From positions 1,472,001-1,536,000 of the forward strand of contig CM000208.1 of the NCBI GenBank assembly GCA_000002445.1: DNA of 64,000 nt, given 5' to 3'. Source of the stretch: Trypanosoma brucei. Taxonomy: Eukaryota. The translations under genes were made by a program, and so were the position numbers. Positions within the stretch are counted from its first letter, which is position 1. The number at the start of each line of letters is the position of its first letter. The notes beneath the pieces were generated by a model that saw only the letters and a program-made list of their open reading frames with translations, made no database searches and was not told where the DNA came from. Positions 1-64,000 of the stretch are shown here, in pieces.

Positions 1-1262
1 GGTGAAGGTAAATTCTTCGCAGCAGAGGGAATATCAGCCAGAGAATTTGCAGGGGTCAGACATGATCCATCTGATGAAAGCACCTGTGATCGCGTGATAT
101 CCGCTTTTGGGGGCTTCAACGCGCTCTTTAAATGTGAGCCGGACGACACGACTTTTCGCAGAGAGTTCCGCTCCACTGCACCCAACTTCCCGTCGAAAGC
201 AACACCGTTCTCGCCAGGACGTAACGCCCCGCCTACGGCCGAGCACGACAAATCTTCCGATCTTGAATCATGATATGAATGTTTTTGGCAAAACTCTCCA
301 TCCACACCATTAAGTGATGTACCCTCCTGCCCCATAGGCGCGCCATTTTCTTCCCGCATAACCTCTGCCTCCTTACTTTCACATAGTTTGGCTAATGCTG
401 CGTCCAGTTTGAAGACAATTGTAGCTGGCACAACGTCTTCTGTCTCCGCCGCGTCACCGGATTTTGGTGCATTTCCACCCCTTGTCCTCACAGGTGACTT
501 AAAGTAACGACCCCTTGCGGAAAATAAAGGTGCCTGGCCACCTTCGGGGCGTGGGGTCGCCATGGTGGAGATAAACGACCGCAACCCGGGCACTGCTGCA
601 TCTTCCGTTCCATTAAGGGGCCGATCCACGAATACGCTACGGGCGCGGTGGAGCACAGGTTGTTCTGGAGGCGTAGCTTGATCCTTGGGAGTCTTTGAAA
701 TAGCAGAAAGCTGCTGTGAATCCTGTTGAGACCTCGTAGCTGTTGATTCTTGCTCAGCACTGTCGCCATTCGTAGTTTTGCTGTGGAATCTGCCGCTGTG
801 CAGTAGGGTGAACTGTAGTACTCGATCGTATGTCGCAAAAGTGTTAAAGGTGTCTTCGGGGGGTCGCCGCTTTCCGCCCAAAGCGCGACGCGGAGAACAT
901 CTTCCAGGCGTAAGACACGTGGAGCTTATGTTACTCCTCTGGCGTCTCACAGCTGACGGCGTGGAAGAATTCACTGGCGACACAGTATTTCCAGTTTGCA
1001 TACGATATGACCTTATACGTGGCGAAGGGCGCACCGACGCTTGTGCTGATCGGTCAGGAAGTGAAAACTTCGATGCAGCGGGGTATGAAGAATCTGAGGA
1101 GCCACTATGTGACGGATGGAGCAAAGATCTCAGTCGCCGTTTGTGTTCTTTCAACGACAAAGACATTGGGTTATTATGTTTGTCCAAATTTCCGTTCACA
1201 GCCTGGTATGGCTGCGCGCCGGCCCCACGCGCCTGCGCACCCACAACTTTGCTCTGGAGCAT
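1..1262 (-). CDS. Partial hypothetical protein, Ser/Arg/Pro-rich and low-complexity. Its N-terminus lies in the window (Met candidates at 1262, 1166, 1001 and 563) and its C-terminus lies beyond the left edge.
   Basis: I translated the minus strand by hand. One frame is open from a TAA at 1320-1322 down to position 1, more than 430 codons with no stop. It is missing from the ORF track because the window edge truncates it. The + strand ORFs 778..1335 and 1007..1297 are its antisense shadows. Confidence 0.45.
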   Translation of the reverse strand, partial: MLQSKVVGAQARGAGAQPYQAVNGNLDKHNNPMSLSLKEHKRRLRSLLHPSHSGSSDSSYPAASKFSLPDRSAQASVRPSPRIRSYRMQTGNTVSPVNSSTPSAVRRQRSNISSTCLTPGRCSPRRALGGKRRPPEDTFNTFATYDRVLQFTLLHSGRFHSKTTNGDSAEQESTATRSQQDSQQLSAISKTPKDQATPPEQPVLHRARSVFVDRPLNGTEDAAVPGLRSFISTMATPRPEGGQAPLFSARGRYFKSPVRTRGGNAPKSGDAAETEDVVPATIVFKLDAALAKLCESKEAEVMREENGAPMGQEGTSLNGVDGEFCQKHSYHDSRSEDLSCSAVGGALRPGENGVAFDGKLGAVERNSLRKVVSSGSHLKSALKPPKADITRSQVLSSDGSCLTPANSLADIPSAAKNLPS

Positions 1263-1677
1263 GCTGGGTCGAGTTGAACAACGGATTGTGTATTTAAAAT
1301 ATGATATATATATATATGTTTATATACTTGATTGACTACTTTAAGCAAGTAAAACCCCCACCTTCTCAACACGAACCCTAAAATTGCGGTGAGTACACAG
1401 TGCCGATATCCTTGAAGTATTGGTAGAACCTTACATGAAGGAAAAGTTTCAAAAAATTACAAAAATGGAAAGAAAGGGTCAAAAAAAATGACTCCGTTGC
1501 TAGGTAAATTCCTTTCACAACCGGTGCTTCGCTGTCCATTTCACTGTTTGTTCCATCATGTTTAGCACACACAGAATAGAGCGTTTTCTACGTACACTTC
1601 AGTCGAAAATAAACCGGAAATAAATACATCAATATACACTATAGTTATGCTAAAGAAAAGAGAAAAAAATGCAAATC

Positions 1678-4395
1678 TCAATGATTCTTTGACCTTCTCC
1701 CCCCGCTACCAGGAACGGGTGCATACCGATACAAGGTGTACCCGCTAGGGGTTACCTCCGCTGCACGTAATGTAATACTGGGGAGCTGGGGAATTGTGTA
1801 AGGAACGGGGCGTGTAGGCACCTTTTTAGGGTTAGGGCCTTTGACGTACAACTCTGGCCCAAGGACAACCTTCGATGTGGTGGAAACATTTACACCACTT
1901 CCCCTGTTTGCCTCTGCGTTGACAAAGTACATGATAGAGCTCGCCTCACCGTTTAATACCATCACACGAAGGTAGCGCCAACGTATAAGTGTTCGCTGCC
2001 GCCGCGACTTGGCTGTATCATCTTCACAGCGTGCAAGAGCTGCCTCCATCAACAGATACGCAGCGAGTGATGCGGCCCCTGAAATATTTTCAACCGAAGC
2101 TTGCCCAAACACCTCGAGCGGGAGACGATTGTTCTCTGGAAGCCGCCTTACCTTCATGTTGACCCTGCTAATTGCGTCTATCCTTGAGTGCTGGCTGGTA
2201 TTTTGCTTCTTCTCACGATGCTGCAAGTCGTAGCACCAGTGCTCACGCAGAGCGAAGACGTCCAGATTTTTTTCGTAAAAGAAGTCTCTTGGGATAACAG
2301 GAACATTTGGTCGAATAATTCCAAATAGCCCTCTACCTTGTCTGGGCGACTGCGCTTTCTCGACAACCTTTCCGTCACTCAGCCCCTTTGATTCGCTCGA
2401 GTCGTCATCAGTGAATACGTCCTCGTCGGATCCTCCTACAGAAGACGATTTCTGCGCCTTCCGTGATCTCGAAAACTGCTTACGCTCTTTTTTGTCCTTT
2501 TCCCGTAGCGCCAACACATTCTCAATAACCTTGTCCCTTGTGTCTTGGTAGAAATCCTCCGCCCACGAACGCACCTCCTTCTCACTACGGAGGACTGCTA
2601 CCGGATAGTTTGCATCCGGTAGGTGTTGAGGTTTATTCATTGCATTGTTGGGATGGTACAAGAGGGCGAAATGGTCCTTGCTGTCAACAACTCGGGGTGA
2701 TGGAAACGCCCTTGAGTTGTGCACATCGCTGCTTCTGCGCCTCAAATGTAACGATGTAACACTAACGTCTCTATTTTCTTCTGTACTTGGGGGCGGCATC
2801 GATCCATTCCCCCCTGTCGAGCTTGATGCTGCTTCCGTTGCTTTAGTTTCGGCATCGCTATAATCTGACCGAGAAAATTCATACGCCGACTTGCCAGAAT
2901 TTACATTATCTGTTGTCAGTACAGTCAGAGTAGAGTAAACTGACGCATTCAACAGACTGACAGAGTCAAGCGAGGCAGAATCCATCGGGTTGTCATGAAA
3001 AACCGGAGCCAGTAGGAGTGCAATGCACTCATCAAACAAGCCACCATGCATTAAAATATGTTTCTGATCACCGCCAGATTTCCGTAAAGCTGAGGAGCTG
3101 ATGCACGCATATGCATATTTCCGTTGATACACGGAAACTCCGTTGGAGGAAAATAATGCTGTAACCGATGAGGCCTTCTTATCGTTTGTTGCCCTCCGTC
3201 TCATGCGAGACGACGCCCTCTTCCCACCTTTCCCACTACGAACTTCAGCACGGTACGCCAAAAGGCTGTTAACGACTCGCTTGGGAATTACTACTGGGGT
3301 GAGTGACCAAGTCATGGTTCGAAGCTGGAGGCGAAAGACGGCACAGCCATCAAACTTTACCTTTCCGTCTCCCTCAGGTTCTCTCACAGTGCTAGCGCTC
3401 CTCAGGATAGATCGGGAGGATTGTTGACCTGTCACTGAGGTGGCGGATGAGGGTCGACGATCAAAGTGCTGATGAACCAACGCACCCTCAATCGGTGCCA
3501 TCATAATTGGGAAATAAAACTCCTGGCGCCGTTCGTCGTATATTCCACCAACGCTAATGTGTTCCTCTAAAAAGTGCTCCCAGACAAGGGGCATGCGAAA
3601 AGCTATGGGGCTGCTAGGCGAGACTGCCGTTGTCAACTCTGTCCAGAAGCAGGAGTAGATGTTCATTGCAAAGATGGAAGGCGTGTCTGCAAATCTAGGG
3701 GACCCACAGCTCTTCATCGACATGCCAACGACAATCAGTGAAATAGACTGATGATGATACACCGCATTTACCAACTGCAAGTGAAGTGGATTCACCGAAC
3801 TTGGTCCATGAATTCCTGTCCATGTGCGACTACGAATGTCAAACGAATGAGCAATATATGTGTTGTGCTTCCGCTGATGAAAACCACCTATGACGATCAT
3901 CGCTTGAGTTGGGGGGATAAATACAGCCGCATGCGAAAACACAGGCCCCGGTCCTTGTACGTGTTCGTAACTAACTTTCTCCCACCGCATACTATCTAGG
4001 TTGACAATGTAAAGTTCGTCAAACACTTCCAGCTCCCGATGTCCTCCGAAGACAAACATTTTGTTTTCTACCAAAACGGATGTGTGATTCGCTCGTCCAG
4101 TTGGCACAACACCCACACCCCGGCACTCTTTCCACTGCAGAGTCATCTTCTCATTGCAAAAAATAGAAGACGAGTATGTGCTGTTGGGACCCGTGCCACC
4201 AAAAAGAAACATGTTTGACTTATACACAACGATCGTATGACCTGTGCGTTGAAGCCAAGTTTTTGGCTCCGGAAGGGTTGCCGCTCGAAAGGCGGTTAGG
4301 TGACCACTTTCAGCCTTAGCGGCATCCGCTTCATTGGAGTGGGAACTAATGTATGATCCCCTTCTTCCTTCCCTTTCACTACCTACCCTTTGCAT
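1678..4395 (-). CDS. Kelch-repeat (beta-propeller) domain protein with a long low-complexity C-terminal region.
   Basis: 905-aa ORF. The N-terminal third shows repeated hydrophobic-FGG and W-x-K/V motifs (MFLFGGTGPNS, MFVFGGHRELEVFDELYIVNLDSMRWEKV, MIVIGGF), which are typical of Kelch blades. Confidence 0.6.
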   Translation of the reverse strand: MQRVGSEREGRRGSYISSHSNEADAAKAESGHLTAFRAATLPEPKTWLQRTGHTIVVYKSNMFLFGGTGPNSTYSSSIFCNEKMTLQWKECRGVGVVPTGRANHTSVLVENKMFVFGGHRELEVFDELYIVNLDSMRWEKVSYEHVQGPGPVFSHAAVFIPPTQAMIVIGGFHQRKHNTYIAHSFDIRSRTWTGIHGPSSVNPLHLQLVNAVYHHQSISLIVVGMSMKSCGSPRFADTPSIFAMNIYSCFWTELTTAVSPSSPIAFRMPLVWEHFLEEHISVGGIYDERRQEFYFPIMMAPIEGALVHQHFDRRPSSATSVTGQQSSRSILRSASTVREPEGDGKVKFDGCAVFRLQLRTMTWSLTPVVIPKRVVNSLLAYRAEVRSGKGGKRASSRMRRRATNDKKASSVTALFSSNGVSVYQRKYAYACISSSALRKSGGDQKHILMHGGLFDECIALLLAPVFHDNPMDSASLDSVSLLNASVYSTLTVLTTDNVNSGKSAYEFSRSDYSDAETKATEAASSSTGGNGSMPPPSTEENRDVSVTSLHLRRRSSDVHNSRAFPSPRVVDSKDHFALLYHPNNAMNKPQHLPDANYPVAVLRSEKEVRSWAEDFYQDTRDKVIENVLALREKDKKERKQFSRSRKAQKSSSVGGSDEDVFTDDDSSESKGLSDGKVVEKAQSPRQGRGLFGIIRPNVPVIPRDFFYEKNLDVFALREHWCYDLQHREKKQNTSQHSRIDAISRVNMKVRRLPENNRLPLEVFGQASVENISGAASLAAYLLMEAALARCEDDTAKSRRQRTLIRWRYLRVMVLNGEASSIMYFVNAEANRGSGVNVSTTSKVVLGPELYVKGPNPKKVPTRPVPYTIPQLPSITLRAAEVTPSGYTLYRYAPVPGSGGRRSKNH

Positions 4396-4717
4396 GGTAA
4401 TACAATAAACAACACCAAATTAGTAACTATTCGCTTTTACGCTATGTACCATCACACACTCCCTGAAACAACGACAAGTGCAAGAAAAGGAAACAAAAGT
4501 GAATGCGACTGCAAGAGTTCGTGTACAGTCCAAAAGGTCGAACGAAACCAAAGCAAAATGACGACACCGTTGGATATCCAACCCAAGCACAACCACATAA
4601 CATTATTTAAAAACTTCCATCAGTCGTGAATAATTTCATCGTGCCCGAACGCTAGTCTTCGAGGAGGAGGAGGAGACCCAAATCGACAGATCTTTCATTT
4701 CCTTGATAATTTTCTGT

Positions 4718-6121
4718 TCACATAGCTACAGGGGCCTCGAACCATAGACACATTTTGAGCATGAATGTAAAGGGCAGAACTGGGGTGGAAATCGTATCGA
4801 TGCATTCGACATCCTCAGCTGTTGTCTCACTCCCGTCGGGGGCAACTTTGTTAAGCATTTTAAGAGCCCTCTCAACAAACAGCACCGAACCGGATTTGGC
4901 ACGGTGCTCAACAGCCAACTTCCTTAATGCTGGAGCGGTATCGAGCGCAACTTGAAGTTCACGATGCAAACCCACGACGTAGCGCATTTTGCTCTTTGAC
5001 ATCACTAACTCAAACAGTGCCAAGTCTTTATCACGTTGAGATAGTGGTGTCCCTGTGCTACTCATACGATTGATCAGAACATCAAGTTCTTGCGATACAG
5101 ATGCTTCTACATTACGCGTAGCAGTGCCCTTCATCTGCAATTCCATTACTTCCGGTACCTCACCACGCACAATGATGTTGCAATGCTTGAGAACATTAAA
5201 ACGCTTGTCGCTGCCATTTAAACGTAATTCACCTTCCGCTTGCAGAGCAGCATGTATGTCCTCCGGAACCACACCCAAGTCTTTCACCGTTGCCACTATA
5301 GCACGCGCAACAGCAGCCTTCTGCAACTCCCAACGCTTCCCTTCGCGCTTCAGATATGCATCCAAAATTTCCATGCGCTCTTTTTCAAGGCAATCCGCTT
5401 CGACGCTCCCTGGCTGCAGTGGATTTTCGTTGTCGTCGGCGAGAGCCATTTCGAAAGCGGACTCAAGCAGTGTCAATCGTAAAGCGTCAGGATTTTTCCA
5501 AAACGGGAGGGGCTCACTGTCCTTTACTTCCGCTGCTTCTGCCACTTTCTCTCCCAAATATGGGGCGCCTGGTGCATCATTGTGGAGTATCTCAATACTC
5601 TCCAAACGACTCTGGGAAGAAACCCCCCGAACAACATTGCTGGTTAAAAACTCAACAGTTTCCTCACCCACCACCGGCACGGGGTCATTGGGTACTTTAC
5701 TGCGTCCGCCCTCTTCGGCACATTTTTGTTCGATATCATCCAAACGAGTTGTCCTCTTCACTAACCCAGCCAGTACAGAAGCGAGGTCAGAAGCCCGTTC
5801 TGTCTCACCACTAGCGATACATATGGTTAACTCCCGATGTAAACGAAGGGCTGCCGGGTTCGTGCGGAAAACATTCGACAGAACGGTCATGGCGTCAGGT
5901 CGCTTGCGCTCCTTCCCTACAGCCTCCACGCCAATCGCGTTATTCTCTCGCATCTCCGAGAGCAGCGTAACTGAATTCCCCGTCACACGGCCCGAGGGAA
6001 TCCCCTCATGGCAGCTGCGGCGCTGGGATGTCATTGGGTTTCTGAAACGAAATGTACAATACCATGAAGAATCACTAAAGAGGGAGTTGATTATAACCTT
6101 TTTTGTACGGTAAAAAGACAT
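4718..6121 (-). CDS. Hypothetical protein (467 aa).
   Basis: Long minus-strand ORF lying co-linear within the cluster. The 352-aa + strand ORF 5055..6113 is its antisense shadow. I recognise no domain. Confidence 0.55.
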   Translation of the reverse strand: MSFYRTKKVIINSLFSDSSWYCTFRFRNPMTSQRRSCHEGIPSGRVTGNSVTLLSEMRENNAIGVEAVGKERKRPDAMTVLSNVFRTNPAALRLHRELTICIASGETERASDLASVLAGLVKRTTRLDDIEQKCAEEGGRSKVPNDPVPVVGEETVEFLTSNVVRGVSSQSRLESIEILHNDAPGAPYLGEKVAEAAEVKDSEPLPFWKNPDALRLTLLESAFEMALADDNENPLQPGSVEADCLEKERMEILDAYLKREGKRWELQKAAVARAIVATVKDLGVVPEDIHAALQAEGELRLNGSDKRFNVLKHCNIIVRGEVPEVMELQMKGTATRNVEASVSQELDVLINRMSSTGTPLSQRDKDLALFELVMSKSKMRYVVGLHRELQVALDTAPALRKLAVEHRAKSGSVLFVERALKMLNKVAPDGSETTAEDVECIDTISTPVLPFTFMLKMCLWFEAPVAM

Positions 6122-7328
6122 CCTCGACTCCTCTTTTCTCCCTCCTCCTCCCCTGTTGCTACCGTGGTGGACAGCAGCACCTCACGCATGGCAACATACG
6201 CAGTGCAAGAGTTAACGCATCAAAAAGAGAAGGAAGAGGAAATAACAGCACGATCGAGAAGTGGAGAATCAGCACGTGGAAGCAACAACTGACAATTCAC
6301 TCGATCATGTCGCCCAGCAGCACAAAAACCCGTCACGTGAGATCCAACAAAAAAATTCACTGAGCAATCCCTTTTTTTCTTAGTAATCACACCGAATATG
6401 TTCAGTGCACAAACGAATAAATAATTTATGGTATCTAGGAGGATGTTTCTTTTCTGGTATTCTTTTTTTTTCTTTCGCACTTATCCAAGGATCTATTACA
6501 GCACCACTTTAAATCTCAATCACAACCGCTCCCAACTATTCTAAGGGATCGCAGCATCAGCAGTAACAAAGCAACAGGAAAAGCGGAAGAGCAACGGCGC
6601 CGGTCAACCCCGCCACCGAGCACAACACGCACAAACACTCACACAAACAAACAAACCGTTCACTGGTACCACTACCGGCATCGGCGCTACAACTCAATGC
6701 GGTTTTGTTTTCCCCTTTTCCAGTGACTCTTCCCCCCCCTTTTTTTATTATTTCAATACCGGTGATATTAATGATCTCTAACATATAAACAAATCAAGCA
6801 CAAAAATATGGCATCCCCCATGACCACCTTGTTGCGTAACACTGCATATATATATATTTAAGTATTTATGTAAGTACTTATAAATCTGTGTCGAGGACAA
6901 GGGAACAGTTAACAACAAATAAACGAAACTAAACTACAGAAAAAAAAAAAGTGACACAACAAGTACCAATATAATGGTCAACCAAATTGACAAAGACACG
7001 ACAAAACGTGAAAGGCTGTCGCCATTTGTGTACACACGAAAGGAAAAAGTTATCACTTTCCTTCAGTTCTGTTACCCTTTTTTTTTTCACTGCACGAAGA
7101 CGTGGAATGGAGAAGGAGAGCGAAGGGACCTTTTGTTCTCTTTTGTTTTTGTTTTCTTTTTAAAATCCCCGCTTCAATTCCCCTTCTGCTCCACCCGCCA
7201 TCACAACTAATCCCAACATACACCACCACATATTCTCATCCGTATGCATTTCCAATCTATGTATCTTCTATGGTGATATAACAAGCGAGTGTTTATATCT
7301 CCACATACGAATCAACGGAAAAAAAAAC

Positions 7329-9686
7329 CTATACAACCAACGAGTCCATGTACCTCTGTGCCAAGGACGGATCCAACTCAGCCCGGCGCCGGAAGTGATG
7401 GTCTTCTTTTAGCTTACTCTTTAACAGTTGAAGTTTCTTCATACTCTCTGACGACACTTTCAAGGCACTGAGACGATCCTCACTCTTCTTAGCAGAATTG
7501 TAAAGCTTCTCACACGTTCGATTTCTGGGAATGGAGTGGCCGCGACGCGAAGGTGGCCGCGTTGAAGATCCACTCTCAACATTTGCCTTTCTCCTTCTAA
7601 TCGACGCCGCCGTAGGCTTATTTATGCTAAGAATCGCCTCCTGGCGGTTCCTACTCTGAGGCGAGTTTGTCCGCGGCCTGAAAGTGCACTCAGCCATCTG
7701 CGCTACCTCCATTTGGTTGCGTATAGCATTAAGATTGATTTCACTACGCCGCGCAAGGCGGGCATTAAGCAACTCCTCTTGTTCCCTATTTAGTCGCTTC
7801 GGACGAATATATTCTTGTAGCTTTTCTGGGTCATCGAGGAGTTTGGTACACAATACCGCGGCGCATTCCTCCTCTTCCTGAGGCGTGAGCATGCGTTCGG
7901 AGCTATCAAGGCCCACCTTCCGGAGAACTCGGGTAAACAAGAGTTCCTCCAGTTCCATCTGTTCCCTTTCTTGTCGAGCGCGTTGACGTCGTTCCTCATG
8001 CCATTCCCTAAATTTTGCCGCATCGCTGTACAGACGCTCGTGTAAACCATCATCGAAGCTCGACGAAGGTGTCCTACGTCTCCTTGGCGTACTTCCCTGA
8101 CTACTATGACGTCGGGCGGAGCTCTGTTGGTGCAACCGCTCAAACAGTTCACTACGTTTCCGCTCCACCTCCCTTCGCCGCCGGAGACGCCGCTCCTCAG
8201 TCTCATCGTCTTCACTGAGCAATTGGTTTCTGGCATTTTCTAGGTTCAGGTAAAGAAGCAAACGGGAACGACGCTCATCACGATCACGCCGATTGTTCAT
8301 GTGATACAACCGCACGTGCGGATCACTCAACATTGCCTGCTCCAGCTCCACGTCGAGTGACTGCATCTCGTCACGTACCGCCGTAAGTTCCTTCTCTATT
8401 TTCGCTAGTAACTCCTGACGCTTTTTTTGGCGCACTCGCATCGGTGAGCACGACGACCGGTGCACTTTAAACATCTCTAGTGCAGGGCTGGTAGCATGGG
8501 AGACGTTAGGATTCGTTCCCATCAGATAGTGCTGCGACACTGTCAAATCCGAATATCTAGGGGATGCTAGAAGGCATCTGCTACGTTGCGAATGTGGCGT
8601 ATCGAGCTGCGTATGGGGGCTTGGTCGTCGACTTCCCGTGTTAGACGAAGGTGGCTCATTGTTATAATATCTTGGCTTCCAGTCACCCGCTCTACCACGA
8701 GAATAACTACTCGCATCGGAATTCGTATAGCGTCCTTCACTTCGATGCGAGCCGTAACTCCTACGACCACCGTCGGTTCGTGAGGCACTGCGTATCCCTT
8801 CTCTTCTTCCACTCAGTGGTGTCACACTACCACTCCCGCTTCGTCGGCTCCGCGATGAGTGCCTGCCGCCAGGTCCTCGTCTGCTGTCAAGGCTCGACGC
8901 AGATGAGCACCTGTTACCTCGGAGCCCACGTTGCTCTTGGACTTCATGCTCGAAAAAACAAGATTTCACGGAAGAGCGTTTGATGGGTGTCGCGCTCCCA
9001 GCTCTGCGACGCTCATTTGCCAACCCGGATGAAGCGGGTGTGCCATGACGGACCGCTTCTGCCGGTCGACATGAATTGAGGGGTGCTCCATCTGCGGTGT
9101 CGGTAGACAACTTACTACGATTGGGGCTCAGGAGAGAGGAGGCTGATGTGCCTCGCATGTTAGAGGATGGTTCAACCTCAAACACAATACTTGTCGTGGT
9201 TGGAGACCTGGACAACACTGACTCACCATCGACAAAAGTGAATTTAATGGATGACGCACGATCATCATCATCGACAGCAACAACAGAACTGATATTGCCA
9301 ACAGCATGTTTATTTATCTCGAAGGGCTTCTCAACCTCTGCACTCGTAGGCAGGGTGCCACCCTTGCCATTGAGAGGTTTACTCCGGCCAGCAACATTGG
9401 AGTCAGAAGTCTTATTTGAGCGCTCATGCTTTTGGTCAAACGTGGAGAATTCATCGCCGAGCACTCTCACCGTTGGAGCTGGTACGGAATCGTTCACACA
9501 TTCAAATATTTCTTCCACACTCGCTCCCTCAACCCTATCTTGGGTGACGTCATGAAACCTGTTGCTGTGCGGTGACGGAGCGAGCGAGGGAAGCACCATT
9601 ACGGGAGACACTTGATCCTGTACGGCAACCGCGCCCCGCGGTGGGGGAGGCGTGTCCGGTGTTGACGCACCAGTTTCCCTCGACAA
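7329..9686 (-). CDS. Hypothetical Arg/Ser-rich protein with a charged coiled-coil C-terminal half.
   Basis: 785-aa ORF. It has RS/RR-rich stretches (SRSRRSGSGS, RRLRRRREVERKRSELFERL) and ER/KE-rich predicted coiled coil. Confidence 0.55.
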   Translation of the reverse strand: MSRETGASTPDTPPPPRGAVAVQDQVSPVMVLPSLAPSPHSNRFHDVTQDRVEGASVEEIFECVNDSVPAPTVRVLGDEFSTFDQKHERSNKTSDSNVAGRSKPLNGKGGTLPTSAEVEKPFEINKHAVGNISSVVAVDDDDRASSIKFTFVDGESVLSRSPTTTSIVFEVEPSSNMRGTSASSLLSPNRSKLSTDTADGAPLNSCRPAEAVRHGTPASSGLANERRRAGSATPIKRSSVKSCFFEHEVQEQRGLRGNRCSSASSLDSRRGPGGRHSSRSRRSGSGSVTPLSGRREGIRSASRTDGGRRSYGSHRSEGRYTNSDASSYSRGRAGDWKPRYYNNEPPSSNTGSRRPSPHTQLDTPHSQRSRCLLASPRYSDLTVSQHYLMGTNPNVSHATSPALEMFKVHRSSCSPMRVRQKKRQELLAKIEKELTAVRDEMQSLDVELEQAMLSDPHVRLYHMNNRRDRDERRSRLLLYLNLENARNQLLSEDDETEERRLRRRREVERKRSELFERLHQQSSARRHSSQGSTPRRRRTPSSSFDDGLHERLYSDAAKFREWHEERRQRARQEREQMELEELLFTRVLRKVGLDSSERMLTPQEEEECAAVLCTKLLDDPEKLQEYIRPKRLNREQEELLNARLARRSEINLNAIRNQMEVAQMAECTFRPRTNSPQSRNRQEAILSINKPTAASIRRRKANVESGSSTRPPSRRGHSIPRNRTCEKLYNSAKKSEDRLSALKVSSESMKKLQLLKSKLKEDHHFRRRAELDPSLAQRYMDSLVV

Positions 9687-10102
9687 TACGTGGATGAATC
9701 ATCTTCTGACATCGTTTGAATCCCCATCCGGTAACCCTCCTTCACTGTCTTTTTATGCGATATAAAATGAAACACGGCCACCGCAACGGGTTACGCAGTC
9801 GAGATGCACCAAAAGCGCCAACACTGAGGGATGTGTAATCCTCTCAAACAGCGTAGCTTTCCAAAACTGTAATCACTAAGGAAAAACACGAACAAAGAAA
9901 ATGACGGTAACACTTCACCAAGGAATTAAGGTACGACCGCACAACGCAGCCACAAATGAAGCGGTGTTGTCAGTGAAAATAATAATAATAATAACCGTAC
10001 ATTTACACGTTAATTTCCACCCCCTCCGCCCAACACACACACTTCCCCCATGGTGTTGATAACAAATGGAAAGGGCGCCGTTAAAACATCCGTACCCTAC
10101 AC

Positions 10103-12478
10103 TCAGGAAAGTTTTTTCCGTTTTACTTTTTTATTCTTACCTTTCGACCGTATGACGTCTTTAACCGATTGTGTTCTGTGCCGCTTTCCGGGAGCACTGG
10201 CACCTTCACGCTCTGAAATGAGTGTTTCACCTTCACGGTGCCGCTTGCGTTCAAGCTGACATTTTTTATCTACGTCTCCACTTGAGGAAAGCTCGGGCTC
10301 TTTACTTTTCGAGTTAATGATTTGTGGTGCTTCCACGTAGTCGTGAGAAATGCGCAACGCCTTGAAGAGTATATCTCTCCGGGTAGCGTCCGTAGCTGCA
10401 TTGCTTTTGTGGTTGGTTTGTTCACTCACAAGAACAGGTGCCATGCGACGTAGCTCGAAGCTGTAAGACATTTTTGCACATGATCTGCCAGTAGTCAAGA
10501 GGCCACTGCTCGACAGGGCGGCAACTCCTTTTCCTTCGTCTCCCGCAACGGCGCCGAGTGTAGATGTGGCGGTCTCTTTACCGGCAAGCGCGCCCAAAGT
10601 GGGTACACACAACTCAATCGTGCGACGCCATGCCAAGAGCAACCGAGAAAACGTGGACAACCTACCACCAAATTCTGCGACGCTGTTGGAAATTTTGCTG
10701 TAGTTTCTCGGACTATGTTTGAGGCAATCCATAATGTTCTTGCGACTCACCTCCGCTGTCGTGAATGGTGCAAGAAATCTTGATAACTGTACGCAGCGCT
10801 GTGCACCAGAGGCCGTAACGGCGGATGCGAGTGTGCCCGCAACGTCCGTTTGAAGCACCATTCGACTTTCCCCACGACCGGACCGTATCCTAGCTGCAGT
10901 TATTGCCTCTTCAACAGCCGACACGCCCTTAGCAGCGCTGGACAACACATCTGTTGTAGCCGAACCTACAAGTGGAAAGTGCAACGTTCTCTTCTTTGTT
11001 TGGTTGAGCACTGACAGAAAGGCCGCAACACTAGGAACGGAAACCACCTCTGAAATATTCCTTGTGTCCAAAAAAGTATCGTCCACTCGACCCGCCGCTA
11101 CCCTTCCAACGTTGCAAGCAACGATGTATCGGAGAGCAGCGTAAGCGGCATGCGAAAGATACAACAAGGCCCTTTCTTTGTCTTCATCGGTCATTGGGCG
11201 TGATTGTACATCTGCATACTGTGCTGTATCCAGTAAAGTGCACAGAAAGGAACAATCTACGACAACGGAAGCAATATCATCAGATTGCTGGTCCTTTATA
11301 CTAAGGATGCCGTTGAGGTCAAACAGCGTGCGGCCCATCTCTTTCTCCCTTTCCGACTCAGCAGTATTGTATTTCATCTTGCAGTACGCCCTCCAGCATG
11401 ACTGAATATCCACTTTTGTTGCGCCACGGATGACAGGTGGTACACTGCCTCCGTTTCCCATAACGATAATGAAGAGGAACACCATGTCCACACAGCTGTT
11501 CTGAAGAATTTCAGCCACAGCTGCTTGAGAAACCATGGTTGGCACGCAAGTGGATGGACCTGCTTTCGGTGGGTGCAGTTCATTGTCCATATTGCCGCCA
11601 CCATTACGAGTATCCCTGAGACCTTCACTTTGCGCGTGGTCATCGTCATCATCTGAGTCACCTAACACAACACGGACACCAGTCGAGACCATTGGTCCAT
11701 CAACCTTCTTCCTGCGAGTAATTTGCTCCTCTCCATCTCCCTCCGTTTCCATTTGTTCGGCATGGAAAATGCTATCGGTGCTTCCGACTGGACCGCTATC
11801 GACCGTCATATCCTTCTCTTCCTCCACACTCGTCTCCGCGCCGCTAATAAACGCCTCCATGCATACGCCAACATGAGCCAATACGTGTGAAACACGAAGC
11901 ACGCACATATCAATCATCGTGTCGCGCAACTTTGTTACGATGGAAACTGTATGGGGTGCAGGACCACAAAGAGCGCCACAGAGAACGTCAGAATCTTCCG
12001 ATACCATGCAGAAAGTTGGTAGTTTATCGCTTCCACCATTGGTAAAAACTTGCATTATAATGAACCTCTGAATGTCCAATATCTTGTAATCTGCTTCACC
12101 AGCAACATGACGACCACTGATTAAGACTTGTGGAACGCTCTCACCCCCACATTGCTCGTAATGGCGCTGCAGGTCGCTGCCAAAGCGCTGAATGACCACA
12201 TCAGTGTCCAACACTGTCGAGTGCGTCCGTTGAGCCCTCGCCGTGTCACTGCGCTGCCGTTGCCCGTCTACAGCGAAAATAACAGCTTGACGCACCTGCA
12301 CTTGGGAACGACGAAGGAACGCCCCCAACACCTCAAGACCAATGGTTTGGGCTGCATTTGTAGCATCAATTAGAATAAAGTCAAAGCACAGAGGCGTTGC
12401 AACACTGTCCCGGGGTAACCGGCAGAGCGCCCCCGGGGCCGTGCGGGATACAAACTTTAGAAAGTCTGGCACACCCAT
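10103..12478 (-). CDS. XRN-family 5'-3' exoribonuclease-like protein, short form (791 aa).
   Basis: The N-terminus aligns by eye to the XRN1/Rat1 N-terminal nuclease domain. MGVPDFLKFVSR matches MGVPKFYRW, CFDFILIDATNAAQT matches FDNLYLDMNGIIH, VIFAVDGQRQRSDTARAQR matches VFFMAVDGVAPRAKMNQQRGRR, VLISGRHVAGEADYKILDIQRF matches IYFSGHETPGEGEHKIMEFIRS, and FCMVSEDSDVLCG matches HCLYGLDADLIMLG. Confidence 0.55.
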   Translation of the reverse strand: MGVPDFLKFVSRTAPGALCRLPRDSVATPLCFDFILIDATNAAQTIGLEVLGAFLRRSQVQVRQAVIFAVDGQRQRSDTARAQRTHSTVLDTDVVIQRFGSDLQRHYEQCGGESVPQVLISGRHVAGEADYKILDIQRFIIMQVFTNGGSDKLPTFCMVSEDSDVLCGALCGPAPHTVSIVTKLRDTMIDMCVLRVSHVLAHVGVCMEAFISGAETSVEEEKDMTVDSGPVGSTDSIFHAEQMETEGDGEEQITRRKKVDGPMVSTGVRVVLGDSDDDDDHAQSEGLRDTRNGGGNMDNELHPPKAGPSTCVPTMVSQAAVAEILQNSCVDMVFLFIIVMGNGGSVPPVIRGATKVDIQSCWRAYCKMKYNTAESEREKEMGRTLFDLNGILSIKDQQSDDIASVVVDCSFLCTLLDTAQYADVQSRPMTDEDKERALLYLSHAAYAALRYIVACNVGRVAAGRVDDTFLDTRNISEVVSVPSVAAFLSVLNQTKKRTLHFPLVGSATTDVLSSAAKGVSAVEEAITAARIRSGRGESRMVLQTDVAGTLASAVTASGAQRCVQLSRFLAPFTTAEVSRKNIMDCLKHSPRNYSKISNSVAEFGGRLSTFSRLLLAWRRTIELCVPTLGALAGKETATSTLGAVAGDEGKGVAALSSSGLLTTGRSCAKMSYSFELRRMAPVLVSEQTNHKSNAATDATRRDILFKALRISHDYVEAPQIINSKSKEPELSSSGDVDKKCQLERKRHREGETLISEREGASAPGKRHRTQSVKDVIRSKGKNKKVKRKKLS

Positions 12479-12870
12479 ATATAAATAAATAAATAATATA
12501 TATATATATATGCCGCTACTTGGCGTCAGCTATATCAGACAATTCCTCTACTCACTGATGAGGAGAGACAAGTTCTCTTTTTTTTAAAATTTTTATCAAC
12601 TAACCTATCCCTATTAAACGACTTTCAAAGGTAACATATTCATGACAATAACAAAAGCAAATGCCAAAGGCAATAATGAGACAGCTGGTGAGGTACACCC
12701 TATATGCTTCAGGAATAGTAAACCAAAAAGGTATTGCAACATGAGAAAGAAAGCTAAAGAGAAAGACTCAAACAAAAATAGAAGAATGGTAGGTACGTTA
12801 TGGTGTCTCGCTAATCCGAAAGAAAACTAAGAATTTTAAAAAAAAGAGGTGAAAAGCCCAAGAATAAAAA

Positions 12871-12884
12871 AAAAAATATCGCGC
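12871..12884 (-). promoter_or_regulatory. Candidate polypyrimidine tract upstream of the XRN-like gene.
   Basis: A11 run on the + strand within a purine-rich stretch approx 400 nt upstream of the start at 12478. No splice-site mapping is possible from sequence alone. Confidence 0.2.
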
Positions 12885-14033
12885 ACCATCACAATGGAAC
12901 TAACCAAACGACCGAAGCCATCCCTTTATGTAAGGAAAGGAAGAAGAGAAAAAGAGTACAACTGAAAGGGCTTCATGCACATGCTTCCCCTCTAAAAGGC
13001 TTAACCATGGGTTACTAAGGCAGCTAACTATTCCAACCACACACATATTACAGTTAGAGAACAGGAAATGCAACGACCGCGATAATGGCGCCGCTGACAG
13101 CAGGTTTAACGGGCACATTTGGCATGTCATCTACGGCTACTGCAAAACAAAAAGAAGGAAAGAAAGAAAGGAAACAGCAGCAACAACGGAAGCCAAAAAA
13201 ATACACCAAAAATGGATATATACATCCATATAACGCCGCTGATGAGAGAACATACAATAAGAAGAGATAATAACCGCACCATTAGATACCCTAATGCCCG
13301 CACAGAAAAATAAAAAGGAAAACATTATATGGAGGGAGATGTATACCTCTCTACATATATCATATGTTTTGTATATTAAGTATTATATAATATATATTTC
13401 GTACGTATCAAAAACGTTGAATGCTGATAATAATAATAATGATAATCAAGTAGGTGACAAAGGTAACAAGTTGGTGGAGAGCATACACCATGACACCAAC
13501 CCATGGTTACTATGATACCACCAACACCAAATAAACACATACATGCATCTATGTACATAAACTAAATTAAAAGTACATACCATACATATCGATAAGGAGA
13601 AAAACCTACAAATAATATTATTTACTATGAAGCATTAATGACGGCATATAGTCACCGTTCACATCACCGAACTAAACCGCCGGTACATATCAATGGCTTC
13701 AAAAACTCAATCACAGGAATGACAATAAAAAACAAAACAAACAAAAAAAGGAAAAAACCAACGATAAACCTAAAAAGGAAAGAAAAACAACAACCCTTAG
13801 GGAAATAAAATTACATTGCCTTTCCACAGACATTCCAACCCAGAACATCTTAAATACAGAAAAAGAGAAAAAAATCAAATAATCGAAAATAAAAACAAAA
13901 CTACAAATCAATGAAAAGAAATATTAACCAGCAGCGAACACAAAAAAATAGAGAAAAAGAAAACAACAAATCTTAAACCGTACAGTCACAAAAAATAAAA
14001 CATTATAAATTCAAAAGGAAAAAGTATAAAGCT

Positions 14034-15506
14034 TTACAATCCAAGAACCTCCTGTATTTTCTGCATCCATGCATCACGCTTAGCAGGGCTACGGGCTTGA
14101 AAAAGAAGACGCCTCCCTGCCTTGAAAGCAACAGCGAACACGTTAGGAGCGTTGGAGCCGGTATACTTGCTCGGCACCGGGAATACATCCTCCAGGTCCG
14201 TGAATGGAGTGGCAATACACTGCCGTTGCAAAGTGTCTTTTGAAATGGCAAGCACAAGGTGAAGACTCTTAAACTTCGGAAGCTTCCCAACACTAAGGTC
14301 CTCACCATTCTCGAGCTCAGCACGGATGCACAGGTATCGTCGCTTCCATGACATGTCACTACTCTGTTTCTTTATTATACCCTCATACAGTGTCACGTCA
14401 CCAAGGCCACTGCAGGGAGTTGCACCCTCCAGTACCGCAGTGGATATCGCGGTACTGTACGATTCATCCATCTGCTTAACAACACTTCGTTTGTCAGCTC
14501 GTAGTAGTTGCTTAATGTTACGGATATCGGAAGGAATCACGTCACGTAGTGGACCTTCAAATGCTGGTTGTGTTTGCACAATCTCAAGCAAACCAGACAT
14601 AAACAGTTTGCAGATGGGCATATCCAACAACTTCCCACTGCAAGGTCGCTGCTTAGGATCACTGCTCAACAAAAGGGAAACAATTTCAGCCATCTCGGGA
14701 CTCGTTTCAGGTGGTAACGGATCGTACTGTCCGCTCAGGGTTCTATTCATCACATCACGCATACTCTCCCCATCAAAAGGACGCCTGAGTGTCAACAGTT
14801 CATATAAGAGGACACCAAGAGAGAACAAGTCGGCTTTCTTGCTGTATGGTTTCCGACGCCAAATCTCCGGTGCAACGTAATATGGCGTACCACAGAACGT
14901 CTTTCCAACATCATCAGAGACTGTCGCAGAATACATTTTGGTGAATCCAAAGTCTCCAAGCTTTATTAGGCCGTTGCTGCACAGGAGGATGTTCGCTGAC
15001 TTGATATCACGATGGATCATATGCCGCGAGTGTACATGATGAAGTGCAAGGAGAACCTGAATGAACAACAACCCAGCCTCATGCTCACGGAATGCGCGTG
15101 ATGTTTTTGCACGGCTTTTGATTTCCTGCCGGAGGTCTCCAGCATTTGCGTAGTCGAGCACCAGTGCTATCATCAGCACATTCACCTCATTCTGTGGATC
15201 TTTCTTTGCAAAGTCCTCATGGCACTTCAGGATTGAAAAGAAATCACAGTTCATCAAACAGTGTACCTCAGCCTGTGCGCGGTTTTTGTCTCCTTCGTTC
15301 ATACCTTCCAAGTCCACAACCTTCACTGCAAACGTTTCACCATCGGACGTCCGTTTGGCACACAACACCGTACCGGTGGCACCTGAACCCAGAACCCGTT
15401 TAATCCAATATTTCTTCTTCTGCTCTTTCGCTGTGGCTTCGTCTTTTGCGAAAGCCTCACCGAAGGTGCGGCACACACGCCCAATCATTGCATCCGTTGA
15501 CGACAT
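14034..15506 (-). CDS. NIMA-related (NEK-type) Ser/Thr protein kinase with a C-terminal PH domain, tandem copy 1.
   Basis: The full set of kinase motifs is present: glycine loop LGSGATGTV, FAVKVVDL (VAIK Lys), HRDIKSANILL, DFG and YVAPE. The C-terminal approx 110 aa (WKRRYLCIRAELENG...DAWMQKIQEV) has the PH-domain pattern. It resembles the T. brucei NRK/NEK (possibly NEK17-like) tandem family. Confidence 0.85.
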   Translation of the reverse strand: MSSTDAMIGRVCRTFGEAFAKDEATAKEQKKKYWIKRVLGSGATGTVLCAKRTSDGETFAVKVVDLEGMNEGDKNRAQAEVHCLMNCDFFSILKCHEDFAKKDPQNEVNVLMIALVLDYANAGDLRQEIKSRAKTSRAFREHEAGLLFIQVLLALHHVHSRHMIHRDIKSANILLCSNGLIKLGDFGFTKMYSATVSDDVGKTFCGTPYYVAPEIWRRKPYSKKADLFSLGVLLYELLTLRRPFDGESMRDVMNRTLSGQYDPLPPETSPEMAEIVSLLLSSDPKQRPCSGKLLDMPICKLFMSGLLEIVQTQPAFEGPLRDVIPSDIRNIKQLLRADKRSVVKQMDESYSTAISTAVLEGATPCSGLGDVTLYEGIIKKQSSDMSWKRRYLCIRAELENGEDLSVGKLPKFKSLHLVLAISKDTLQRQCIATPFTDLEDVFPVPSKYTGSNAPNVFAVAFKAGRRLLFQARSPAKRDAWMQKIQEVLGL

Positions 15507-15510
15507 TCCA
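14041..15510 (-). repeat. Tandem duplication unit A (period 2170 bp). Homology is confined to the NEK coding sequence.
   Basis: The sequence from 14041 matches the sequence from 16211 nearly base for base through the start codon (15506 and 17676). The flanks diverge immediately outside the CDS. Confidence 0.9.
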
Positions 15511-16191
15511 AACTACGTGTTATGTTCCCTAATGGAAGCACTTCTAGGTGCTTAGCAGAACTTTGACAGGGACAAAAAGATATTGTAGCAGAGGAATACA
15601 AAACAAAACAGAGAATTAGAGGCGTATTTATGTCGTTATATTTTTCTCTTAGGCTTAATATATGATAGAAGTAATGCTTGACGCGTGATGTACGGCTTTA
15701 CACTTTGGTTAAGCAGTCGTACCAAACTGTATTTGAACGTACGAGTCACCCAACATATACGGATACACACTCGCACGCAACATATTTCAATTTTCGAACA
15801 GCAATAAAGCTTACGACAGAGAATCGCTCGAAAGCATTCGCCTTCTTCCGCGGAGTATATTTTGCTAGATGTAATAGATTACATGATTCACCAAGGAAAG
15901 ACAACAGCTGAGTAGTTATACACGAACATATGATATGTAGCGTAATACTAACAGACTAAAAATGGAAAGCCATCTCCTTCTTTAAAGAAAAATACGACAT
16001 TGAAACAAGCTATACAAAATACACAAGTATTCCCTACCCTAGAACACCCCGATTATATAGAGGGAAAGAGTAAGAGAGGAAAGCATCTCATGCGGCAATA
16101 ATACGCCGCGCATATTCGCGTATATATAGTTATATATGCCCTCACAAACGCGAGGAAGGGTAAACACGTTGCGGCGCAGGAGTGGCACGGT

Positions 16192-17676
16192 TCACTCAGC
16201 ATCACCAATGCCAAGAACCTCCTGTATTTTCTGCATCCATGCGTCACGCTCAGGAGTGCCGCGGGCTTGAAAAAGAAGACGTGAACCTCCGACAAATACA
16301 ACAGCGAACACGTTAGGAGCGTTGGAGCCGGTATACTTGCTCGGCACCGGGAATACATCCTCCAGGTCCGTGAATGGAGTGGCAATACACTGCCGTTGCA
16401 AAGTGTCTTTTGAAATGGCAAGCACAAGGTGAAGACTCTTAAACTTCGGAAGCTTCCCAACACTAAGGTCCTCACCATTCTCGAGCTCAGCACGGATGCA
16501 CAGGTATCGTCGCTTCCATGACATGTCACTACTCTGTTTCTTTATTATACCCTCATACAGTGTCACGTCACCAAGGCCACTGCAGGAAGTTGCACCCTCC
16601 AGTACCGCAGTGGATATCGCGGCACTGTACGATTCATCCATTTGATTTACAATGCTTCTTTTCTCAGCTCGTAGTAGTTGCTTAATGTTACGGATATCGG
16701 AAGGAATCACGTCACGTAGTGGACCTTCAAAGCCCGGTTGTGTTTGCACAATCTCAAGCAAACCAGACATAAACAGTTTGCAGATGGGCATATCCAACAA
16801 CTTCCCACTGCAAGGTCGCTGCTTAGGATCACTGCTCAACAAAAGGGAAACAATTTCAGCCATCTCGGGACTCGTTTCAGGTGGTAACGGATCGTACTGT
16901 CCGCTCAGGGTTCTATTCATCACATCACGCATACTCTCCCCATCAAAAGGACGCCTGAGTGTCAACAGTTCATATAAGAGGACACCAAGAGAGAACAAGT
17001 CGGCTTTCTTGCTGTATGGTTTCCGACGCCAAATCTCCGGTGCAACGTAATATGGCGTACCACAGAACGTCTTTCCAACATCATCAGAGACTGTCGCAGA
17101 ATACATTTTGGTGAATCCAAAGTCTCCAAGCTTTATTAGGCCGTTGCTGCACAGGAGGATGTTCGCTGACTTGATATCACGATGGATCATATGCCGCGAG
17201 TGTACATGATGAAGTGCAAGGAGAACCTGAATGAACAACAACCCAGCCTCATGCTCACGGAACGTGCGTGAAGCTTTTGCACGGCTTTTGATTTCCTGCC
17301 GGAGGTCTCCAGCATTTGCGTAGTCGAGCACCAGTGCTATCATCAGCACATTCACCTCATTCTGTGGATCTTTCTTCGCAAAGTCCTCATGGCACTTCAG
17401 GATTGAAAAGAAATCACAGTTCATCAAACAGTGTACCTCAGCCTGTGCGCGGTTTTTGTCTCCTTCGTTCATACCTTCCAAGTCCACAACCTTCACTGCA
17501 AACGTTTCACCATCGGACGTCCGTTTGGCACACAACACCGTACCGGTGGCACCTGAACCCAGAACCCGTTTAATCCAATATTTCTTCTTCTGCTCTTTCG
17601 CTGTGGCTTCGTCTTTTGCGAAAGCCTCACCGAAGGTGCGGCACACACGCCCAATCATTGCATCCGTTGACGACAT
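16192..17676 (-). CDS. NIMA-related (NEK-type) Ser/Thr protein kinase with a C-terminal PH domain, tandem copy 2.
   Basis: 494 aa and about 98% identical to copy 1 over the CDS. It differs at a handful of residues, and its C-terminal tail is ...GIGDAE where copy 1 has ...GL. Confidence 0.85.
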   Translation of the reverse strand: MSSTDAMIGRVCRTFGEAFAKDEATAKEQKKKYWIKRVLGSGATGTVLCAKRTSDGETFAVKVVDLEGMNEGDKNRAQAEVHCLMNCDFFSILKCHEDFAKKDPQNEVNVLMIALVLDYANAGDLRQEIKSRAKASRTFREHEAGLLFIQVLLALHHVHSRHMIHRDIKSANILLCSNGLIKLGDFGFTKMYSATVSDDVGKTFCGTPYYVAPEIWRRKPYSKKADLFSLGVLLYELLTLRRPFDGESMRDVMNRTLSGQYDPLPPETSPEMAEIVSLLLSSDPKQRPCSGKLLDMPICKLFMSGLLEIVQTQPGFEGPLRDVIPSDIRNIKQLLRAEKRSIVNQMDESYSAAISTAVLEGATSCSGLGDVTLYEGIIKKQSSDMSWKRRYLCIRAELENGEDLSVGKLPKFKSLHLVLAISKDTLQRQCIATPFTDLEDVFPVPSKYTGSNAPNVFAVVFVGGSRLLFQARGTPERDAWMQKIQEVLGIGDAE

Positions 17677-17680
17677 TTTA
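16211..17680 (-). repeat. Tandem duplication unit B, the partner of 14041..15510.
   Basis: Direct comparison with copy A. The 3' UTR and upstream regions are unique to each copy. Confidence 0.9.
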
Positions 17681-18050
17681 AATTATTAAATGTTAGCTAC
17701 TAATTCATAAATTAGAAAGAGCGTTGAAGAATTTTTTTTTGATGGGTGGTGGGGAAGTGTAATGTTTTTGAATTGTATGTTCGTTGTATCACAGTTTTAT
17801 TATTTTCATCGATGTTTCGCTATCGATGATGGTGTCGGTCTTGTGATTTTATTAGATTCTTCAAAGCGGGTCTCACTTTTATTATTATTTGGAGTGGCTG
17901 AACCGCACTTTTCTGTTGGTTATGCGATGAACGAAGTATATGCTGGGTTCTTCACTGTTATTAAGTCTCCTTTGTGAACGAAACCAGAGGCGTATCCGAC
18001 GTCTGCAATATTCGTATCACGCTGTTTATATTCGTTATTGTTTAAAATGC

Positions 18051-18062
18051 AAAAAAAAAAGA
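18051..18062 (-). promoter_or_regulatory. Candidate polypyrimidine tract (U10 on the sense strand) that could serve trans-splicing of NEK copy 2.
   Basis: An A10 run on the + strand lies approx 380 nt upstream of the ATG at 17676. More purine-rich + strand sequence (aggaaaggaaaggaaac) lies just beyond. This is a positional inference only. Confidence 0.25.
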
Positions 18063-18320
18063 TGATTTAGAACTTTCCGGTCAAAATGAGAATCCCCGAA
18101 ACTTACCACACCGCTGAATTATAAATAGCAGAGGAAAGGAAAGGAAACAAATGGGAGTTTACTTGGCGACGTATATAATAAATGACTTTCGGTTGGTCCG
18201 TTCAACAGCGCCTGCTTGCTGAAACAAATTCTCGCATTTTGATTTGCAATCAGTTTTTCCTTACGAGGAGTGTGCCACGCATTATCCTGGAATATCTATC
18301 GCAGAATATCTCACTAACCT

Positions 18321-18352
18321 TAGATGTATAATAATAATAATAATAATAATAA
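18321..18352. repeat. (ATA)n trinucleotide microsatellite.
   Basis: ataataataataataataataat. Confidence 0.9.
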
Positions 18353-19316
18353 TGTAATAACACTGTTGTTACGCATTAAATGATGAAGGGAGAAAAAAAA
18401 CATTTAGTGGCACTAGGAGCAGGAAACACGGAAATTTTGTTTACACATTCATCTGAATACAAATACAAAATAAATAAATATATATATATATGCAACATTA
18501 TAGTTCACGCGTTCCACGGAGTGACAGAGGCATGTGTGGGCAAATGACGAAAAATTATTCGATTCCTTCCCATTTAAAAACAGAAAAAAATGCTTGTCAC
18601 GCCTCAAAAATTCTTCCTTTTTCCCTTTTGTGTGTGTGTGTTTTGGAGAAGGGGGAAGAGGGGGGAAAGGAAAGGTTTGAATGGGGGTTGGAGCGAACGG
18701 GGCGACAAACAGTGAAGACGCAAAAGCAGAAAACACAAACACATAAACACAAAAAAAAAAGGATTCACAGTTTTTTTTTAAAAAAAAGACAGCTGGGACT
18801 GAGATAACACGTTAACGGAATTTTCTGCCATTTGTAATCTCCAGTCCTTCCACAGACACACACACACACACACCCTTCCTCTCCTCTTCACCACGTTGGC
18901 ACAAGAAAAAGAAAACACGCACAAATATACATTTCATTTTAGACGAACATAAAACCATTCACAAGCATCAAGACTTCACAAACCCCTCAAAAAAAAAAAA
19001 ATCATAATAACAGTTTTTCTTTTTTAAGCCCTTTCATGAAACTACCGAGATTCAAAATGGGTGCCCTCCACATGATAAAACACTTTTCCTCCTCCTCCGC
19101 CCCCCCCCTTTTCTTTTTCATTTATTTTTTTTTGTTTTTTTTGTTTTACTTCGCCCACCTTTAACCAAATATTCCTCATGTAACACAAAGATACGCGCGT
19201 AAGTAAAAATAAAAATAAATTCGAACTCAACATAAAGGTAAGGAAACACCTACAAGGGTAGAAACATATGCGATAACACATTCCCTCAAAGGTACATGAG
19301 CTAAAGCAATGGGAAG

Positions 19317-19415
19317 GTGAAAAGTAATGGATTGTGTTCGGGTTCGGGGCGTGGGTTTGGGTTCGGGGCGTGGGATGTGGGATGTGCGATGTGGGGAAAC
19401 AAAACAAAACAAAAC
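19317..19415. repeat. G-rich degenerate tandem repeat (GGGTTCGGGGCGTGGG x2, GGGATGTG x3) followed by (AAAAC)6.
   Basis: gtgttcgggttcggggcgtgggtttgggttcggggcgtgggatgtgggatgtgcgatgtggggaaacaaaacaaaacaaaacaaaaac. It has 4 or more G-tracts of 3 or more. Confidence 0.8.
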
Positions 19416-20889
19416 AAAAACGAATTGATGAAGTAACGTGAGATTTTCATAAATGAGTTATCGCATACGCAAAAAACAAAAAAAACAACATATTCCCAAA
19501 CACGGAAAGCAACAGCGACAACAAGCACGACAAGAGAGGAAACGATTAACATTGACAACTAATAAAATAGGGAGTAAAGGGTTGTGCGTGACTGCGTGTT
19601 CGCGTTTGCTTGTTCGTAAGTGAGTAGAGGTGGGATATAAAATAAACATAAATTTTATAAAGCAAAACAAAGGACAAACAAGCAAATGAGAAACAGAAAT
19701 GTAAGGGAATAAAGAGGAATGAAAAAAAAAACAAAAAACAAAAAAAAAGAAGATAACATGCAACAAGTAGTGTTACGCAGCAAACACAACTGCACGTTGG
19801 GTGGGTAGCCAAACAGAGCAAAAATCATATGCGCCCACGCAAAAGGTTTAAAAAAAAACCAAAAGGGAGAGGGGGGAAAAAAGGAGAAAAAAGAAAGCAA
19901 CTAAAAAAAAAGTTTAAAAAGCAATAATTTAAACATAAAAAATGGAGAGGAACGAACGGCCACCGTTTTTTTTTTCCCTCTTCCACAAGTAGAGAGAAGA
20001 GCACACGCTCATAAAATGATGGGGGAAGAGTGGTTAGAAATTTAACTACCCAATACCCACATCTTTATGAAATTGACAACCCAATAAGTTTGAAATAACG
20101 TGAAAAGAAAAAAAAGGAGGGGAGAGTAGGGAATAGAAGGATGGAACTCTGTTTCAGGGACATTTCATTCAGTAAACAAATACTTAAACGCCTATTTCCT
20201 TTCAACAGAAAGCTAAACCCGCATTATTAACCATAACCCTCAAAGGGAGAGCACAAAAAGTTGTCGTAGTAATAATGATAGCAATGTACACCTATCTTGT
20301 TATTTCTTTTTCTTTTCCTTTCTTTCTTTTTTATAAAAAAAAAAAAAAGAAAAATGTTCGCTTTCTTTCCTCACCAAAACACAACAATTTACCTTACCTC
20401 CTTCATATTTTCTTGATCCTATCCCGTGATCCACGCCCCCCCCCCCATATTTCCCTTTTCCCCCTCAAAAACAAAAAACATAACGTCGTCCTTGTTTGCT
20501 AAATAATGACAGCAACAGGCAACACATTTCACTACAAACGCTGTGACACAACATTCTTATTTGGCACCGCACGTCACCACTCAACGGTCCACAACATTAA
20601 CAACAATGGCGATGCACAATACAGGTGCATGCGTAATATTTCCTTTTCTATATATGAATAAATAGGCATGACAAGAGACGCATTTACTGATATCACTCTA
20701 TCTATCACATTCCACCTGGATTTTTGCGGCGAGCAACCACACGGTGTAATGCCGTTGTTTATTCAACAAAAAAAAAACAAAGTCCTCTTTATCCCCTTCA
20801 TTTTTTTCCCAGACCCCAATTTTTCCCTCCGCCTATAAATAAGTAAAAAAAAACCAACCAAACAAACAAACATTTCTTGTGTTAACCCG

Positions 20890-22269
20890 TCACTCTTCAT
20901 TATTATCATCATGATCCCCTTCTGGGGAAGGAACTGGATGCCGGGCACTGCTGCACGCACTAAATATTTGTGGAGCCCCTTTTCGCTTGATACTTGCGCA
21001 CAGCTTCACCTTAACGACATTAAAATCACCTATCATTGGAGCCCGCCCTCCCCGCTGCTTCTTCAGCTCCAGCCATAGCTCCAGGAACTGAAATAAGCAA
21101 CCAACATAATATTCACAGCACGTAATTAAAAAAGGAAATTCACGCCGCAGGGTTTCCTCACACTGCGGATGCAACGGTAGAGGGGATATGTTTTGCTTAC
21201 CCCCTCTACCTTCACCACCAGAACTTCGCGCTCGCCGCATCATCTCTGCATGAGTTCGTGTATCCTTCAGCTGATCAAGTACCACACCGGTAAAATTAAA
21301 TCCGATTAAAACAAACGGAAGCTCCTCAAAAACGTTGTCACCATCCTCCCCCTTTTTTATACACGTGTCCCACAAGCGAAAACCGAATGCTCTATAGTAC
21401 TCAAGAAGAAACACTAACTGCAACAAACCAAACAACCCCGTAGAGCGAAGGTCAGTTGCCGGATCACTCCCTTGAAACCCAAGCTTCTCCCACTCATTCC
21501 AGACATTGCCATTGTGCTCCTCGGCGTCACGAATCAATACATTGCGAAGTGTTATGAGCAGCCGTCGGTGAATGGGATTACTGTGGTCAAATGGCATAGA
21601 AGGAAGTGTTGAGCAAAAATCCACATCCTGCTGGAGAACCTGTTTCGGATTTTTGGGATCTATGGGAGCATCCGCGTTGGTTTGACTGTCGAGTGATGAG
21701 GAGCTGTTACAACAAAAGAACACTTTTCTCAGGAAACCACGCAACCGAAGACATCGCCCCCTCCCCCGTGCACGCAGTGGTATCGCATATGGTTCCCATG
21801 AGGATCTGTCATGCTTTAACGCACGAACCGCGTCAACAAAACTAATGGAACGAAAAGACTCACCAGTGTCAGCATGACTCAAACTCATGACGCTAAGCAC
21901 CCGCCTCATCGTTGCGTCATTAACATCATCCCAGTCAATCGATGGCACAGAAGAGTCGCATTTTCTACTTTTGGACTCCCTCTCAGACTCTGAGTATTTG
22001 TGGCGTGAGGTATCTGCTATAACAACATTACCTGTAATGCTTTCAGAGGGAGAAAATGCTTCGGGAAACGCATCCTCACTTGCCTTCAGGCTTTGCACAC
22101 AACCCATTACAACATTGCCATGAAGTTGCTGCTCCAACTGCAGTTGCAACTGCTGCTGGTGTTGCTGATCTAATTCGCAAGGTGTCGCAATAATATCATC
22201 AGAATTTCTATAGCTTAACACAACGGCATCCGGTGAAACAACGGTTAGGTCGGTGGACGAAGTTCCCAT
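20890..22269 (-). CDS. ELMO/CED-12 domain-containing protein.
   Basis: The segment WEKLGFQGSDPATDLRSTGLFGLLQLVFLLEYY...FVLIGFNFTGVVLDQL fits the ELMOD core motif (FQG-DP-TDFRG-G-LxL). Confidence 0.65.
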   Translation of the reverse strand: MGTSSTDLTVVSPDAVVLSYRNSDDIIATPCELDQQHQQQLQLQLEQQLHGNVVMGCVQSLKASEDAFPEAFSPSESITGNVVIADTSRHKYSESERESKSRKCDSSVPSIDWDDVNDATMRRVLSVMSLSHADTGESFRSISFVDAVRALKHDRSSWEPYAIPLRARGRGRCLRLRGFLRKVFFCCNSSSSLDSQTNADAPIDPKNPKQVLQQDVDFCSTLPSMPFDHSNPIHRRLLITLRNVLIRDAEEHNGNVWNEWEKLGFQGSDPATDLRSTGLFGLLQLVFLLEYYRAFGFRLWDTCIKKGEDGDNVFEELPFVLIGFNFTGVVLDQLKDTRTHAEMMRRARSSGGEGRGGKQNISPLPLHPQCEETLRREFPFLITCCEYYVGCLFQFLELWLELKKQRGGRAPMIGDFNVVKVKLCASIKRKGAPQIFSACSSARHPVPSPEGDHDDNNEE

Positions 22270-23476
22270 GATGAGCTAAACGTGCACGGTGTCCCGCAGT
22301 ACACCAGCTTCGAAGTAAAGATTTTCCTAGTGGAAGTATCCGTAGATGTTATTGAACAAAGCGCGGTAATGGGAATGAAACGGAGAGAAAGGGAAAGGAA
22401 ATGGAGGGGGGAAGAAAAGAGCAACATAAGAGCACATGTAAATAAAGGCGCAGAAGAGAATAAAGAAAAAAAAACAAAAGGTTGGGAAAGTGCCAAAGAT
22501 AATCTACAAGTATGTATTAATTCACACCTATGCAAGCGGCAACGCCACAAAAGATGAAGCAACGCAACCGCGTAAAAATACACGTCTAGTAACACTCCCG
22601 AATCATATATGTTTCCCCAGTCCTTTCAAGCGCGTAAACACCTGCACAAAAAGGAACACCGACCATTTATTTTTGCCGCTACACTCGGTGCTGGGGGATT
22701 CCATTTTTTTTTTTTAATCCAAGAGCTTGAAATCCCCCAGCACCGACGTACACAATATTGGAAACGGTGAATCACCACCTGCCAAATACAAAAGAGTCAC
22801 TCATAGAAATAATGATAAAGATGAGAACAATTCAACAAAGATGGAAAAAGCAGTAGTGGAAAATCACTAATAACGTAATTGTGACCTTCAAGTAAAAAAA
22901 GCGACGATTAAAATAAATTGAAGGATTGGGCACTGAAAAGGAAGCGACATGAAGTTGGGTGTGTACAACACAAATATCCCAGAAGGGAACGAAAACGACA
23001 GATTTAATTGTGATGATGCCTCTCCACCGCTCACTGAAATGCGTATTAACTAAGTAAACTGGAATATCTAACGGTATCATTCGGCGCGGTGATTCTAATC
23101 TATGTCCAACGCCCCAAACTGACTCACAAAAAAAAATATATATATATATTTAAAAAAAAGCGCACACACGCACACGCAAAAAACAGTCAACTTAACAAAA
23201 AAAAAAAAGTACAAGTAAACTTTCCTCATTTTACATTTCAATTGAGAGTCCGCTTCGCTCAACGAGCCGTCCCGCAGTGCCAGAAGTCGAAACGATACCG
23301 GGACCCCATTTATCTCATGCACCTTGCGCCCCTCTTCGCCGTAGCAATTTGTTTTAATGCTCAACAAACGAAATAATGCTCCAAAGCCTCTCAGTTTCAG
23401 AAATTCATACTTCTAACAAATACGAGCAGTCAACTTAAGAAATCGAGGAGGAGGAGGAGGAGAAACAGGAGTAATA

Positions 23477-25225
23477 TCACCTACTTCTCTTGCGCCCCAC
23501 TAATAACTCGCTATCATCGGTTGCCTCACCAACAGAATGTTTTCCAATGGCCACGGCGTCAACCTGAGCGGAACCACATGTGGAATCCCACTTCTTCAAT
23601 TCTAACTTTGACAATTCAAGACGCCTGGAAGTTTTTGCTGGAACATTGCCTTCACTTCCCATCTGTAAAACGTTATAACTTACATCTTCCATCCCTTGCA
23701 ACTCAGCTTTCAAGTGGCGGTGCGCGCCCAAGGTGGGAATTTCCCTAAATGCAACAGTTCTGCGTTCCAATGAAGTAAAGGAAGGACAGATTGGCTCTTT
23801 CCTCTCAATACACGCGGCCCGCCTGGTTTTCCGGCACTCTAAGGTTAACTCCGGTGTTTTCACATCAACATGTGTTACACTAGTAGTACCTCGTAATGCT
23901 ACAGTGGGCCGGCTTGCGGGGGGTGCCGCGCTTGAATTAGATGAAAAGCTCAGGCTTCTAATAAGTCTTATGACTTCATCTTCTTGAGCAACACTTATTA
24001 AATTCTCCGAACCATAACGCGATGAAAGTTGTTCGCTTTGGATTTGGGCCGTGCTGTGGCAACAGTCACTCATACATTTTGACGTCTCTTGAACGGTGGC
24101 TAAACTCTTTTTCATCATCTCACCGAACTTTGTCACCTCGGAATCATCCATCGCCTCTAATGTATTCCTCACTGACTCAATAGTATATTGGAAGGTTGCG
24201 TTCGCGACTTTGCATTGGGTATTAAGTGACGAGAATGTGTTGCTGAGATGAACCACGTCGTTAGATACCTGATTCATCATCAAACACTCACGCTCCTCAA
24301 GAGCATTCCGAAGTGTGTTGAAGCACTTTTTAACCGCCTCCTGCCTGAATACTAAAGCTTTGTTACACAAGGGCAGTAACCGTTGTTCAATGTCAGCTGA
24401 CAAACTTTGTGTGGCTGCAGCAGATACTCGAAGTTTTTCCACCTGTTCCTGCACTTCCAACCGGGTCCTGCGAGCAGCGCTTTCAACAGACTCCATCGAA
24501 TGACCTTTATGTGCACCTTCCAAGTAGCAGTTAATGCAAATAACCGTCGAGCACGTAACGCAATATGCATTTAGTGGCTGGGAAGGATGAGTATTGCAAA
24601 CTTTCGGCTCCATGTGTATTGCCGACTTTAAAGGGACGATTTTGTGTGTCGTATACCGGCCACGTTGATGAGAGGACACCATACAGATTTCACATAAAGG
24701 GAAACCGCAGGGAACACAAAAGAGATTAGCACCTTCCCTCTCACATGCACCGCATATTCCGCTCTCCCTTTCCACATCTGTAAACCCATCATTCAATGGC
24801 ACCGATGAGGAGGTGTCGGCTTCACCAACCTCTTTGTCAGTTTGAATAATTGTATCTCCATCTCCAACCCCATTAGTGATGGCATTGGTAGGCATAGAGA
24901 CAAAACAACTTGGGCATGACATTAATATCGGGGTTCCTTCACTTCCCCGCACATTCCGCCACTGGGACGCGCATTTCCTGCATGCGAAACAATACCGCTC
25001 GGTATCCGAGTGTTCCAATGGATGAAGGGGAATACATTGCTTAATTTGGTACTTGAAACATAGTGAGCAAAGGTGCTGCCGTGTTGAGCTATCGTTTGAG
25101 CTGAAGAGGGCACGTGATACCTCCGTGTGGGCTGCGTGATCCCCCGTGACTCTGTACCCGAAAGAAGTGGTCGACATTAAGATGCCCTGAATGATTGTAC
25201 AAGCAAAAAAAAAAAAGACCAACAT
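23477..25225 (-). CDS. B-box zinc-finger protein with TRIM-like architecture (Cys-rich N-terminus, two B-box-like Cys/His clusters, then coiled coil). The true start is possibly the Met at 25177.
   Basis: Cys/His clusters are visible: CSLCFKYQIKQC...CFACRKC, CGACEREGANLFCVPCGFPLCEICMVSSHQRGRYTTH and CNTHPSQPLNAYCVTCSTVICINCYLEGAHKGH. An E/Q/L-rich heptad region follows. The first 16 residues (MLVFFFFACTIIQGIL) look non-coding. Confidence 0.6.
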   Translation of the reverse strand: MLVFFFFACTIIQGILMSTTSFGYRVTGDHAAHTEVSRALFSSNDSSTRQHLCSLCFKYQIKQCIPLHPLEHSDTERYCFACRKCASQWRNVRGSEGTPILMSCPSCFVSMPTNAITNGVGDGDTIIQTDKEVGEADTSSSVPLNDGFTDVERESGICGACEREGANLFCVPCGFPLCEICMVSSHQRGRYTTHKIVPLKSAIHMEPKVCNTHPSQPLNAYCVTCSTVICINCYLEGAHKGHSMESVESAARRTRLEVQEQVEKLRVSAAATQSLSADIEQRLLPLCNKALVFRQEAVKKCFNTLRNALEERECLMMNQVSNDVVHLSNTFSSLNTQCKVANATFQYTIESVRNTLEAMDDSEVTKFGEMMKKSLATVQETSKCMSDCCHSTAQIQSEQLSSRYGSENLISVAQEDEVIRLIRSLSFSSNSSAAPPASRPTVALRGTTSVTHVDVKTPELTLECRKTRRAACIERKEPICPSFTSLERRTVAFREIPTLGAHRHLKAELQGMEDVSYNVLQMGSEGNVPAKTSRRLELSKLELKKWDSTCGSAQVDAVAIGKHSVGEATDDSELLVGRKRSR

Positions 25226-26312
25226 CCATTTGGTTAGTCATCACCAAAAAGGTTGCCAAATAATGGAAACAGTTTGAGGGAAGCAAAACGAGGAGAAGAA
25301 AAAAAGGATATTCCAATGATTTTTTTTTTTAAAAGGCGAGAAACAGTAAAAAACAAAAGGCCCCAATCTCCGTTTCAGACATCAGAAAGGCCGTCCGTGA
25401 GCCACATTTATAATTAGAGAAATGTAACATGTATACATATATTGGCACGTTGAAAAATGGACATATAAGTGGACGCAAATTCTCTTTTTTTTTCTTTGAA
25501 ATAACAATGCAAGTACATCTCCAAACGACTAATACACCCCTATAGCTTCCTTAATTGAACAAACACACAAGCAACAACAAATCTGTAACGGAAATTTGTT
25601 TTCCTCCTTTTCTGATTACCACTCATGGGAATTTGACAAACAAAAGTTGCCCTACCGATACCGTATAAAAAGCACTAAATGCCCTTCGCAAAACGTAGCT
25701 AGTGCAGTCGAAAAATAGTGAATTTCACCCAAACTCCACCAAAAAAGAAAAAAATAAAAAATAAAAAGAGTGAGAGAACAGTTCGAGATGGAGTTCCTCA
25801 AACGGAGGAAATGCGCACCTTTGTAATATCTAAAGGCGAAAGAATCACGTATCGACCACCACCGCCTTTATAACTCATAATGAAACCCAAACGCTCCCTT
25901 TATTCACTCGTGAGGAGCGCGCCGGTACCGCCGTCACTTCATTTTTGTAATGGTTGATTGTTCTTTTGCGTTGTGCTCCTCTGATAACTGATGCGCCGTA
26001 AATGCCAATGGAAAATCAGATTAGATATCTGTGAGAATGAAGTAGGCTATTCCACGAGTAGCGGTAAGGGGCAAAAGTTGAGGGCACAAATAAAAACAAA
26101 ATGAAGTGACATCACGAAATAGCTAATGGAAATTGAAGGCCAGTGCACGTGTATCAGTAGAAGATAGCAATCATTGTAACTTTTATTCGTCCATTGTTTA
26201 TATCGGCACGAAAAAAAAAAAACTCATTCATTCCTGACACAAACGGTGCACACCTACCACGGAACAAGCACCCGCCGGTGAGCGCTGTAAATGGGACTTG
26301 TCCTCCCATCAC

Positions 26313-27593
26313 CTAAGTCATGTATTTGCTTCCAGACTTCAGTCGATGTAAGCCGATTGCTTTCAACCCGGAACCAGAGGGAAAGTTCCTTGCATCAGCG
26401 AGTACCTCTGCGCTCTTCATTTCTTTGCAGAATAACCTCATAGCCCGTGGAATCTCACCGGCGTGTACCTCTGTGGAATCTAATACCTGCAATTGTGGCA
26501 TCATACTTATCACACGGAACCGGCATTGTTCCTCGTATGGAAGTTGACTCAACTCATGATTGCCATCGACCTCCCACTGTACATCCCCGTATGGCGCAGC
26601 TGGCAAGTGATGGATTATTGATCTTACTTGTGGTGCTGTTAATGATGTAAGTAATGCACTGCTCACAGTTGGGAGGGGCATTCCCTCCTTTTGCGTACTC
26701 ACGTTGAGGCTGCGACACGCGGCGAAGTCAACGTCCTGTTGCACATGTGCCTCATAACTGAGAGACGAGGAGTTGCCAGATGTTGTTCCGTCATGAGAAC
26801 GAAGTACCGGATTGCCTTCTAAAGTTAAAACACGGATATTCTTAAGTTTTGATAACCCCTCCAAACCGTCCCAGTTCTGAATATTGTTATTGGAAAGGAA
26901 CAGAAACACCAAGCTGTGTAGCACATCAAAGTCGGAAAAACCTTCTACCGCATTGTGTTCTAAGTTCAATGACTCCAAGTTACCCGCTAGGTGCACTACA
27001 AAGCGCTTGTCGACGATGCTGTTATATGACAGGTTGAGCGCACGCACCGTGAGGCACTTGGAAAATGTATCTAAGTTGACCCGTGAGATTTTGTTCAACT
27101 TTAAATTCAGTCGTGTGAGACTGTGGAGAAGTGAGAAATCATCCGCATGCAGCTCTGTGATGCCGTTTTCTGCCGCAGAGAAATCCATAAGAAACGGAAG
27201 CTTGGAAAGCCCCCCGAGGGACGTTAATGCGTTCCTGTCAAGATTTAGCCGTTCTAGAGTCACACTTGACGAAGCGAGGTCATCAAACACATCGTTTGTG
27301 AGTGCATTGCCTGCAGCAGAAAAATGTATGAGACAGCATAGGCTTCGTAACGGTTTGAGCGTTACGAGCCGGTTGTCATCCAGTGAGAGCCGCTGAAGAT
27401 GCACATATGAGCTTAGCAAATCAATAGAAGTAAGACTCAGCGAGCAAAGTTTAGCCTGCGCATAAACAAGCCAACCGTCTGCGTTGCTACTGAGAGCACT
27501 GAGTGACTCCTTCACAACCTCATATGTAAGCGGGTTTTCGACTTCTAACGGCACGTCACCGGGGTCCTCAGGCGCTATATTGGATGTGCTCAT
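26313..27593 (-). CDS. Leucine-rich repeat (LRR) protein.
   Basis: There are 8 or more consecutive LxxLxLxxNxL units (LQRLSLDDNRLVTLKPL, LERLNLDRNALTSLGGL, LTRLNLKLNKISRVN, LESLNLEHNAVEGF, and so on) plus a C-terminal cap-like region. Confidence 0.7.
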   Translation of the reverse strand: MSTSNIAPEDPGDVPLEVENPLTYEVVKESLSALSSNADGWLVYAQAKLCSLSLTSIDLLSSYVHLQRLSLDDNRLVTLKPLRSLCCLIHFSAAGNALTNDVFDDLASSSVTLERLNLDRNALTSLGGLSKLPFLMDFSAAENGITELHADDFSLLHSLTRLNLKLNKISRVNLDTFSKCLTVRALNLSYNSIVDKRFVVHLAGNLESLNLEHNAVEGFSDFDVLHSLVFLFLSNNNIQNWDGLEGLSKLKNIRVLTLEGNPVLRSHDGTTSGNSSSLSYEAHVQQDVDFAACRSLNVSTQKEGMPLPTVSSALLTSLTAPQVRSIIHHLPAAPYGDVQWEVDGNHELSQLPYEEQCRFRVISMMPQLQVLDSTEVHAGEIPRAMRLFCKEMKSAEVLADARNFPSGSGLKAIGLHRLKSGSKYMT

Positions 27594-28307
27594 TCAGCAA
27601 CAAACTCTCACCTTATTAACCGAAAAACAATTGCGCCACTTCCCGCAGTTTGGAGGTTTCGTAACAGTTTTGGTGCTATGACTACCTGATCTAAGTTAGA
27701 CACTCGTTGGTAAGTGAGGATAAAGAGTAAGCAACACGTTTATGAGCAAGCGCGGAGGTAACCCTCGAAGCAATAGAAGCAAATACAAGAATTTTAAAAA
27801 AAAACAAAACTATTCATTGATGAAATAACACCGGGGGAACCAATTCACATACAGTGCTAACCACTTTAGTGAAAGAGACAAACACATTCCGGTGCAATAT
27901 AAACCCTCTTCCTCTCAACAGAAACCCCAACAGACAACTGTAACATGTAACTGTCCCGAATATTGTTACGCAAAGTCCCCGCACATATCACACTGTACGT
28001 TACGGTCCTCCACGTAGATGGAAAAGAAAGTGTGAAATCTACACAAACCCATCGTCAACATCTGCAGAGGGCTCTTAATGGGCGCATTCCATATGCTCTT
28101 GAAAATGACTTGGTGGCACCTTCACTGCTGCTCCTTGTCTCCAAGTGATCTCTTTCCCTTCCTCTCCCCCGTTTTTTTTCGCTTCTGTTCCAAATATTTC
28201 TGCACCCTCCACGGCATCTCCGAATTGGATACAAATGGAACCAGCATGGAAAGAGACAACTTGAATTAGGGAAGAATTAACCAACAGAGTAAGCGCAGAG
28301 ATAGTTA

Positions 28308-29639
28308 CTACCGATGCTGGGAATATAAGGAGCGAAGCTCATTAACGATAAGGCTCCGCTGAGTAGTTTTATCAGCGCCCACAGGAGTGGGATTGCGCCG
28401 CCGATCCGAGCTTATGGGCCGAGGAACGGGTACATCAGTTACAGTCACCCCAGCATTCGCCATATCTCTCTGTGCCTCCTTAATGAGCCGAATCTGATCA
28501 GTCTTACGGTCCATCAGAGTTGAGATGCGATTGAGAGCGGCTGTCACCACTTCAGGACTAATTTCCTCTGCTGCAGCGCGCTCCACAGTATCTTTGTATT
28601 GTTGATGAAGGCTCTTTAGCTCCTCTTGCAGTTCTTCATACACTTCCTTCATTGCCCCGCTTCGCAGTCCCCCCTCGACAGAATCAAAGTGACTTTGGTT
28701 TACCGGAGTTGCCGCTCTCCCACGAGACACAGGTCTTACATGGTAGGAATTGTTAAGCCCAAGCTCCAATGCGCGGCCAGCGCTGGTTCTTCTCGCATCG
28801 CGTTGAATGGAAGAATATGTTGGATCTCTATAGGTACGCCGTGTATTGCCTGCGAGACCCACAGATGCCCGGCGCCGCTCCGCCGAGTGACCAGAGATAT
28901 TAACAAGATGGCGTGCCTCCTGCAGCCGACCCCTAACGGGACCCACAAACGCGTTTGATCTACGTGGTTTGCGGCTATTCCTCCTACAGCTGCCATTTGT
29001 CAGCCTAGTCACATCACAATCGGTCATGCGGGAATTGTCTACACTTCCCGTACCGCAGCGCCGCATGAGTTCCTGTATGGCCTGTTCCAAGTGATGATTA
29101 GTGTCAATTGCCGCCTCCTTCTCTGCTTTCAGTTCCTCAATGGACGCGAGTAATGTACGGTGTTTTTTTTGTTGCTCCTCCAGCTCATGTCGGAGCCTTT
29201 CCATTTCGCTATTGAGCGCACTCTCACGTTTCTTCGAGGCGTCGCACTCCTTCATCAGCATTTCCTCAAGTTCGGTACGAAACGTTCCTAAATCCTTACG
29301 GCTTTCCTCTAGTGTGCTTTGCAACCTTGTCTTTTCTTCAGTTGCGCGCTGCACCATCTCGTGCAGTTCCTTCTCACGCCGACGGTGGTGCGAACGCTCC
29401 TGCTCTAATTGATGCTCCATGTCTTGTTTATACGCCTCATGTGCCTGCAATGCCTTCTCATACTGATCCTGATGGTGGTTGCGGTCCTGCTCTAAGCGAC
29501 GTATTTTCTCCTGAAGAGTTTGGAGTGCAAGTACAATCGATCGCGTGTCACCTACACTCATATTGAGACCAGAGCGCTGCAAACTGGTATTACAACTCTC
29601 CATGGAGTGATTGGCGGATGTGACACGGGAAGATGACAT
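28308..29639 (-). CDS. Coiled-coil protein (443 aa).
   Basis: Extended E/K/R/Q/L-rich heptad region (LEQERSHHRRREKELHEMVQRATEEKTRLQSTLEESRKDL...). There is no enzymatic motif. Confidence 0.6.
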   Translation of the reverse strand: MSSSRVTSANHSMESCNTSLQRSGLNMSVGDTRSIVLALQTLQEKIRRLEQDRNHHQDQYEKALQAHEAYKQDMEHQLEQERSHHRRREKELHEMVQRATEEKTRLQSTLEESRKDLGTFRTELEEMLMKECDASKKRESALNSEMERLRHELEEQQKKHRTLLASIEELKAEKEAAIDTNHHLEQAIQELMRRCGTGSVDNSRMTDCDVTRLTNGSCRRNSRKPRRSNAFVGPVRGRLQEARHLVNISGHSAERRRASVGLAGNTRRTYRDPTYSSIQRDARRTSAGRALELGLNNSYHVRPVSRGRAATPVNQSHFDSVEGGLRSGAMKEVYEELQEELKSLHQQYKDTVERAAAEEISPEVVTAALNRISTLMDRKTDQIRLIKEAQRDMANAGVTVTDVPVPRPISSDRRRNPTPVGADKTTQRSLIVNELRSLYSQHR

Positions 29640-29840
29640 GAGTCAAGATACCTTTCCCACTGCACAATAATATGACTCTATTGGTACGGAGAAATTTCCG
29701 CTATTATGTTCGTGTATATATGTTGATAATACTAACTTATATGTGTGTTTGTGCGTGCGTTCGTATTCGATGATATGTGATGCAATGAAAAATGTAATTC
29801 ACCCGAAGCTTTTTATGCGCTTTGATCTTTTTGTCTCCGC

Positions 29841-29841
29841 T

Positions 29842-29884
<43 letters not shown>
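29841..29884. repeat. (TA)n microsatellite, approx 22 units.
   Basis: atatatatatatatatatatatatatatatatatatatatat is directly visible, inside the 2-kb spacer downstream of the coiled-coil gene's 5' end. Confidence 0.95.
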
Positions 29885-29887
<3 letters not shown>

Positions 29888-30672
29888 ATAATATATTATT
29901 TTCCTTTTGGCGGCCGCCACTTCTACACACGCACTCCCTTCGCTTCGTTTTCCTCTTGCCCAATTCTCTCTCGCTTTTTCTTTAGGGAAATAAATTCAAG
30001 ATATACATACATATATATATATACGAGCATATATGGGCATATATGTGTGAGAAGAAAAGAAAAAAAGGTAAAGAAGGAAAAAAAAAAGAAACTAAGCCTG
30101 AGTCAGAGGACAAAATGTAAACAAACAACATTAATTGTTTGCCATGTGAACACAGCACTTGTCCTCACCTCCTCTTAACATTTATTGCTTTGTACTGCCA
30201 GTTAATGGGGTGGGGAAGAAAAGATAATTTCAATTCAACAACAATACACGCGGTCGCCGACGTGTTGTTTATTCACTCAAAGTCCTGTCGACCACCAGGA
30301 AAGAAAAAAGATAATCCAAGGATGAACCTCAGACACTTTCCTACAGCGGGTTTCACATAAAGGGGAGGGGAAAAAAAAACAAAGAAAAAAGGAAAGGAAG
30401 GGAAGGGAACAAAAGTGATGAAAAGGGGGGAAATGGCGCTAAGAACACAACGCCAGAAAAGGTGTATTTTTTTTTTTTTGAAAAAAGAGCAGAAACAGAA
30501 TATAGTGTGTCAATAAGGTAAAAATACAAGGGTATCGTGCACACTAATTAGAAAAGGGTTGAAAAAAAAAAAGAAACAAATATTATGCACACGGAGGAGC
30601 GGTGGTGGACCACAGTAGCAACAACCTCTAATCACTGGATGATACCCCCATGAAAAAAAAATTATATTAATG

Positions 30673-30712
<40 letters not shown>
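30673..30712. repeat. (TA)n microsatellite, approx 18 units.
   Basis: Visible run tatatatatatatatatatatatatatatatatat. Confidence 0.95.
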
Positions 30713-30713
<1 letters not shown>

Positions 30714-31204
30714 TTTTCTCCCCCATACACCCTAAACACTCACAGCACTCTTACCTCCATTCACATCAGCAATTATGACACCCAACATAACTACAGTGAC
30801 AGAAAGCTGCCTCCATACTCGGAAAGTGGATTAACCTCAACATTCAAAGTTGTCCGACACATGTACCACAACATGGAGAAAAATATCAACTAAGTGAACA
30901 AATGCACGCCAACCTTCATGTGCTAAAGCTACAACTAATATATATGTGTGTTTGTACATATATGTTTACGACAACCTTACCGTATATGTAAACCGATAAT
31001 GGAGAACGAAAGCATTGTCGACCATAACCTGCTTCGCACTGTTCTTTCTTACAATGAAGCTCACCCCGTGCCGAACATACTTCACTTGTCATTACCGGCG
31101 CCACAACAGTTCACTACCGACTCACAAAGATAAAAAAAATGCAAAATAAATTGGGATTGTTGGCACCATATCACCATACACCCCGCTCCCTCACACAGTC
31201 AATA

Positions 31205-31221
31205 AAACCCACCCACCCACC

Positions 31222-31257
<36 letters not shown>

Positions 31258-31258
31258 G
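31205..31258. repeat. Compound (CCCA)6 + (CA)14 microsatellite.
   Basis: cccacccacccacccacccacccacacacacacacacacacacacacacaca. Confidence 0.95.
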
Positions 31259-31621
31259 CCATTGGTGTCAAACCCATCGAAAGAAAACAAGCTTATGTCT
31301 TGAAGAAACACAACAGAAAAAAAAAATCCAGCACCGCTCCCACAAACATATGAATCACCTCACATCCACAGAACACGTTGGCACCGCTGCTCATCACCGG
31401 GGCTGAGGAAAGTGTAAGTGAAGAAGAAGGGAGGGAAAAAAGGAACAAAGAAGTATCTATGCCCGCAGTAGGTAGCCTCGTGTACACCGTCGAAAGACAG
31501 AAGAAACACAAATAAAAGGGAGGAAAGTGAAGAAAGGATGCAATTGGAGAAATAGGGGAGTTGGGAATGGGGCCCATGTACCGCTTCATGCCCAACACAT
31601 CCCCCCCTTGTTGGTGAAACA

Positions 31622-34600
31622 TTAGTCAAAACGACAAAGCCGGAGAAATTCTTCCAACGTAGCGCGGCGCGTCACAATCTTCTCAACCTGTGAATAACAC
31701 TCCCTATCATCCATGACCTCATCAAACATGGCGCGCAGGCCGCGCTCCTCGTGTGTCCCTCCATTGGTTTCGGCATTCCCCTGCTGAGTTTTCTCAGGAG
31801 TCATCAGCTCACAAGTACTGTTCTCATCTACATCCCTGCCGCCGACTGCATCAGCATCTGCGTAAAGATAGTCTACACAGAGTAGGCAGCCTTTAAGCAT
31901 TGACCGCACCTCCATACTAAGCGAAGCCTCATCTATATACGGTAAGACTTCCTCTGCAGTTGATAGCAACCCGTCCAGCAACGGCAAAAACGTCATTTTG
32001 AACACTGCCAACTTCAGGTTGTACGCGGTACGAAGTTCCACCTCTCCCGTGGCGGCCTCGATAGCATCCACCCACAGTTCATCCATGTCTAAGAGGTTTT
32101 CTGCGGTTTCAGTAAAGCGAAAATTAATGAGTTTATAACGGCATGAGTAAATATGATTAACGATGCTACTCAAATCCTGAAACATGATCCTTCGTGCCGC
32201 TCCACGGGTACGAGGAGCTGGCCGGTGCGTCACATACCTTGCTACTCTCGGGGAGAGCGTAGGAATGGTGGGACTGGCATTGAATGTGGGTGGCACTTTC
32301 GCTGCGGGTGACATGCCACCAGATTCGGGCGGTGCGGCTGCAATGACATTCCGCCACCGCTGCCAATATTTACGGAGGCAGTAAAAACTAGTGGTGAAGG
32401 AAAGCACCTTCACCTTAAGGTGGGCACGCTCTTCTATACGAAGGGTACGCACAAGCTTCACCCGCCCGCGCTGCATAACCCGATCGTAAGTGGCCCAAAT
32501 CCACCTGTTCCACCACATCCTCCGCACATTCGTTATGTGGGCATTGAGCATAACAGATGCCATCCTAGAAAGACTATTAAAGTTTTTCCTCTTGATGTTG
32601 CGCAACATATGCTCGCGTCGGAAGTACTTGCAATGAAGCCTCCATGCACGGAATGCATTTTCAGCCGCATTAAACGCATTGATCGTAGAATACCGGGTTA
32701 TCAACATCCCCACGCGATCCGAAATGCCGCAATACAAGGAATTATACAAATCCCGCTGCGCCGTACGGACAGATACTGCGTTTTCTCTGCACTGCATCAA
32801 TGTTAACAACAAACTACTGAAGTTGTTTTCCCGAGACTTTGCATGTGCATCAAGTGTTTTTCTAGCATCAAGTTTTACGATGGACGTGCCGCAATATGGC
32901 CTACAGAACAAAGAAGAACGGTTTGCTTTGATGTCATTGGCATCAAAACAAATCCTGGACACTTTGAGGATCGCAAACTGCTGAAGAACTGAAAGCGGAG
33001 CGAAGTTCACAAAGTGAGCGAGGGGATACTTTTTACACTCGCGGTGCATCTCCAAGTGAACAACCCTACCATTACTAAGCAACGACCCAACTTGCTGACG
33101 CTTCCAATCAACCAAACTGGGTGGGCCCAAGGCTGTGTCAGCAGACGGATGAGGGACCCTCGTGATCACTTTATCGGTCATAGTCGAAAACACCGAAAGA
33201 AGTCCATCATTGCGGGCGATCCACAGCTGGGACTTCATCTGGTCATTGAACAACAGCACAACGGGCTGCGAGTGTCTCTCTATTATGCGCCGCTGGAAAA
33301 CTATACTAAATGTAATGTCATCGGTCCTCTGAAAGGGATCTCTACGAGGGCTTTGGCCCGGGGAAGAACTCCCACCTTTGCCCTTCCGCAACTTGGGTGC
33401 GCACTGCATGTTCATCACGACACCCTCAACGGAAACGTAAAACCGCAAATTATTGAACACACAATACAGGGCACGATTGTTTGTCAACTCATCGAAGGTG
33501 TTGGCAAGTGCTCGGCGTCGAACCTCCTCCGGTGTTGGGTGTTCCAACAACGAGTAGTGGAGCTCAGGGGGATCTGGAAGGAGTCGCATTGTAACCGTTA
33601 TGACTGGCGGGAGATCTACAACAATGCCTGTCACTGTTCCACCATCTATGAGATCCTTGGTGAACTTCGCTTTCCGAGCATAAAGGTCATTAATTTGTCG
33701 ATGATCTGCCGCACCGCTGGTGCGCCCGCGCTCCTCCCTTCTACTGGGGGAACGGCAAGTGTTTACGTAACTCTGTGCTGAAACTTGCTCCACGTAACGT
33801 GCCCCAACTGAGTACGTAGGTAGGTACGATCGGCGCCCCGCAGAAGGCGTTCGGTAGAAGTCAGACACATCGTGCTCAGTTGACTCCGTAAGCACTGTTG
33901 CAACCTTTCCTGTGGCGGTCCTATGTGTACGGGATGCTTTTCTTTTCTTGGTTTTTGCGGACCGAGTTCGTGCGGTAGTTCCGCCATTTGGAGATGCAAC
34001 ACCACCGCCAGGAACGTCTCGACGATCCCTTGTACTAGACGTAAAGGGGTCCCAAGGTGCTTTGCTCCTCTTTACCTTGCCAACTGCTTTTGCGACTTTC
34101 TTCCCTGTCGTTTGAGATGTCCATTGAGTTGCCGCAGTCCGAGGAGTGCTACAGAGTGAACCTCTCAAACCATCAAATACGGACGCCCCAAATCGTGCAG
34201 TCGAAGGTGGCGATACCTTCCTCTGCTTCTTTATTGTGCTTACAGGTGTCCCCCTCCTGCTGGTGGATTTGTGTGGTTGGCACGCATCGGAACCCTTGGA
34301 TGTCGCAACACCATTTTTTCGAGTGCTGCAACTCGTTGTGGTGAAGCAAAGAGATGAAAGCTGCTGTTTTTGTGCCGGTGTTTTTGTTACCCTCGACACG
34401 CCTCTCGCCGATACCTGTGAAATAACACCGATGCCCTGTGACTGCTCCCGCACGGCAAGTCTCGGCGTTGAAGCTGACGTTCGGGTAGAAAGCCGTCCTG
34501 CTCTCCCTCCGGTGTTCAAGCCACTAGATCTGTTGGTTTTCGTGCTCAGTCTACCAGCAACAGACCGTGGGGTATTAACGCGCTGACGCGGACTCAGTGG

Positions 34601-36256
34601 TGTGCAAAATGAGTCATTGCCTTGCGGCGTCAGAGAACGATTCGTGCGTTCGTTTGAATTGCTTCGGTTTCCAAGAGATAGATTTGGTGTAAACCTTGAG
34701 CTGTCCGCGAAGCCATCCAACGCAGAAGTAGTTGGCGAATACCGCACAGGGTGTGGGTACGGATCCGATACGTCGTTGGCTAAGCAAGACTCCAACTCCT
34801 CATCCAGATCCCACAGATGTACTGTTCCATGTACATCACCAGAGAAGATGAGATTAACGCGTTTGCTTTGCACAGGCTCTGGCGCCAGTGGCGGCATAAG
34901 AATCTCCAACTCACGTTCCACGTCGCGCATCTCGCGCTCTGAAAGCCGTAACATGAAACGGTGCTCTTCACGTCTCTCCCATCGCGTCATGTCCTGAAAC
35001 GCGCGCCTGCTTTTAATAAGCTTTGACGCTGTTGCTTCCTTCGGATCGCGCGTCATGGCAACCACGTCACGAGGCTTTGTATAATTCCGCGTCGTCACTA
35101 CTGTGCTAATCCACTTGAGGGTGCGCAGGCCCCCAACACCACCCTTTAGTTTAAAGAGTGGTCTAACCTTCACCATCGTACAGGTAGAAAGGATGTTGCC
35201 TGGCGAACCTCCAGATGGTGAATTCACCGAAAAGGTAACAGCATCAGCCCTAAAAGAAGTGGTCCATGAGTTATAATCCTTCATCCCCGACGATCTTGCT
35301 CGACAAATAACCCTCATTTCCTCGATACAGCCGTATATTTTTTTCAAGTCCCATACCGCAATGCAAGAATCCTCAGAGGCAGTGCACACGAGAGAAAGAT
35401 GCTCACGCCCCTCTCCACCTAGTTGGGACGTGGCCGCCGTAAGCTCATGAACGGCGGCGCTCAGTCGGCTCTCCATGGCGACGTCAGTAACTTTATCATC
35501 CTCGTGGCAGGGACTACGTGCAATGGCAACGATGGCGCCCTTATGGTACTTGGGAAGCTCAAAGACGATATCCGCAATTTCCCCCTTGGCCATCATCGCA
35601 GAACGATCGCTCTCGCACACTCGCTGCGCGCTAGCAGGAAATAGCCGTATAGAGCCGTCACCAAAGCCAATCCACATATAATCCGTATTGATGAGTAATG
35701 ACTCCCGCACATGCAGAAGTTGTTTGGGAGAGTCAATAGGGATCACTTCCAACTGCCTGTTGATAAGACCCTTGAACGGTGCGTGCATGAGGGACGATAT
35801 CAAAACACCCCGCTTCGGATCGGTAATAACCATCACCACAGCACCTGTGAGGGCATCAATCACGATAACCCTGCCTTCATTTGTGCTCTCAACGGCCCAT
35901 ATTGTAGTGGTTGACCACTGCAAATCTAACGTCTTACAGAATTGGGGTGACGGTACGCAGTCTATATTACCTTGTCCCTCAACTGTGATGGCCCTTGAGT
36001 TCGCATTAAGCTGCCTTAGGGCCCTTTTAATGACACCTAAACGCGGTAATGTGCGCACGCAAACCATAAGCCGTGCCTTTAATAGGCTTGAATTGAGCGG
36101 TGAGTTGGGCTCATGCGAAAGAACGATTTGATCTTTCTTTTTGAGAATATTCTCCCACAATTCTTCAAATGCTTCATTCCACCGCTCGGGGTTTTTGACA
36201 GCGGTGGCGGCAGTGGATGAAGCCACCATCCGTGCAGTCAGCGACCAAAGAAACAA
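31622..36256 (-). CDS. Large hypothetical protein (1544 aa) with WD-repeat-like segments and a central Ser/Thr/Arg-rich disordered region.
   Basis: Uninterrupted 4.6-kb ORF. WD-like motifs are present (GDVHGTVHLWDLDEE, SEDSCIAVWDL). Confidence 0.65.
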   Translation of the reverse strand: MFLWSLTARMVASSTAATAVKNPERWNEAFEELWENILKKKDQIVLSHEPNSPLNSSLLKARLMVCVRTLPRLGVIKRALRQLNANSRAITVEGQGNIDCVPSPQFCKTLDLQWSTTTIWAVESTNEGRVIVIDALTGAVVMVITDPKRGVLISSLMHAPFKGLINRQLEVIPIDSPKQLLHVRESLLINTDYMWIGFGDGSIRLFPASAQRVCESDRSAMMAKGEIADIVFELPKYHKGAIVAIARSPCHEDDKVTDVAMESRLSAAVHELTAATSQLGGEGREHLSLVCTASEDSCIAVWDLKKIYGCIEEMRVICRARSSGMKDYNSWTTSFRADAVTFSVNSPSGGSPGNILSTCTMVKVRPLFKLKGGVGGLRTLKWISTVVTTRNYTKPRDVVAMTRDPKEATASKLIKSRRAFQDMTRWERREEHRFMLRLSEREMRDVERELEILMPPLAPEPVQSKRVNLIFSGDVHGTVHLWDLDEELESCLANDVSDPYPHPVRYSPTTSALDGFADSSRFTPNLSLGNRSNSNERTNRSLTPQGNDSFCTPLSPRQRVNTPRSVAGRLSTKTNRSSGLNTGGRAGRLSTRTSASTPRLAVREQSQGIGVISQVSARGVSRVTKTPAQKQQLSSLCFTTTSCSTRKNGVATSKGSDACQPHKSTSRRGTPVSTIKKQRKVSPPSTARFGASVFDGLRGSLCSTPRTAATQWTSQTTGKKVAKAVGKVKRSKAPWDPFTSSTRDRRDVPGGGVASPNGGTTARTRSAKTKKRKASRTHRTATGKVATVLTESTEHDVSDFYRTPSAGRRSYLPTYSVGARYVEQVSAQSYVNTCRSPSRREERGRTSGAADHRQINDLYARKAKFTKDLIDGGTVTGIVVDLPPVITVTMRLLPDPPELHYSLLEHPTPEEVRRRALANTFDELTNNRALYCVFNNLRFYVSVEGVVMNMQCAPKLRKGKGGSSSPGQSPRRDPFQRTDDITFSIVFQRRIIERHSQPVVLLFNDQMKSQLWIARNDGLLSVFSTMTDKVITRVPHPSADTALGPPSLVDWKRQQVGSLLSNGRVVHLEMHRECKKYPLAHFVNFAPLSVLQQFAILKVSRICFDANDIKANRSSLFCRPYCGTSIVKLDARKTLDAHAKSRENNFSSLLLTLMQCRENAVSVRTAQRDLYNSLYCGISDRVGMLITRYSTINAFNAAENAFRAWRLHCKYFRREHMLRNIKRKNFNSLSRMASVMLNAHITNVRRMWWNRWIWATYDRVMQRGRVKLVRTLRIEERAHLKVKVLSFTTSFYCLRKYWQRWRNVIAAAPPESGGMSPAAKVPPTFNASPTIPTLSPRVARYVTHRPAPRTRGAARRIMFQDLSSIVNHIYSCRYKLINFRFTETAENLLDMDELWVDAIEAATGEVELRTAYNLKLAVFKMTFLPLLDGLLSTAEEVLPYIDEASLSMEVRSMLKGCLLCVDYLYADADAVGGRDVDENSTCELMTPEKTQQGNAETNGGTHEERGLRAMFDEVMDDRECYSQVEKIVTRRATLEEFLRLCRFD

Positions 36257-37206
36257 TGGGCACCGGCGGCAGAGAAAGGCTCCACAGATAGCAGCTTGCC
36301 TCCTCTCTATTTAGCTGCTCCTGCTGTTGTACTTCGCATATTAAATTACGATTGTAACGCATGTTCAGGAACGAACCAAGTTGGTACAGTAGAGAGGAAA
36401 AAAAAAAGAATAAGGTGATAAAAATAGGGACAAAAGTAACTTTCACACAGTGCATCTTGTGGTGGCAAGCACACCACAGGGAAAACAAGAAAAAGGGGGA
36501 ATGGAAGGATGCTGAAAAACACATGAAGAGGTAAACCCCAAAACACCAGCCAAACAAGTGAGACACGCGATATTCCGCATGTACTGGTGCTAGCATAAGC
36601 TGCAAAGGCGTATAATTAAAAAATAAAATTTCTCTGAATGGAGTAAAAGGGTGAGCATATGCGTGCGCAGGCCATTATTGCAACTTGCCTCCCTTTGCGA
36701 CGCTTCCCGACACACAGCGACAGTGAGAAGGTTAGACAGGGAAACAAATGCAACAAATAATCAAACAAACAAGAAAGTTAAGTAAAGTAGAGGAGAACCA
36801 AAAGAGTTTCCCAACCCCTTTTGAAGAGACCTTTTTTTCTGCGTAGGCATTCTGCTCATGTGCTGCTGCCGAAGACGTTTTTTCTCTTCCTCCCGTCCAA
36901 TGCTGCACATGCCAAATGTTGACGACCTCTATGTGTTAAAAATAAAACGCCAACATTCTCTATGGTATTGCCATCACCAACAACTTCAATTTGCTCTGTT
37001 CTATGATTACACCAAATTACTGTCAATGTATTTTTCTCCCCCTTTCGTCTGAATGTCATTAAACACAAGCGCCCCTCAGTTAAGGCAACCACGAGAGCCC
37101 AATTGCTCCCTATGGCTCTTACCCAATGCTTTCTTGTCTTTTTCTTGAAAAGTTATACAAGACTGAATGTGAAAAGTTAACAACAATGAACACTCCTAAA
37201 ATAACC

Positions 37207-40200
37207 CTATTCGTATTCCATCGTTGCGATGAAAACTTCGCTGTTGTCAAAACCATCAAGACAGGAGGTATTTGTACGTTGCGTTAAAGTCAAGGTCGGT
37301 GTATCTACTGTTGGGAGGCTCCCCATCACCGAGTGAGTCTCCTGTGAAGACCCAATAAACTCCCCTTCCACAGAAGAGGCAGTCAAGTTGCTGCCTTCCA
37401 TCCCCACTTTGCCGGCACATGATAAATTAGTCCCAACCTCCTTGTGGGGTATGCGCCAGCCGTCTGCCGACAGCATTCGATTACCAACCCAATGAGTCCC
37501 CAAAGAAGATCGCTGGTCCCCGGTTTGTGGCGACACGCCACCCTTCCCTGCGAACCTCGGCGCCGGCATGTGCTCGGGCAGAGAGTTTCCGCATAAATCC
37601 AAGCTCGGGGAAACATCGCGTGGCCGCTTGGTAACGCTGGCAGGAAGTATGTTTGGTGTGCCATCCAGCTTAGCAGCACGGCGTAGGGAAGATACGAAGG
37701 CCATCACCGTGTGATCCGTACTTGAGGCCAGTTTCTCCCGTTGTGATAGGATGCTGACTAATGCAACCGCATCATTCCTCAACAATCGGGAGCAATATGG
37801 TACCAAAGCCAGGAGGACTGTAGGGTCTACAGTTGCTGCAAATTCAATACCACAGCGGACGATGCCGACGCATGCAGAATAGTATTTGTCAGGTAATGGC
37901 CAGTGCATAGAAGATAGCTTTACTCCAACCGCTGAGAGGCTGTCAGCGGATTGCTCACGAGCAGCCAACAGAACTGACCACTCCAACGAGAGGCTGTCAC
38001 CGCTGTGGTCGCGCAACTTACGAAAGAGGCACCTAAAAATATCCGACACCGCCTTTGTTGGTGCATGACCCCACTGTGCAAGAACTCGCGGACCAGCAGA
38101 CTCTGGTAGTCTCTTCAGCATCATCAACCTCGCAACTCCCATACTCACACGCATTTGTGACGATTCCAGGTATGAAACTTTTCTGCGCAGTGGCGCCAAG
38201 GGAATAGGTTGGTCACCCTCAAGTGCTCCAGCTTCTGCCTTCTTTAACTCTTCCCGCGCACTGGTCACCTTCGATCCCAATAACTGCGACAACTGCGCAA
38301 ATCTATCCAACACCTCATTCCTTTCCGCTTCTGAAAGGATATAGTGGGGAAGCACGCAAAGGTCACACAAAATGAGCATGCCATCAACCAATAACCCAGT
38401 TGCATCTGCCCCCACATGCTCGGCATAAGCTGTCCACATAAGTGAAACGCAACGAAACAGCTCTCCAATCAATTGACTAATGACATCTCTTACATCGGAC
38501 GTGACGCCGCTATCATCGGCACCGCCCGGTGTTGTCGGTTCTCTATGTTCGTGTGTCTGCTCTTGCGCCTCACGGAGTTGCCACAAAACACAACGGACCA
38601 AACTCGTCAAAACAAGTTGGATAAGTTCTGGAGATGCCCGCGCTTCCACATGATGAAGGAAAGATGACTTGAAGAGGGTCAACAAATCCCCCATCGGTAC
38701 CAATGACGAAACAATACTTACCCTAGTCCACAGATGCAGTTGTTCCCTCTCCCATGCCTCGCCACTGGCGCGTGAAGGCGTACTACCGTTTGCTGTCAGC
38801 TGCTTGACAACTTGTCGCCGCAACTCCTGAAGTTGACCCTTCGCCTCCACTACCAAGGGATGCTCCTCGGATACCAACGCGTGCCATGCACCTGTTATTG
38901 GAACAAGAGAAAGTTGATCACTGTGCGGAAGTGCAGCAGTAACTTTGCGCATCAGCACCAGGAGTGACTTAATTTGAGAAACATCCTGCAGTGATATGAA
39001 AGCTTCCATATCCATAGCGGAAATAACGGCCGCGACGGCACCCACCACTGCCACATCACTTCGATGCCTCTCCAGAACACCGGTCAACACAACACCTACA
39101 TCGCGGCTCATCGACCCGATCACCGCGGTGATTGCCTCTTGCTTGTCTGCACTGATTTTTTTTTCTTGCGCACCCTTACGGTCATCCTTGGGAATTGGTC
39201 CCAAGTCTGTACGACCGCGCAATTTCTCGAGCAGCGCTGACAAAAAACCTAGGGCAACAACTACGTCTGTGGCGGCGTCGGACTGAGCGAGCTTCAATAT
39301 CGGCCCATACTCTCTTAGTAGCGGGGGTATATCTTGCGGAGGTGTGTAGAGGGAATCAACAATATATCTCTCAGGCATCATCTCTCCGTGCTGTGAACGG
39401 AGCATGGCAGCAAATGTGCACAGCAGTTCTGTCATGGCCTGGAGGCCAGCACTCTCGTCACGCTCATCAGTGGGAAGGCGTGTTTCAATAAAATCATGGA
39501 GAAGGGCACCAGCCTCGCGTCGGATTGTTGGGCATTCACTAAAGATGTTGAGCAAAACACTGTCGATCATCTCGTTATTGAGAAGCTGCTTATCTTCTGC
39601 TTCAGCAGAGAATATTCGTAGAATTCGACGGATAACACCGATCGCCAACTGGGAGCAATGTAGGTTGACATCATTACACATCTCAACAAGACGCTTGGAA
39701 AAGTACTGGAGGAAAAGGAACATCCGGCTGCCGCTGTCTGGTATGGAGTCGAGCGTCTCCTGAATCATCGCGAGGGCCTCGGCACGTATCTCCGGACGCT
39801 TATCATACAGCGCCATGCCAAAGTAGCGGAAGTACTTGTTCTCAGCAAATTCCTCGTCAAACTTTAGGATCCAACCCTTCAGGCTCTCAAATACCAACAA
39901 ACGAATTTCAGGTGCCACGTCACGAGCCCGCTGATGAACAGTCTGAGTTAATATTTGGTTGCGCTGCTCCACTACCGCTTGAATGACCCGCTGCTTTGCA
40001 TCAGCATGTTTCTTGTTGCGTTTGTCTGCGCATACCTGACCGTTGAGAGTTTGTATAACGCAACTGAGCGCATCAACAACGTATAGAAGAGTGGCCGTGG
40101 ATGTATGCCGGAAACAGCGGGCTTTGCTTTCGCTCATGGCCACGAGCCATGCCACAACGGTTGGCAGTAGAAATTGGTCGAACATTAGGTTCTCGCTATA

Positions 40201-40701
40201 GGAGAGCTCCACGAGACGCATGAAAAATTGTCCGTAAGCGATTCGCAACTTCTGGCTCTTAGGATCTCTTTGCGAAAACAAGTAAGCAGGGGCATTTTCT
40301 GGCACATGCGCAAACATTTCATCAAGAAGTGTGTTCATATCCGTATTTCCTTCCACTGCGGCGGCGCCCAACTCACCATCCACTACACCCGATACCTTAC
40401 CGACTAAATTCAAAATGGCAGCGCATAACTCCTGCCGATTTCCCTCACAGTAGAGACGAAGGACATCAGAAGCCACACGAGAAGGTGAAACACCACCTGC
40501 GAGGGCCGTGAACAGTGATTCCATCAGGGAAGTACCCTCCTCTGGAACAATAACTGGTGCAGTGGGTTCTTCGGTGCATAACTTCGCAGCCTTCCCCGAC
40601 GCATCAACATTCTTCGGCCGTTCCCTTTCGTTCTTCGGTGTTGGAGACACCTTCGCAGCCTTCGGCTTCTGTGACACTTTAGTCTTCACCTTCCTGGGCA
40701 T
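37207..40701 (-). CDS. SCC3: Cohesin subunit SCC3/SA (STAG-domain protein).
   Basis: STAG/stromalin conserved-domain signature: ARCFRHTSTATLLYVVDALSCV ... RARDVAPEIRLLVFESLKGWILKF...YFRYFGMALYDKRPEIRAEAL. Compare human SA1/SA2 VRAFRHTSTLAAMKLM...[23 protein letters not shown]...YLKYVGWTLHDRQGEVR. The motif sits at approx 40080-40120. The protein is 1164 aa with a basic N-terminus. Confidence 0.7.
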   Translation of the reverse strand: MPRKVKTKVSQKPKAAKVSPTPKNERERPKNVDASGKAAKLCTEEPTAPVIVPEEGTSLMESLFTALAGGVSPSRVASDVLRLYCEGNRQELCAAILNLVGKVSGVVDGELGAAAVEGNTDMNTLLDEMFAHVPENAPAYLFSQRDPKSQKLRIAYGQFFMRLVELSYSENLMFDQFLLPTVVAWLVAMSESKARCFRHTSTATLLYVVDALSCVIQTLNGQVCADKRNKKHADAKQRVIQAVVEQRNQILTQTVHQRARDVAPEIRLLVFESLKGWILKFDEEFAENKYFRYFGMALYDKRPEIRAEALAMIQETLDSIPDSGSRMFLFLQYFSKRLVEMCNDVNLHCSQLAIGVIRRILRIFSAEAEDKQLLNNEMIDSVLLNIFSECPTIRREAGALLHDFIETRLPTDERDESAGLQAMTELLCTFAAMLRSQHGEMMPERYIVDSLYTPPQDIPPLLREYGPILKLAQSDAATDVVVALGFLSALLEKLRGRTDLGPIPKDDRKGAQEKKISADKQEAITAVIGSMSRDVGVVLTGVLERHRSDVAVVGAVAAVISAMDMEAFISLQDVSQIKSLLVLMRKVTAALPHSDQLSLVPITGAWHALVSEEHPLVVEAKGQLQELRRQVVKQLTANGSTPSRASGEAWEREQLHLWTRVSIVSSLVPMGDLLTLFKSSFLHHVEARASPELIQLVLTSLVRCVLWQLREAQEQTHEHREPTTPGGADDSGVTSDVRDVISQLIGELFRCVSLMWTAYAEHVGADATGLLVDGMLILCDLCVLPHYILSEAERNEVLDRFAQLSQLLGSKVTSAREELKKAEAGALEGDQPIPLAPLRRKVSYLESSQMRVSMGVARLMMLKRLPESAGPRVLAQWGHAPTKAVSDIFRCLFRKLRDHSGDSLSLEWSVLLAAREQSADSLSAVGVKLSSMHWPLPDKYYSACVGIVRCGIEFAATVDPTVLLALVPYCSRLLRNDAVALVSILSQREKLASSTDHTVMAFVSSLRRAAKLDGTPNILPASVTKRPRDVSPSLDLCGNSLPEHMPAPRFAGKGGVSPQTGDQRSSLGTHWVGNRMLSADGWRIPHKEVGTNLSCAGKVGMEGSNLTASSVEGEFIGSSQETHSVMGSLPTVDTPTLTLTQRTNTSCLDGFDNSEVFIATMEYE

Positions 40702-41317
40702 TTACGCAAGTCACACAGCTATTTTCACCTTCTATTGGCACAGCAACGTCCAAATAATTTCAAATAAATACACCTCCGTTCTTCACCACCTTTACGTATT
40801 TCTTTTCCCACCCCTTTTGTCTCTCTTGGTATCCGCACAAAGTTGTATTGAGATACCCAACTGTAATAGTCACTGATTTGCCGATGAAGATATCTAACTT
40901 CCGAAATCTGATGGTAAAAGAAAGAGATATAGGTGGGGAAACGTAGCGAAATGATTCAGATAAAGCAACCAGCTAAACAGCACCTGAGAACGGATCTGGT
41001 CAAAGAGAGGAAAAACAAAACGTGCAATTACGTCCCGCACTTGCGTGCATCGCGTTTGGTGGTTCCATTATTCCTCCGTCTGTAACGCAGCCTTACATTG
41101 CGAACGATTTCACACACCGCGACCTCCATTTGTTTCCTCAACACTCTTTTTCACCATACAGCAAATGAACTGAAAGAGTCTATAGGGGAGGGCATAGGAT
41201 ATATGAGGAATAGAAATCAGGAACGGAGGCGAGGGCACCCTTAACGAGTATTTCAAGAAACGAAAAAGGTGAAGATCACGGAGAAGTTAGACACGGCCAC
41301 TCCTCGCGCGTGTCTCT

Positions 41318-41854
41318 TCATGAACATAGCAACTCCATCAGTGATGTTGGCATCGCCGGAGCGGGCGCGCCAGGCTGCGTTACTCGTCGAATCGTTGTTG
41401 GTGGTGCGGGTTCCTTGAGAAGTCCACACTGCGCCTCTGCAGTGCGGTTCATCATCGGGACCACCTGAAGTGTCGGCAGGGGAACCAGTTCATCGTCAGC
41501 TGGCACTTCGATTGGCGGCTCCGGCGGAATAAGTTGTGGAATGGCAAGCGGGGCTGCTGTGGGGTCGGCTGCTCCCTCCCCAGCCGCTGCATCTCCCTCA
41601 CACGCCATCCCAACTCGCACCTGCTCAGATGTGGTGGAAACAAGAGGCGCAATTTCCCCACTGGCAGCCACATCGGGTTGCCCATCAACCTGCACAGCTA
41701 CTTGCTGTGATTCCTGCTCCTTTTGAAGCACCTGAGAGACGTCGAACTCCTCAAACTTCGACAATGCGCCACGGCCTGCTTTCCGACCTTGGGTCTCAGC
41801 GCTAGCCGCGCGTTCACTGGTGGTTTGCTTCTTCTTGGTGGTCTTTTTCGCCAT
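41318..41854 (-). CDS. Small hypothetical protein (178 aa) with a basic N-terminus and an acidic, Pro-rich remainder.
   Basis: ORF in the same orientation, sitting in the gap between SCC3 and the proteasome alpha gene. It has no recognisable domain. The call rests on position and orientation. Confidence 0.4.
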   Translation of the reverse strand: MAKKTTKKKQTTSERAASAETQGRKAGRGALSKFEEFDVSQVLQKEQESQQVAVQVDGQPDVAASGEIAPLVSTTSEQVRVGMACEGDAAAGEGAADPTAAPLAIPQLIPPEPPIEVPADDELVPLPTLQVVPMMNRTAEAQCGLLKEPAPPTTIRRVTQPGAPAPAMPTSLMELLCS

Positions 41855-42541
41855 CTTCGTCTAACTCGCTCTTTCGTTAAGATGTGAAGGACTATAGCAC
41901 GTGTTAAGAGATTGAAAGAAGATGATGGGGCGACGCAGGGACTGTAGAGAGGAAATGATAAAATAAAGCAACCAAATGTTGGGTGGCAACCCAAGAGCAA
42001 GCATCTTATTTCGGTTGAGAAAAATGGCTTCTGTTAGACGGGCCGGCAGCGCTTCAGCGGCTCGAAAGAGAGCGCGACGAAACGGACAAAAGGAAAAATG
42101 GAACTACGTCTTAGTGCCAAGATGAGTCTCCCGAAACTTCTTTTGCCCACTTGAGGGGGCTCAAAGCTACCTTCAGTTGTTGTATTTACTTCCTCTAACC
42201 CCCTGAAAAGTCTCCATCGCCTTCGACAACCCCGTTATTTCCATATATGAATATTTCCACGACGAATGCAGAAGCGCCTGGGGCAGCCTAACTGATGCGC
42301 TTGGAGAAAACGAAACGGTAAGAAGAACAGTAGCAGAGTACGAGTACATTACCTAAGGAAGGGGAAACGAGACTGAAGCAGTGGAAGGAAGAGAGAAGGG
42401 GAAGGGAATGGAAGGGATGGGATGGGGGAACACAACCACAACACCCGTCACACCCCACACCCTCGAACTGCTACCATCCCCTCCTCCTCCAGCAAACGCT
42501 CCAAGTGATAGAAATAAGAGCTAATTCAGGTCGATGCATCA

Positions 42542-43342
42542 TCACTCCTCAACGTCAGGGGGTTGCTCGTGTAATTCATCATCATCCTCTTCGTTGTCTG
42601 CAACGGCGGGGATGTCTTCTGGGCGCGTCTTAAACCCATCCAGATACTTGCGCGCCTCTTCTTCCGTGAGAATAGTAAAGGGGGTGCCCTTTCCTACAAT
42701 GGCAATGGTGGTGTTTTTAATGTTCAGTTCTACACCACCAGAGGTCGCCGCGCCAAGAGCCCTCAACGCATGCATAACCAACTCGTCCAAATCACACGCG
42801 GGAAACCCTCTAAAGTGCCTCTCCAAGTAGGTACGTGCTGCCTGAGAACGCAACCCCATCGCGGTTGCCTTAAAATCAAACACATCACCTGAGGGCACCG
42901 TTTGGTAAAGGCGTGGCCCCTGGCGATCATAACCGGCAATTAAGAGACCGACACCAAAGGGACGCTTACCCGCAAATTGAATGTGGCGCTGGTGCTTCGC
43001 GCCCACCATGTCAGCAAGCATAACAAGTGGAGCGTCGCTATCGTGCATGTAGCGATAATTCATACATTCTGTACGTAGAAAACGAGAGAGCGCACGGCCG
43101 TCTGCCACGAGGCCACTGATTGCCATGCCAACGTGCTCATCCAATTTGAATGCCTTCTCTTGATAGGATGATAGCCCTGACACGGGATTGCGTTTCAAGG
43201 CCGTGAGTACGACATAATCGGCGCCCTTAACTCCAACCGCAGCGGAGCCATTGTTCACCGCCTCATTTGCGTATTCCACTTGAAACAACCTCCCGGTTGG
43301 GCTCCACGTGGTGGTATCCGTGTCGTACTGGTTTTTAAACAT
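42542..43342 (-). CDS. 20S proteasome alpha subunit, type 1 (PSMA1 ortholog).
   Basis: [29 protein letters not shown]...[47 protein letters not shown] is near-colinear with human PSMA1 ([29 protein letters not shown]...[47 protein letters not shown]). The acidic C-terminal tail matches too. Confidence 0.9.
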
Positions 43343-43643
43343 TTTGCCTCCTTCGCCAAACTTTCAGTGGGACCCAATTCTTTCTTTTTTATTATTCTGC
43401 TATCTATCCCCTTTTTTGTGTGTTTTGACGTTTCTCTTCTCAGTTTCTATGTCACCTCACCTATATCGAATGATGGAGCTCCTGGAAATACAATTACTTT
43501 CGTATATTTTATTGCCTTGTACCACAAAGTTCCTTCTTCTTGTCCTCTTCCTGACGCTTAAAAGTAGGGGACTTTATTTGCCTTTCTCCCGTCAACAGTT
43601 GCTTTTGTAGATTGTGAAAGTTCTTAAATAATTGTGTTTAGCA

Positions 43644-43670
43644 TATATATATATATATATATATATATAG
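43644..43670. repeat. (AT)n microsatellite.
   Basis: catatatatatatatatatatatatatag is directly visible upstream of the proteasome alpha gene. Confidence 0.9.
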
Positions 43671-46076
43671 GCGTGTGTGTACACGTGTGCATCAAATACG
43701 TAATGAAAGAAACGAAGAAAAGAGCGATTAAGTTAACCCCTCAGTTGCGCAGAGTGACAGGTGATATAATGACATCGACTAAAGCAAATGAACACAAACA
43801 CAAACACCGTCAAGTGGACATCCGCAAGAGAAAATGCGTGACCTCCACTTGTGCGAATGTGTATGGGCAAGTGGATACGAAAAGGATAGAGAAAGAGACG
43901 CATGTAAGTAAATATTGGAATATTTTCGCGTATTTCAGCAAGCAATAGCAGCAAAGCAGGCTTCCTTCATTTGTCTTTTCCTCTTCCCCTAGGTCCATCT
44001 CACGACCTTTCTCTCTCTCTCGTTTGAAGTGAGAAAATTTTATTCAATGTAAAAAATGGGAAAGAGAGGGGAGGAAAACAAATAATAATGGAAGACCGTG
44101 GAAGAGCACATTTTTTTTCTTTTGAAAAAAAAAAGAGAACAGAAGTGGTCACCACAACCAAGCACCACAATATGTACAAAAAGAAAAACACACGCTTGTT
44201 AAGTACACTTTATTTTTGTTTGTTCGTTTTTTTTAACCTTTTAAAGTTTCTTCTGGTTTACGTTTCTCCCTTTCCCTCCACTACCTCTCCTCTCCCTGGG
44301 GAAGTAATTCAATCCATCTTATATTATCTCATTTTTCCTTCCCCCTCCCAGTTGTTTTTCCTTTGATTTATTTGCTAACGTTCATTTCTGTCTGCTCCCT
44401 TTACTTCACTCCCTTTTTTTGTTCTGTTTCCCTTTATCATACCGGGAGTTGACTCCTCAACTTATTTATAACCACGAGGTGACAATCCGAGAAAACAACC
44501 CAAACACACACGTTTCTGTTCGCCGCATTTTCTTTCGCGGCACTCAAAAATCACACGTAACCGAAAAATACACACACACGCATCTGAACCAATAAATTAA
44601 CACAGAAAACAAAGACACACACAAAAACATAAATATATACAAATACATCAAATATTTATATAAGTGTATATATTTCCCTCCATTTCCCTTATTCTCCTTC
44701 TCCCTCAAAAAAAAAAACCTTACTCCACCCCACACCCCTGAGCGTATTCGCTTTCTCCCTTTTGTTTGTCTGGTTATTTTTTTTTTGTTACTGTTGTTTG
44801 TTGTTTCGCCATAATTACACCTCTTTCTTCCTAATTTCCACACCCTATTATATTTTTGTTTTTCATCAACTTAATTTATTACGTCGTGTCTCATTTTCTC
44901 GTCAGGGAGAAGGGAGAGAGGGAAAGAGGAAAGAAATGAAAGGAAAAGCAAAGGATGCCACCACACATCCGTAACAAATGGAAGCAGAGTTGCTCAAAAT
45001 AGAAGAAAAAGAACAAAAGCAGCATTGGAAAGATGTGAGGGTGGGGTAAATTTTTTTCGAAAAAATAATAAAGAAGAAAGTGAATAAAATGAAAGGGTTA
45101 AACAAAAAGATGAGCAAAGGGTACATTCCCATCAGATGGAAATAGTTACAGAATAATGATAAACCACCCCAAAAATAAGGAGGGAGGGGGGAAAAAAACG
45201 AAAAGGGAAGGGAAGGGACGGCAGGGAAAAGAGCTGCTGCTACTGCAGCCCTTTTCCCCCCCCTTTTCTTTTTATTATTAGTCTTCAGACATTTTCTCTT
45301 CCCAATTTGTGCGCATGTGAAGGGGCATTTAAATGGATGTAACAATGATGGCACCGGGTGATGGAGAATCGCTGGCGTCATGTTTCGGGTTTTTTGCCTT
45401 TGTGACTACTTTTGTTGTTATTATGATTGCTTTTAGTTGTTGTCCTTGCTGTCGTGTCTGTATTTCCCCCTTTCATTCTTTTTGGTTCACATTTTCCACT
45501 AAATCTCCCACAATTATATTCTTTCCCTTTCATCCATGATAACACGGAAATTTCAGAGAGGGAAAATAAAACAAAAACAAAAAAGAAAGGATACCCTTAT
45601 CCACTCTTTCCTTCCTCTTTTCTTTATTTCATTCCGTTATTATTTCCCATTCATAGAGATATGCAACATCCCTTTTCCTTTCCCCCATCACTTCTCCTTC
45701 AGTACATCTTCTTAACAACTTCCATATCCCTTGAAATCCCACGTGTTCTCAGAAACAGTCCCTTTTTATATTAAAACAACAATCCTTTCATCGTTTTATC
45801 ATCAATTATTGCTTTCGTCACACATCCTTCACATCCCCCTTGCGCATCCCACCCCTCCCCCAAAATCCTTCCTGCTTCGCATTCACTAACCACAATTATT
45901 ATAACCATAATAACCTTCACTGGGGTTCTCCGCCTCAGCGACGGCACCGAAAGGAGCACACACGTGTGTGTGTGTTTTTTTTTTGTTGGTGTTGTTGTTG
46001 CTATTTCTTCCCCTCCACCTACTCACCCTTTTCTCCTCCCATCTCCCTTCCCTGTGTTTCTTTTGTCCTTTTGGGC

Positions 46077-49000
46077 TCAGTATGGCATCATGTTAGGGTT
46101 TCCCATCCCTCCAGCATATCCCTGACCGGGCACGCCACCGTAGCCCGGTTGCGGGTGGATGTTCACATTATGCATCGGAACTCCCATGGGCTGTGCTGGG
46201 CCTGCCTGAATCATCAGTGGGTCATTACCACCCGCATACCCAGGAACACCACCACGACGAGATCCATCTTTTGATGGCTGCATGCCGTCGTTAGCGCCCT
46301 TTTCCAAGCGTGATACCCGCTGAGTGAAGTCGTGGATGGCCTGAATGAGGTACGGCATGGCAATATTGATACGGTTGTTTAGCCAAGCCTTCTCAAGAAC
46401 CACGTCCGGAGACAAGTAGTCATAGCAGGCGTAAAGGCAGGAAACGAATGAATCTGGTCGTTCAACTGCAAAGAAGTCAAGAAGCTCCTCCACAACCTTT
46501 GGATCGGCGCTTTCGACAGCCGTGTCAATGGCCTCCTGGAAGAGCTTATTCTCCTTGGCCACCGCAAGGGCGTGGTCAAAGGCCTTGTGACGGCGGTGGA
46601 GGAAGAGAGCAATCTTGCGGAACTCAAACAACTCCATCTTCTCCAGCCGTGCGCTCAACTCCACAGAGTCGAAGTTGTTGTAGTTCTCTACAGAGTTACG
46701 TAAGGCCACAAAATTTTCTTCCTCCACGTACAGATCGTTCAGAGCATCGTTGATCAACCGGGAGTTGCGCGGTTGTGCGGATTCGAGGTATGGCAGAATC
46801 AGGTGAATCGGGGCAACATTTTTCACCTCACGGAGCACACGGTCGGGGTCAAGCACCTTGAACATGCTCGTCAGAAAGTCGCACAGGTTTTGAGGGCACG
46901 TATTGACGTAGAACGAAATCGCGTTATATACAAAATCGCTAGCACCCAGATGGCTTGCAACGTCCTTGAACACATCATGATCGAAGGCATCAGCAAAATG
47001 ACACATCATCGTCTTCGCCGCAGCCAACCAGTCCTCGTTGCCGACGTGGAGCACACGCAGGGCCAACCAGTGGTGGTATTCCTCGCAAACGGAGATCAAC
47101 TTGTGTGCGTTAATCTTCTTTGAGTACATGTGCACGTGCTCCAAGAGTTTCTCGGGTTTATACTTGGCAAGCTGTAGTCCCATTTCAGTGAAAATGCCCA
47201 TGTGCGCGCCAGAGTTAGTTGAGGCACTCTTGAGAACAGCGAACAGTTCATCATAAAGACCGTATGCCTCGTACCGGTTCACGACATCTTGCAGAGATTC
47301 CACCTGTAGAACGAGGGGAACCGCGCAAATAGCAGCAAGCCTTACATCGTTGGCCTCAATACAGGCATGGTTAACCGCATCCCATGTGCTGCGGGACTGG
47401 GCCTTCTGCGCAGCGTCCACAGCCTCAGCAAGGTTGTTCATGCGCACAAGCGTAAGGGCCAATTTATGGAAGTTCATGCTCATGGAGTAGAGCAGACGCG
47501 CTGAATCATAGTACCCATCTTCAAAGCACTTGTCAGCCACAGGTTGAATCTGTACATTGTGCGTGTTTTGCAGCAACTCTTCCAATTCTGACAGGCGTCC
47601 AGTTCTGGCGTACGTTAGCAACAAAACCGACTCAATCTTATTGTCGTTCGAAGTGGACTCCTGGCGTGCCATGTTGAGATACTTGACGAGGTCCCCGAAT
47701 TGGTTACTGCGCTCCGCTGCAGCAGTGACAGCATCAACGTAGTTGGGATTCTTCGCGCGAATGAGGACCTCAATGGCTTCACGCACCTCACCGGCGGCGA
47801 GGAGGTATTCTCCCAAAACTGTCCATACAGCAGGTAGGTTGCACCTCTGAGCGTACAACCGACCACGAGGAAGGTCCTTCAAATCGCGGAGTAAAACGGT
47901 GGCAGCCTCCATCCTCATTTCAAACTTGTCATAAACGGTCATCGCTTCCTCGTGCAGCTCTGCTGCGGTAGCGATGCCAGCGATTTCCTTCGCATCGTAG
48001 CTGTCAAGAGTGGTTACATACTCCATAACCTTTGCCTTGGATGCGCGGACAGCGGACATAATAAGGAGATTCTCCAAATAGCGGTTTTTCCTAAAGCGGC
48101 CACGGACGACGATCTGATCTAGTATAGAGGTCAGTTCCTCCGTCAGCTCCGCATCCATAAACGCCTTCACAGTGGTGCTCACCTCCTCCGTTACCTCAGA
48201 CTCGGGAAGTGCAGTTTGTTGAACCGCCTCAACGAGGCGGTCTCGGTTGATCGAGCTTTCCGTGAGCACAGACGCCCAAAGTGCAGGGTCCTGTTGTTTT
48301 ACAAGGTAGCGAGCAAGTTGCTTCCACATGCCATTCTTCGATGTGATCTCAACCAGTTCGGTGCTCATCTTAGCCTTGCGATAAACCAAATAGGACAGGT
48401 TGGGGTCGCGATCCTCGCAGTACTTACCCATGACCACTGGATCGTAGTAGTCGTTCTCCTCAATGAACTTCTCGGGTAAGTTACCACTGATGACCAAGAG
48501 TTTTGCAATAGCATTATGAAGGGCGGTATCCGTCTTTTTTTCCGCAAGTCGGGCTTCCAACCAGGGTCCAATGAGGCGAAGCCGACTGCGCTCTTCAGCG
48601 ACATCGACAAGTTCTGCAATCGGGCACATTGTACCCACTGAGTTTAGGATGTTCTTAATGAAGTCCTCTTGCACGTTACAGTCAATAAGCGCACCGACTA
48701 CCGCGGGTGTTTTCAGCGGGTTGCGGCGCTGCACGTACTGCTCAATAAGAGCTTCATTGTTTGTGTCAATCAGATAACGAATCAGTTCATCAACAAAATT
48801 GTGCTGGTCACAGACGTTGATAAGGGGCCAAAGGTTTGTCATTTTCTTGTTCTTCAGGTAGTTCTTCGTGCGCTCAGGGTCATAACACGGGCTCTCACGT
48901 GTCATGCGCTCGAGTTCCTGCACCTGCCCAACTTCAGCCGCTGCCTCAATATAGCGGAAGTGCACCTCTGGATCACGAGTGTACGGTACCACAGCGCCAA

Positions 49001-51188
49001 GGTAATAATACAGAATATCAAACAGTTTCCGCTCGAGGAACACGTTAATTAGTTTGTCCGCACCGAGCGCTTCATTGTACTTTGTTGCAACCTGCACAAT
49101 GATTTTGAAGTTCTGGTGATGGTTAGCAAGAAGGTCCTCTAGGCACTTCATGCTGTCTCCTGGGCTCAGTTTGCCGAAGAACTCGATAACCCAATCAGGG
49201 CTGAGCACTTGGGCATTAGAAAAGCAACGACGAATGTTAGCAAGGTTGTCAATGCCCGGGTCCATCCTCTGGGCCATTACATAGCACTCAATAGCGCGCT
49301 GCGGAAGGGAAGCGCGTTCACAGAGGGGCGCCAGCAACATGGCATCAAAGTGAACACACACACCGCGAGCAAAGATCTTCTCCGCAACCGACGGATGGGA
49401 ATGCTTCAGGTTAATCTCTAGAAGCTTCGTTTGGAGATCCTTTGTATTCTCTCCAGTGTTATCACGAAGGACTTCCAGAACGAACTCGGTTGCTTGCTGG
49501 ATGTGCTGAGCGGTCACGAACATATCCACAACTTCGATGGGGTCAACGACAGGCGCGTCACCCATGTCACGGTGCAATACTTGCGCGAGGCCCACGGCAC
49601 CTTGCGGGTTGACGTGTATTGCGTTGTTCAAGATGACGCGCCAGTTGGGGGTGAACCCAGCGCGTTTGCAGTACTCAACAGCCTTCTGTGTCTCGTTGCG
49701 TTGAAGGAGGACACCAACAACCTTTGCGTGTGCCTCCGCCTTGTGGTAGATTTTGATGGCAAGCTCTGGGTCCGCCGCTGACATAAGATCACCAAGTTCC
49801 TCGGAGGCGGTTAGTTTGTCAGCAGCATACTGTTGCTTCACGTAGTCGACACCACCCTTCGGTATAACGGCACGGGCAAGTTCTGCTGACTCATGCGCGT
49901 TAAGAGTGGTTTCGGCAACTGCCACCTTAAAGTAGGTGGAGATTGCGGGCTGCTGCCCCGGAATCGGCGGCATAAGTTGGAAGCGAGAAAGAATATCGGG
50001 ACCACGCAAGGCGTTGTTTGGTGCACGTAGGCATGTGCGCACCGCCTCCTCTATGTTCCCAGCACGAAGCTGGTTATCCAGCTGAACCCTGTACAGGTCA
50101 TCCACACCTCCCAGGTTAGCAGAGCCGGCAATGCGAAGGGCCAGATCAGCATTTTGCAATTGGTTTTTCACAAAGGGAACGATCGTATTGTCGTTTGGAG
50201 ACACGTGGAACACGGAGCCCGCGTTGTTCACGCACAGGATACCACCAGTCTTCGTGTAGGGTGTCCCGCAGAAAATGGTATTGTTCGGAAGTTGGTGAGT
50301 CTTAATGACCACTCCAGTGAAGAGGTCCATAAGCACCACGCTACCACGGCTTGTCACAACGGTGAGGAGTTTGTGTCGTGGTGAGACGTGTGTCGCAACG
50401 GGAAAGTCACCCTGAGCAAAGGGGACATCGATCATACGGCGCTGAACTGTGAGATCCGTTTTGGATCCTGTAGGAAGCTCCATGATCAAAATTTTCCCAC
50501 CTGTGGAGGGGTTGTTCCAAGCGAGGCACATCAAATTGCATGAGCGTGGGTCTGTCGGGGTGTTGGTGGAAATGAATGTTCCACTGTGACCGTCAAGCAC
50601 ACGGCCACTATTGTTTTCGACGCTGAAGAGTTGTGTTTTCCCCACCATACCCTCGGCAGTTCGCATAACACCACAAAGCATCAACCACTTCTTCTGCTCA
50701 TCTGTCTGGTAACTAAGAACCTGAAACGAGGCGTCAAACTCAGGGGCCCGCGAGAAGACCAACTGCGGTGGAGCATCGGCAGCTGTGTCCAGACTCCAGT
50801 GATACACTGCGGTATTAGAGACGATACCTACAGTGCGAGCATCAATCCAACACCAATAGACCACGTCCTCGTTGAACACAACCACCTTGAGACGATTAGC
50901 CGCGTCCACGTCGAATATCTGCAAGTTGCGGCCGCTGCGGAGTGCAAGAATCTTTGCCATAGGATTCATGATGGCTGACTCCGCATCACGTATACTGTTG
51001 CGCATGCTCTCCCGCTTCCCGAGATCCACGATAACAAGAGAGGTTTGACCATCAGGTTGCACATCGCGGATGCAAACGTACTTGTCGCTCTGCAGCGTCA
51101 GTGTCTTGAAGGAAATGGTTCCCGGTCTCAACCCACCAGAGACGGAGTTGAGTTGAAAGACCTCCGCAGAGGTTAGTGGATTATCCAT
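46077..51188 (-). CDS. CHC: Clathrin heavy chain.
   Basis: 1703 aa. The N-terminal beta-propeller (FQLNSVSGGLRPGTISFKTLTLQSDKYVCIRD) is followed by the long alpha-solenoid of CHCR repeats. Length and architecture match trypanosomatid CHC. Confidence 0.95.
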   Translation of the reverse strand: MDNPLTSAEVFQLNSVSGGLRPGTISFKTLTLQSDKYVCIRDVQPDGQTSLVIVDLGKRESMRNSIRDAESAIMNPMAKILALRSGRNLQIFDVDAANRLKVVVFNEDVVYWCWIDARTVGIVSNTAVYHWSLDTAADAPPQLVFSRAPEFDASFQVLSYQTDEQKKWLMLCGVMRTAEGMVGKTQLFSVENNSGRVLDGHSGTFISTNTPTDPRSCNLMCLAWNNPSTGGKILIMELPTGSKTDLTVQRRMIDVPFAQGDFPVATHVSPRHKLLTVVTSRGSVVLMDLFTGVVIKTHQLPNNTIFCGTPYTKTGGILCVNNAGSVFHVSPNDNTIVPFVKNQLQNADLALRIAGSANLGGVDDLYRVQLDNQLRAGNIEEAVRTCLRAPNNALRGPDILSRFQLMPPIPGQQPAISTYFKVAVAETTLNAHESAELARAVIPKGGVDYVKQQYAADKLTASEELGDLMSAADPELAIKIYHKAEAHAKVVGVLLQRNETQKAVEYCKRAGFTPNWRVILNNAIHVNPQGAVGLAQVLHRDMGDAPVVDPIEVVDMFVTAQHIQQATEFVLEVLRDNTGENTKDLQTKLLEINLKHSHPSVAEKIFARGVCVHFDAMLLAPLCERASLPQRAIECYVMAQRMDPGIDNLANIRRCFSNAQVLSPDWVIEFFGKLSPGDSMKCLEDLLANHHQNFKIIVQVATKYNEALGADKLINVFLERKLFDILYYYLGAVVPYTRDPEVHFRYIEAAAEVGQVQELERMTRESPCYDPERTKNYLKNKKMTNLWPLINVCDQHNFVDELIRYLIDTNNEALIEQYVQRRNPLKTPAVVGALIDCNVQEDFIKNILNSVGTMCPIAELVDVAEERSRLRLIGPWLEARLAEKKTDTALHNAIAKLLVISGNLPEKFIEENDYYDPVVMGKYCEDRDPNLSYLVYRKAKMSTELVEITSKNGMWKQLARYLVKQQDPALWASVLTESSINRDRLVEAVQQTALPESEVTEEVSTTVKAFMDAELTEELTSILDQIVVRGRFRKNRYLENLLIMSAVRASKAKVMEYVTTLDSYDAKEIAGIATAAELHEEAMTVYDKFEMRMEAATVLLRDLKDLPRGRLYAQRCNLPAVWTVLGEYLLAAGEVREAIEVLIRAKNPNYVDAVTAAAERSNQFGDLVKYLNMARQESTSNDNKIESVLLLTYARTGRLSELEELLQNTHNVQIQPVADKCFEDGYYDSARLLYSMSMNFHKLALTLVRMNNLAEAVDAAQKAQSRSTWDAVNHACIEANDVRLAAICAVPLVLQVESLQDVVNRYEAYGLYDELFAVLKSASTNSGAHMGIFTEMGLQLAKYKPEKLLEHVHMYSKKINAHKLISVCEEYHHWLALRVLHVGNEDWLAAAKTMMCHFADAFDHDVFKDVASHLGASDFVYNAISFYVNTCPQNLCDFLTSMFKVLDPDRVLREVKNVAPIHLILPYLESAQPRNSRLINDALNDLYVEEENFVALRNSVENYNNFDSVELSARLEKMELFEFRKIALFLHRRHKAFDHALAVAKENKLFQEAIDTAVESADPKVVEELLDFFAVERPDSFVSCLYACYDYLSPDVVLEKAWLNNRINIAMPYLIQAIHDFTQRVSRLEKGANDGMQPSKDGSRRGGVPGYAGGNDPLMIQAGPAQPMGVPMHNVNIHPQPGYGGVPGQGYAGGMGNPNMMPY

Positions 51189-52056
51189 CCTCGAGCTTTG
51201 TTAGTGTCTGTTCCTTTTCTTCTCACTCTTTGACGATTTTTTGGGGTTTCCCCTAGTTTGTCCTAATGACTCAGTTTACCCTTTTTTTTTCTCTTTACTC
51301 CCTTTATTTTTTTTTTTTGGTATTGTTGAAGAAAAGTGGTTCACTGACGGTCAAAACACTTCGCAGGTCTTGTTCTTCGCTTATGATACTTGGCTCCTCT
51401 TCTTTCCTTTTTGTTTCCTCTTACTCTTGCTTTTTATTATTTATTTTCTTTTTCCTTCCTCCTTCCCCTACTCTTCTCTTGTCCTCCTTTTTCCTCCTCT
51501 TTTTCCTTGTGTGTGTATGTGTGTTTCCCAAACTTTGCTTCTTCTATTGTCCTAATGTATAGCCACTGCTACTTTCACTTACGTTTCCCCTGAAGCAGTT
51601 TTTTTTTTTTTTGAGGGAGGGTTGCAGCGTGTAGATAAAGCAATCGAACTGACCTTTCTTCCGCGCGCTCGCACGTGTGGCACCGTCGATAATAGTGAAC
51701 AAAAAAAGCGATGGGTTAAAGTATAAATAATGACAAAAACAAAATAAAGAGCAGATATTACAAGCAAACAAAAATACAAATTGACCTTCAATCGTTGACT
51801 CTCACTTCACGTTCCTTCGTTGTATTTTTCCCCCTTCACTCAGAAAAAAAAAGTTTCCTCTCCTTCTTTTCTTTATATCTGGTTCTTCCGAAACAACGAT
51901 AACAATGACGGCAATATGTATTATTATTAAGTTGTCAGTTCGCCGGACGAAGCAGCAAGTGGCGCGGCAAACCATACATGAAGTAGTGGTAGTAGAATGG
52001 GGGGAAAAAGGGAGGCGAGGAAAGCGGAAAGAGAAAAAAGTGAAGAAAAGTGAGAC

Positions 52057-52072
52057 AGTTGAAAAAAAAAAA
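52057..52072 (-). promoter_or_regulatory. Candidate polypyrimidine tract upstream of clathrin heavy chain.
   Basis: A13 on the + strand, which is U13 on the sense strand. It sits in the A-rich 51700-52080 zone approx 0.5-0.9 kb upstream of the CHC ATG, and the intervening sequence is purine-rich on the sense strand. Confidence 0.2.
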
Positions 52073-52375
52073 AGCACAAAATGACACCACAGTAAACCCC
52101 TCGAAGTAACTCAAAGCAGAAAAGAAAGGGTGGACAATGTATGAAACAACATAAGGGAGTCGAGAACTGTTAACCCATCCTCAAATGCCCTCCTTCACTT
52201 ATGTGTATCAAACACAAATTTCAATGTGCCTTCATTAAAAAAATTAAAGAGAATTAGTTAACCGCATCGTAAATTAATCACTTTTTATATGCATCTGCAA
52301 CACATATACAGGTACGTTAAAGTACATACACGGGTACATGTCCCCACACAGACACACACACAGGACACACAGACA

Positions 52376-52422
52376 CACACACACACACATATATATGCAT
52401 ATATATATATATATATATATAA
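52376..52422. repeat. Compound (AC)n / (AT)n microsatellite.
   Basis: acacacacacacacacatatatatgcatatatatatatatatatatat. Confidence 0.9.
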
Positions 52423-55283
52423 GCATAAACAAAATGTGTGTGAATACATGTGCTAGTAAAGCAGCAGCGGATCCCACCACTGTGAGATGTGGCTCCACTT
52501 TCGGTCCCCACTGCTTCCTTCCGGTCCCTCCCGATTGAAAACTCGCCACCCCGCCGCACTCGACTACACGGCTCCCGCACCGCGCCGCACCGCACACACC
52601 GCCACGCCCCCGCTAACTTCTACGGAGTTCGTCAAAACACTCCGACATGCCGACACCTCCTGTAAAAAGTCGTCAAAGACAAAACCGTCCGCCCCTCTTG
52701 GAGGGACACAACAGCCAACCTCCACCGCAACGAAAACGCAATTAAATAAATAAGCATATAAATAATGTCAAGAACAAGGGAAGCCTCCCCTACGAGGCCA
52801 CGCGCCACCAAACACAAGACACAAAACACACAATACAGCCAACCCCACCGCGAGACTGAACGGTAACATGCACTAACTACAGAAATCCCTACACCACTAC
52901 GGTAAACTAAGCAATTCAAAACTGTACTCTAGAGCTTCATCGGCCGAACACACAGCCAAAAAAAAAAAAACGGATTTCCCCCTTTTTTTTTCCAAAACCA
53001 TAAACAAAAACTTGCGTGAATAAATCCAAAAAGGAACGCCACGCGTGTGTTCACCCCCTGCCCAACGTCCATTACATTTTCCTTGAGCAATACATCATGA
53101 GACTCAACATAGGCATAAACATATTGATGTAAATATGTTTACATGCGAATATATTATCCTACTTCTCTTATGCATCTACATTTCAATGAATATCGGTCCC
53201 ACCAACGTCACCTGCCCGAGTTCGACAGAGGAAGCGACTAGCAAACCTTTACACAATGGATGAAAAGAGAAAAACAAACAAAAACAATTATCCGGTAACG
53301 TACCCCATTTTGTCACCTACCCCTTCCCCCGCTATTCCACCAAACAATAATAATGATAATCGTAAATAACAGAATTACACATCAGTTGGTGTGTAACAGC
53401 AACTGTGCGCAATAAAACTACCGCAAATATCCATCCCCTCCCCTTTTCCCATCCCAACGGCCACCGCCCTTCCGTGAGTTATCAGACCGAATCAACGGCA
53501 ACGGCAGCGGGAAAATATGGAAAAGAGAGGGATGAAATGAAACGAACGAGCGAATGGTGTGGAAACCTTGGGGAACAGTCATAATGAGTAACGGAGAAAA
53601 ATTAGAAAAACGAAGTAAACGAAAAGACCGAACGGCTTCTGGGAGGTCAATAACGAAAAAAAAAACAGTTCAAGGAACCCGAGAATGGAAGAGGTAAAGG
53701 AAAAAAGAAAGGGAAAAGAAACAGGACAAAAAAGGAAAGAAAGAGAAAAAAAATGCGCCAACACACAAAGCGGCAGAAGCAAGCACGCGCAAAGATAAGG
53801 CAAGCATGCGGTGCTATGCTCGAACCGTACAAGCACTCGACATATGGACAGTTAAAGAAAATGGGCAGCGTTTTTGCGTTGTTTCGTTTTGTCTCTGCTT
53901 TGTATTGCGAAAAACAACAACAAAAATCTTACATTGCCCTTTTCGCTTTCGAGATTTTCTTTAGTTTGATATGTGCATATCTGAATCTCCTGTTTTCTGT
54001 GTTTTCGTTTCCTACTTTCATTTTTTTATTTGATATAGGTAGTTGGTGAGAACCCACTGGTGTTGCGCTTGCAGATCGTCCAAGTAAGGGTGAAACGAAC
54101 CCGCGCGCAAACACGAGTGGACATGCACAGAAAGAGGGAAGGAAAGAAAGAAGTGCTTGAATATGCAAAAAAGGAAGAAAAGAGCAGGCAAATTGAATAC
54201 CCATCCACATAAGAGGAAGTCTCCTCCACGGGGCATAAACTGCCTTTGCTCATCGATGTGCACACTTTTGAAGTATCGCATTCACCTCTTCAAGTGGTCC
54301 TGTTGCCTTCCAGCAGCGCACACCTCTTCTCATTGCCGTTACACCATTCTTGACTCTCCACTCCTTTGACTTTTCCATCCCTCCTCTCCGCTCTATTCAA
54401 CATAACGCCCTCACCTGTCCCTTTTATCACTCCCCTCCTCCCACCCACATCCAAATGTATTTACCGGCAATTTTCCTCCCACTCCTTCACACTCCATCTT
54501 TCCCCCTTATCCCATCCCCACACTTTTCCTGCTTGTCAATCGCTACGTGACCCGTATATCAAAGTAGGTACGCAAATTCTTCGAGTGGTCACCAGCGAAG
54601 AGAAAAACACGCAAAGACGTAAACTCATGATTGCTCCTCCGCTTCATCCCGTGATGGTACGCTCAGCCACAACCTGTACCGGCAACCACACGCAAACAGG
54701 CAAACGCGGAAAGTAACAAACACAAGAACTTACGCGTGCCATTTATGGGGTGATGAAATATGGAGGGTTGGAGACGTTTCAATATGTCTCCAAAGGAGGA
54801 GAGAAAAAGTAAAAAATAAATAACAAAAGAATGTGCCCAGTAATGGAGACAAAACCCTTAAGGGAACCACGAGCGAAGTGGGTAGACACCTCTCATTTTT
54901 CACGAAAACGATAGAATTACGGGACGCGACGTAGGGGAGTATTTTGATGTCCCCCACTCACCTTACGCCCCCCTCCAACGATCATGATATTGGAGAGCAT
55001 TATAACGTTATTTCCCCCCTTTTAATTTTTTTACTTTTTTTGCTTTTTTTTTGCTCTTTTTTTCCGTTTCGTCTCCTAATGTGGTTTATTTTACTATTTC
55101 CTCCCCCCACTTCCTTCTCTCTTTTCCATCCATTTTACACGTTTAGTGAAGCTCAGACGTTGTAGCACTACAGTAAAATCCTTACCTCCTAACAACTTAC
55201 AAAACTGGAATGCTGTAATGTGTCATCCACCATCTGTTTACACTACGACCACCACCCACAACAAAAACAAAATGAAAAGCACA

Positions 55284-55640
55284 CATTATTGTTTCTTTAT
55301 TACGGATCCCACAGACTCCACAAATATATAAGTACAGTCAAATCGGAGAAGAGTAGTGAGATGGCACCGCTTTATGGCGAAAGTATAGGTAGGCGTCGCG
55401 TGTTCACATTGCGAGGACGGACGGTACATCGGCACCCCTCCTTTACTATCAGTTACCTTATTTCACAGGGCAGGCACGGCTGAGGTGACCGGGTTGGCCA
55501 CAGTTGTAGCATGCGCGTCCACCACCAGCAGCAGCACCGCCAGCAGCAGCGTCAGCAGGGGCATTCGGGCACTCACGGGCAATATGACCCTCCTGTTGAC
55601 AGTGGTAGCACGCACGGCCACCACCCATATTTCCGCCACG
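55284..55640 (-). repeat. Block duplicated between the two UMSBP genes: the C-terminal knuckles plus approx 175 bp of 3' flank.
   Basis: 55284-55515 is essentially identical to 57150-57380 (attattgtttctttattacggatcccacagactccacaaatatataag...). Identity continues into the last approx 60 codons with a small indel. Confidence 0.85.
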
Positions 55641-56234
55641 CATGTTGGGGCACTCGCGGCTGAAATGACCGGGCTGACCGCAATTGTAACAGGCGCGTCC
55701 ACCACCCATCGGAGCGCCACCCATCGGGCCACCACGCATGTTGGGACACTCGCGGCTGAAATGACCGGGCTGACCGCAATTGTAACAGGCGCGTCCACCA
55801 CCCATCGGAGCGCCACCCATCGGACCACCACGCATGTTGGGACACTCGCGGCTGAAATGACCGGGTTGACCGCAATTGTAACAGGCGCGTCCACCACCCA
55901 TGGGTGCAGGTCCGCGGTTGCTGGGGCAATCACGACTTAAGTGGTCGGGTTGGCCACAGGTGTAGCAGGCACGGTCGCCCATTGCCCCTGGGGGAACGTT
56001 CGGACATTCCCTCGCAAAGTGGCCGGGCTGACCGCACCGGTGGCAGTTATTTCCGCCCTCAGCGCGGTGCCTTTTAGCAGTGGAAGCTTCGTCCGCCATT
56101 GTTCTTGCAAAGTTGGCTGAAAGTGTTTTAAAAACTTGAGGAAAGCTAGTTCTCCAGAAGAATGTGGAGGTGAAAGGGGACAGAAACGGAATAATGTAGA
56201 ATGGTGCAGAAGCCACGCACGCACAAATTAGCAA
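55458..56234 (-). CDS. UMSBP2: CCHC zinc-knuckle nucleic-acid-binding protein (UMSBP-like, long form, approx 8 knuckles).
   Basis: Repeated C-x2-C-x4-H-x4-C knuckles (CYNCGQPGHFSRECPN). It lies next to a 5-knuckle paralog, as the T. brucei UMSBP1/UMSBP2 pair does. Confidence 0.8.
   Translation of the reverse strand: MLICACVASAPFYIIPFLSPFTSTFFWRTSFPQVFKTLSANFARTMADEASTAKRHRAEGGNNCHRCGQPGHFARECPNVPPGAMGDRACYTCGQPDHLSRDCPSNRGPAPMGGGRACYNCGQPGHFSRECPNMRGGPMGGAPMGGGRACYNCGQPGHFSRECPNMRGGPMGGAPMGGGRACYNCGQPGHFSRECPNMRGGNMGGGRACYHCQQEGHIARECPNAPADAAAGGAAAGGGRACYNCGQPGHLSRACPVK
55681..55935 (-). repeat. 96-bp tandem repeat (approx 2.7 units) inside the long UMSBP gene. Each unit encodes one zinc knuckle plus linker.
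   Basis: caattgtaacaggcgcgtccaccacccatcggagcgccacccatcgg... starts at 55681 and again at 55777 and 55873. The protein repeat is ACYNCGQPGHFSRECPNMRGGPMGGAPMGGGR. Confidence 0.85.
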
Positions 56235-57149
56235 CGGTACAACGAAAGGATGATAAAGTGGATGCTCTCCTCGCCGCTTAAAGAATTGTCACGTTTTCTT
56301 CATGCACACAATTGAGGGGGTTCCTTGGGGAAAGGACAGAGGCACACTCCCCGACTACACTCTTACGCGGATGTCTTCCCATCGGTTGAAAATTACCCAC
56401 TCGAAGGACATCCCCTGACTTCCACTGGGTCGACGCACATCACATGGACCACGTGGTGGCTGTCGTCGGCATCGTCTGCATGCCCTTAGAGCCAGGCAAA
56501 TTAACGCGGCGTGAACTACAAACCCATACGATCCCCAAGTCAGCCATGAATGGTACCTTATGAATTTGCCCTCTTTCCTCTTCACTAACACAAAAAGAAA
56601 GGGGGAAAAGGGAAAAGGAACACTGTACTGCATCGGTAATACATGGAAGGATGAAAGTGCCCGCTAACGAGGAAATGCAACACTCGACACATCCGAAGTT
56701 ATTTCAGCATGGTCCTCAGTAATTACAAAGAGGTTGCCGTGATAAGAGAAATGGGAAACCCCCATTTCAAGAAACACAGGCCCCCATGTGTGAAAAAAAA
56801 AAATTCTTTTTTTCGTTCATGTTTGTAAATTTCCTTTCCTCTCTCCGTCTTCTTACCTTTCTTTTTATTTATACCGAGGATACCTCACCCTCGCTTTCTA
56901 CCACTACGTTCTTCGGCCCTCCAAGAAATTCTTACCTCCTGTCCCTCTTTCCTTTCATTAGTTATTTTTTCTTATACTTTCTCTTTCCTTCCCTTATTTA
57001 TTTCTTAAAACTCTTTGCCAACGCTAACAAAGTGATGTTACGATCTACCTTCCTCTCATTCCATTCTCGAGTACTCCTCTTGCGCCCATCCAAAACAAAA
57101 AAAATAAGTAAAAAAAGGAGAAAAAAGAGAGTCTCTTCACACTCCCAGA

Positions 57150-57485
57150 TTATTGTTTCTTTATTACGGATCCCACAGACTCCACAAATATATAAGTACA
57201 GTCAAATCGGAGAAGAGTAGTGAGATGGCACCGCTTTATGGCGAAAGTATAGGTAGGCGTCGCGTGTTCACATTGCGAGGACGGACGGTACATCGGCACC
57301 CCTCCTTTACTATCAGTTACCTTATTTCACAGGGCAGGCACGGCTGAGGTGACCGGGTTGGCCACAGTTGAAGCACGCGCGGCCGCCAGCAGCAGCGTCA
57401 GCAGGGGCATTCGGGCACTCACGGGCAATATGACCCTCCTGTTGACAGTGGTAGCACGCACGGCCACCACCCATATTTCCACCAG
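57150..57485 (-). repeat. Partner of the duplicated UMSBP 3' block.
   Basis: Direct comparison with 55284..55640. The identical + strand shadow ORFs 55220..55483 and 57153..57347 are a by-product of this repeat. Confidence 0.85.
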
Positions 57486-57744
57486 AGCGCGCATTGGGGC
57501 AGTCGCGGCTGATGTGACCGGGGCGACCGCAGTTGTAGCATGAGCGTCCACCGCCCATATTTCCGCCGGTGCGTGCATTGGGGCAGTCACGGCTGATGTG
57601 GTCAGGTTGACCGCAGTTGTAGCATGAGCGGCCACCGCCCATGTTTCCGCCAGAGCGCGCATTGGGGCACTCACGGCTCATGTGGCCAGGCTGACCGCAA
57701 TTATAGCATGTGCGGGCGTTTGACATCTGCATGTTATCAGCCAT
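57322..57744 (-). CDS. UMSBP1: CCHC zinc-knuckle protein, universal minicircle sequence binding protein-like (140 aa, 5 knuckles).
   Basis: Five CCHC knuckles separated by GGNMGGGR linkers. The size and organisation are those of trypanosomatid UMSBP. Confidence 0.8.
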   Translation of the reverse strand: MADNMQMSNARTCYNCGQPGHMSRECPNARSGGNMGGGRSCYNCGQPDHISRDCPNARTGGNMGGGRSCYNCGRPGHISRDCPNARSGGNMGGGRACYHCQQEGHIARECPNAPADAAAGGRACFNCGQPGHLSRACPVK

Positions 57745-58222
57745 GATACTGTCTCGAAATCGGCGTATTGGGGTTTAGGAAACTTAAGAAAAGCTAGGTT
57801 CTTAGAGGGATATTACGCCAAAAGTGAGTGGAAACGGTGTAAGATGTAGTATGGCAGCGCGACCACAGTAAAAACGATAAGCAAGAGTGCGCCGGTGGCG
57901 GTGGGTCGCCCTCGGGGGCGAATGAAATTTTCTTCAACACATAGTCAGATGAGGCCTTAAAAATGGGAGTCAGGGACATTCTGCGAAAGCATTCGGTGAT
58001 AAGATGCACCTCTCATCAACGCAGGAACAGTCGTGTGGAGAAGTGCCTTCCGACTTGCAGCTCCTTTCATTTCTTCACGGCACCGCTTATTCACCCCACC
58101 CCCTTCCACACACAAAACATCCCATTAGGGTACTATTTTCCTCCCTATACTCCTCCCGGTTGCCTCGAAAACTCCCCCTTTCTACACCGACGACCCACAG
58201 ACATCTCCTCACGAGTCGTGTC

Positions 58223-59164
58223 CTATGCACTCTGAGAAGAATAACGGTCATACAGTTTGGTTTGGTCATCCCGCGATATCTGAGTCCATCCTTTCGGGTG
58301 AACATGATAAACAGTCACAATGCCACCAGAGGCACCGTCACGATACGTCGCGTGGAAGATTGAGCGGCGCGCCAGGTCACATGCCTCCTCAACAGTGAGG
58401 TTCTTCCGGTAGCCCTGGTCAAGCACACCATAGGCATAAATGGAACCGGATCCCACACTAAAAATTTCATGCTTTACACGCGTGCCCTTGTCGTCCACGT
58501 AATAAAGGGACGGCCCAAACTGATCCCAACCAGCCACCATTGTTCCCATAGATAGCCCGTGGTTGCGGTATTGGTAGGTTATATTTGCCAGAATCTTGCT
58601 TGCGGCTGCTACAGAGATACGGCAGTTGTTACGTAGCTCCCACAGGCGGCACTCCATGCCGAGAACGCGCTCCCAGTACTGGCAATCTGCTGCACCACCA
58701 GCCATCGTACCAAGAAGATATTCGTTTATCTCCAGTACCTTCATAACCGTTTGAGAAGAAATATACTGGCCGGATGAGGCACGGGAGTCAACGGCAATAA
58801 TTATCCCACCGTCAAAGTGAAACCCCAGTGTTGTGGTGCCTTTTTTCATGTCAAGTTTAGGAACACTGCGCGGCACTGGACACGGTAACATGAGTTTCCA
58901 TATGCGTCTGTCAGAGTTGATGCAGTTGCTTGTGCAAAGCGGATCCCTCGTAAGTTCTTCTCCACTGTAGGGCATCACGCTGAAATCGTCCGTGCGATCA
59001 GCACTCACTCCAAGGGGATTATTCAAACCTAGAGCAGATCCATCTTCAGCTGCATCGTTTACACCGGGAATGTTATGCCAAGTGAAAGGACCGATGCGAG
59101 GGCAATCCTTCAGGGAGAACTCCGAGCGGAGAACACTTTCAAAATCTGCCAACATCACCCCCAA
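58223..59164 (-). CDS. PSB5: 20S proteasome beta-5 subunit (PSMB5 ortholog, chymotrypsin-like) with an N-terminal propeptide.
   Basis: The mature start [59 protein letters not shown]... matches human PSMB5 ([59 protein letters not shown]). Confidence 0.9.
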
Positions 59165-59674
59165 CCGTTTCTTTCGTGGTGTAGCGAATCAATATGTACA
59201 CCTGAGGATAGGCACGTATGTCTGTATACACGTGGGTTTCCTTCAACGTCGCACAACCCTCACGCTTACCTGCTCGTTTGTTTGCTTGTTTAACTGCTTA
59301 TTCTTCTTCACGGTTTGAAAAAGGGAGAGTGAAGGGCATTCTTAAGGTCGTACACCGAGGCAAAGAGGAAAAAATATCCAATGTGTGAACGAACATGTGA
59401 AAGGGCAAGTCAAACCCCGCATTAAACCCACACTGGAACCGACAAAATTAAGTCCAACAAACCTCCTCCACTCGCTCTCTCAACGCACAGCTACGATACA
59501 GAAGTGAATGTGCGCATTCACACCACCCCGCTACACTGAGGCACATGACAGTGAGACAGGGAAATGGCTAAGGAGAGAGCCATGCGCATAATGTCAAAAA
59601 ATAGAGCAGACAGTGAATACACGCATACAAACAATCCTTTTTAAAACTTACAACAGAAGGTGACTAAAATGAAA

Positions 59675-61741
59675 TTAAACAGCGGCCGTGATGTCTTCGA
59701 TAATTCCCTCCTCGGCAGGAACCTCGCAGTTGCCGTCTACATGGTCGCCAGCAAAATCATCCGGCAACGGCGTGTCTCCTGTCTGGGGTCGAATAGAAAC
59801 ACGATCAAGCCACTCATCAGCAGCTGTTTTCAGCTCCTGCGAGTCAAAGCTCAGGGCATCCTTCACCTCCTCATACGTGAAGCCATCCAATTCCTCCAGT
59901 TCGCGTGGAGTGAGCTCACGGTATCTGGCGAGGCGACGGAGACGGGACACGCGCTGACGTCGGAAAAACGGCCAGTCACGCTCCACGAACTCCTTCCAAA
60001 CGGCGCCAGTGTGCCGGGTATAATATGGGGGAACTGTCACCTCACGCAGCGACCCTACAGGAAGTCCTGAGAGTGAGAATGGCCCAAATGAAATGCGGCC
60101 ACCTCGCTCTACCGTGCGACCCAGGTGCTGCATGAGGTGTGCCACAGGCATTACCTCGCCGCGCACCTTTACCTTCAGTGAGAAACGTGACTTCATCGCC
60201 GGATTCACAAAAAATTCCATGTTCTTGTACTGTTTGCCATTGATTGTAATGCCCTGAAAGTTTAGCTTGTGTGCCAGGACAGGGTCCACCGCTGGTCGTA
60301 CACGCAGTAGGTAAGTCTGCTGGATCATGCATTTCGGGTTTTCGAGGAAACGGGAAAGCTCCCCGTCGTTTGTAAGAAGCAGCAGCCCGTGGGCTCGCAT
60401 AGGAAGAGACCCAACGGGGACAAGGTGATCCATACCAAGTATCCGGGCATGCTTCGTAAATAATGCTCGACCAGCCACGTCATTCCTAGATACAATAACG
60501 TGTGCCGGCTTATGGTACATCCACAGCCTTGGTGGCGCAAACCGAAGGCGCCCACTGTGAGACGCCACATGAATATTATTCTCGGCTCGAACAAGACGGA
60601 ATGGATTCCTTTCCACCACATTATCGACACGTACCTGACCACTGGCAATTACCGCAAGCGCTTCGCGGCGGCTACAAAACCCCGCACGTGGTAAGCACCG
60701 AAGAAGATGAACGGAACCACCCGATGAAACCAACTTGCCCTCCCCTTGACTCGTAAGCCTCCGTGAAAAATCACTTACCGGATCATGGATTGAGCCGCCG
60801 GGTACTAAATCGGCTGAACTGTGAATAATTTTTCCTACGGCTGGGGACAGCACCTCTCCATCCTTCCACGGATCTGTTGAGGGCATCGCTATTTCTTCAC
60901 CGCTTGGTGAACCGTCATGAGATCCGTCAGGGAAAAGGTCTGCCAAAGTGTCAGCTTGGCCACCAAATGAACTTAGATCCTTAGCATCCAATACGTCGCA
61001 CCGAGGAACGTTTTTTTTCAGCCTTCTTTGCACCTCCGAATCTGAAAGCAGTTTTAGCCTAGAGGGAAGATACGTGTCGTTTCGATCTTCACGAAGTTTC
61101 TCTGCCTTAAGTTCCATCAACCTCTCCTTCAACATATCCGTAAGCTGCACAGGGGTATCACCGTACGCATTACCTTCCCCCTGTTCCGGCTCAATTGTGG
61201 GGTCGGCTGGGGAGACGTTACTTTCTTCTGCAACGGCAAAGCCGTGATCTTTGGGGTTCGCGCCGGACAACTGAAGCACATCGGGCGATAAAGCGTTTAG
61301 CCGTGTGCGGCTGTCAGAGGGTGAACCTCTCCACTGCAGACATTCTGATTGTCTTTTCACATCGCTACGTATGTCGAAACTCCCTTCATCGAAGAATGAT
61401 GGTGCAGCGCCTTTTTCCTCCCTTGGAGGGGCGTACCCGTCAACATTCCTGGTGCGTGTGATATCCTTCCACGTTTGCTTTCTCCGCTCATCTGCCGAGT
61501 AACGGGTGGTTGGGGCCTTCTTAATGTGTGACATGGCAACCGGGAAGTGTCGCTCCACATCCTGAAGTTTCTCCGCATCTGCTACGTCCACACTTCGCTG
61601 CAGGGCCGCTGCCGACGAAGATACACCTTTCTTCTTAGGAAACCAATGTTTCACCTTTCGCTCCTTACTACCAGTGCTGTTGACCGGTCGGCGCTGAACG
61701 CACGGCAGTACGACGAGCAGTGGCAGACTGACACGGCGCAT
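59675..61741 (-). CDS. RsuA/RluB-family pseudouridine synthase-like protein with an S4 RNA-binding domain and a long N-terminal extension. It is probably organellar and possibly catalytically inactive.
   Basis: S4-like LLRCLPRAGFCSRREALAVIASGQVRVDNV (aa approx 346-375). The synthase core is MYHKPAHVIVSRNDVAGRALF...VPVGSLPMRAHGLLLLTNDGELSRF, where bacterial RsuA/RluB have PVGRLDxDTxGLLLLTNDG. The Asp of GRLD is not present (SLP instead of RLD). The N-terminus MRRVSLPLLVVLPCVQRRP resembles a mitochondrial presequence. Confidence 0.75.
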   Translation of the reverse strand: MRRVSLPLLVVLPCVQRRPVNSTGSKERKVKHWFPKKKGVSSSAAALQRSVDVADAEKLQDVERHFPVAMSHIKKAPTTRYSADERRKQTWKDITRTRNVDGYAPPREEKGAAPSFFDEGSFDIRSDVKRQSECLQWRGSPSDSRTRLNALSPDVLQLSGANPKDHGFAVAEESNVSPADPTIEPEQGEGNAYGDTPVQLTDMLKERLMELKAEKLREDRNDTYLPSRLKLLSDSEVQRRLKKNVPRCDVLDAKDLSSFGGQADTLADLFPDGSHDGSPSGEEIAMPSTDPWKDGEVLSPAVGKIIHSSADLVPGGSIHDPVSDFSRRLTSQGEGKLVSSGGSVHLLRCLPRAGFCSRREALAVIASGQVRVDNVVERNPFRLVRAENNIHVASHSGRLRFAPPRLWMYHKPAHVIVSRNDVAGRALFTKHARILGMDHLVPVGSLPMRAHGLLLLTNDGELSRFLENPKCMIQQTYLLRVRPAVDPVLAHKLNFQGITINGKQYKNMEFFVNPAMKSRFSLKVKVRGEVMPVAHLMQHLGRTVERGGRISFGPFSLSGLPVGSLREVTVPPYYTRHTGAVWKEFVERDWPFFRRQRVSRLRRLARYRELTPRELEELDGFTYEEVKDALSFDSQELKTAADEWLDRVSIRPQTGDTPLPDDFAGDHVDGNCEVPAEEGIIEDITAAV

Positions 61742-62260
61742 TCACTACAACACCTATCAACCTCGCCTATAGGGCAGAAACCGCAATGCGAAGGAAGAAA
61801 GCGGTCATGCACCGATAAGGGGAAGCGCCACAAAGTCATTCTTACGAGGTGTTTTATTCATACTGCGCAGTACCACGGGAATAAAGCACACTACTGACGA
61901 TGACGTTTTGTCCCCCCCCCCTCCCCCCTCGGACACAACGCTCGGCACTGCGGAGCCACATCATTCGACGACGTGACAATGCAGAGCACGGCAGTATACA
62001 AACGAAGGGGTAAAGGAGCACAATAATCCAAGTGGGAGGGGCAAAAAGATGAAACGAAGAACCACTAACAATTATTGTTAATCATAAATAACACAAAGAT
62101 AAGCGCCGCCAGAAAATGAGTCGCAGCAGGCAACAAACAATGAAATGACCAACCGATATGCAGCTACCTTTCCCCCTGGATGCTGCATTACCCACGTAAG
62201 TTCCGTCTCTCAAACTAACCCCCTTCCTATCTTTCGCACATTCAGAGTTCGCCTGGGGAA

Positions 62261-63787
62261 CTAGTACATAATGGTGCGGCATAAGTGGTGTTTAACAGCG
62301 GAATCGACGTAATGTCTACCAATCCACCAGAGCATACAGTCAAGTGCGGGCGCATCCCAGACTCTCGACGTACTCTCCGGCCTCCATTCCCTACCAGTGG
62401 TGCAAGCACAGGAACTACGAAGGTAGTCCAACAGTAAGTCTGATGCTACAAGTGCAGCAACGCGGATGCAACACTCCTCCACACCCCCAGCCGCTAATAA
62501 AACACCAGTGTCCACTAATGACGCCAAGTATGAGTCATACTCCACTAAACCGAGAGAACGAAGGGCTTTCGGCAATTGGTAGTCGCAACACACAGTAAGA
62601 TGGTGCTTGTCCTTAAAGACACCATGAGCCCCACTAAAAGGAAAGGGAGCCTCGGTAACATTTGGCGTGTTAGCAGCCACAGTATCCATCGCCGACACCG
62701 CCTCCTCAATGGCCATAACGGTGAGCTGAGCTAATTTAAGCATTGGTATTACAATCTCGTCGCCCTGGTCTGAGTCCTTGCCACCGCCAACTTCACCCCT
62801 TAGCACACAGACATCGTAGTAGCGGGGGTGCAGCTCAACCAACATTTCGACAAACCCCAAGTGCGGGAATATGGGGTGGTACAAATAACCCTCGCTGAGG
62901 CACAGCATTTTGAAAAAGGAGGTGTCCTTTTCCACTAGACTGCGGGAAAGCGACAAGAGCAACTCAACGCGTTCCCTGGCAGCGGGCATCCACATGGATG
63001 TGTGTCCATCCTCCCTGTAGCCAAGGAAGCAGCGTTCCAGCGCCTCCATAGCGTCTTCAGTGGTTGCGAACTGTTGCAGGAATTGTGGACAATGCCAATT
63101 CAAATGGTAAACCTCCACTGCCCTGCACAGTAGATGAACCATCGCCATAGAACCACGAATCAGCCGTTTTCCCCCGTAACTTACCGAGCCGCTTGTTTCT
63201 GCGCTGCCTTCGGGTAACTCGGCGTAGAAGCCGCAGATATTCTCTACGCGAGATCCCGTAGGGGTGGCGTCGGGGGGATCCTCCCCCCAGTGCCTGAAGT
63301 CTATTGCAACCAACATGCCCAGATAGTTCACCGTCTCCTCCACACTGTTGCGGAGGCTCGGCGGCACGGCGGTGAACCACGGCGATGAACCTGTGCTTCC
63401 ATTCTCATGCGACTTGGCGAAAAAATCTGAAAGGTAGCTTTGCAACAGCTTCTGGAACTGTGGTCGGGAAGCGCACTCCTCAACGTCCACCAGGCGTGCA
63501 TAACGTAGTTTCTTGGAAGGGAAACCACTAGCTATAAAGTTTCGGACGGACGTCCTTACCGGCTGCATTTGCCACCTTAGCGCCCACGCAGATGTAGCAG
63601 CAGCTACAGCCTCCAGAGCAGAACAGTATGGCGGAGAAAAGTTAATGCGAAAAAAGGCGGTAGACTGCGACAGGGGCAAAAAGAGCTTTGTATATCGGAA
63701 GAGGAGGATACAGACAAATACAACAGGGAAATAGAAAAAGGCGGCACAACATGCCCTTTTGTACATGTAATGAAACGCGCGAGTCAC
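62261..63787 (-). CDS. Hypothetical protein. The true start is probably the internal Met at 63568 (approx 435 aa).
   Basis: Long ORF in the cluster orientation. The first 73 residues (MTRAFHYMYKRACCAAFFYFPVVFVCILLF...) look like non-coding read-through. From MQPVRTSVRNFIASGFPSKKLRYARLVD onward it looks coding. Confidence 0.55.
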   Translation of the reverse strand: MTRAFHYMYKRACCAAFFYFPVVFVCILLFRYTKLFLPLSQSTAFFRINFSPPYCSALEAVAAATSAWALRWQMQPVRTSVRNFIASGFPSKKLRYARLVDVEECASRPQFQKLLQSYLSDFFAKSHENGSTGSSPWFTAVPPSLRNSVEETVNYLGMLVAIDFRHWGEDPPDATPTGSRVENICGFYAELPEGSAETSGSVSYGGKRLIRGSMAMVHLLCRAVEVYHLNWHCPQFLQQFATTEDAMEALERCFLGYREDGHTSMWMPAARERVELLLSLSRSLVEKDTSFFKMLCLSEGYLYHPIFPHLGFVEMLVELHPRYYDVCVLRGEVGGGKDSDQGDEIVIPMLKLAQLTVMAIEEAVSAMDTVAANTPNVTEAPFPFSGAHGVFKDKHHLTVCCDYQLPKALRSLGLVEYDSYLASLVDTGVLLAAGGVEECCIRVAALVASDLLLDYLRSSCACTTGREWRPESTSRVWDAPALDCMLWWIGRHYVDSAVKHHLCRTIMY

Positions 63788-64000
63788 CCGAGTTTAAGTA
63801 CATCTCCATAACTATTGTGAAGGGTCTCGAGTCAGCCACTAGAAAGAATCAGAAAGCGATTGTTGTTGAAGACATCCACACGAGGGCTTGAGTGTAGAGG
63901 GTAGGAACACCGGCGGTACGATAATGTGATAGATCCCGTCAAACCCACCGTGCACACATGCACAATAGTGCAGTGAGCGGTCTGCGGCGATAAAGATCAC

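What the first reader, a model, noticed from the sequence alone, without database searches (positions are those of the whole stretch)
14034..17680. Tandem NEK-PH kinase paralogs homogenised only within the CDS, with distinct C-terminal tails
Two complete NEK-type kinase genes with a C-terminal PH domain sit 2170 bp apart. The copies are nearly identical from the start codon to the last few codons. Identity stops abruptly at both CDS boundaries, so the 5' and 3' UTRs are unique. The C-termini differ (...AVAFKAGRRLLFQARSPAKRDAWMQKIQEVLGL versus ...AVVFVGGSRLLFQARGTPERDAWMQKIQEVLGIGDAE), and a few internal residues differ. This pattern is typical of ongoing gene conversion restricted to coding sequence while divergent UTRs allow differential post-transcriptional regulation. 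The tail differences fall inside the PH domain's last strand and helix and could alter lipid or partner binding. The copy number here (2) may be an assembly collapse of a larger array.
Basis: seen in the sequence. Interest (0 to 1): 0.5.

Follow-up and report, generated by a model that had tools for sequence, protein, structure and literature searches.

The report
Known trypanosome NEK17 kinase gene array
These are two copies of the already described NEK17 kinase gene cluster of Trypanosoma brucei, kept nearly identical by copying between neighbours, and this assembly probably shows two copies where the current reference has three.

Summary
Two minus-strand genes, 14034-15506 (490 aa) and 16192-17676 (494 aa), lie 2170 nt apart. 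They are 97.7% identical over 1473 nt, and their flanks cannot be aligned. Both encode a NEK-type kinase with a C-terminal PH domain.

They match T. brucei TREU927 proteins EAN78009 and EAN78010 exactly. The 494-aa copy fits Tb927.10.5950 (NEK17), a published promoter of stumpy-form differentiation in the quorum-sensing pathway. [quoted passage not shown]

Gene conversion is well supported:
- Synonymous divergence (dS) is about 0 over most of the gene but 0.45 in the last 31 codons.
- The longest identical run is 527 nt (P<1e-5).
- Both copies share strain-specific variants.
- Patches of sequence switch type between T. brucei subspecies.
- In other trypanosomatids the kinase domain groups by species, while the C-terminal part keeps ancient paralog types.

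The suspected copy-number collapse also looks right. Reference v5.1 coordinates place about 2.65 kb more DNA in this interval, and T. b. gambiense has a mosaic middle copy.

Whether the distinct UTRs and tails change function was not tested. Overall this is an ordinary, already known locus.

The parts
16192..17676 (-). NEK17 copy B, 494 aa, fitting Tb927.10.5950. Kinase domain at about 16786-17574, PH domain at about 16213-16566. It keeps the conserved acidic tail ...LGIGDAE.
   Evidence: ORF. Pfam Pkinase and PH. Exact match to EAN78010.1/XP_822838.1. Tb927.10.5950 is listed as 494 aa, 1485 nt, minus strand in v5.1.
14034..15506 (-). NEK17 copy A, 490 aa, the last copy of the array (presumably Tb927.10.5930; this is inferred). 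Kinase domain at about 14616-15404, PH domain at about 14043-14396. Its tail is truncated to ...LGL. It may be a chimera of the middle and last copies if the assembly is collapsed.
   Evidence: ORF. Pfam. Exact match to EAN78009.1/XP_822837.1. Secondary structure from the AF2 model.
15507..16191 (-). Intergenic region IG1 (685 nt). It holds copy B's 3' UTR and copy A's trans-splicing region and 5' UTR. It has no similarity to the regions upstream of B or downstream of A.
   Evidence: It is 98.5% identical to the B-to-middle-copy spacer of T. b. gambiense.
16072..16191 (-). The first ~116-120 nt after copy B's stop codon. In T. b. gambiense and T. equiperdum OVI the same sequence follows the middle copy, so homology extends beyond the CDS there.
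15507..15633 (-). The last 127 nt before copy A's ATG, with a pyrimidine-rich tract (CTCTAATTCTCTGTTTTGTTTTGTATTCCTCTGCT) and downstream AGs. This is the likely spliced-leader acceptor region. In T. b. gambiense it is shared by the middle copy and copy A.
   Evidence: The role in splicing is inferred from sequence only.
14037..14129 (-). Old, unconverted 3' patch of copy A (codons 460-490). It covers the beta6-beta7 hairpin, the start of the C-terminal helix and the end of the protein. The matching patch in copy B is 16195-16299.
   Evidence: dS 0.45 and dN/dS 0.44. The differences at codons 460-465 and 489-end stay copy-specific in T. b. brucei, T. b. gambiense and T. equiperdum, whereas codons 472-476 are B-type in T. 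equiperdum copy A. Structure.
12479..14033 (-). Unique region downstream of copy A (its 3' UTR plus the processing signals of the next gene, 791 aa).
17677..20889 (-). Unique 3.2-kb region upstream of copy B, reaching back to the ELMO-domain gene (Tb927.10.5960). It has many pyrimidine tracts and no remnant of other NEK genes.

Best explanation
The region is the NEK17 tandem array on chromosome 10 of Trypanosoma brucei brucei TREU927 (Tb927.10.5930-5950). Each gene encodes a NIMA-related Ser/Thr kinase with a C-terminal PH domain. Published work shows that NEK17 promotes the density-dependent change from slender to stumpy forms, and that it loses phosphorylation on activation-loop Thr195 when MEKK1 is deleted.

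The array is ancient, with 2-4 syntenic copies in other trypanosomatids. The copies evolve in concert. Repeated short-tract gene conversion between neighbouring paralogs erases divergence inside the coding region. The flanks diverged long ago and offer no homology, so conversion tracts stop at or just inside the CDS ends. That leaves an old, divergent patch at the 3' edge (codons 460-490) and unrelated UTRs.

Shown here: the identity of the genes, the mosaic pattern, the signs of conversion, and the copy-number discrepancy.

Inferred: the window comes from the older two-copy assembly version, in which the middle copy and its spacer were lost by collapse. Copy A may therefore be a chimera of the middle and last copies. 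It is also inferred that the distinct UTRs give each copy its own mRNA processing and stability, as is usual in trypanosomes, which transcribe genes in long polycistronic units.
For: **Identity**
- Both proteins match TREU927 entries exactly.
- Tb927.10.5950 is 494 aa on the minus strand, with the phosphopeptide MYSATVSDDVGK; T195 is present here.
- NEK17 is described as three almost identical genes that RNAi cannot tell apart.
- The best solved-structure relatives are NEK1 (E=3.8e-48), NEK7 and NEK2.
- Pfam finds Pkinase and PH. The AF2 model has a kinase fold followed by a 7-strand, one-helix PH fold.

**Gene conversion**
- The 35 nucleotide differences in the first 1467 nt are clustered. 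The longest identical run is 527 nt, against a mean of 167 and a maximum of 498 in 100,000 permutations.
- dS is 0 in codons 139-313 and 373-459, but 0.45 in codons 460-490.
- Orthologous UTRs are about 98% identical between T. b. brucei and T. b. gambiense, while paralogous UTRs cannot be aligned.
- At nt 729 and 753 both brucei copies carry T/T and both gambiense copies carry G/C.
- Patches at codons 138, 314-315, 338-352 and 472-476 change type between strains.
- The gambiense middle copy is a mosaic of A-type and B-type variants.
- In T. melophagium, T. grayi and Leishmania, kinase domains cluster by species or type. The linker and PH region separates into two ancient types, and chimeric genes exist.
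- T. congolense has two adjacent copies with the same pattern.

**Copy number**
- The interval from Tb927.10.5910 to Tb927.10.5950 is 11510 nt in v5.1 and 8863 nt here.
- T. b. gambiense reads B, IG1, middle copy (with a 100-N gap), IG2, A.
- The T. equiperdum OVI contig ends in IG2 and the 3' end of an upstream copy.
Against: - No sequencing reads were available, so the true copy number in the strain behind this window was not measured.
- The T. equiperdum IVM-t1 assembly is collinear with the window and has two copies. It rests on only about 7,500 PacBio reads plus short reads, and its chromosomes were built on the TREU927 reference, so it is weak evidence either way.
- Other intergenic intervals also differ between the window and v5.1. 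In two of them the window agrees with T. b. gambiense rather than with v5.1. v5.1 is therefore not simply the better version everywhere.
- The assignment of copy A to Tb927.10.5930 is inferred, not checked.
- The persistence of the 3' patch could reflect selection rather than an edge effect of conversion.
Confidence: 0.88

Rival explanations
1. The two-copy state is real for this strain or haplotype. An unequal crossover between the middle and last copies of a three-copy array deleted one unit, so nothing is wrong with the assembly. Array size would then simply vary among T. brucei genomes.
For: The structure B, IG1, CDS, A 3' UTR is exactly what an unequal crossover inside the CDS would produce. 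The IVM-t1 assembly also shows two copies. The T. b. gambiense genome paper reports copy-number differences in tandem arrays between subspecies, and says assembled repeat numbers can be arbitrary. A NEK17-like gene, Tb11.v5.0190, sits on an unplaced 'bin' contig of TREU927. That could be a second haplotype.
Against: The later TREU927 reference (v5.1) and the literature give three genes for the same strain. The IVM-t1 assembly is of low quality and was built on the reference.
Confidence: 0.22
2. The copies are young products of a recent duplication. They have had little time to diverge, and no gene conversion is needed.
For: Overall identity is high at 97.7%.
Against: A recent duplication would also copy the flanking sequence, but the flanks cannot be aligned, while each is about 98% conserved with its ortholog in T. 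b. gambiense. dS reaches 0.45 in the last 31 codons against 0 elsewhere. Syntenic arrays exist in T. congolense, T. melophagium, T. grayi and Leishmania. Both copies share strain-specific variants.
Confidence: 0.04
3. Strong purifying selection on the nucleotide sequence itself (codon usage or RNA structure) keeps the two CDSs identical, without any recombination.
For: Overall dN/dS is 0.36, which shows constraint on the protein.
Against: Selection cannot explain zero synonymous differences over 527 nt when orthologs in T. b. gambiense differ at synonymous sites that are shared by both copies within each genome (nt 729, 753). It also cannot explain patches that swap type between strains.
Confidence: 0.03
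4. The duplication is an assembly artefact. Two alleles of a single gene were placed in tandem.
For: None beyond the general difficulty of assembling repeats.
Against: The 685-nt spacer joining the copies is unique, and the independent T. b. gambiense assembly recovers it. Tandem copies are also found in T. congolense, T. melophagium and T. grayi. The literature treats the locus as a multi-copy cluster.
Confidence: 0.01

Closest known systems
NEK17 gene cluster of T. brucei (Tb927.10.5930/5940/5950), a component of the stumpy-induction quorum-sensing pathway (Mony et al. 2014; McDonald et al. 2018, PMC6034907)
   Same: It is the same locus. The protein matches are exact, and the 494-aa length and strand agree for Tb927.10.5950. 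The Thr195 activation-loop phosphopeptide is present. The neighbours are the same: ELMO-domain gene Tb927.10.5960, then Tb927.10.5910 and Tb927.10.5890.
   Different: The published cluster and reference v5.1 have three genes, and the window has two. The papers call the genes 'almost identical' and do not describe the copy-specific tail, the beta6-beta7 changes or the UTR differences.
Concerted evolution of T. brucei tandem gene arrays (Jackson 2007, PMC1855330; Jackson et al. 2010, PMC2854126)
   Same: Both show sequence mosaics made by gene conversion between tandem duplicates, mosaics specific to one subspecies, and terminal copies with shortened or different flanks and C-termini.
   Different: Those surveys dealt with arrays of more than 3 annotated copies, and this kinase pair was not found in the text I searched. 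Here the non-coding parts are unrelated while the CDS is homogenised. The 2007 survey saw non-coding regions more variable than the CDS only in histone arrays.
Phosphoglycerate kinase (PGK A/B/C) array of T. brucei
   Same: It is a three-gene tandem array in which the middle copy is a chimera of the outer two, made by gene conversion. A different C-terminus gives isoforms with different behaviour (as cited in PMC1855330).
   Different: In PGK the C-terminal difference has a proven effect on targeting (glycosomal versus cytosolic). For NEK17 no functional difference between copies has been shown.
Human NEK1, NEK2 and NEK7 kinases
   Same: Their catalytic domains are the closest solved relatives (E=3.8e-48 to 1e-35). 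The HRD and DFG motifs and a GTPYY-type activation segment are present.
   Different: In the matches seen here the kinase-plus-PH arrangement appeared only in kinetoplastid and other protist relatives. The PDB matches to human NEKs covered the kinase domain only.

Membership tests
NEK (NIMA-related) protein kinases | An N-terminal eukaryotic Ser/Thr kinase catalytic domain with intact catalytic motifs | tested here: met
   Pfam PF00069 E=1.1e-54 over residues 35-297. HRDIKSAN, DFG and K62 are present, and these positions are invariant in the 64-sequence alignment.
NEK (NIMA-related) protein kinases | The catalytic domain is closer to NEKs than to other kinase groups | tested here: met
   Top PDB matches are NEK1 (3.8e-48), NEK7 (about 1e-37) and NEK2 (about 1e-35), ahead of MARK, RSK and PLK4. 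One PKR-fusion chain (6npy_B, 6.2e-38) ranks second. One source names the gambiense protein 'NEK family, HsNEK1-like'. No formal kinome phylogeny was made.
PH-domain proteins | A seven-stranded beta sandwich capped by a C-terminal helix carrying an invariant Trp | tested here: met
   Pfam PF00169 scores 30.8 and 29.1 bits against a cutoff of 25.1. The AF2 model has strands 371-381, 387-398, 412-420, 430-434, 438-444, 456-461 and 466-470, and helix 474-488. W480 is invariant, as are W387, K388 and R390 of the beta1-beta2 basic motif.
PH-domain proteins | Binding of phosphoinositides or a protein partner | not testable with these tools
   This needs lipid-binding or localisation experiments.
T. 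brucei NEK17 (Tb927.10.5930-5950) | Sequence and genomic position identical to the annotated genes | tested here: met
   Exact matches to EAN78009.1 and EAN78010.1. Tb927.10.5950 is 494 aa, 1485 nt, minus strand. The flanking genes Tb927.10.5890 (905 aa), 5910 (756 aa) and 5960 (459 aa, ELMO) match window ORFs in order and length.
T. brucei NEK17 (Tb927.10.5930-5950) | Three gene copies | tested here: not met
   Only two copies are in the window. v5.1 has 2647 nt more in this interval. This reflects assembly version or copy-number variation, not a different locus.
Tandem array under concerted evolution by gene conversion | A mosaic, non-random distribution of differences between paralogs, with uneven synonymous divergence | tested here: met
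   Longest identical run 527 nt, P<1e-5. dS ranges from 0 to 0.45 between segments.
Tandem array under concerted evolution by gene conversion | Paralogs within a genome share variants that are absent from their orthologs in a sister lineage | tested here: met
   nt 729 and 753, and the patches that switch type among T. b. brucei, T. b. gambiense and T. equiperdum. Kinase domains cluster by species while the C-terminal region clusters by paralog type.
Tandem array under concerted evolution by gene conversion | Direct observation of conversion events | not testable with these tools
   This would need population long-read data or experimental evolution.

The most novel reading that the evidence does not exclude
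The NEK17 copies may not be interchangeable. Against a background of frequent gene conversion, each keeps its own set of derived changes at positions that are otherwise conserved across trypanosomatid NEK17-like kinases.

- Copy B, and the middle copy in T. b. gambiense, lost the two basic residues of the beta6-beta7 hairpin (K462V, R465S). These positions are K/R in 33 of 35 relatives.
- Copy A reversed the charge at residue 476 (E/D in 33 of 35) and lost the conserved acidic tail GIGDxE.

Combined with unrelated UTRs, this could give isoforms of a quorum-sensing kinase that differ in expression stage and in membrane or partner binding. The 3' patch would then be held by selection, not just spared because it lies at the edge of the homology.
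Probability: 0.18. Interest if true: 0.45.

Novelty: already known. Interest (0 to 1): 0.15.

Why it matters
NEK17 acts in the pathway that decides when bloodstream trypanosomes stop dividing and become transmissible. Experiments so far treat the copies as one gene: RNAi hits all of them, and only Tb927.10.5950 was over-expressed.

In practice, anyone using this assembly version should know that the array is probably under-represented. Copy A may be a chimera, and reads or peptides cannot be assigned to a copy except through the last ~100 nt and the UTRs.

The copy-specific PH-domain and tail changes suggest a cheap experiment. The locus itself and the mechanism that homogenises it are textbook for trypanosome tandem arrays.

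Tried and rejected
- Looked for a third copy or pseudogene remnants in the window, using tblastn with NEK17 and with the five T. melophagium array proteins. Nothing was found beyond the two copies.
- Exact-protein contig look-ups for the two TREU927 proteins returned nothing, so the TREU927 record itself could not be fetched.
- The IVM-t1 'long-read' assembly looked like independent support for two copies. I discounted it after reading how it was made.
- The Rfam scan of the whole window found no RNA families. Tandem Repeats Finder found only trivial repeats in the intergenic regions.
- Searching for NEK17.1, NEK17.2 and NEK17.3 in the literature returned no papers, so no copy-specific study was found.
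- Jackson 2007 was searched for this array, and the kinase pair was not found in the text I searched.
- Positive selection on the tail was considered and not supported: dN/dS is 0.44.
Full report
**1. What is in the sequence**

The finding's interval holds two ORFs on the minus strand: 14034..15506 (490 aa, 'copy A') and 16192..17676 (494 aa, 'copy B'). The repeat finder gives a start-to-start spacing of 2170 nt.

BLASTN of the two units, flanks included, returns one real match: window 15507-14037 against 17677-16206, 97.7% identity over 1473 nt. In a global alignment with 450-nt flanks, identity per 50-nt bin is 35-50% upstream, which is the level of a forced alignment. It is 100% from the ATG onward and 22-60% after codon 490.

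At the 5' side the homology ends one base before the ATG. At the 3' side it ends 4-5 codons before B's stop codon, so A's stop codon comes from non-homologous sequence. There are 35 nucleotide differences in the first 1467 nt, and they are clustered at codons 100, 135-138, 314-315, 338-364 and 460-490. A tblastn search and a self-BLAST find no further copy in the 64 kb.

**2. What the genes are**

Both proteins carry a protein kinase domain (PF00069, E about 1e-54, residues 35-297). Both also carry a PH domain (PF00169, 30.8 and 29.1 bits, above the 25.1-bit cutoff, residues 374-487). The closest proteins with solved structures are human NEK1 (E=3.8e-48), NEK7 and NEK2.

An AlphaFold2 model built on 64 relatives has mean pLDDT 87.6 and pTM 0.87. 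It shows a kinase fold, a helical linker (partly low confidence at 343-354), and a canonical PH fold: seven strands and helix 474-488.

Both sequences match Trypanosoma brucei brucei TREU927 proteins EAN78009.1 (490 aa) and EAN78010.1 (494 aa) exactly. Those proteins sit on a 4,054,025-bp record.

McDonald et al. [quoted passage not shown] They show that over-expressing Tb927.10.5950 drives growth arrest and stumpy formation in a way that depends on RBP7 and YAK. They also show that activation-loop Thr195 loses phosphorylation in MEKK1 null mutants. Their supplement lists Tb927.10.5950 as 494 aa at Tb927_10_v5.1:1491040-1492524(-), with the phosphopeptide MYSATVSDDVGK. Copy B has that length and strand, and residues 191-202 of both copies are that peptide.

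The flanking genes in the supplement also match window ORFs in order and length:

| Gene | Length in supplement | Window ORF |
|---|---|---|
| Tb927.10.5890 | 905 aa | 1678..4395 |
| Tb927.10.5910 | 756 aa | 7329..9686 (ORF listed from a TTG) |
| Tb927.10.5960 | 459 aa, ELMO domain | 20890..22269 |

The locus is therefore the known NEK17 array.

**3. Why the copies look like this: gene conversion**

Four lines of evidence point to concerted evolution rather than a young duplication.

- **(a) Divergence is uneven.** The longest identical run is 527 nt. In 100,000 random placements of the same 35 differences, the mean longest run was 167 and the largest was 498. Nei-Gojobori dS by segment:

| Codons | dS |
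|---|---|
| 1-298 | 0.015 |
| 139-313 | 0 |
| 299-372 | 0.12 |
| 373-459 | 0 |
| 460-490 | 0.45 |

  Part of the gene is therefore old and the rest was recently made uniform. dN/dS is 0.36 overall and 0.44 in the tail, so nothing suggests positive selection.

- **(b) The flanks are old and distinct.** Each UTR is about 98% identical to its ortholog in T. b. gambiense DAL972. The UTRs of the two paralogs cannot be aligned.

- **(c) Strains differ in ways only conversion explains**.
  - At nt 729 and 753 both brucei copies carry T/T and both gambiense copies carry G/C.
  - The patch at codons 338-352 is A-type only in brucei copy A. It is B-type in gambiense A and in T. equiperdum A.
  - Codons 138 and 314-315 are B-type only in brucei copy B.
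  - Codons 472-476 are B-type in T. equiperdum copy A.
  - Only codon 135, codons 460-465 and the extreme 3' end stay copy-specific in all three genomes.

- **(d) The whole family behaves this way.**
  - T. melophagium has four NEK17 genes plus a divergent 727-aa NEK-PH gene between the ELMO gene and the 790-aa gene. T. congolense has two adjacent genes. T. grayi has two genes on one 4.2-kb contig.
  - In neighbour-joining trees, the kinase domains of the T. melophagium and T. grayi paralogs cluster by species. The linker and PH region splits into two ancient types shared with Leishmania (…CKLFMSGLLEIVQ… and …CKLYLSVV.EIV…). Leishmania proteins combine N- and C-terminal types in all four ways.
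  - T. brucei, T. congolense and T. vivax have only the first type among the hits seen.

Concerted evolution of T. brucei tandem arrays, including mosaics specific to one subspecies and the chimeric middle gene of the PGK array, is already documented (PMC1855330; PMC2854126).

**4. Copy number**

The window has two copies and the literature has three. From the v5.1 coordinates, the interval from the low end of Tb927.10.5910 to the low end of Tb927.10.5950 is 11510 nt. In the window it is 8863 nt, so v5.1 holds 2647 nt more, about one repeat unit.

T. b. gambiense DAL972 reads B(494), IG1, middle copy (interrupted by a 100-N gap), IG2, A(490). The middle copy has:
- the A-type 5' flank (the last ~120-127 nt);
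- a B-type tail (…VFVGGSRLLFQARGTPERD…GIGDAE);
- B's first ~116 nt of 3' UTR, followed by about 750 nt of unique spacer;
- a mixture of A-type and B-type variants in its linker.

The T. equiperdum OVI contig breaks inside the same IG2 and upstream-copy junction.

The window's arrangement (B, IG1, CDS, A 3' UTR) is what results if the middle and last copies are merged within the CDS, either by an assembler or by an unequal crossover. I judge collapse in an older assembly version the more likely cause, at roughly 0.7 against 0.2. I could not test this with reads.

The two-copy T. equiperdum IVM-t1 assembly is weak evidence. It used about 7,500 PacBio reads plus short reads, and its chromosomes were built on TREU927. 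v5.1 is also not uniformly the longer version. Between Tb927.10.5890 and Tb927.10.5910 the window is 694 nt longer than v5.1. Between Tb927.10.5950 and Tb927.10.5960 it is 576 nt shorter. In both intervals the window agrees with T. b. gambiense.

**5. The differences between the copies**

In the model, the C-terminal differences fall as follows:
- residue 460 at the end of beta6;
- residues 462, 463 and 465 in the beta6-beta7 turn;
- residue 473 just before the helix;
- residues 474-476 in the first turn of the C-terminal helix;
- residue 490 and B's four extra residues beyond the helix.

The canonical basic motif of beta1-beta2 (K380…W387-K388-R389-R390) is identical in both copies, and W387, K388 and R390 are invariant across relatives.

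Among 35 NEK17-like relatives, position 462 is K/R in 33, position 465 is K/R in 33, and position 476 is E/D in 33. Most relatives end in an acidic GIGD/E tail. Copy B lost both basic residues (V462, S465). Copy A has K476 and lost the acidic tail. Each copy therefore carries its own derived changes at conserved positions. In general knowledge of PH domains, the beta6-beta7 loop lies on the face that often binds lipid, so an effect on binding is conceivable. That is inference only.

The 127 nt upstream of A's ATG contain a pyrimidine-rich tract and AG dinucleotides, which fits a spliced-leader acceptor. The nearest long pyrimidine tract upstream of B is about 375 nt from its ATG. Different UTRs are the normal route to copy-specific regulation in trypanosomes. 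I found no data on copy-specific NEK17 expression.

**6. Verdict**

The locus is a well-known, already named gene cluster, and the mechanism is the standard one for trypanosome tandem arrays.

The small additions here are the tract-level evidence for ongoing conversion in NEK17, the structure of the missing middle copy, and the complementary derived changes in the PH domain and tail. Novelty: already known. Interest: low.

Noticed in passing
window 55458-56234 (-) and 57322-57744 (-): A second tandem pair. Two CCHC zinc-knuckle proteins (UMSBP-like, with repeated 'RACYNCGQPGHFSRECPN' units) have 3' parts that are 91% identical over 431 nt. Each gene also has internal ~96-nt repeats.
   Followed up: no
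window 4395-7329 and 17676-20890, compared with Tb927_10_v5.1 coordinates: Intergenic lengths differ between this window and reference v5.1 in both directions. The window is 694 nt longer between Tb927.10.5890 and 5910, and 576 nt shorter between 5950 and 5960. In both intervals the window agrees with T. b. gambiense DAL972, so the two TREU927 versions differ by more than the NEK17 copy.
   Followed up: partly
L003 (T. melophagium JAJSEB010000048.1) 3268-14978: The syntenic locus holds five NEK-PH kinase genes: a divergent 727-aa gene, a 499-aa gene with the second ancient C-terminal type, and genes of 497, 497 and 496 aa. All four NEK17-like copies have identical N-termini. T. brucei has no remnant of the 727-aa gene or of the second-type gene in the 3.2 kb upstream of copy B.
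   Followed up: partly
Supplement of PMC6034907: Tb11.v5.0190 to Tb11.v5.0194 on Tb927_11_bin_v5.1: An unplaced 'bin' contig of TREU927 carries a NEK17-like kinase (Tb11.v5.0190), an ELMO-gene twin (Tb11.v5.0191) and a twin of Tb927.10.6000 (Tb11.v5.0194). It appears to be a second haplotype or an unresolved contig that starts in the NEK17 array.
   Followed up: no
window 14037-14129 and 16195-16299: The two copies carry complementary derived changes at conserved positions. Copy B lost K462 and R465. Copy A has K476 and lost the conserved acidic tail GIGDxE. Each of these positions is conserved in 33 of 35 relatives.
   Followed up: partly
L001 (T. b. gambiense FN554973.1) 7325-9012: In DAL972 the middle NEK17 copy is annotated as three fragments (107, 179 and 199 aa). 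The cause is a 100-N gap and frameshifted, probably low-quality sequence just after the gap. It may well be an intact gene.
   Followed up: partly

What the first reader, a model, noticed from the sequence alone, without database searches (positions are those of the whole stretch)
59675..61741. Pseudouridine-synthase homolog lacking the catalytic Asp and carrying a 340-aa N-terminal extension
The RsuA/RluB fold is clear: an S4 domain plus the (K/H)P-x-G-(V/L)-(V/I)-S and GLLLLTNDG motifs. At the position of the universally conserved GRLD catalytic aspartate (E. coli RsuA Asp102), the sequence reads VGSLPMRAHG, so there is no Asp. This codon block is at approx 60362-60421. Together with a presequence-like N-terminus (MRRVSLPLLVVLPCVQRRP) and a long acidic/Ser-rich extension, this suggests a catalytically dead Psi-synthase-like RNA-binding protein. 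Kinetoplastid mitoribosome assembly intermediates are known to contain inactive rRNA-modification-enzyme homologs used as scaffolds, so a dead synthase would fit that precedent.
Basis: partly seen in the sequence, partly recalled or inferred. Interest (0 to 1): 0.55.

Follow-up and report, generated by a model that had tools for sequence, protein, structure and literature searches.

The report
Dead RluB-type pseudouridine synthase, mitochondrial
This Trypanosoma brucei gene (Tb927.10.6090) encodes a mitochondrial protein that keeps the shape and RNA-binding parts of the bacterial rRNA-modifying enzyme RluB but has lost the residues needed for chemistry, so it most likely serves as an RNA-binding helper in mitochondrial ribosome or RNA biogenesis, adding one more case to a pattern already known in these parasites.

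Summary
ORF 59675..61741 (minus strand, 688 aa) is T. brucei Tb927.10.6090, annotated "tRNA pseudouridine synthase A, putative". That name is wrong: the S4 and catalytic domains (residues 344-575) are RsuA-family and closest to RluB.

- **Active site lost.** Pro447 sits in the catalytic Asp column (GRLD reads GSLP). Motif III (EG[KR]NRExR) is also lost.
- **Loss is old and fixed.** Every kinetoplastid orthologue lacks the Asp, down to the deepest branch (Papus). All 116 bacterial-type and non-kinetoplastid eukaryotic representatives with a readable motif keep GRLD, including Pharyngomonas and Dictyostelium.
- **Still under constraint.** The core is 88% identical between T. brucei and T. cruzi. 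It keeps the S4 SRR motif and is far more basic (+11 to +20) than active relatives (+1 to +8).
- **Extra modules.** The 343-aa N-terminal extension holds conserved islands, and there is an unreported conserved helical C-terminal module.
- **Published proteomics.** The protein is imported into mitochondria and is listed as co-purifying with mitoribosomes. No solved kinetoplastid mitoribosome or assembly-intermediate structure contains it.

Best reading: a non-catalytic RNA-binding scaffold in mitoribosome or mitochondrial RNA biogenesis. The mechanism is inferred. It is a new member of a known kind (dead modification-enzyme scaffolds such as mt-LAF3, mt-LAF4 and RPUSD3).

The parts
59675..61741 (-). 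Complete ORF of Tb927.10.6090 (688 aa plus stop), an RsuA/RluB-type pseudouridine-synthase homologue
   Evidence: 686/688 identical to the T. b. gambiense protein. The gene order UMSBP2-UMSBP1-proteasome beta5 (Tb927.10.6080)-this gene-Q_salvage fixes the locus tag. The tag, the old ID Tb10.70.0780 and the 76.9 kDa mass are in PMC5436138 supplements.
61742..61805 (-). 5' context: in-frame TGA (61744-61742) directly before the ATG, and a polypyrimidine tract plus AG (about 61803-61766) typical of a trans-splice acceptor
   Evidence: read directly from the sequence. The splice-acceptor role is an inference.
61622..61741 (-). Presequence-like basic N-terminus (residues 1-40, MRRVSLPLLVVLPCVQRRP...)
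   Evidence: 12 K+R against 1 D+E in the first 50 aa, and most orthologues start MRR. TargetP-positive and ATOM40-dependent in PMC5436138.
60713..61741 (-). N-terminal extension (residues 1-343), mostly predicted disordered and net acidic after residue 100, with conserved islands
   Evidence: No Pfam or PDB sequence match.
61517..61561 (-). Conserved N-terminal motif DVERHFPVAMSHIKK (residues 61-75), within the predicted helices 53-96
   Evidence: It recurs in the most divergent members (Papus P0128 IEHRFHSVMSHLR; P0131).
61088..61144 (-). Most conserved element of the extension: helix LTDMLKERLMELKAEKLRE (residues 200-218; D202, M203, E206, R207, L208 and L211 invariant)
   Evidence: invariant columns; block conservation 0.84; helix 199-223, pLDDT 81-86; present in Papus and other deep members.
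60533..60712 (-). S4 RNA-binding domain (residues 344-403) with an intact CSRREA motif
   Evidence: S357, R358 and R359 are conserved in both dead and active proteins.
60017..60532 (-). Pseudouridine-synthase catalytic-fold domain (residues 404-575), degenerate active site
60386..60415 (-). Degenerate motif II, VGSLPMRAHG (residues 443-452). Ser445 replaces the Arg and Pro447 (60401-60403, CCT) replaces the catalytic Asp.
60119..60163 (-). Degenerate motif III, RGEVMPVAHLMQHLG (residues 527-541). Bacterial EG(K/R)NRE(V/I)(R/K) has lost K529, N530, R531, R534 and R535.
59792..60016 (-). Conserved helical C-terminal module (residues 576-650: WKEFVERDWPFFRRQRVSRLRRLARYRELTPRELEELD...), specific to the dead clade
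   Evidence: helices 580-650, pLDDT 82-91; W582, F585, D589, P591, R594, R597, L601... invariant; orthologue-like hits extend into it.
59678..59791 (-). Acidic C-terminal tail (residues 651-688) ending in the conserved ..IIEDIT.. motif
   Evidence: 10 D+E against 1 K+R; D683 invariant.

Best explanation
Tb927.10.6090 is a nuclear-encoded, mitochondrially imported pseudoenzyme. It descends from an RluB-type (RsuA-family) 23S rRNA pseudouridine synthase.

Before the last common ancestor of Kinetoplastea it lost the catalytic Asp (now Pro447), the neighbouring Arg (now Ser445) and the basic motif III, so it cannot isomerise uridine. It kept the S4 domain, the overall fold and the substrate-cleft framework (KP, TNDG, Tyr477, R546, R549). 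It also gained many surface Arg/Lys residues, a conserved helical C-terminal module, and a long N-terminal extension with short conserved motifs.

The most likely way it works:
1. The S4 domain plus the dead catalytic cleft clamp a mitochondrial RNA segment without turnover. By ancestry this is most probably a domain V (H93-like) region of 12S rRNA.
2. The N- and C-terminal modules recruit or hold other proteins.
3. The protein therefore acts as a chaperone or placeholder at a stage of mitoribosome biogenesis that the solved intermediates do not capture.

Shown: the fold, the loss of catalytic residues, the clade-wide conservation, and (from the literature) expression, import and a mitoribosome co-purification listing. 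Inferred: RNA binding, the RNA target and the scaffold role.
For: **Fold and family**
- Pfam PF00849 above its gathering score, plus S4.
- RluB is the best hit in the PDB by sequence (E 5e-16), by profile (E 3.6e-18), in NCBIfam, and by structure (Foldseek E 1.4e-16, TM 0.72; core pLDDT above 90).

**Catalytic loss**
- D to P447 and R to S445.
- Motif III K/N/R/R/R lost.
- Of 45 columns conserved in at least 10 of 11 active relatives, 32 are unchanged. The changes include the motif II and motif III active-site positions.
- Deeper members carry P, H or S at the Asp position.

**Ancient and selected**
- Dead clade monophyletic in 100 of 100 NJ bootstraps, and it includes Prokinetoplastina (Papus), Cryptobia and Bodo.
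- Core identity to T. brucei: 88% for T. cruzi, 80% for Leishmania, 59% for Bodo.
- Synteny is conserved in a deep genome.

**RNA binding retained or strengthened**
- The SRR motif, K411, R425, R546 and R549 are shared with active enzymes.
- Eleven basic positions are gained.
- Core net charge is +11 to +20, against +1 to +8 in active relatives.

**Expressed and mitochondrial**
- 12 peptides detected by MS (PMC5724185 supplement).
- Abundance ratio 0.24 in purified mitochondria and 0.48 in the organelle fraction on ATOM40 RNAi (PMC5436138 supplement).
- Flagged under 'Mitochondrial Ribosomes (Zikova 2008)' and TargetP.

**Precedent**
- mt-LAF4 (dead TruD-type) and mt-LAF3 (the D211A mutant is fully functional) act as non-catalytic factors in T. 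brucei mitochondria.
- E. coli RluB itself is trapped on stalled pre-50S particles (PMC11912913) and is seen bound to a pre-50S intermediate (PDB 9cl9).
Against: - No trypanosome chain in any solved mitoribosome or assembly-intermediate structure matches the protein or its 27-sequence profile. If it is an assembly factor, it acts at a stage not yet visualised, or too loosely to be modelled.
- The mitoribosome co-purification is known to me only through a check-mark in a secondary table. Zikova 2008 could not be read.
- I found no phenotype, localisation image or RNA-binding data. The gene is absent from the supplements of the complex map PMC4798371 and of a 2026 kDNA screen.
- E. coli RluB re-expression did not rescue assembly in a strain lacking 10 modification enzymes (PMC11194073). 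An assembly role is therefore not established even for the ancestor.
- The RNA target is pure inference from ancestry.
Confidence: 0.55

Rival explanations
1. It is a dead RNA-binding pseudoenzyme, but its clients are other mitochondrial RNAs (pre-edited or edited mRNAs, gRNAs, imported tRNAs) rather than the assembling ribosome. It would act as a stabilising or processing cofactor, comparable to the mRNA effects reported for mt-LAF3 or to PUS-like proteins in RNA granules.
For: - It is absent from all solved pre-mitoribosome structures.
- Loss of mt-LAF3 also lowers edited mRNAs, so PUS-fold proteins in this organelle are not restricted to rRNA.
- The surface is remodelled: 10 ancestral basic positions are lost and 11 new ones gained, which suggests a changed RNA specificity.
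- The long motif-bearing disordered extension fits a hub protein.
Against: - In the PMC5436138 reference table it is flagged under mitochondrial ribosomes, not under the RNA-editing or MRB1 columns.
- Its ancestry is an LSU rRNA enzyme.
Confidence: 0.25
2. It is a non-catalytic partner subunit that targets or activates a catalytically competent mitochondrial synthase, for example the RluA-type paralogue Tb927.3.2130. This is the role proposed for human RPUSD3 with RPUSD4 and TRUB2.
For: - McDermott et al. describe RPUSD3 as lacking the Asp yet being needed for pseudouridylation.
- The same paper names Tb927.3.2130 as a predicted active mitochondrial PUS with all key residues.
- The conserved N- and C-terminal helical modules could be protein-interaction surfaces.
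Against: - There is no interaction evidence of any kind.
- RsuA-family enzymes are not known, to my knowledge, to work as heterodimers.
- The very basic core argues for direct RNA binding as the main activity.
Confidence: 0.12
3. It is still an active pseudouridine synthase that uses a non-canonical nucleophile or base elsewhere in the cleft.
For: Y477, TNDG, KP and most of the fold framework are retained.
Against: - All six pseudouridine synthase families rely on the motif II Asp (established knowledge; the requirement for the Asp is also stated in the papers read).
- Pro occupies that column. The adjacent Arg and the motif III basic residues are gone too.
- The residue at that column varies (P, H, S) in deep members.
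- No dead-clade-specific invariant Asp or Glu appears in the core. D421 and D459 are shared with active enzymes.
Confidence: 0.04
4. It is a decaying relic with no function, that is, a pseudogene-like ORF.
For: Only the loss of catalytic motifs.
Against: - The ORF is intact and syntenic across Kinetoplastea.
- 78 columns are invariant among 27 orthologues, including columns in the extensions.
- The core is 88% identical between T. brucei and T. cruzi.
- The protein is detected by MS and is import-dependent.
Confidence: 0.02

Closest known systems
E. coli RluB (23S rRNA pseudouridine-2605 synthase; RsuA family; PDB 4lab/4lgt, 9cl9)
   Same: - The S4 domain plus catalytic-fold architecture.
- It is the best hit by sequence, by profile and by structure.
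- Shared KP, TNDG, Tyr and R-x-x-R framework.
- RluB associates with pre-50S particles (PDB 9cl9).
   Different: - No catalytic Asp or Arg (GSLP against GRLD), and motif III lost.
- Core net charge about +17 against +1 to +8.
- A 343-aa N-terminal extension and a conserved helical C-terminal module.
- Mitochondrial and eukaryotic.
- Scores far below the RluB equivalog cut-off (58 against 290 bits) and below the TIGR00093 cut-off (68 against 109).
T. brucei / Leishmania mt-LAF4 (TruD-type inactive pseudouridine synthase in pre-mtLSU)
   Same: A kinetoplastid mitochondrial PUS-fold protein judged to be inactive and used as a placeholder or scaffold (PMC7957421, PMC7703582).
   Different: - A different PUS family (TruD, not RsuA).
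- mt-LAF4 is modelled in cryo-EM intermediates. The present protein is not in any PDB entry.
T. brucei mt-LAF3 (Tb927.9.3350; RluA/RluD-type)
   Same: A mitochondrial PUS homologue whose essential function does not need catalysis. The D211A mutant complements, and the motif reads HNLD with the Arg lost.
   Different: - mt-LAF3 keeps the Asp and belongs to the RluA family.
- It is structurally placed at the immature peptidyl-transferase centre.
- The present protein has lost the Asp outright and has no known position.
Human RPUSD3 (RluA-type, Asp replaced by Gly; mitochondrial RNA granules)
   Same: A mitochondrial PUS paralogue that lacks the catalytic Asp but is required for mitochondrial RNA and ribosome function (as summarised).
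   Different: A different family and lineage, with no S4 domain architecture comparable to RluB. The loss was independent.
Active eukaryotic RluB-type proteins (Pharyngomonas kirbyi P0137, Dictyostelium purpureum XP_003284023.1 P0145)
   Same: - Closest non-kinetoplastid relatives by profile score.
- The same S4 plus PUS core.
- Pharyngomonas groups with the dead clade in 64 of 100 NJ bootstraps.
   Different: - They keep GRLD and EGKNREVRK and pass the TIGR00093 cut-off (130 bits).
- They lack the conserved N-terminal motifs and the ERDWPFFRR module.

Membership tests
RsuA family of pseudouridine synthases (RsuA/RluB/RluE/RluF), as a fold or homology family | PUS catalytic-domain fold detectable by profile and by structure | tested here: met
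   - PF00849 at 29.6 bits against a gathering score of 26.8.
- Foldseek top hits RluB, RsuA, RluF and RluE (E 1e-16 to 1e-9, TMt 0.6-0.75).
- The profile against the PDB finds only these.
RsuA family of pseudouridine synthases (RsuA/RluB/RluE/RluF), as a fold or homology family | N-terminal S4 RNA-binding domain | tested here: met
   - Alignment to the RluB S4 domain from residue 344.
- The CSRREA motif is identical to that of bacterial relatives.
- Pfam S4 scores 21.5 bits, marginally under its 22.8 cut-off.
- The region is modelled at pLDDT 90 or above.
RsuA family, as an active enzyme | Motif II GRLD with the catalytic Asp | tested here: not met
   The motif reads GSLP, with Pro447 in the Asp column in three independent alignments. 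All orthologues lack the Asp.
RsuA family, as an active enzyme | Motif III basic cluster (EG[KR]NRE[VI][RK]) | tested here: not met
   It is replaced by RGEVMPVAH. K529, N530, R531, R534 and R535 are lost across the clade.
RsuA family, as an active enzyme | Curated NCBIfam thresholds (TIGR00093 subfamily; NF007976 RluB equivalog) | tested here: not met
   68.1 bits against a cut-off of 109.3, and 58.4 against 290. The active eukaryotic relatives pass TIGR00093 at 130 bits.
TruA family (the database product name 'tRNA pseudouridine synthase A') | Match to TruA-type models or structures | tested here: not met
   No TruA model appears among the Pfam or NCBIfam hits, and no TruA structure appears among the 50 listed Foldseek PDB hits.
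Kinetoplastid mitoribosome assembly factors (mt-LAF / mt-SAF sets defined by cryo-EM intermediates) | Presence as a modelled chain in a pre-mitoribosome structure | tested here: not met
   No trypanosomatid PDB chain matches the protein (E up to 0.01) or the 27-orthologue profile (E up to 1). The PUS-like factors described are RluA-type and TruD-type.
Kinetoplastid mitoribosome assembly factors (mt-LAF / mt-SAF sets defined by cryo-EM intermediates) | Physical association with mitoribosomal particles | not testable with these tools
   The only evidence is second-hand: a mark in the 'Mitochondrial Ribosomes (Zikova 2008)' column of PMC5436138 Supplementary Data 2a. The primary paper is not held.
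Pseudoenzymes derived from RNA-modification enzymes (for example RPUSD3, mt-LAF4) | Loss of catalytic residues together with long-term purifying selection on the fold | tested here: met
   - Catalytic loss.
- Dead clade monophyletic in 100 of 100 bootstraps and spanning all Kinetoplastea.
- 78 invariant columns among 27 orthologues.
Pseudoenzymes derived from RNA-modification enzymes (for example RPUSD3, mt-LAF4) | Demonstrated non-catalytic function (binding or scaffolding) | not testable with these tools
   This is inferred only, from the retained S4 and cleft residues and the high positive charge.
Mitochondrial matrix proteins of T. brucei | N-terminal presequence and import dependence | tested here: inconclusive
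   The composition is consistent with a presequence, but no targeting predictor was available here. Published ATOM40-RNAi SILAC ratios of 0.24, 0.48 and 0.54 and a TargetP flag support import.

The most novel reading that the evidence does not exclude
The protein defines an unrecognised class: the first RsuA/RluB-family pseudoenzyme. It became fixed before the radiation of Kinetoplastea and was rebuilt into a highly basic RNA clamp with lineage-specific N- and C-terminal docking modules. It would act at an early, still unvisualised step of 12S rRNA folding, or it would bridge rRNA maturation to the mRNA editing and processing machinery. In either case it would be a missing component of kinetoplastid mitochondrial gene expression and potentially essential.
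Probability: 0.3. Interest if true: 0.6.

Novelty: new member of a known kind. Interest (0 to 1): 0.42.

Why it matters
Kinetoplastid mitoribosomes are extremely protein-rich and RNA-poor, and they are assembled with the help of many repurposed, inactive RNA-modification enzymes. This gene would add a third PUS family (RsuA/RluB type) to that repertoire.

It appears to have been missed. [quoted passage not shown] The database name (TruA) is also wrong.

The protein is absent from every solved intermediate, yet it is listed as co-purifying with mitoribosomes. It is therefore a concrete handle on earlier assembly stages or on other mitochondrial RNA pathways.

It also offers a clean evolutionary contrast between active relatives (Pharyngomonas, Dictyostelium) and the dead kinetoplastid form, which is useful for studying how an enzyme turns into an RNA-binding scaffold. 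The practical significance is moderate, because the general phenomenon is already well established.

Tried and rejected
**Literature**
- A full-text search for Tb927.10.6090 found one paper, a gene list in a Leishmania lateral-transfer study with no discussion.
- Searches for the old ID Tb10.70.0780 and for UniProt Q38AZ7 found nothing.
- Zikova 2008 (PMID 18364347 / PMC2493383) is not held.
- The gene is not mentioned in the supplements of the McDermott PUS survey, the T. brucei complex map or the 2026 kDNA screen.
- Tobiasson 2021 has no supplements held.
RIT-seq fitness data were not looked up for the same reason.

**Computations**
- The afdb50 fold library was unavailable.
- The tree is NJ on 237 columns with Kimura distances. 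The sister relation to Pharyngomonas (64 of 100) and the choice between vertical mitochondrial origin and lateral transfer remain unresolved.

**Ideas considered and rejected**
- D459 of TNDG or D421 as a displaced catalytic Asp: both are equally conserved in active enzymes.
- Identity with mt-LAF4, which is also called a 'tRNA pseudouridine synthase' homologue of about 69 kDa: mt-LAF4 is TruD-type and present in the PDB, and this protein matches no trypanosome chain.
- A known domain in the N- or C-terminal extension: no Pfam or PDB sequence match.

**Left open**
- I could not establish whether diplonemids or euglenids carry the dead form, because several deep representatives come from unnamed metagenomes.
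Full report
**1. What is there**

The window is Trypanosoma brucei chromosome 10. The ORF at 59675..61741 on the minus strand encodes 688 aa. It is 686/688 identical to the T. b. gambiense protein annotated "tRNA pseudouridine synthase A, putative".

The neighbouring genes fix the locus tag as Tb927.10.6090:
- the tandem CCHC-knuckle genes UMSBP2 and UMSBP1 (Tb927.10.6060 and 6070),
- proteasome beta5 (Tb927.10.6080),
- a Q_salvage gene upstream.

The tag, the old ID Tb10.70.0780, UniProt Q38AZ7 and the 76.9 kDa mass are confirmed in published tables. An in-frame TGA directly precedes the ATG, and a polypyrimidine tract plus AG lies just upstream. The N-terminus is therefore not an artefact of ORF calling. 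All long ORFs in the window lie on the same strand, as expected for a polycistronic unit.

**2.

Family assignment:
- Pfam finds PseudoU_synth_2 above its gathering score, and S4 just below its cut-off.
- The best solved relatives are E. coli RluB (E 5e-16), then RluF, RluE and RsuA.
- A 27-orthologue profile gives the same list.
- NCBIfam ranks RluB first.
- An AlphaFold model built on 38 sequences gives pLDDT above 90 for residues about 340-575.
- Foldseek puts RluB, RsuA, RluF and RluE at the top (E 1e-16, target TM about 0.7), with no TruA structure among the 50 listed hits.

The TruA-style product name is therefore a misnomer.

Catalytic column:
- In the HMMER alignment to RluB, VGRLDV is matched by VGSLPM. 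The MAFFT alignment gives the same columns.
- The Asp column holds Pro447 (CCT, 60401-60403) and the Arg column holds Ser445.
- D459 of TNDG is conserved in active enzymes as well and is not a substitute.
- Motif III, EG(K/R)NRE(V/I)(R/K) in all active relatives, reads RGEVMPVAH.
- Only the first half of the Pfam model aligns (profile positions 2-84 of 152), which is consistent with this degeneration.

**3. The loss is clade-wide, ancient and followed by strong constraint**

All 27 aligned orthologues have G-x-L-P. They include Trypanosoma, Leishmania, Leptomonas, Phytomonas, Angomonas, Bodo and deeper metagenomic forms.

An exhaustive profile search of 1.84 billion cluster representatives shows a score gap between two groups:
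- an orthologue-like group at about 190 bits or more, often extending into the C-terminal module;
- a plateau at about 163 bits or less.

In the plateau, 116 of 116 readable motifs are GRLD. In the orthologue-like group none has the Asp: 19 read G[STGN][LM]P, and the rest read GTLS, GSMH, DILP or KPLH.

Named members include Cryptobia borreli and Papus ankaliazontas, which belongs to Prokinetoplastina, the deepest kinetoplastid branch. Synteny (Q_salvage, then this gene, then proteasome) is kept in a deep genome. The dead clade is monophyletic in 100 of 100 NJ bootstraps.

Active relatives exist in other eukaryotes:
- Pharyngomonas kirbyi (Heterolobosea, also Discoba),
- Dictyostelium purpureum,
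- an MMETSP protist.

They carry GRLD and EGKNREVRK and score above the TIGR00093 cut-off. Pharyngomonas groups with the dead clade only weakly (64 of 100). The ultimate origin is therefore open: vertical descent from a mitochondrial RluB, or a transfer, as implied by the gene's inclusion in a Leishmania LGT study.

Constraint is strong. Core identity to T. brucei is 88% for T. cruzi, 80% for Leishmania and 59% for Bodo, against 64%, 55% and 43% for the whole protein. There are 78 invariant columns among the 27 orthologues.

**4. Anatomy beyond the core**

- **Residues 1-50** are basic (12 K+R, 1 D+E), and most orthologues begin MRR....
- **Residues about 50-343** are mostly predicted disordered and net acidic. 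They contain conserved islands: DVERHFPVAMSHIKK (61-75), SFFDEGSFDIR (115-125), SPDVLQL...HG...SNVSPAD (152-180), and above all the helix LTDMLKERLMELKAEKLRE (200-218), which has six invariant residues. These motifs recur in Papus and other deep members.
- **Residues 576-650** form confident helices (pLDDT 82-91) with many invariant residues (WKxFxERDWPxFRRQRVxRLRRL...).
- **The tail** is acidic and ends in a conserved ..EDIT.. motif.
- None of these regions matches Pfam or any PDB sequence.

**5. What the core retains and what it has changed**

Of 45 columns conserved in at least 10 of 11 active relatives, 32 are identical in the dead clade. These include S357-R358-R359 of S4, K411-P412, D421, R425, G444, L446, the whole GLLLLTNDG block, Y477, R549 and several glycines (R546 is also shared).

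The differences include the active-site positions:
- R439 to H
- R445 to S
- D447 to P
- N530/R531 to x/M
- L547 to G

Ten ancestral basic positions are lost and eleven new ones are fixed. The net charge of the core is +11 to +20, against +1 to +8 in the active relatives.

This is the signature of a protein that has abandoned chemistry while keeping, and probably strengthening and re-specifying, nucleic-acid binding. That last step is inference.

**6. External evidence**

In the ImportOmics study, Tb927.10.6090 drops on ATOM40 knock-down:
- to 0.24 in purified mitochondria (p 0.003),
- to 0.48 in organelle fractions (p 1.4e-4),
- to 0.54 in whole cells.

It also sits in that study's mitochondrial reference set with marks under "Mitochondrial Ribosomes (Zikova et al. 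2008)" and "TargetP". I verified the columns by comparing the row with rows of known mitoribosomal proteins. It is detected with 12 peptides in a correlation-profiling study.

The cryo-EM literature on kinetoplastid pre-mtLSU describes two PUS-like factors:
- mt-LAF3 (Tb927.9.3350) is RluA/RluD-type, and its catalytic Asp is dispensable.
- mt-LAF4 is TruD-type and judged inactive.

It also describes inactive methyltransferases. Neither PUS-like factor is this protein, and no PDB chain from a trypanosomatid matches it. The T. brucei PUS survey lists no RsuA-family member and says that family is described only in bacteria, so this gene seems to have escaped attention.

In E. coli, RluB is enriched on stalled pre-50S particles and is seen bound to an intermediate (PDB 9cl9). 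Its re-expression did not rescue assembly in a multi-knockout strain.

**7. Interpretation**

The best-supported explanation is a mitochondrial, catalytically dead RluB-derived RNA-binding protein that works as a chaperone or placeholder. It most likely acts in large-subunit mitoribosome biogenesis, at a stage not represented in current structures. Its conserved N- and C-terminal modules would serve as docking surfaces.

- 'Dead' and 'mitochondrial' are well supported.
- 'RNA-binding', 'ribosome assembly' and the H93-like target are inferred.

Rivals, in decreasing order of likelihood:
- a non-ribosomal mitochondrial RNA factor;
- a non-catalytic partner of an active PUS, in the manner of RPUSD3;
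- residual non-canonical catalysis;
- a functionless relic.

The last two are very unlikely.

**8. Novelty and score**

Repurposing dead RNA-modification enzymes as scaffolds in kinetoplastid, and human, mitochondria is established. This is a new, apparently undescribed member from a third PUS family, with a distinctive architecture and a clean active-versus-dead evolutionary contrast.

I rate it a new member of a known kind, with interest about 0.4. It is a solid, testable lead for specialists in mitochondrial gene expression, but it is not conceptually surprising.

Noticed in passing
window 55458-56234 (-) and 57322-57744 (-): These are tandem paralogous CCHC zinc-knuckle genes (UMSBP2 and UMSBP1, Tb927.10.6060 and 6070). 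Their internal repeats appear as a 96-nt x2.8 array (98% identical) and an 84-nt x3.2 array. Several overlapping alternative-frame ORFs are artefacts of the repeats.
   Followed up: partly
window 59675-61741 (-): The public product name 'tRNA pseudouridine synthase A' (TruA) is wrong for this gene and its orthologues. No TruA model or structure matches, and the family is RsuA/RluB.
   Followed up: yes
P0137 (Pharyngomonas kirbyi), P0145 (Dictyostelium purpureum XP_003284023.1), P0138, P0152: Apparently active RluB-type synthases (GRLD, EGKNREVRK, above the TIGR00093 cut-off) occur in several non-plant eukaryotes. This runs against the statement in a recent T. brucei paper that RsuA-type enzymes are described only in bacteria.
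   Followed up: partly
locus of P0043 in GCA_041443025.1 (no DNA retrievable): The gene order Q_salvage, then PUS-like, then proteasome beta is conserved between T. brucei and a deep-branching kinetoplastid-type genome.
   Followed up: no
window 12001-14000, 18001-20000, 30001-32000, 52001-54000: These 2-kb bins have low GC (0.37-0.43) and strong positive AT skew (0.24-0.33), unlike the rest of the window. They are presumably long purine-rich intergenic or UTR stretches between minus-strand genes.
   Followed up: no
window 58223-59164 (-): The mechanically listed proteasome beta5 ORF starts at a TTG and carries about 105 aa before the Pfam Proteasome domain. The true start codon and propeptide length were not checked.
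   Followed up: no
window 59678-59701 (-), residues 681-688: The extreme C-terminus carries a conserved acidic motif (..IIEDIT.., D683 invariant in 27 orthologues). It could be a short linear interaction motif.
   Followed up: no
window 60788-60790 and 60836-60838 (-), residues 318 and 302: The window protein differs from the T. b. gambiense DAL972 cluster representative at two positions in the poorly conserved extension (V302 against A, I318 against L). The window is therefore from another T. brucei strain or subspecies.
   Followed up: no
L001 (Logan SRR34068980 contig, 5810 bp), gene 1898-3661: The divergent dead-clade member P0127 (GSMH at motif II, TNDS instead of TNDG) lies in a tight same-strand gene array from an unidentified organism. 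Its taxon was not resolved.
   Followed up: partly
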